Positions 1-64,000 of a stretch of DNA of 64,000 bases are shown in pieces (the stretch's first letter is position 1; every line of letters starts with the position of its first letter). This DNA comes from Takakia lepidozioides. Taxonomy: Eukaryota > Plantae > Bryophyta. Made by a program: the position numbers and the translations under genes. The notes below the pieces were generated by a model. That model was not told the origin of the DNA and ran no database searches. It saw only the letters and a program-made list of their open reading frames with translations. Where the stretch lies: contig CM060732.1 in assembly GCA_030704615.1 (NCBI GenBank), positions 58,900,001-58,964,000 of the forward strand. The letters run 5' to 3'.

Positions 1-33520
<33,520 letters not shown>

Positions 33521-34751
33521 AGCCTAGTGAAGATAACCCTTGACCTTGATGCCAGACAATGTAGGACAGGTTTAAAATTACCGCAACTAATTGGGTGCCT
33601 AAGCCATGCCTTCAAAACCAACATGGCTCTGCTACAGGCTAATTCCTTCTCGAGAGTCCTTGTATAATAACCTCTGTTATCGTAGGTAGATATTCTCCAA
33701 AGATAGATTCGCTAGTTATCTCATAGGAGAAGGCATATGGATCCCTGAGTGACCCTGCAAAGTGCCCCCTGCCACAGGGCATTTGGGTTGGGAGCAATTT
33801 TTTATCCTCCAGCCATTTGGATCACTGAATACTGTAAATTTTTAAGTGTGGTTGCCTCCACAGCAAGGTGGCAACCAAGCACCAAATAAGGAAAAGTCGA
33901 GCAGATACTGCTACATAATATTAGCAATGGAATGATAATATCATCTTTACTTTCTCTATAATGAATTCTCAATGCTCTTGAGATCTGTAAGGCTGAAAAG
34001 TCAAATGACATTCGAAAACTTTTGTTTTGCATCTAACTAGAAAAAGGGGGGGCTGCTGCTTCACCTTTGCCCTTCTAAAAGTGAATGGCAAGCAAGGAAA
34101 ATAAGGCCCTTGGCAGCCTTGCAACTTTGCAGTTTCAACTATGTACTTAATAGTTTTGAGGAGGTTCTCACACTACCTTGGGGAGGTAACAACCAAATCG
34201 AACCTGTACCAGCAGTATTGTGTCCTAGACAGAGTCATAAAGAGGTTAAGTTCCGCCCTAAAACTGCAAACTTGACATTAGCTAAGCCATGCAACAACCA
34301 TTCGTCATAAGATTCCAAGAACAACCTTGACCTGCGTGAGAGATGTAAATACTATTAAATAAAAGTGACATTGCACAACACAATGACACCAATTCCAGCT
34401 CAATCATCTCCAAGGTTCCACCTATTACTACAAGATCTGCTGACAAAAGAAGGAAATACCTCGTCATCAATCCCTCAAGGGAGGTCGCCTCCATCATCCA
34501 AGGAGGAGCCTCCACCCTCCATCAATCCATGGGGTCAGAAGAAGGCTCCCATTGTACTGGTTTCACATTGTTTAAAGGTCCGACTAATTTCTCATTTCTT
34601 ATAGGGCTACTCTCGCAGCACCTACACATTTACATGCATGGAAGCCCACTCCCCCACCTACCCCATAAAACATCAAGTATAATTGATGCCGTGATCCGGT
34701 TGAGAATAATGAAACTGTAACCCCCATCTCCTGCCATAGAAGACACAAAAA

Positions 34752-37700
34752 TTACTCTGCTGTCGCAGCTCCTTCCTTGCTGTCGCCAAAGATACGACGT
34801 CGAAAATCGTCTACCATGCGTGGAAGCCCATCCCTCAACGCAACTTTGGGCTCCCATCCTAACATATCCTTGGCCTTGGAAATGTCAGGCTTTCTCATGT
34901 GTGGGTCGTCTGCTGTATTATCTCGGAATTCAATCTTTGCTGCAGAATCTATTACTTCTTTTACCACCTACAATCACCAAGAAAACAGTAAGTTAATGTG
35001 CCAATAAACATGGTTTCTTCACTCCAGAATCGAACTAGAAAAACGCCAGTTACAAATTTCCCCATTCTGTCCGCACAGGAACCACCAAATTTAACTTGTG
35101 GCGTGTTGCCACCATTGGTTTGGTGGGAGATATCATAATGGACCAGATTGAGGGATCACAGAACAAATGTCACCAAAATCTCCCCAAGGCCACAGATACT
35201 TTGCACCATAAAAAAGCTCACCTCTGCAAGCTCCAGCATTGTGAACTCGCCAGGATTTCCCAAATTGAATGGGCCAACATGCTCACTCTCCATCAGTCGC
35301 ATAAGACCTTCAACCTACATGTCACCATCTGGTTCATCACTGCCCAGCCTAAAGTTGCATTCTACAAATCACTCAACTCCAAACAGTGGCATGCGAAACT
35401 TTCCATCTCCACCTATTGAGTGCTTTGTGTTGCAATGAAGGCATTTTGTTGTCACTGGCACTTCTAGAGTGAACAATTGAAGGGCTTTCTCCAAGAATTT
35501 TGAGCAGTCTCCACTGTCAGGTAGAGACCGAGTGATGTGTTGCTGTTTGCCGACCCTCTAAAAGGATGGAAGATATTCCTTCTTGTTTAGTTTAAGGGTT
35601 AGAAAAGGCCACTAAAATCTTGAAATACACAGTACCCTACATCCAAACACTAGTCTGAAACATCACCAGAATAAAACTACGGACACCTCAAACTCACAAC
35701 TGACAATTGTTCCTGGATTGAAAACATGATCCAGATGGACATGTTCCATTCACATATTGGCCATTTACATGAGACTCTATGGCAATACTGAAAAGTACTG
35801 GCAGGTGGGGTGCAATCCCACATGATTTCACATGTGAAGTCAGACGATAACATCTCCTTATTCATTGTGGGTACAAATTCACAGCTGGCCACGACAAGGA
35901 GCAGGTAGACCTGTTCCAGATACTAACAATCAAGCAGACGTGCCCATTTGGCAGTGCACGTACAACTGGGGGGGGCGCCTTAGTTGTAACTCTAGCAATG
36001 GAGCTCCACCTGACTTGTGCAGTGCATATTAACAGAAAATTTGTAGAGGAAGGTGCATTCACATTACTTACCAGATCAGATACATACTGGAAACTCCGAG
36101 TTTGTTTTCCATCACCATAAACCGTCATTGGCTCCTTGCGAAGTGCCTGCAAAATATCACACGTGGTTTCACAGTAAGTCACATTTACAAAAGTAGCCAT
36201 CCACGATTGTACTGGGCCCAAGGCTGCTCCCTTCTTTCCCCTCCCCTCTCTTTTCTCCTCCATCCAAACTATAGCACAGGCCGGGCCCCGACCTTTCTTG
36301 CACGTAAAGCGCTGGCAGGGGATTATTGGCGAGCCCGGGTACATCACCTCTTCCTCCATACCACTCTTTGAGACAATATTGACGCTGTGTCTCTCCTTTG
36401 GGTCAAATTTCTTGAACTCAGTCAATGCAAATCATAAAGGCTTAAGAGACAATCTTGAAGGCAGAACCAATTCTATCTACGCTCATTAGTCAGCTGTTGA
36501 AGCATGCTCCCACCAAAAACCCCCCTGCCCATCAAAGGGTCATGGACCCTGCTGCTTTCCTCTTCATCCCAAAAAGAAACAGGGTCAAATGCTTACGAGG
36601 CTAAAGCAAGCTAAGTCCAATACAAGATAACCGCTCTCCCCACCAATAACTCAAACATCAAAGGTCACGATATAACACTAACAAAGACCTGCGTCAAATT
36701 CACCTATAAATGCTGTGACCAAGAAATACAGAACCAGACATAAGGACAAGGTTCAAACCTGCGCTACAAAATTGCTCACAACTCGTCCATCATCAATACA
36801 CATCCTAGGACCATAGGTGTTGAAAATTCGGGCAATGCGGACCTGCAAATACAACAACAGTATACCATTGCCTGTTCAACTTCTCCCGATTCTCAAATCT
36901 CCGCCTCTCAGTACTTCATAGGAACATGCTACAAAGAATGTGATCAACAGGTAGAGTGCAGTATGTGGAACTGCATGCCCATTCCATAGATGGCAACCAA
37001 AGACTTGATGTATACACAAACTACAATCCTGTGGAGCATAGCATACAGCACAATCAAGGGACATTTCCAAACAAGGTAATAATCATTACTGTAGTCAGCA
37101 ACTCCAAATTATGGCCTTAGAAGCAGGAGACAGTCATCTTCCTGTCACATGCCATGCCTACTATCATAATACTGTCAAAATCAGCATCAATCTGATTAGA
37201 TGGATCTCCAAGTATGCACCTGCACTTCTGCTCCTCTGTGGTAATCCATGGTCAATGTTTCTGCTGTGCGCTTCCCCTCATCATAGCAACTCCGAACCCC
37301 TGCACATTTCACTCAGGAGGTAAGGTAGCCGTTTACAACAAGCTCTCCTTTTCTCAAGATGTGAAACTGCAATCCCATCTACCATGTCAAGGACAATGTT
37401 ATCATTTTGATGGCCAACAGCTTGAAGTGAGGAACAACAGGGCGCTGAAAGACGCTTCACTGTCTCTCTTGTCCAGCAGCCCTTGAGAACCTATAAGAGT
37501 TCTCGTGTCTGTAAAGCAGCAACAACATGTCATATATGCATCTCCACAGATAAAAGCAGAGGTTTCGTCAACAAACCAATGGGATTTACATTCCCCCAGT
37601 ATTCCTCCTTTTGTGGATGCTCCAACGGGTCTCCATACACCTCGCTGGTACTGGTCAGCAAGAAGCGTGCACCCACTCGCTTTGCCAGCCCCAGCATGTT

Positions 37701-39005
37701 GAGTGTCCCAACCACATTGGTCTTGTAAATCAGAGTTAAAGATGTCCCGAGCCAAAAAAGTTAGAAGAACTTAGATCTACAGTAACATATCCAGATTTGG
37801 GAAATAGCCACAGATGGTGTACCACTTTCATCTTCTTTGAAACCAATGGTGCATTTAACTAATGGACTCATTTCGGGCAATCTTGAATGTGAGAATAGTG
37901 TGCAAGATTACACACAGAATTGGTAGTGGCTTCCCCTTGGCTCTCGCTACTACAAAGCACAGAAAGACCATAGTACGATTTTCTTTTTTTTAACTGTTTA
38001 CAGCTGTAAAACTACATCCAGATGGGGTTTGACAACAACGTTAGGAAGTTTCACATCAATAAGAGGGTCCTTCCTGCATGCGTGCAGTCCATTCCTTGGA
38101 AGTTCATCCGCATCGACCAGTCTCACAAGTACATCTGCCTGTCTCGTTCTTTCAGAGTCACCTTAAAGACACGCCCCTCGAAGCAAAGCAGCAAACACAA
38201 GTGCAATAACTTTCATTGGCAAGCTTGAAAACCTGTTTTCGGAACGGACTACAGACACTGCCGGTGGAGCAGCATTTTGGTTCAGCACAGCCCTAAGTGT
38301 AGACTTGGGCTACGGAGCACATTCAATTCCTAATCTAACCCAACCTGCCGCAAAATGCAAACTTTTGAAAAAGGATATGATCGTCTTGACTGGATTGTGC
38401 TTGTAGTGGACAGGCGACGCCGGGCACGCCAGATGGTAGATCTGATCGACTTCCAAGAGCAGTGGTTCCACAACATCGTGGCGGATCAGCTCGAACCGAT
38501 GGTTCCCGAAGTGATGCATCACATTTTCCTTCCTCCCTGTAAAGAAGTTGTCCACCACAATGACATTGTCTCCCCTTGCCATCAGCTTGTCTACAAGATG
38601 GCTGCCGACAAACCCTGCGCCTCCGGTCACCACCACTCGCAACGGTTTCCTTTTCAAGCCAAGAGGGACTTTGGCCCCGGGGCTGATGAATGGCAGTTGT
38701 TGCTTCCCAATCAACAATCTTTCGTATGATTTCCGGTAGCTATCATCAATCTCATTCGAAGCCTTAGAAGGTATGATCTTAACCGACTCGGCTACGAACT
38801 GTGGCGCAGGAACGAACAAATGAGGCTGAAGAAGAAAGACGGCACTTGCAATTGCCATCCCTACCAGAATAAACATGAGCCGCTGTTCTCTTAGCAGATA
38901 CTCCAACGGCTTCGACAAGGCCCAGGGCTTTTCAGGTTTTGGCGAGTATGCGTCGGCTTGTTGAGCGCTCTCATGCCGCCTATGATTTAAACTCATGTTC
39001 ACCAT
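34752..39005 (-). CDS. UXS: UDP-glucuronate decarboxylase / UDP-xylose synthase, N-terminally membrane-anchored type
   Basis: Exons (minus): 39005-38379, 37724-37577, 37299-37220, 36842-36759, 36146-36072, 35314-35222, 34967-34752 (TAA). TM segment [17 protein letters not shown], Rossmann [26 protein letters not shown], catalytic [25 protein letters not shown]. Start at ATG 39005 (ATG 38996 is an alternative). Confidence 0.96.
37725..38378 (-). other. U12-type (minor spliceosome) AT-AC intron in UXS
   Basis: 5' site ATATCCTTT; branch-site-like TCTTTAAC 10 nt before the terminal AC. Removal restores PVKTI|KTNVVGT in frame. Confidence 0.92.
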
Positions 39006-41668
39006 TGTTCCCTTTTTCTCCTTCACAGATCAGCTAGCAAGCCTAGCAAGTGTAATACATCAACGCTTCGTCAGGCTATGAAACATATACCAAGCCTCTC
39101 TGAGTTCAGTACCAGTTTCACATGCGCCGCGCGCCACACAGAGCTCTTCAATGTTCACCTCAGAAGCGACCTTGCAGACCTACTTGGAAACAAGAAAACA
39201 CGCGTCTCCAGCTCCGCTCCCCTTACCTAAGCAGGAAACTTTGACAGCACGTGAAAGCAGTCGCTAATTTTGTGCAGACTCATTTGCTATTTAGAACGTC
39301 CAAGAATGGCTAGCTGTAGGCGCACATCAGCAGGCAAACAGAAGACGCCGGGCCAGGGGTTGCAGCTAAGTTAGCAAGTCCAGGGGGAGGTATGTAATCG
39401 GGGAGGGCGACGGCAGCAGACAGCCCGACGACGTGCAGGCAGCACGGCAGCGCTGCATTTACTTGGCCCGTCGCAGCGATCTCAGAAATCGCAGGAGCCT
39501 CCATCGTGCCAGGATCGCACAACATGCCTTATAAAAACCTAACCCGCGATCCTGATTCCCACAAACGTGGCAACAGACTCTCTTTCTTTTGTTCACCTTC
39601 CACCCCCACCGTCTTGTTTTCGCTTTTCGTCCAATCCCTTTTAGGGTTTCTTGGTTTCGGTTATCTGTTGGACCCAACCAACCAAGAAACAAGGATCCTA
39701 AATCCCTGTTGCAGAGGAAAGCAGGGATCCTGAATTTTATTTTATTTTTAAGAGAAAGGGGTACGGACCCCTGTTATTTTTATTTTTTTATTTTTTTGTT
39801 GATTGAATTGAAGAACGAGGAAAAAATAACCTCGCAAAGAGCCATCAGGCAGTACAATGTGGGGAACTGAATTTCCATGATGCGCGCATCGGCAGTGGAA
39901 ATGAAACAAGAAACTTCACAACTCGCAACCTAGGCCGGAATTCCAGAGAACAAAATACCGTAGTACATGGGCCATTTCAACACTCCTATGTCGAATATTT
40001 ATTTTATTTTGAGAATTTCATTTCGATATATGGAATATTCTCAAAGATGCTTTATTATCCTACACAAAGTTGCTTAATTTCACAAAATCAATTTCCAAAA
40101 ATTTTGACAAACTTTGAAATATTAAAATTTGTGTCGAAATGGCCCCTATATTACGGTATACGATTGACAGATTGTTTTCTTGCGGAGTGGCCTTTTAGTA
40201 AGGTGATTCTTTCAAAGAATGCAATAAATAAAACCAAATATAATAAGCTAGATTGTCTTGTAAACACAATTGGCAAGATAACAAGATACCCATTACTAGA
40301 GGCTTTTGTCTACCAATATTGTCTTGTTTTTTCTACCTGGTGGGGTCTCATTTCAGTGGTGTCATGTAGGAGTCAATCCGCGGTCAAGGAGGGTGATGGC
40401 ATCAGTAGGATACACAATGCAGAGGATCCCAGCGCCCAGTAATTCATCTAGGTAGTCAAAAGAATTAGTTGCATGAATGGCATTGATGGAAATCTAGGTT
40501 AAATTTCTCTACTATATGTTGTCATGATACTGATGGCCGACTTGGACCGTTCTCTTACCTCTGAGTTGTCAAAAATGGCGATGAAACAAAAGAACCGGGT
40601 CACCAAGAAAACCAGTGGGGTGCTTGCTCACCAACAGCTTGCAATCCTAAGTATGCGCAAAAAGAACCCCAAGACAGCAAGACAACCAGTTGGCAAATTG
40701 CTGGAATTTGTATCCATTGTGAAATGGATGCTAATGCTTGAGCTTGCAAATTGTTGGTGTATTGGATTAGCTTGCAAAACCCTAAGTGATTTAAGACATC
40801 TTTAAAGTCCATGAAGCTCGCTTGGTTTGCATGCTAAGGTGATCCTGTAAAAGGCGCCCACTGAGTATTCTAGGATTTCCTGCTTGGACATGTAGAAGTT
40901 GACCACGAAATAGTTGATGTGTGAATCTTATGTCTGCAATTTAATTATTGAGGTACTACTATAGGATGACATGGGTTCGTAGATGCCTGCTATTTATTTT
41001 ATTTTTAAAGGGTAATTATTTCTGGAAATTTTTAAAATAGATGCCATATTGAGGGCAGCCTCATATTATCCACATTGAGTGAGAATTTCTGGATTTGTGT
41101 TTAGGGGAAACACATGGGAGCAACCGCTCACAAATCAGGCCATGAGAAATTGTTGGCGAAAGTTAGCACCAAGTTTGAGACGCTAAATTTAATGTATTAC
41201 AGCAAAATAAACAAGAATATCACATTAAATACCAGTTTATTACACTTCATAATGATAGAAGTCTTCGGCCTCCCCTGACTTGGACTCGGCAGATATAAAC
41301 TGGAAGCACATAAGGAGGGGGTCTAAATCTAAGTTGATCTTCCTCAGATAGAAATCTTCCAAGTTTCGCTCCTTGGCCGTTTTGGCATGTGCTCTTATTG
41401 TTCGTCGTTCCGTTCGGTTCCTCTGCTCTAGGGCACCTCTCTCTCATGGAGGTTTTCAATGCTATGAACTAATCCCAGATTAGCTCTCTGCACTATGGGC
41501 AAATCTTGCAACCAATAATAGAAGGGTCTACATGCGTAGTCAGGTCTATTTTTCACTCATCGTTGGAATCTCCAACACGGTCCCTTGTGTTAAGCCTCAT
41601 GGCAATATGTAAGGGTTTAATTTTTTCCCTTTTTAATAAATTTCCAGGGCCTCTCATTCCTGTTGGTA

Positions 41669-41669
<1 letters not shown>

Positions 41670-41699
<30 letters not shown>

Positions 41700-41716
41700 G
41701 TAATAATAGTAATAAT
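41670..41716. repeat. (AAT)n microsatellite
   Basis: Imperfect run of AAT/AAC/AGT triplets. Confidence 0.9.
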
Positions 41717-42529
41717 AGAAGAAAAAACAGATGAGTATCATTGTTTACGAAACAGTCATTTCATCAAACTATTATATTGTACACCACAGCAGGATGCTAT
41801 ATTTTCGACCATCCATTTTCCTCTTTTTCCAGTTGAAGGTGACATGTTTCGCTACTACCAAAATAAATCATCGAGTCGATTCAAAAATCGATTTTTTGTA
41901 CTCCTTTCAAGTCATTGAACTATTTACTTTTATTGAGTTGAAGGATTTTGAGAAAATGGTTAGGTTGTATGCTTTCTACATCTCAAATAAAAAATAAAAA
42001 TGCATGTGGCCTAATAGATGACACGTGGCTGAAATATGGCAACTTCCAGTTGATCTCCAAACTGACTGCAGTAGACCAGGTAGCCCAGTAGTTGGGAATT
42101 TTGGCCTTGCCTGTGTATAACCTAGGTGATCTAGGGTTCAAAGTCTCCACCTTCAAATGGAGCGCAGTAGTCCCTAGGATGAAGAGATACGAAAAGTCGT
42201 CCTTTTCTTTTTCCAAAATGACCACAAAAATGCATGTGACAATATTATATGGTCTTACAAAGTGACACATAAACGAGTTCCGAAATGATCTCATATGCAT
42301 ATTAGCCAGTATCTATGAAGACCTCTACATAATGGCGTCGCGAAGTCATTGCACACTAATCAAGATACCCACTAAACATGACGTGTAAATTAATCATGAT
42401 TTTGTCATAAAAAATGCAGTGTGTATTTGTCCAAATTTCTAAAACAATTGTTAGCTTAATTTGTGGGCGGCCATGGGCTCCCAAGTGTTTCCCCTTGGTA
42501 TGATTTGCACCCTACAGACACGGATCCTT

Positions 42530-43195
42530 GTGTCTACTCCACTCGGCACCCACCCCTCCTAATTATAACTTTTTTGTTGACGATAGTTTGGGATGTTGCA
42601 TACACTCCGACAAGCTCCAAAGTATGATATCACACGTAGAACGAGAATTTCAAGTTTCTACATCTAGTGCTGATATCTATGCACTGGGTCTGCACATCAT
42701 TAGAGATCGTGCCCACAAGCTCTTATGGATTGATCAATCCCTCTACATCAAGAGAATTTTGAGACGATTAGGTTTTCACCATTGTTCTCCTATCACGTCC
42801 ACTCCAGCGGGACCCAACATCCGGCTTGATGACACCTCAGATATTCTTGAAGATCCGGACCCCTCTTTCCCTTGTGCAGAAGCAGTAGTTTGCAATCCGC
42901 TCAAATGGGTAGCAATCCGGACATATCTTATGCAGTTAATACAATGGTCAAGGTTTCCTTTAAGCCACGAAAGTCTCACTACCTTGCAGTCAAACACATT
43001 TTCAGATATCTCTCTAGCACTATTCATTTGGATTTATGCTACGATGGGAACATTGGCACAAATCTCATAGAGGCTTATGCAGACACTGACTACGCGGCAG
43101 AGTTACAGATCGTAAATCAAGAAGCGGTTGTATAATACTTTTGAACCAAGGTCCTGTCATATGGTGTAGTCGCAAACAAGCTTGTGCTACATCAT
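42530..43195 (+). pseudogene. Ty1/Copia RT-RNase H remnant
   Basis: FFVDD (YVDD-like), LGLHIIRDR, IDQSLYI, PDISYAV, AVKHIFRYL, AYADTDYA, WCSRKQ; frameshifted. Confidence 0.8.
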
Positions 43196-43989
43196 TGTTT
43201 TTGTTGCCATTGTGGCACGAAAAGAGTTGTAGAGTCTAGGGCGCGTCTGGCAAGCAATCAACCAAGCAATCGCAATCTGTTGAAATCAGAGATTATGCGA
43301 AGATAACAATGATAGCATTATTATTGAGCCACAGAGCACCAGTTGCAAAGAGCTTGGTCAAGCCAGTTCCGACTTATGAGTGCATTGTTAATTAGAAGCC
43401 CATGAAGAGTGTCAATGTGTTGCATGGAAAGGCTTACTTGAGAAAATACTATCCTGCGCAGTGGAGGACATATAACAATAACATGAGACTGATTAGGGAA
43501 TGGTTTAGTGATTGAGAAAACCCCAAACTTCAGGGTTTCTTCACTACCAACCTGCGACATGATGAAAAATGTCAAGAAGAGGTAAAAAAAAGTACATTCA
43601 AGAAAGAGAAATCTCTCTAGCTGCTTTCCTCTTTGATCATGAAGGGACCACAATACAGATGCGCTGGAAGACAGAAAACATCTTCCAAAAGTTCAAGGAG
43701 TTTAAACACTCCAAGAACACAATTCCCCCTTGTAAAAGCTCTGGCACAGAGTTGGGAAAGAAAATGGCAGAGAGTAGAGAGCTGGGAATAAAGAAAATGT
43801 CATAGAGTACAGAGCTAGGAAAGAAAACTGCAGAGAGTACAGAGACACATGAGGTTTCTTTCCTTACCATCCTCAATGGTTTTCTTTAAGCTCCACTAGT
43901 GAGACCCCGGGAGCATGTGGCTCAAGATTTCTGAACTTCATGAGGTGAAGGCTCCATCTCGCAGGCTCATGATCAGGAACAGCCTACCT

Positions 43990-44685
43990 ATCTTAAGATG
44001 GAATAAGACTCCTCCATGGAGCAAAACCGCACGCGGGGAATCACGCGAGAACACTCCCTTTCAAAAAACAATACAGGGGAGGAAGCACTGGAAATTGAAG
44101 TATAAACCAACAATCTCAATTTCAGCTTTCTTTTTTTTTGTTTCAAGAAAGGGGACAGGAACCCCGAAAAAAGCATTTAAAGGTGAGGAAAAGATATGGG
44201 TGGCTGCCCCATGGCTTGACATGCCTTCATGGCTCTTCAGGTTTTTATTTTCCTCACCTTTCATTGATGCTTTCATTTTTTTTTCATTTTTTGTTTCTCC
44301 ATGGAGACATTTCTTGAGACTGTATCTGACCTCTTGATTCAGCTTGCAGGTTTGGTGAGAAAATCGAAGACGACATTGTGGTTGAAATGGTGCTCAATGC
44401 TTTACCAGAAAGCTATGAATACTATGTCCAATCCGTTCTCAGCCAAAGGGACCTTCCCACCATGGAGGAAATCACAGCCAATTTTTTGCATGAGGAAAGC
44501 ACGGGGAGCTCAAGGGAAAGAAGGTGAAGGACACCGAGGCACTTTTCGTCAAGTTTCGGAAAATGCAGGGACCCAGCCGGCAGTTTGGTGACAAACGTGC
44601 CTTCGGAGTCAAGCACGACAAGAAACACTCAGCATGCAATCAACGCTACAAAAGTGGTCACTGGGCCAAAGATTGTGTTGTTCCC
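43990..44685 (+). pseudogene. Ty1/Copia gag remnant
   Basis: METFLETVSDLLIQLAG..EMVLNALPESYEYYV and a knuckle-like C....KSGHWAKDC; frameshifted. Confidence 0.6.
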
Positions 44686-45430
44686 TACAGGTCTAGTGTT
44701 CGTGAGATAAACCAACTTGCCCACTTTCCTTCGATATTCGGTCACATTAGAGGGAGGTGTGCCCATGTCCAGCGTTAACTTTAAATTTTCAATCATAGGC
44801 ACAGAGTGAGGATTACAGTTTGAGAAACCAAATTCCTCAAGCATCTATCTGACATACCCCTCTGAGTGATCATGATGCCTTCATCGAGATGAAGGAACCT
44901 CGAAAGAACTTGGCTGCAACGTAAAGTTGAATCAAGCCAAGATCAATCATGTCATACTGAAGCTTGAGTTGGTCCTGTAGCCAAGTTATCTTCGTTGTAT
45001 GGCTGCCTGTTAGGAGTACGTAGATCGTCAACATAGAGGATTAATAACACTATCAGCCCATTTTCCTTGAGAATCTGAGGTTATAATCCGCATGAGACCT
45101 ATCAAGACCCTGTGACTTAAGGCATGCGTCTATCTTGGCAATATACCAGGCCCTGGGAGCTTGTTTTAAACCATAGAGAGCTTTCAGCAGCTTACATATC
45201 TTAGTTTCATTCCCAGGCTCTTGAAATCCCTCCGGTTGTTTCATGAAGACTTCCTCCTTGAGTTCCCCATTCAAGAACGTCGTCTTGACATTAAGAGGAA
45301 AAATTTCTCATCCTGGGTGTGCTGCCAAAGCAACAATGGACCGGATGGTTGCCCATTTCACTGCGGGAGCAAAGGTCTCATCATAATCGATGCCTTCTCG
45401 TTGCAAAAATCGTCGTGCCACGAGGTGAGC
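44686..45430 (-). pseudogene. Ty1/Copia RT remnant, interrupted at 45431 by the Gypsy-MTase element
   Basis: Minus translations [65 protein letters not shown]. Confidence 0.88.
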
Positions 45431-45747
45431 TGTCAAGTTATTTTACCACTAGTGTGAAGTTAGCTAGGAAATAACTAGCTTTTATATATTGACATTTGGG
45501 ATTGACCCAAGTGTCAATCCAGGGGCCAATACATGTTTGGGCACCTGACGTTGTTATCTTCATGGCAGATCGCGGTGGGCTCATCTTTCTCGAGTTGAGC
45601 CTCACTGCGTCTAGCTATGGCGCCGTAGTGTGGATTCCCCATGGCGTGGGGTGCAATTGGCTCGACTTAATATATGAGTGATGTTTCCATGTGCAAGTAT
45701 GTGAGTTTGAGAGAGCTTGTGTGCTTGTAATATTCTTTTCTTTATCA
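45431..45747 (+). repeat. 5' terminal repeat (A segment) of copy 1
   Basis: Begins TGTCA, ends TATCA, contains the GGCTCA/TGAGCC hairpin, and is followed by a self-complementary PBS (45748-45759). Same architecture as 52530-52950 but different primary sequence. Confidence 0.75.
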
Positions 45748-47014
45748 CTCGAGAAAGATTAGCTCGAGTCTGTGAGTGCCAGGTTCGAGTTAGTTGTAGC
45801 ACTTGTGTTTTCAGATCATGAGAAACAGTTCAGCCTAGAGTGCAGGGATCCGTGCATGAGCCTATCCAAAGCGGATAGAGTGCAAAGGCGAACAGGTTGC
45901 AGGTTTGCAATGGATAGAGAGGCGGTCAGTGTTGCATAGCTCAACGTTCTGGCAACTGAGTATGCGGTTCTAGTGTGAAGCGGAGGAGATGCTGGCCACA
46001 AGTGGGCGAACTGGTGGTCGTCTTCTTCAGCTGTAGGCCGAGTTAAGGAGCTGAAGAAATGTGAGCTGCGCATGGGAAGCTAGCATGTTGCAGGTTGGAG
46101 ATGATATGATCAGCTCCACGTATTTCGGTTAGAAACTAGTTGTTGCGGGTAGATGAGGAGCAACCGAATGGTGGAGCTGCGAGGGGATGCATCGCAACCC
46201 ATTGGGAGCTTCAGCTCCAAGCTCATGAAGAGGTATGAGTGAAGAGAGGGAGCTGGTCCCTCTTGTGTGCAAATCAGTGCACTTGTGAAGCATGTGCTGA
46301 GTTGGAGTTTCAATCTGAAACTCAGCAGTGTAAGGGCTCTTGGAGTGGCAAGAGTGGGGCAGGAAGGGCAGCAGCGAGGCGTCCTAGAGCCAGGGGATAT
46401 GCATGAGAAGTGCATGTGCACCAAGTTTGTAAATGTGTGTATTTTCAGATTCGTTTTTGCGAGCTTCATGAAGAAATGGAGCTTGTTGGGCAGCATATTG
46501 CTTGCTTGTTGAGTTTAGGGTGCCTCTAGTGGGTTGTGAGAGCCCAAGAGAGCATGGCAGCAGGCCTGGTGGCTTCGCAGAAGCCATAGCTCGGCGGCAG
46601 CAGGTGCAGGAGCAAACCCTAGTTCCAGAAGAGCTCGAGAACGCATGGGAACTCGTTGGGAGTTCCAGGGAACGCAAGGAATAGTGGCCGTGATGGGCCG
46701 TTGGGGCGGTATCACGAGATACCACGAGCCCAGGTCGTGACTGTTGACCGTGACCGTTGGAAGCCGTGGTGCGGACACAACGGGTGGGCACGGTGACCAG
46801 ATCGTGGGGATGGCGGGCCGTGAAGGCTCGTGGGAGTGGTACCACGGGGTATCACGGGGCAGCCCGTGGCCAACGAGCGCCTAGGGCGGGCCGTGAGGAG
46901 TCGTGGCGGTTGGAGCCACGGAAGGCCGTGAACAGGCGGAGTGAAAATAAAATAAAATAAATAAATAAATAAAAATCACTCGTTTCGTGGGACCTTGATG
47001 GGGAGGCTGGGCTG

Positions 47015-50000
47015 CACGATGTTGAGATCGAGGAGTGGAGGATGTACTGGTCACCCGACTATGTCTCCATCACTAGAGGCACTAGAGGCACAAGGGCAGC
47101 AGCCACACCGGCAGCTGCACCAGCAGGCGCAACAGCTACAACAGCAGCGTCCACGAGCAGTAGTGAGACTAGTGGTACAGCAACTACGACGTCCACCCAA
47201 GCTACTGCTGCACCAGCACTTGTGGCAGTGCCTGCCTTCAACCCTGTTGTGGAGTTCTTCGAAGAGTTGAAAAGGAACTACCAAGGGATGAGGACAGAGA
47301 AGTTGAGGAGCTTGCAAGAGTTCCAACGGAAGCCTACTGAGAGCTTGAGGGAGGCTTTCACTCGCATGAGGCGCTTGATAAATGTAACCCAAGAGGTTAT
47401 GGAGGCTCAGGCAGTCCAATTCTGGTACGGGATATTGGACAAGAAGCTGAGGAGAAGAGTGTGGGATGCAACTCTCCTACAAGCGGCCCAACCCACCTTA
47501 GCAAATGTGTTTTTGCTGGCAGAGCGGATAGAGCTCAACATGGTGGAGGAACGAGTGGTCATGGTGGGATTTGCTAAGGAGACACCACGGGGTAGTGGTG
47601 CTCCTAGCCAGCCACTACCTCAACGTGTTCAAGGCAATAAGGGGGCTCAGGTGAAGCCCAGGGAAGGACAGAGAGGACCTCAGATGCAGGGGTCTCTCCC
47701 TTCATTTGCTGGCCAACAACGGGCGGATGTGGTGTGCTGGACATATGGAGGACCCTATGTCAAGAAGGATTACCCAGAGGGAGGCAATGGTTTGGCACCG
47801 GCACAGCCTGCACAGTTGCAGTGTGGGCATTATGGCAAGTACGGGCATGGAGAGGCCCAGTGCTATGGTTTGCACCGTGAGTTGCGCCTAGGCCAGTTCC
47901 AAGGGAACAATGGTGGCCGGGGGCGAGGTGGAGCAGCCCAGAGAGGACGAGGTGGCAGGGCACGAGGTGCAGGCCAAAAGCAAGCTCAACATGGCCAAGG
48001 ACGCGGAGGTCAGGGTGGTGACCAAGGCATGGCCAACCGGCTTCAGCAGCTAGAGCAGAGGCTCGCTGCCATGGCCACAGATCAGGTGGTACCGACTCCA
48101 AGGCCGGATGGTCCACCTCCTGCTCCTGAGGGAGGAGACTTGGGAGGCATGGGATTCATGTGCAAGGCAACATTACCACTACCACTATGTGCGGGGCAGA
48201 ACTACCATTAGTGCAAGTGGAGTCAGTTGCGGCAGTGACTCGAGGAGCAGCATGAGTTCCTGAGCCACGGGGTACGGAGGTGGAGTTGGATCTACAGCAT
48301 GGGGAGGCAAGCCGTTATGCCAGGCTTCCTCAGTCATTCACATTGGTGGAGACAGTGTCGACATCGTCCATGACACCTAGTTCTTGCCTGACTGTTACCG
48401 AGGCGGAGGTTACTATGCCATTGGGGAGAGCTATACGGGCAGCACCACTATCTAGTATTGCAAAGGCTACGGCAGCTAGTGTACTGCTGGGAGCGGCCAC
48501 ATCTGTGTGCCAGGGTCCATTGTTCTCGGCTACCATGATTGCAACGCCAGGGGTGAGACCAGCTGAGGTGTTTAGGCTGGCAGCTACATTCTGTGAGAGT
48601 GGGGAGGTTACTTCATCTTCTGCGGAGATAGTGGGAGGTGTAGTGTCGGAGGGATCCTCGGATGTGAGGGTCAAGACTGCCACGGTGGCACCATGGCAAG
48701 CTACAGCTGCCAGGTTGATGGAGCTGTCAGCTAGGCCAGCCATTGAGTGCACCATGGTGACACCTGGAGTTGTGATGTTAGACAACCAGGATGGAATTTT
48801 CTATTTGAGTGGACCGGCAGCCAAGAGGTACCGGGCACTGCGAGTCTTGTTGGACTTGGGAGCTCAACCATTGATGTTGGGCAGAGCTGCTATTGCAGGT
48901 TTGGGCCTCACGGAGGCGGATATGGAGCCGTGCCCTTCCCAGATACAGACATCTCTGGGAGGATCAGAGCAGGTTCGGGGCATGACACAGCATGAGTTGG
49001 CTATCCGACTACAGCCGGATCATCCTACAGATGGCTTAGTGATGAAAACCAAGGTCATTGTGACAGACACGGTCTCGTACGATGTCCTTGTTGGTGGGGC
49101 AGTGTTGTACCCCATGGGCTTCACCCTGGATTTTTGGGAGGAGTCAGCTTCCTATAGGCCTGGATGGCAGTCACGGGAGGGCCGGCATGTGTAGCTCCTC
49201 GTGACGTTCATATGAGGAGTTGCGGTTGCCCAGCGAGGCAAGATGCCGACACTGGCAGCATTCACAGCTGCAGTGACTTGGCCTGGAGAGTTGTTGGATG
49301 GCAACACTCATTCAGATGATGTGTCACCTCTAGGAGAGCAGGATGACATGTATGGTATGGCGGAGTTGTCTGTCATGGTTGCTCACACTCCATTGTGGGG
49401 CTCGAGCAAGGATTTGCAGCGGGTTACTGATTGTCGTGTGCAACAAGCCTGGGTAGATGCTTTTGTACCATCAGGAGAGGAGGACAATGCGGGGATTGCA
49501 CCAGGACCACCTCAGTTGTCACCGTTGGACACCATACCGATTGTGTGGCAGTGTCCGGATGAAGGCATTTGCCTTCTGGACTTGTTTGGTGGGATCAGCA
49601 CCGGATTGGTTGTTGTGCTACAGGCAGGTGTACCGGTACGGCATTACCTGTATGTAGAGAGAGATGAGACTGCACGACACATCTCCTTATGCCATGTTGC
49701 TCAGTTGGGGCAGCAGTACCATGAGTTGTTGCCGGTGTCTGCAGTTCGTGGATATCAGCAGGCCTTGCCAGCAGACATCTCTTTGCTGGGGACGCAGGAT
49801 TTGGAGTGGGTTGGCTCCATTGATTTGGTAGTGGCAGGTTGGCCCTGCCAAGGGCATTCATTAGCCGGGCATGGCAATGGATTGCGAGACTCGAGGTTGG
49901 GTCTGTTTTGGGAGATGGTGTGGGTTTTACGTCACTTACAACTTCATCATGCTGTATCTCCAGCATACATCTTGGAGAATGAGCCACTGATGGGTGATTC

Positions 50001-52529
50001 TCGGGCCAAGGTGATGGCCAGTGTGCATTAAGTTCGGTCGTGGCTTGGGTCAGCAATGTTGCTGGATGCAGCTGCAGTGGGGTCACGGGCTCATCGTCCA
50101 CGGTTATGGTGGACTAACTTGATGTCACCCGCACTGCTCAAGCGTGCATTTGATGGGGTGCAGCGGCCAGCACACCTCACAGTGGATAGCATTTTGGACA
50201 CAAGGAGGCAGTCTCAGCGTGTGAGACACGATGACCGTCTGCCTTTGGCAGTGGTCAACAAGGTGGGTCAACCACGAGCAGCACTACCTACACTACTCAG
50301 CTTCCCAGGATCGCATGCTTTCCGGGATAGTGGACCTGGCCTCCTATGGGATGCTCAATTGCAGCAGTTAGTGGAGCCTAATGCCGACGAGCGAGAGCGG
50401 GCTATGGGCTTTTCCACTGGGACCACGGTGGTGCCTTCTCTTTCTGAGGTATCACGTCATCAGGTGTTGGGGCCAGCGATGGATCTCAATTGCTTGATCT
50501 GGATTATCAACTTGGCTATGGCTGAGCAACGTAGAGTGCGGAGTGCACTTCCCTTGACGGTCTCTCTGCCTACCGAGACGGTACAGGCAGTGAATGGGGG
50601 CGTGCCGGTGAGGACCACGGGGTGTAGACATCCATGGCACACGTAGGAGGTGCTCGAGGTTCAGATGGAGTTGGCAGGCAAGGCGGTTGTGATGGATGAG
50701 GTTGGGGATTCTTCTCGGATTGAGGAGGTCCTCAATGATGAGACGATGGGGCAGGATGAGGCCTTGTCATTGACTGAGCAGGCAGGGAGTACTGCTCATG
50801 AGGTTGCGGCATAGCAACCACGAGACGCGTCTCCTAACTCTAAGTCTGCTGGACTTAAGGTTGCAGTTATGGAGGACAATTGGGAGCCTGACATTGGACC
50901 CATTAGCACTGGAGGAGAGAGACGATGTATACGGCGGTTCCTGAGGGCTTACAGGAATTGCTTTGCCTTCAGTTTTAAGGATCTGGGAGCATTGAAGGAT
51001 CAGGAGATTCGGCCACGGACACGCCAATCTTTCGGAGATCCTATAGATACAGTGACATGGAGAGGTCTTTGATTCAGATGAGGACTCAAGATTTCTGCGA
51101 GGCTGGTTTGGTGGAGCTCTCTGGTGAAGAGTATACTTCAGCCACGATGCAAGCCAAGAAGGATGTCTATGGCAATTGGACGGAGAGACGTATGTGCGGT
51201 GACTACCAGCCTGTAAATCGTCAGACCAAGTCCGATAAGTATGCCATGCCCAAACCTGAGGAGATCTTTGATGCCATTGGGCATGCCAAGGTCTTTAGCA
51301 CTTTGGACTTGCGGTCCGGATATCACCAGTTGCCGATCAAGGAGGCGGACAAGCAGAAGACGATATTCTGGGGGATCAATGAGCACGGGTAGGATTGTCT
51401 TTTGCTCGGTGCTACATAGATGACATCATCATCTTTAGTGTTACGGTGGAGGAGCACGAGAGACACCTTCAGGTGGTGTTTGAGCGCTTGAGAGCGCACG
51501 GATTGAAATTACATCCGGGGAAGTGCAAGTTCTTCCACAACCAGATTGAGTATCTGGGCCACATGATATATCTTGGAGGATTGGGGGTGCAACAGATTAA
51601 GGTAGAGGCCATCGCATAGATTCCACGTCCCATGGATGTGAGCCGAGTTCGAGCTTTCATGGGGTTGGCAAACTACTATAGACGGTTTGTCAAGGGATTT
51701 AGTGCTATTGCAAAGGCTCTAACCAAGCTGACCAAGGTAGACTAGGAGTGGCAGTGGGAAGATGAGCAAGAGCGAGCTTTTCAGGAGCTCAAGGCGAGGT
51801 TGACCTCGGCGCCCATCTTGAGATGACTTATCAAGGGGTGTCTCTTTCAGCTGCATATAGATTGGAGCATGTTGGGGCTTGGAGCGGTGCTCACACATGT
51901 GGATGATGAGGGAAGAGAGTTTGTAGTGGCTTATGCTAGCCGCTTGAACAATTTTGCAGAGTCTAAGTATAGCTCATATGAGGGGGAGTGCTTAGCTGTA
52001 GTGTGGGCCATGGCACACTTCATGTGCTATCTATACGGCAATCTCTTCACCCTTGTCACGGATCACTAGCCACTCAAGTGGCTGATGGAGTCAGACAAGC
52101 TTACGGGGAAGCTTGCACGGTGGGCACTTATACTCCAAGAGTATGACTTTCAAGTTGTGCATCGACCGGGTTTGGTCAATAGGGATGCGGACGGATTAAG
52201 TCGCAATCCATGCACGAGCCAGCAGGATGACACTGGAGCTCGGTGGCATGGTGAGACGGACGAGGAGATGGTGTCGGGATGGCATGCATCTGCCTTTTTG
52301 TGTATCTTGGCATCGGGAGGTCAGGTTGGACCTACAACAGGGATCACTGTAGACGGAGTGTCTGAGGACCCTGAGGCTAATGATGAGTCAGGTGATGCCA
52401 GAGATATACATGAGGATTCGGTTGTGTTGGACTACCTCCGCATTGGAGACACAACAGCTAGTGTGACTGCCAAGGAGAGGGATCAGATCCTGCAACGAGC
52501 CAAGATATTCAAGTGGATGGGATACACCT
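47015..52529 (+). pseudogene. Copy 1 gag-PR-MTase-(TAG)-RT-RH polyprotein, decayed
   Basis: ORF fragments 47042-48211, 48280-49194, 49243-50031, 50056-50646, 50869-52529. LLDLGAQ (protease, mutated), LDLFGG/GWPCQG/ILENE/AHRPRLWWTNL (MTase), YIDD (RT). 29-nt duplication at ~48148, deletions at ~51010 and ~51400, many nonsense codons. Confidence 0.9.
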
Positions 52530-52950
52530 TGTCATGGTTTTAGTCATGGTTATCTAGAATTACCTACTTCTAGTTAACTAGGACATTTTAGATATTTATA
52601 TTTATATTTTGTGTGTTGGGACTTCATTTGGTCTCACATGCCAAGTGAGGTGTCGAGCCTCACTTGAGACATGGAGATAGGTTTTCCCCTTGTGAGTATT
52701 GAGGAGGCTCATCTTCTTGTAGTTGAGCCTCCATGAGCTTCTCTCACCTCCATAGCTCTAGGTATTGAGAGGGAGTGAGTTGAGGGCTTTGTAGGGTGGA
52801 TTCCTTTAGCAAAGGTGCCATTGGCTTGACTTAGTTTATGTGATAGAGTGGATTTCAGTTGGAAGGACTAGGGCTTGTTCTTCATGTGATTGCTTCATGC
52901 TTTGAGAGCTTTCATTGTCTTCTACTTCTCTCATTTCTCATCTTTTATCA
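52530..52950 (+). repeat. Terminal repeat A1 (421 bp)
   Basis: Matches 63043-63463 with about 7 substitutions (by eye); TGTCA...TATCA. Confidence 0.95.
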
Positions 52951-52962
52951 CTACAAGAAGAT
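52951..52962 (+). promoter_or_regulatory. Self-priming primer-binding site
   Basis: CTACAAGAAGAT is the exact reverse complement of ATCTTCTTGTAG at 52711-52722 in the LTR. No TGG-type tRNA PBS at this position. Confidence 0.8.
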
Positions 52963-54182
52963 CACCTTATGCTTGTGAGTGCGGAGTGTAAAGATTAGTT
53001 TTGCACTTGTATTTTAAAGAGGTTGAGAGCTAGGAGAATTTAGCTCTTGTATCACAAGGCTTGCAAGGGGTTGCAAGGAAAGGTGCTCGAGTATTGCATG
53101 CACCAAGGAGTTGGAGAGCTTGAGAAGAAAGCTCTTGAGTCACAAGATTTTGCAAGGATTGTAAGGAGGAAGTCTTGTGGAGAGTGACTAAAGGCTTGTT
53201 AGTGTTCATTTCACTATCAAGCTAGGGTTAAGCAAGTTCAAAGTGTGGATGTTGTGGAAGAGAAGCCAATGAGCTATATATGCTTGGGCTTGAAGACAAT
53301 AAGGGCAAGCACTTGGAGAGCACTAAGAAGCTCAAGAGGTTTTGAAAGGGAGCATGTGAAGAAATCTTCCAATCATGGTGGTGTTGAGCCAAGCTTAGGG
53401 TGCCATTGGAAGGGCTTGGAGAACATGTGGTGGGAAATCCTTGAAGGGAAATCATCATTCAATGTATGCATAGCTTCACCCTAACTATGTAATGTGACAA
53501 GAGGGGGAGGCAATACTTGGCTATTCATGCTCTTGGTAGTGCGAGCTTTGTGGTGGATAGTTGACCAAGCAAGTGGTGCATGTGTGGAGCATGCTCGCTT
53601 GAGTTTGTAAGTTCAAGTTTGAGAAGGGGAGCTCTTGAACTAGCAAGAGGTGAAGGCCTTTGAGATCCATTTGTGTGTGAAGTGGAGAGGTGTTGATTCA
53701 TGTTATGATGAAGGAGAGCAACACATAGGCCAAGAGGTCATGAAACATGCATTCAAATGACCACGGGGAGCACATGGATGATGGATTGGTGCAAGACCCC
53801 AAATGAGGCATATGGCGTGAGAGTGGGATCCAAGGCGGATTGCTTGGGAGCATTATTGTAAGTGACAAACATTGCTCCTACACATTGAGATAATTTGTGT
53901 TGATTTGGAGCAATTGTCAAGTGATGAGGAGACAAATGCATTATTGCTTGGCAATGGAGATATGGTAGTTTGCAATCAAATCCCAAGGACTAGAAGGGGG
54001 ATTGATTTGGTGGACAGTGACTTGCAAGTTGAGTTGGACCACTCTTGGTTGCACATTGGGGTGGAAGAGAGCAAGAAGATGCCTCTTATGACCACCTAGA
54101 GACCATATTTTTGCTTGAGTAGAAGCATAGAAGTCAAGGACTTGCATTCTAGCTCTTCATTACAAATCCTAGTAGAGTATGC

Positions 54183-54577
54183 TCAGACTATACCTCTGTT
54201 AGTATACCAAACAGGAGCTTGTCCCTTTGACTATACCTCTGTTGAGGTATCACCATATGTGAACCCTAATGTGAGACTATACCTCTGTTAGTATACCAAA
54301 CAGGAGCTTGTCCATTTTACTATACCTCTATTGAGGTATCACCATATGTGAACCCTAATCAGCTCAGACTATACCTCTGTTAGTATACCAAACAGGAGCT
54401 TGTCCCTTTTACTATATCTCTGTTGAGGTATCACCATATGTGGACCTTAATCAGCTCAGACTATACCTCTGTTAGTATACCAAACAGAACCCTCATTTTC
54501 AGACTATACCTCTGTAAAGGTATCATCAACATAAGGGACCCTAGCAACCTCAGACTATACCTCTGTTAAGGTATCAA
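54183..54577 (+). repeat. Tandem array of 9 hairpin-forming ~22-nt cores (~45-nt spacing, ~90-nt dimer period) in the 5' leader of copy 2
   Basis: ACTATACCTCTGTT(AG/GAGG)TAT near 54186, 54229, 54275, 54319, 54367, 54411, 54459, 54502, 54553. Confidence 0.9.
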
Positions 54578-54603
54578 CAGTGAAAGGACTTAGTGAAATT
54601 TAA

Positions 54604-54727
54604 GGGCCTTTGGAGGATTGTTTGGAAGATATTTGAGGGCCCTTGGAGGAGTATTTGGAGGATCTTTGGGGTCCTTGGAGGAGTGTTTGGAGGATCTTTG
54701 GGGTCCTTCGAGGACCCTTCGAGGAGC
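54604..54727 (+). repeat. Short ~33-nt tandem repeat in the leader
   Basis: CCTTGGAGGAGT.TTTGGAGGATCTTTGGGGT repeated 2-3 times. Confidence 0.75.
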
Positions 54728-55307
54728 TTTGGTGGACAATGTTGAAGAGCTCTTGAAGGATTGATTGAGGGATATTGAAGGATACTTGCCACGGCCATAC
54801 AAGCGAGTGGATAGAGACAGGAGGGAGAGTGGTGGGATGAGAGCATTCTGGGGTTAGGAATTGCTTTAGTTTCTCTTCTCCATAGTCTTTCACCCTCTCT
54901 GTAGGCCAAAACCTTTCCGTAGGTGGAGGCAAGAGTCAGTCCGGGTTTGGGCTGGGGTGTCCTTGCAGGAGCGACACTGTGGAGTGTTTTTGGTGTGGGG
55001 GAGTTGCTGTCTTGATTTTCTTGTGTTTGGATCCCCTCCACACCTGCATGCTTGACTGTGTGCCATGTTAGCTTTATGTGAGCACTTGTTTTCATAGGAG
55101 GTTGGTCCGGATTTGATCACCGGCCAATCCTAGAGTATGCTGTCGGTGGTGAGGCTGGAGTGATGACCAGCAAGACCACCAGTGTTTCTTCTATGGTGAG
55201 GCTGGGTTGATGACCAGCAGACCATAGGAGTGCTTGCGGTGGATGCAGGTGCAAGTACAGGTCTAAGTTAGAAACCTATTATTCCTGCATGAACCAGTAG
55301 CCGCAAC

Positions 55308-58300
55308 ATGTTCTTTACCCGGTTACCTTGTAGAAAGTGGGGATTAGAGACAAGTTGACAACCGGTTGGGTTGTGAGTTTTCATCACGGAGGTGCCACCA
55401 ACTGCTGAGGGGAGTGCCGGTACAAGCACCATCGATACTAGTGGGTACACAAGACAAGGTGTGCGGTTTAGGCCACTTTCACCTTCAGTGTCTTCTGATG
55501 AAGGTTCAGACTCGGAGTCAGGAGGATTCTCGCCGAGGGTGCAAGTCATTTCCGTGCCATTGTTGTGGGACACGATGGAGGAGATGTATGGAGCTACCAA
55601 GGGGCCACGTAGGTACTCTGGAGCTGTGGGCACCATCGAGCTTGATGACTTTATACAAGAGTTTGACAGTTGGTGTGATTTGCAGCAAATGTGCAATCCA
55701 CAACTGTTTACGCCCTTTATGGCGTGGAAGGGGCTATTCCAGCACCTTGAGGGGCCACCCATGGATGATTACCATGAATTTAGGCAGGGACATGCGGTGG
55801 AGATTGAGGAGTGGCGAAAGTATTGGTCACCTAACTATGTCTCAATCACTAGAGGCACAAGGGCAGCGGTAACACCAGCAGCTACACAAACATCTCCAAC
55901 TACAAGCACTAGTAGTGGAACAAGTAGTGCCGGCACTTCTGCAGGTGGTACCAGTTCAAAAGGTGCTACTACTCCTCCTGCCACAATTACAACACATGTG
56001 CCTAGATTCAACCCGGTGGTGGAGTTCTTCCAGGAGTTGAGGAGGAACTACCAAGGTGTACGGACAGAGAAGCTGCGAAGTTTGCAAGACTTCCAGCGCA
56101 AATCCAGTGAGAGCTTGCGAGAGGCCTACACTCGTATGAGGCGCTTGATAAGTGTGACCCAAGGGGTTACTGAAGCTTAGGCAGTCCAGTTCAAGTATGG
56201 AATTTTGGACAAGGAGCTCAAGAGAAGGGTGCAAGATGCAACCCTGTTACAAGCGGCTCAATCCACATTAGCGGATGTGTTTCTGCTGGCTGAGCAGATT
56301 GAGCTCAACATAGTGGAGGAGCGAGTTGTTACCATTGGATTTGGCAAGGACATGCCTGCACGAGGTGCAGCTGCCAGCCAACAGGTACAAGGGACTGCCC
56401 AACAGCGTGGTCAGGGGGGCAAGGTTGCCCAACCCAAGTTCCATGGAGCTTACAGGGGACCTCAGGTGCAGAGGCCCGTGGCAACTTTGGCAGGCCAACA
56501 GCAACCAGGGGTGATATATTGGACATGTGGAGGACCCCATGTCAAGAGAGATTGCCCAGAGAGTGGCAGAAGGCCGGCACAAGCACAGCCTGCACAGTTG
56601 CAGTGTGGGCATTGTGGCAAGTATGGGCATGGAGATGCCCAGTGTTATGACTTGCACCCTGAGTTGCGCCCAAGCCAGTTCCAAGGGAACAATGGTGGCC
56701 GGGGGCAAGGTGGACCAGCCCAGAGAGAACGAGGTGGTCGGGCACGAGGTGCAGGCCAAGGGCAAGCTCAACATGGCCAAGGACGCAGAGGTCAGGGTGT
56801 TGACCAAGACATGGCCAACCGGCTTCAGCAGCTAGAGCAGAGGCTCGCTGCCATGGCTACAGCTAAGGTGGTACCGGCTCCCAGGCGGGATGGTCCACCT
56901 CCTGCTCTTGAGGGAGGAGATATGGGAGGCAAGGGATTCATGTGCGGAGCAGCACTACCACTAGTGCAGGTGGAGTCTGCTGCAGCCGTGACTCGAGGAG
57001 CAGCACGAGTTCCTGAGCCACGAGTGCAGAGGTGGAATTGGATCCACAGCGTGGGGAGGCAAGCCGTCAGGCAAGGCTTCCTCAGTCATTCACATTGGCG
57101 GAGACAGTGTCGACGCCATCCATGGCACCTAGTTCTCGCCCGACTGTTACCGAGGCGGAGGTTACTATGCCATTGGGGAGAGCTACACGTGCAACATTGA
57201 CACCTGCTACCAAGGCTAGTGCAGCCGGTGTGTTATTGGGGGCAGCCACCTCTGTGTGTCAAGCCCCACTGTTCTCGGCAACCATGATTGCGACACCGGG
57301 GGTAAGACCAGCTGCAGTGTTCAGACTAGCAGCAACACTCTGCGAGAGTGGGGAGGTCACTTCATCTTTTGCGGAGTTACTGGAAGGTGTAGTGGCAGAG
57401 GGATCCTCGGATTTGAGGGTCAAGACTGCCACGGTTGCGCCATGGCAAGCTGCAGCTGCCAGGTTGACGGAGCTGCCAGCTAGGCCAGCCTTTGAGCGCG
57501 CCATGGTGACACCTGGAGTTGTCTTGTTAGACAACCAGGGAGGCATTTTCACTTTGAGTGGACCGGCAGGCAAGAAGTACCGGCCACTGCGGGTCTTGTT
57601 GGACTCAGGAGCTCAGCCACTGATGTTGGGCAGAGCTGCTATTGCAGGTTTGGGCCTCATGGAGGCGGATATGGAGCCTTGTCCTTTCCAGATACAGACA
57701 TCTCTGGGAGGATCAGAGCAGGCTCGGGGCATGACACGGCGTGAGTTGGCCATTAGACTACAACCAGATCATCCTGTAGATGGCTCAGTGATGCGAGCCA
57801 AGGCCATTGTGACAGACGCGGTCTCTTACGATGTCCTTGTTGGTGGGGCAATGTTATATCCCATGGGCTTCACCCTGGACTTTTGGGAGGAGTCAGCATT
57901 CTACAGGCCTGGATGGCAGTCAGGGATGGTCGTCGTGCACAGCTCCCTGTGACATTCATTGGGGGTATTGCGGCTGCCCAGCGGGGCAAGATGCCAATAC
58001 TAGCCGCCTTTACAGCTGCAGTTAGTTGGCCTGGAGAGTTGCTGGAAGGCAATGCCCATGCAGAGGATGTGCCACCTCCAGCAGAGCAGGATGACATGCA
58101 TGGTACGGCGGAGTTGCCTGCCATGGTTGCTCACACTCCATTATGGGGTACGAGCAAGGATTTGCAGCAGGCTGCTGATGAACGGGTACAACAAGCCTGG
58201 ATAGAGGCCTTCGTACCGTCAGGAGAAGAGGAGAGTGCGGTGATTGCACCAGGACCACCTCAGTTGTCGCCATTGGACACCACACCTCTTGTGTGGCAGT

Positions 58301-59565
58301 GCCCGGATGAAGGCATATGTCTTCTGGACTTGTTTGGCGGGATCAGCACTGGATTGGCTGCAGTACTGTAGCCAGGTGTACGAGTTTGACGTTACCTGTA
58401 TGTGGAGAGGGATGAGACTGCACGACGTGTCTCACTGTGCCATGTTGCTCAGTTGGTACAGCAGTACCCTGATTTGTTGCCATTGTCTGCAGTTCGTGGA
58501 TACCAACAAGCCTTGCCAGCCGACATTTCGATGTTGGGGGCGCAGGATTTGGAGCGGGTTGGCTCCATTGATCTGGTAGTGGCAGGTTGGCCCTGCCAAG
58601 GGCATTCATCAGCCGGGCATGACAATGGATTGCGAGACTCGAGGACGGGTCTGTTTTGGGAGATGGTGCGGATTTTGCGCCACTTGCAGCTTCATCAAGC
58701 TGTATCTCCAGCATACATCTTGGAGAATGTGCCACTGATGGGTGATTCTCGGGCCAGGGTGATGGCCAGTGTGCATCAAGTCCGGTCGTGGCTTGGATCA
58801 GCAGTGTTGCTGGATGCAGTTGCAGTGGGGTCATGGGTTCGTCGTCCACGACTATGGTGGACTAACTTGATGCCACCCACACTGCTCAAGCGTGCATTTG
58901 ATGGGGTGCAGCGGCCAACACACCTCACAGTGGATAGCATTTTGGACACAGGGAGGCAGTCTCAACGTGTGAGACACGATGACCGTTCGCCTTTGGCAGT
59001 GGTCAACAGGGTGGGTCAACCATGAGCAGCATTACCTACACTGCTCAGCTTCCCAGGATCCCATGCTTTTCGGGATGGTGGACCTGGCCTCTTGTGGGAT
59101 AGTCAGTTGCAACAATTAGTGGAGCCCAATGCTGACGAGTGCGAGCGGGCGATGGGTTTTACCACAGGTACCACGGCGGTGCCATCTCTTTCTGAGGCAT
59201 CACGTCGTCAGGTGTTGGGGCAAGCAATGGATCTCAATTGCTTGACCTGGATTATCAGCTTGGCTATGGCTGAGCAGTGCAGAGTACGGAGTACACTTCC
59301 CTTCATGGTCTCTCTGCCTACCGAGACGGTACAGGCAGCGAGTGGGGGCGAGCAGGTGAGGACCACGAGGTGCAGGCCGCATCCATGGCACACGTGGGAG
59401 GTGCTCGAGGTTCAGAAGGAGTTGGCAGCCAAGGCGGCGGTGATGGATCAGGTTGGGGATTTTTCTCGGATTGAGGAGGTCCTCAAGAATGGGATGATCG
59501 GGCAGGATGAGACATTGTCACTGACAGAGGAGGTAGTGGTCACTGCTCAAGAGGTTGCAGCATAG
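55308..59565 (+). pseudogene. Copy 2 ORF1: Gag - 2 zinc knuckles - aspartic protease - C5 cytosine methyltransferase
   Basis: Likely start ATG 55308 (in frame with ORF 55392 through two TGA). Knuckles (Y/C)WTCGGPHVKRDC and CGHCGKYGHGDAQC; protease RVLLDSGAQ...YDVLVGG; MTase at ~58312-59270. Lesions: TAG 56178, 1-nt deletions ~57024 and ~57922, stops 58369, 58387, 59023, each open in copy 1. Confidence 0.9.
58312..59270 (+). other. DNMT3-like DNA (cytosine-5) methyltransferase domain within the retroelement polyprotein
   Basis: Motifs in canonical order: I LLDLFGGISTGL, II YLYVERD, III ADI, IV DLVVAGWPCQGHS, V DSRTGLFWE, VI YILENV, VIII RPRLWWTNL, IX ERAMGF, X RRQVLGQAM. Homolog in copy 1 at ~49564-50520. 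Confidence 0.93.
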
Positions 59566-62500
59566 CAACCACGGGACGCGTCTTCTACCTCTAAGCCTGC
59601 TGGACTCAAGGTTGCAGTCACGGAGGACAACTGGGAGCCTGATGTTGGATCTATAGTCACCGGAGGAGAGAGACGACGTATACGGCGGTTCTTGAGGGCT
59701 TACAGGAACTGCTTTGCCTTTAGTTTGAAGGACTTCGGAGCACTGAAGGGTCAAGAGATTCGCATTGAATTGGCTACTGACACGCCAATCTTTCAGAGAC
59801 CCTATAGATACAGTGACATGGAGAGGTCCTTGATTCAGATGAGAACTCAGGACCTTTGGGAGGCTGGTTTGGTGGAGCTATCTGGGGGAGAGTATGCTTC
59901 AGCCACAGTGATGCCAGCCAAGAAGGATGTCTTTGGCAATTGGACGGAGAGACGTATGTGCGGTGATTACCGGCCTGTAAATCGTCAGACCAAGTCCGAT
60001 AGGTATGCCATGCCAACACCAGAGGAGATCTTTGATGCCATTGGGCATGCCAAGGTCTTTAGCACGTTGGATTTACGATCCGGATATCACCAGTTGCCGA
60101 TCAAGGAGGCGGATAAGCAAAAGACGACATTCTGGGGGATCAATGAGCACGGGAAGGATTGCCTATACCAGTGGCGGTTCTTACCATTTGGGCTTAAGAA
60201 CGCTGGCAGAGTTTCAGAGAGTCATGGACAGGATTCTAGCAGGGGTGGAGTTTGCTCGGTGCTACATAGATGACATCATCATCTTTAGTGCTACGGTGGA
60301 AGAGCATGAGAGACACCTTCAGGGGGTATTTGAGCGCTTGAGGGCGCACGGATTGAAGTTACATCCGGGAAAGTGCAAGTTTTTCCACAACCAGATTGAG
60401 TATCTGGGTCACATGATATATCCTGGAGGATTGGGGGTACAGCAGACTAAGGTAGAGTCCATTGCACAGGTTCCACACCCCACGGATGTGAGCCGAGTTC
60501 GAGCTTTCATGGGGTTAGCAAACTATTATAGACGGTTTGTTAAGGGATTTAGTGCCATTGCAAAGGCTCTAACCAAGCTGACCAAGGTGGACCAGGAGTG
60601 GCAGTGGGAAGATGAGCAAGAACAAGCTTTTCAAGAGCTCAAGGCGAGGTTGACCTCGGCGCCCATCTTGAGACGACCTATCAGGGGGCGTCCTTTTCAG
60701 CTGCATACAGATTGGAGCATGCTGGGGCTTGGAGCAGTGCTCACACAGGTGGACGATGAGGGAAGAGAGTTCGTAGTGGCTTATGCTAGCCGCTCGAACA
60801 ACGTTGCAGAGTCTAAGTATAGCTCATATGAGGGAGAATGCTTAGCTGCAGTGTGGGCCGTGGCACACTTCAGGTGCTATCTATACGGCAATCTCTTCAC
60901 CCTTGTCACGGATCACCAACCACTCAAGTGGTTGATGGAGTCAGACAAGCTTACGGGGAAGCTTGCACGGTGGGCACTCATCCTTCAAGAGTATGACTTT
61001 CAGGTGGTGCATCGACCGGGTTTGGTCAATTGCAATGCAGATGGGTTGAGTCGCAATCCATGCATGAGCCAGCAGGATGACACTGGAGCTCGGTGGCATG
61101 GTGAGACGGACGAGGAGATGGTGCCCGGATGGCATGCATCTGCATTTCTGTGTATCTTGGCAGCGAAAGGCCAGGTTGGACCTGCAACAGGGATGACTGT
61201 AGATCAAGTGTCTGAGGACCCTGAGGCTAGCAATGAGCAAGGTGGCCCCAAAGATATACATGAGGATTCGGTTGTGTTGGACTACCTCCGCACTGGAGAC
61301 ACTGCAGCCACTGTGACTGCCAAGGAGAGGGATCGGATCCTACAACGAGCCAAGAGGTTCAAGTGGGAGGGGACACACCTGCTCCGAGTGTGGGAGGATG
61401 GTCGAGTGAGGATTGTGCCTCACCCAACACAGCGGGCACGGTTAGTGCGGCATGCCCATGAGGAGTTGGGGCATTTTAGGGTGCGACGCACTCATAGTCT
61501 ACTGCAGGGGCAGTATTGGTGGCGTGGTATGCACACAGAGGTGCAACAATTTGTGGCTAGGTGCATGGTGTGTGACAGGGTGCGTGCTTCATTCAACGCC
61601 CCTACTCCACAATTGCACCCTCTTCCGATCATGGGATTGGGCTACAGGTGGAGTTTTGACTTCGCAGGGCCGTTGCCACTGACCATGCGCCACAACAAGT
61701 ACGTGTTGGTGATGGTGGAGCACTTCTCCAAGTGGATTGAATTGGTTCCATTGCCTGATAAGGCTAGTGAGGGAGCTGCGTATGCATTCTTGGATTGTGT
61801 GCTTAGCCGATTCGGTGCTCCAGCTGAGGTACTCACGGACCAAGGGAGAGAGTTCTTGGGGGAGTTTCAGGCTTTGTGTGACAAGGCCTTGATAGACCAC
61901 CGCACCACTTCTCGGGATCATCCTGAGGCCGATGGCTTGGCAAAGAGAGTTGTTCAGACAGTAAAGAGGGGTTTGCGCAAGTATGGCTTGCAGAAGGGAC
62001 ACCTAGGAGATTGGGACCTTCAGTTACCCTGGTTAGCCATGGGCTACAGGTTCAGCAAGCAAGCATCACTTGCCTCCTTCTCACCATACTTTCTTCTCTT
62101 TGGCCGAGAGCCGGATTTGCCTACATCCATTCGCAGAGAAGCTGCTACAGTTCTTAACCTTGACGATCCGGACGTGTGGACACGTGCATGTGAGCAGCGT
62201 GCAGAGTTGTTCAAGAAAGTCATGCCCATGGCTTTTGAGAACCTTGCCATTGCACAACATCGTGATACGTTGAGGTATGCTACCATACGTGGTGGGGGCT
62301 ATCGTCCTGGGGTTCGGAGATTCAACCCTGGTGACTATGTTTATCTGCAGCAGACTGCTTCTACGACCTTGGATGTGACTACAGGACGTACTATTTTGAG
62401 GGTTCAAGAGGTGTTGCCCTCAGGAGTCCTGATCTTGGAGGGTCGAGATGGCATGATTTGGAAGGACCATGTGCGTAATTGCGCGCCATGTCACCTTCCA

Positions 62501-62698
62501 AATGTTGATGGAAGGGTTGACCCAAACCTGGCAGTGGTACCTGCAAGTTTGAGGTGCATGTTGTGTGGGTCTGCTAGAGGGGCAGCCACCATGCTGGTGT
62601 GTGATCAATGCTCTAGAGGTTGGCATATGGGATGCTTGACTCCACCTCTTGAGATGGTTCCTGATAGGGATTGGTTATGTCCGCATTGCATTGGATAG
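59566..62698 (+). pseudogene. Copy 2 Pol: RT - RNase H - DDE integrase - C-terminal PHD finger
   Basis: RT RMCGDYRPVN, LDLRSGYHQ, LPFGLKNA, YIDDII. RH LHTDWS, ECLA, TDH, NADGLSR. IN H..H..CMVC, FDFAGP, TDQGREF, GLAKR (catalytic E changed to K). PHD CMLC..CDQC..WHMGC..WLCPHC. One 2-nt deletion at ~60205. The RT-RH-IN order is Ty3/Gypsy. Confidence 0.95.
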
Positions 62699-62944
62699 TG
62701 GGAGTGGATACAACCATGGAAGGCTAACAAGAAATGCAAGGCCAAGCTACTAGGAGACCAACACATGAGATCCTGACTCAAGTTCACAGATTGCAAGACG
62801 ACAACTAACGATGGGGTTGCTCTTGTACCCGGCCTCTTGGTCTATAGAGTTTGAGTACAATAGGGACAGTGATAGAGGACTTAGTACGGCTGTGGCTATT
62901 ACATCTTGTAGCTATCTGGAGTTAGAGGGACCTAACCACCAGCT

Positions 62945-62954
62945 AGGGGGGCGA
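62945..62954 (+). promoter_or_regulatory. Polypurine-tract-like sequence
   Basis: AGGGGGGCGA immediately before T-TGTGG (start of repeat B1). Confidence 0.65.
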
Positions 62955-62955
62955 T

Positions 62956-63549
62956 TGTGGTATAGCTTTCTAGGATTGTGTGCTTAGATTGTGTGGTGGA
63001 TAGCGATGTATGTTGTGGCACGATGCTTAGGTGCACGACAGCTGTCATGGTTTTAGTCATGGTTATCTAGAATTACCTACTTCTAGTTAACTAGGACATT
63101 TTAGATATTTATATTTATATTTTGTGTGTTGGGACTTCATTTGGTCTCACATGCCAAGTGAGGTGTCGAGCCTCACTTGAGACATGGAGATAGGTTTTCC
63201 CCTTGTGAGTGTTGAGGAGGCTCATCTTCTTGTAGTTGAGCCTCCATGAGCTTCTCTTACCTCCATAGCTCTAGGTATTGAGAGGGAGTGTGTTGAGGGC
63301 TTTGTAGGGTGGATTCCTTTAGCAAAGGTGCCCTTGGTTTGACTTAGTTTATGTGATAGAGTGGATTTCAGTTGGAAGGACTAGGGCTTGTTCTTCATGT
63401 GATTGCTTCATGCTTTGAGAGCTTTCATTGTCTTCTACTTTTCTCATTTCTCATCTCTTATCATTGTGGTATAGCTTTCTAGGATTGTGTGCTTAGATTG
63501 TGTGGTGGACAGCGATGTATGTTGTGGCACGATGCTTAGGTGCACGACA
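62956..63549 (+). repeat. Composite 3' terminus B1(62956-63040)-GC-A2(63043-63463)-T-B2(63465-63549)
   Basis: B1 and B2 are 85-bp direct repeats (1 mismatch) with TG...CA ends; A2 repeats A1. Confidence 0.93.
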
Positions 63550-64000
63550 ACCTGCTTCGAGTGTGAGAGGATGGTCGGGTGAGGATCGTGCCTCACCCAA
63601 CACAGCGTGCACGGTTAGTGCGACATGCCCATGATGAATTGGGGCATTTTGGAATGCGGCGCACTCATAGTCTACTGCAGGGGCAGTATTGGTGGCGTGG
63701 TATGCACACAGAGGTGCAACAGTTTGTGGCTAGGTGCATGGTGTGTGACAGGGTGCGTGCTTCATTCAACGCCCTGATGAATTACGACACCGCAATATGA
63801 ATGAATTGACCTAGGTATTGGATGAACAAAGACACTGTTATAGGGATGATAAGTGACATTGTTATTTTATGACAAGTTTTATACATGGAAATGACGTTTT
63901 TTCTACAAATTTGTATTTTTGTAATGGTTGTAAAGACATGAAGTACTCATTTATGTGCCGCTGCAGTCGCTATTGCGGCGCCGAAATTGCGTACGGCAGT

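Follow-up and report, generated by a model that had tools for sequence, protein, structure and literature searches.

A Ty3/Gypsy retrotransposon family encoding a DNMT3-like methyltransferase in a bryophyte genome, with predicted readthrough, self-priming and split terminal repeats

Introduction

The window analyzed here, the whole 64-kb stretch of DNA from Takakia lepidozioides, raises the question of what a DNA cytosine-5 methyltransferase (MTase) does inside a retrotransposon of a land plant. In the alga Klebsormidium nitens, KnitGypsy-Dnmt3 combines Gypsy domains with an unrearranged Dnmt3-like domain that is under purifying selection, with Ka/Ks <0.2, and the repeats of the K. nitens elements are arranged in the DIRS-like order A-coding-B-A-B (Fig. 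4 legend; de Mendoza et al., 2018, PMC5890265). The Klebsormidium domain did not methylate yeast DNA, a result that its authors call inconclusive, while SymbioDIRS-Dnmt3 domains carried out de novo CG methylation in yeast; self-limitation is raised in the discussion of the same paper as an option (PMC5890265). According to the accessible part of a review, land plants such as tracheophytes lack methylase-bearing transposons (PMC6338049). Two later papers speak of "streptophytes" in their accessible text (PMC12344493; bioRxiv 10.64898/2026.05.21.726589), and their trees or supplements may include bryophyte copies. Our literature search found no description of the element in land plants, of its readthrough site or of a circle model, and the accessible portions of PMC10952607, PMC2864245, PMC5009743, PMC9940879 and bioRxiv 10.1101/363937 yielded no description of the element. 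The novelty is lower than the preliminary description of this locus had claimed, given that an algal kind with the A...B-A-B layout was already published (PMC5890265); the land-plant case is, as far as we found, unreported.

Results

From their sequences, two decayed and nested copies of one Ty3/Gypsy family, each encoding a DNMT3-like MTase, are recognized in the window. They had been read as lying side by side; in fact, copy 2 (52530-63549) inserted as a complete element into copy 1 (45431-52529 plus 63550-63774), itself inserted in a Copia RT remnant readable up to 45430. Besides the nesting, the conserved readthrough-type stop, the putative self-priming site and the split repeats had escaped the preliminary description. 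The left repeats of the two copies align locally with a score of 145, compared to at most 84 in 200 shuffles. ORF1 of copy 2 is disrupted by private stops and two 1-nt frameshifts, while its ORF2 is in frame with ORF1 and carries a single private frameshift near 60205. The features are as follows.

45431..45747, + strand: left terminal repeat of copy 1, type A (TGTCA...TATCA), inserted into a minus-strand remnant of Copia RT
45583..45594, + strand: copy 1 putative self-primer segment, complementary to 45748-45759 (12-nt perfect pairing)
45748..45759, + strand: copy 1 putative primer-binding site, immediately 3' of repeat A
46973..52529, + strand: copy 1 coding part, decayed: Gag (start missing), zinc knuckle, protease, MTase, RT, RNase H
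49528..50553, + strand: copy 1 DNMT3-like C5 methyltransferase domain, one stop
50812..50820, + strand: copy 1 in-frame TAG plus CAACCA (CAR-YYA context), end of ORF1
52526..52529, + strand: left copy of the 4-bp target-site duplication (TSD) of copy 2, ACCT
52530..52950, + strand: repeat A1 of copy 2, with TGTCA at the left terminus; 7 differences from A2 over 421 nt
52711..52722, + strand: copy 2 putative self-primer segment (presumed start of the RNA); it lies in the loop of a hairpin predicted at about 52703-52732
52951..52962, + strand: copy 2 putative primer-binding site
52963..55574, + strand: copy 2 long leader, with an approximately 92-bp tandem array at 54181-54568
55575..59562, + strand: copy 2 ORF1: Gag, zinc knuckle, protease (LLDSGA), MTase; its start may be somewhat upstream
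58276..59301, + strand: copy 2 DNMT3-like C5 methyltransferase domain, three stops
59563..59571, + strand: copy 2 in-frame TAG plus CAACCA, the stop that closes ORF1 across the family, in a readthrough context
59566..62698, + strand: copy 2 ORF2: RT (YIDD at 60263), RNase H, integrase (H2C2 and core), PHD finger (62555-62689)
62943..62954, + strand: polypurine tract, immediately 5' of repeat B1
62955..63040, + strand: repeat B1 (TTGTGG...CGACA); 1 difference in 86 nt from B2
63037..63046, no strand: internal palindrome GACA-GC-TGTC at the B1/A2 junction, putative attachment site
63043..63463, + strand: repeat A2
63464..63549, + strand: repeat B2, abutting the end of A2; right terminus ...CGACA
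63550..63774, + strand: right TSD copy (63550-63553) and resumed copy 1 integrase remnant, ending at 63774

The domain order Gag-PR-RT-RH-IN, a Ty3-type RT and a DDE integrase, by which Ty3/Gypsy elements are recognized, are all present, which bears out the identity originally assigned. The best PDB match was Ty3 Gag-Pol (E 8.8e-66), and the full order of the element is Gag-knuckle-PR-MTase-TAG-RT-RH-IN-PHD. 3' of the MTase, Pfam identified RT, RNase H, integrase and a C-terminal PHD finger (E 4e-10); the last occupies the position after the integrase, where a chromodomain is absent. The 16 frames scanned gave no Pfam match to a tyrosine recombinase, an rve integrase being found instead. Thus, while the element resembles the DIRS order, including SymbioDIRS-Dnmt3, in its A...B-A-B repeats and Dnmt3-like domain (PMC5890265), it differs in its DDE integrase, polypurine tract and 4-bp TSD.

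MTase-bearing relatives were found in Marchantia, Riccia, Calypogeia and Sphagnum. The occurrence of the MTase in liverwort, moss and algal elements runs against its being confined to this locus, an outcome that the preliminary description had named as refuting. Two intact natural relatives of Marchantia, P0007 (1278 aa) and P0244 (1332 aa), keep Gag-knuckle-protease-MTase in one frame, just as had been proposed for the family consensus. The family occurs in great abundance: 87,193 contigs from DNA run X1 matched it, and contigs covered all 30 bins in three DNA runs. None of the 12 runs listed was an RNA run, which carries no information on expression. It should be noted that contig count and bin cover, not contig depth as copy number, were used, and that runs X1 and X2 represent one sample, which may be the same source as the window. 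A viral contig collection contained no relative of the element.

In a tree of RT-RNase H (18 rows, all MTase-bearing elements), the window, Marchantia and K. nitens formed a clade with support of 100/99. In the MTase tree (53 rows), the K. nitens group and the bryophyte clade did not form sister groups, and the basal branches were without resolution. The MTase of K. nitens KFL_009030040 (P0044), in which the order is PR-MTase-RT-RH-IN, is 41% identical; this protein presumably corresponds to the element of the PMC5890265 paper, whose accessible text gives no such id. From these sequence comparisons, the element is probably the land-plant branch of the published KnitGypsy-Dnmt3 kind. Both combine Gypsy domains and a Dnmt3-like domain that is not rearranged and is under purifying selection, and both have the A-coding-B-A-B layout. 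The element described here differs in its land-plant host, in its high abundance and in the placement of its MTase, which forms the end of ORF1, ahead of a conserved UAG-CAR-YYA, rather than sharing one Pol ORF with RT. The accessible text of PMC5890265 describes no self-priming, PHD finger, internal palindrome or integration model for KnitGypsy-Dnmt3. In loci L001-L011, the MTase domain lies between RNase H and integrase.

Pfam DNA_methylase matched both copies (E 1.9e-8 and 1.4e-13), and motifs I, IV, VI, VIII, IX and X occur in both in canonical, non-permuted order, confirming a complete C5-MTase between protease and RT. The predicted MTase structure (pLDDT 92) returned only DNMT3A/B/C among the Foldseek rows listed (33 of 33; best E 6.9e-19), and the predicted fold matches DNMT3A/B best. 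The proposed resemblance to DNMT3 rather than permuted DRM is supported by motif order and favored by PDB and fold ranks. Phage-type clusters were equal in Atlas score (0.96), and phage matches reached 26-33% identity. Among solved structures, the host enzyme PpDNMT3b (PMC6453930) and human DNMT3A/B, which share the canonical motif order, were the best sequence and fold matches; unlike host DNMT3, the domain of the element is without DUF3444, PWWP and ADD, is intronless within a polyprotein and has about 20% structural identity.

The MTase of copy 1 contains one stop and that of copy 2 three, each open in the other copy, and the frameshifts between Gag and MTase are likewise private to one copy. 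Overall, 14 of 15 stops are private, while the TAG between MTase and RT is common to both copies. The earlier statement that each lesion is open in the other copy thus holds for private stops and frameshifts but not for this TAG, which is not a lesion. Both copies also carry private substitutions within MTase motifs. Among 42 relatives, which reach down to 32% identity, the catalytic C is kept in all 41 with a residue there, the E of ENV in 41 of 42, and the R-x-R arginines in 37 and 40 of 41, respectively. Between the copies, dN/dS was 0.25 for the MTase (95% bootstrap 0.15-0.36), 0.14 for RT and about 0.6 for the linkers beside RT/RH; these ratios come from two decayed copies only, and decay inflates them. 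Purifying selection on the MTase is indicated by the sequences. CpG loss beyond background was absent from the element (o/e 0.48-0.54, compared to 0.42 in the host flank and 0.45 in a LINE), so that this test of self-methylation was negative. The transition rates in CG (13.8%), CHG (10.1%) and CHH (5.6%) contexts are consistent with ordinary host silencing.

At 59563-59571, the TAG plus CAACCA showed no variant of at least 5% in any of four runs, while six neighboring positions vary; all six CAR-YYA bases are invariant in family contigs, synonymous third positions included. Relatives with full-length ORF1 (1278-1332 aa) terminate at the matching place. At the sequence level, a conserved in-frame stop followed by CAR-YYA, the plant-virus readthrough signal, constitutes a TMV-type site (PMC2194720). 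Two of 89 proteins at ≥47% identity continue into RT, which is weak support for a conserved ORF1 stop: cluster members, decayed copies and the length limit of the search all bias this number, and the pattern missed P0006. Folding of the sequence beyond the stop predicted no stable structure (z 0.85 and 0.91). In placing an in-frame UAG between an abundant upstream product and the polymerase, the element resembles MuLV gag-pol, SIRE1 and TMV, the six-base context being of the TMV type (PMC2194720); it differs from these systems in having protease and a DNA methyltransferase upstream of the stop and no predicted 3' structure.

The 12-nt self-pairing between repeat A and the primer-binding site was reached by none of 20000 shuffles for copy 1 and by 4 of 20000 for copy 2. 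Four compensated differences between the copies reveal covariation, and the distant locus L004 has an 11-nt counterpart. When the 5' repeat region was folded from a start 5' of the primer, the primer pairing was not part of the minimum-energy structure, as a local hairpin competes with it; self-priming is thus suggested by complementarity and covariation. Tf1/Sushi elements and plant Tcn1 chromoviruses are likewise without a tRNA primer site, the primer site pairing with their own repeat (PMC6317226), but they differ from the element, which has a PHD finger instead of a chromodomain, an MTase and split repeats.

Copy 2 is arranged as A-genes-PPT-B-A-B and flanked by the 4-bp TSD. Instead of two complete LTRs at the termini, with a polypurine tract beside the 3' LTR, it has A at the left and B at the right; the TSD flanks A1 and B2, the full B-A unit is internal, and copy 1 starts with A too. 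The TG...CA termini and short TSD are present (TGTCA...CGACA, ACCT duplicated). The termini of copy 2 match the halves of the internal palindrome GACA-GC-TGTC, a correspondence suggesting that an end-joined intermediate was integrated. Copy 2 is the only complete insertion observed. Locus L005 has B-A-B after a G-tract, with a 1-nt spacer, and locus L006 has the identical 10-mer palindrome 60 nt after a polypurine tract; five of the seven loci with DNA beyond pol, several of them incomplete, show no such junction.

Discussion

We propose that MTase made at capsid level is packaged and, once freed by the protease, methylates the new cDNA of the element, an explanation that, as a whole, we regard as reasonably probable. 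RNA would very probably start inside A and prime its own reverse transcription in the manner of Tf1. Most ribosomes would then, with a good probability, halt at the UAG, and the few that read through would produce RT-RH-IN-PHD; the invariant TAG in its readthrough context implies that MTase would be produced in amounts like those of Gag. Reverse transcription could subsequently yield linear DNA that carries B-GC-A at either end; its ends would be joined (A|B junction), and cleavage of the internal CA-GC-TG palindrome by integrase would leave A...B-A-B, a series of events to which, taken jointly, we give slightly better than an even chance. To a similar degree, we favor methylation of the cDNA by packaged MTase before or during integration, by which the new copy would be marked like host heterochromatin. 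Whether the PHD finger directs integration into repeat-rich chromatin we consider evenly balanced.

The rival explanations bear on different steps of this scheme. Active MTase might act in trans on chromosomes, damping its own or competing copies, instead of marking cDNA in the particle. Expression at the level of Gag would supply enzyme in large excess over the needs of a single cDNA, the family is highly abundant and self-limitation has been raised as an option (PMC5890265); given that fusion to Gag and protease favors packaging, and that in L001-L011 the domain adjoins cDNA-handling enzymes, we find trans action unlikely. The domain may also have been kept for a non-methylating job, such as base binding or flipping at the internal attachment site or nucleic-acid chaperoning, as could be argued from the inactivity of the K. 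nitens domain in yeast (PMC5890265), the missing CpG-depletion signature and the co-occurrence with an unusual repeat layout. We think this distinctly improbable, as the near-invariant catalytic Cys, Glu and both Arg are not required for binding only. That the MTase is a captured host gene fragment and neutral passenger at this locus is largely refuted: although both copies are dead, its position is equal in liverwort, moss and algal elements, its dN/dS is low, intact ORF1s exist and the DUF3444 of host DNMT3 was not found in the Pfam scans.

With regard to expression, the shared TAG could be a true stop, with RT-RH-IN translated from spliced or separately initiated RNA. Candida Tca2, whose conserved gag-pol stop is used without readthrough in yeast (PMC2194720), provides a precedent; some Marchantia and Sphagnum gene models link MTase to RT by skipping the stop region, and a stable 3' structure is absent. 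The skipped pieces vary among gene models, however, as expected when predictors bridge a stop, and the continuation of ORF2 in the frame of ORF1 and the invariant CAR-YYA bases make a true stop rather unlikely. With regard to integration, the layout of copy 2 could be an accident of this locus, through rearrangement or misassembly of an ordinary two-LTR element, in a family that integrates from linear ends. Copy 2 is a single complete copy, and retroviral integrases act on linear DNA, the 2-LTR-circle precursor model having been rejected for retroviruses (PMC11054761). The clean 4-bp TSD, the resumption of copy 1 in register, the A at the start of copy 1, the polypurine tract before B instead of A, and the equal layout in K. 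nitens (PMC5890265) and L005 render such an accident improbable.

Beyond the packaged-enzyme scheme, we advance with more reserve, and as somewhat less than an even prospect, the combined proposal that an ancient green-lineage Gypsy class integrates, instead of from linear ends, from end-joined cDNA that an integrase of retroviral type cuts at a CA-GC-TG palindrome built into the LTR, and that the bryophyte element makes active DNMT3-like enzyme at capsid stoichiometry via a leaky UAG, methylating copies before they land. If true, the circle-precursor route, which was rejected for retroviruses, would be in use in a living element, and land plants would harbor a transposon that writes its own epigenetic mark. 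The complete insertion predicts an RNA start, a leaky stop, an extrachromosomal DNA junction and an integrase cut site. Relatives with intact ORF1 exist in Marchantia polymorpha, a model with methylation mutants, which makes the role of a retrotransposon DNMT directly testable. LTR finders that need two matching terminal repeats would likely miss the family, and DNMT counts can be inflated by ORF1 copies, which in Marchantia carry host-gene annotations.

No tRNA genes were found in the 64-kb window. The neighboring UXS gene makes a bryophyte host likely: it grouped with Sphagnum and Marchantia rows, with support of 82/94, in a tree of 45 rows that drew on 44 of the 120 listed matches and included no labelled hornwort.

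Methyltransferase Domain in the Nested Gypsy Copies

The two decayed Gypsy copies are arranged with copy 2 in copy 1 and copy 1 in a Copia remnant, which is a three-level nest:

52530-63549, plus strand: copy 2, inserted in copy 1, ACCT on either side
45053-45430, minus strand: Copia reverse transcriptase (RT) remnant, host of the copy 1 insertion
42504-43070, plus strand: second Copia RT remnant, judged by eye

The integrase of copy 1 picks up in register at 63550, right of copy 2. Gag dS between the copies was 0.98 (47021-47880 vs. 55797-56660), compared with 0.2-0.4 over the rest, and the A repeats of the two copies have diverged strongly; the high Gag dS and the distant A repeats suggest recombination between subfamilies. 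The leader of copy 2 contains about four 92-bp tandem units (54181-54568).

A C5-methyltransferase (MTase) between protease and RT had been claimed for both copies in the preliminary description, and a Pfam scan returned DNA_methylase matches in both (E = 1.9e-8 and 1.4e-13), each placed between the protease motif and RT; in copy 2, RNase H (RH), integrase (IN) and a PHD finger follow downstream of RT. The motif order is canonical (I, IV, VI, VIII, IX, X). Among 42 relatives compared, the catalytic Cys is kept in all 41 with a residue at the site and the Glu of ENV in 41 of 42, while the two Arg of motif VIII are kept in 37/41 and 40/41. The predicted structure of the copy 1 MTase, its single stop modelled as X, had a pLDDT of 92, and DNMT3A, B or C accounted for 33 of the 33 Foldseek matches listed. 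By sequence, DNMT3A/B (E about 1e-7) ranked ahead of 4onj, a DRM structure (5.7e-5), and HhaI (2e-3); phage enzymes were up to 26-33% identical to the MTase, and in the Atlas phage-type clusters had an equal score. Judged by motif order and by sequence and fold ranking, the domain is DNMT3-like, as had been proposed from its motifs, and it is a candidate member of the DNMT3 clade.

Range of the Family and Comparison with Known Elements

The MTase is a trait of the family and not of this locus alone, as the preliminary description held. The copy 2 MTase retrieved 56 longer proteins with identity of up to 71%, whose named sources were Marchantia polymorpha, Calypogeia fissa, Sphagnum and Klebsormidium nitens (41%). 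An MTase profile search found 171 proteins; the 120 listed add M. paleacea and Riccia, and no vascular plant is among their named rows, a minority of the list. Marchantia has at least five copies of ORF1 (Gag-zinc knuckle-protease-MTase), each of 1278-1281 aa. A natural MTase domain without lesions is that of Marchantia Mp4g09160 (BBN08134.1). From the public DNA run X1, 87,193 contigs align to copy 2, a count of aligned contigs and no measure of copy number, and the MTase is covered in the way the remainder is; the family is therefore large and diverse. X1 and a second run, X2, are one sample, possibly the window's own source. The dN/dS check proposed for the domain also came out in its favor, with 0.25 (0.15-0.36) for the MTase in the comparison of the two copies; RT gave 0.14, and the linkers flanking RT/RH roughly 0.6. 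P0276, an MTase of 48% identity, is assigned to a genome bin of Candidatus Obscuribacterales but is likely plant DNA within that bin.

KnitGypsy-Dnmt3 of K. nitens is described as having Gypsy domains, DIRS-like repeats and Ka/Ks < 0.2 (de Mendoza et al., 2018; PMC5890265). Three things set the window element apart from it: the host, the abundance and the stop that separates MTase from RT. The window element has no recombinase and so is not a DIRS element, and it differs from chromoviruses in having no chromodomain. In an RT-RNase H tree of 18 rows, every one MTase-bearing, the window element shared a clade (100/99) with Marchantia and one protein from K. nitens. The MTase tree put it with proteins of liverworts and Sphagnum in a clade of 14 rows (100/99); the K. 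nitens group did not come out as sister to this clade, and the tree gave no firm basal order. No description in land plants was found in the literature searched; two later papers (PMC12344493; bioRxiv 10.64898/2026.05.21.726589) say "streptophytes" and may include bryophyte copies in their trees or supplements. The window feature is real and belongs to a known kind, the Gypsy element with a Dnmt3-like domain. Its land-plant range and its specific replication signals open a long-standing puzzle to experiment in Marchantia.

A second architecture, RT-RH-MTase-IN-PHD, occurs in related loci L001-L011 and proteins P0039, P0041 and P0051, where an MTase of this kind follows RNase H and precedes integrase; in L004 it is part of a single 3329-aa frame. 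The position of the MTase has changed within the lineage. Additional long ORFs lie 3' of pol, and the three scanned (two of L006, one of L008) had no Pfam match:

L006, 4790-7465
L008, 5577-6872
L001, 10949-12101
L005, 7272-8741

Replication Signals

Copy 2 is ordered as repeat A (421 nt), genes, polypurine tract, repeat B (86 nt), GC, A and B, where A1 and A2 differ at 7 sites and B1 and B2 at 1. The end of A2 is fused directly to the start of B2, with no spacer. The termini of copy 2, TGTCA and CGACA, adjoin internally as the palindrome GACA-GC-TGTC. The left end of copy 1 is likewise an A-type repeat, abutting the Copia RT remnant. Similar features were found in distant relatives (36% MTase identity):

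L005, 9022-9909: G-tract-B-A-B, spacer 1 nt
L004, 1256-1480: counterpart of the self-primer pairing, 11 nt
L006, 7511-7589: GACAGCTGTC palindrome, as in the window, 60 nt 3' of a purine tract; the only match among 19 loci

A B-A junction of this kind was absent in 5 of the 7 loci with DNA after pol, several loci being incomplete.

In both copies, the 12 nt immediately 3' of repeat A are perfectly complementary to a segment within A, with four compensated differences between copies; 4 of 20,000 shuffles reached this pairing for copy 2 and 0 of 20,000 for copy 1. Self-priming is documented for Tf1/Sushi and Tcn1 elements (PMC6317226). In both copies the self-primer segment is in the loop of a predicted hairpin (52703-52732 and 45572-45608) whose arms have changed yet remain paired; this hairpin might mask the primer's 3' copy.

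The aligned codons of the two copies contain 15 stops, 14 private and 1 common. The common stop is a TAG at 50812 (copy 1) and 59563 (copy 2). It lies in the reading frame of RT, and CAACCA, which fits the CAR-YYA context, comes directly after it. Six positions in 59505-59625 vary at ≥5%, as scored on 587, 454, 6 and 1 contigs from four runs, and none is within the nine bases of TAG-CAACCA; in contrast, the private stop at 56178 differs in >99% of X1 depth. ORF1 of full-length relatives, compared as proteins, ends at the corresponding place. CAR-YYA is sufficient by itself for readthrough in TMV, and a gag-pol stop can be conserved without necessarily any readthrough (PMC2194720).

Proposed Replication and Role of the Methyltransferase

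We propose that the RNA would start within A1 and then prime itself. ORF1 would yield abundant Gag-protease-MTase, and a few ribosomes would continue into RT-RH-IN-PHD. Reverse transcription from the self-primer site and the polypurine tract would leave B-GC-A at each end. The integrated form is derivable from such DNA only if its ends are joined beforehand, into a concatemer or a circle with two LTRs. Integrase would then cut the internal palindrome with loss of GC, and the product would match copy 2: A...B-A-B, termini TG...CA and a short duplication. End-joining is the boldest step, because the circle-precursor model is rejected for retroviruses, where linear DNA is preferred (PMC11054761); the end-joined route is based on one complete insertion and related layouts.

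A packaged MTase would encounter the new DNA first, and methylating that DNA would be its simplest use. Counting against self-methylation, no extra CpG loss was found in the element, and its transitions track host CG and CHG methylation. Also against it, the MTase domain of K. nitens showed no activity in yeast, an outcome that its authors did not regard as decisive (PMC5890265). Circle-type integration plus self-methylation is offered as a tentative joint reading, with the balance leaning somewhat against it. The best PDB matches of the PHD finger were the fingers of KDM5, ATXR5, PHF21A and UHRF1. Several of these fingers read unmethylated H3K4.

Neighboring Host Genes and Repeats

The remainder of the window includes two host genes and a further retroelement:

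About 9000-33200, plus strand: DNA polymerase epsilon catalytic subunit gene, exons separated by long introns; POL2_thumb match (Pfam) at 14462
17463-21326, plus strand: decayed LINE (endonuclease and RT), in an intron of the polymerase gene
34755-39005, minus strand: UDP-glucuronic acid decarboxylase (UXS) gene, seven exons

In the UXS tree, the window gene was placed among bryophyte rows with support of 82/94, and its closest match was a Sphagnum protein (83% identity), which makes a bryophyte host likely. A short repeat family is scattered over 3000-30700 in either orientation, and an inverted pair at 16420-16669 and 17114-17363 has arms of 250 nt with 92% complementarity.
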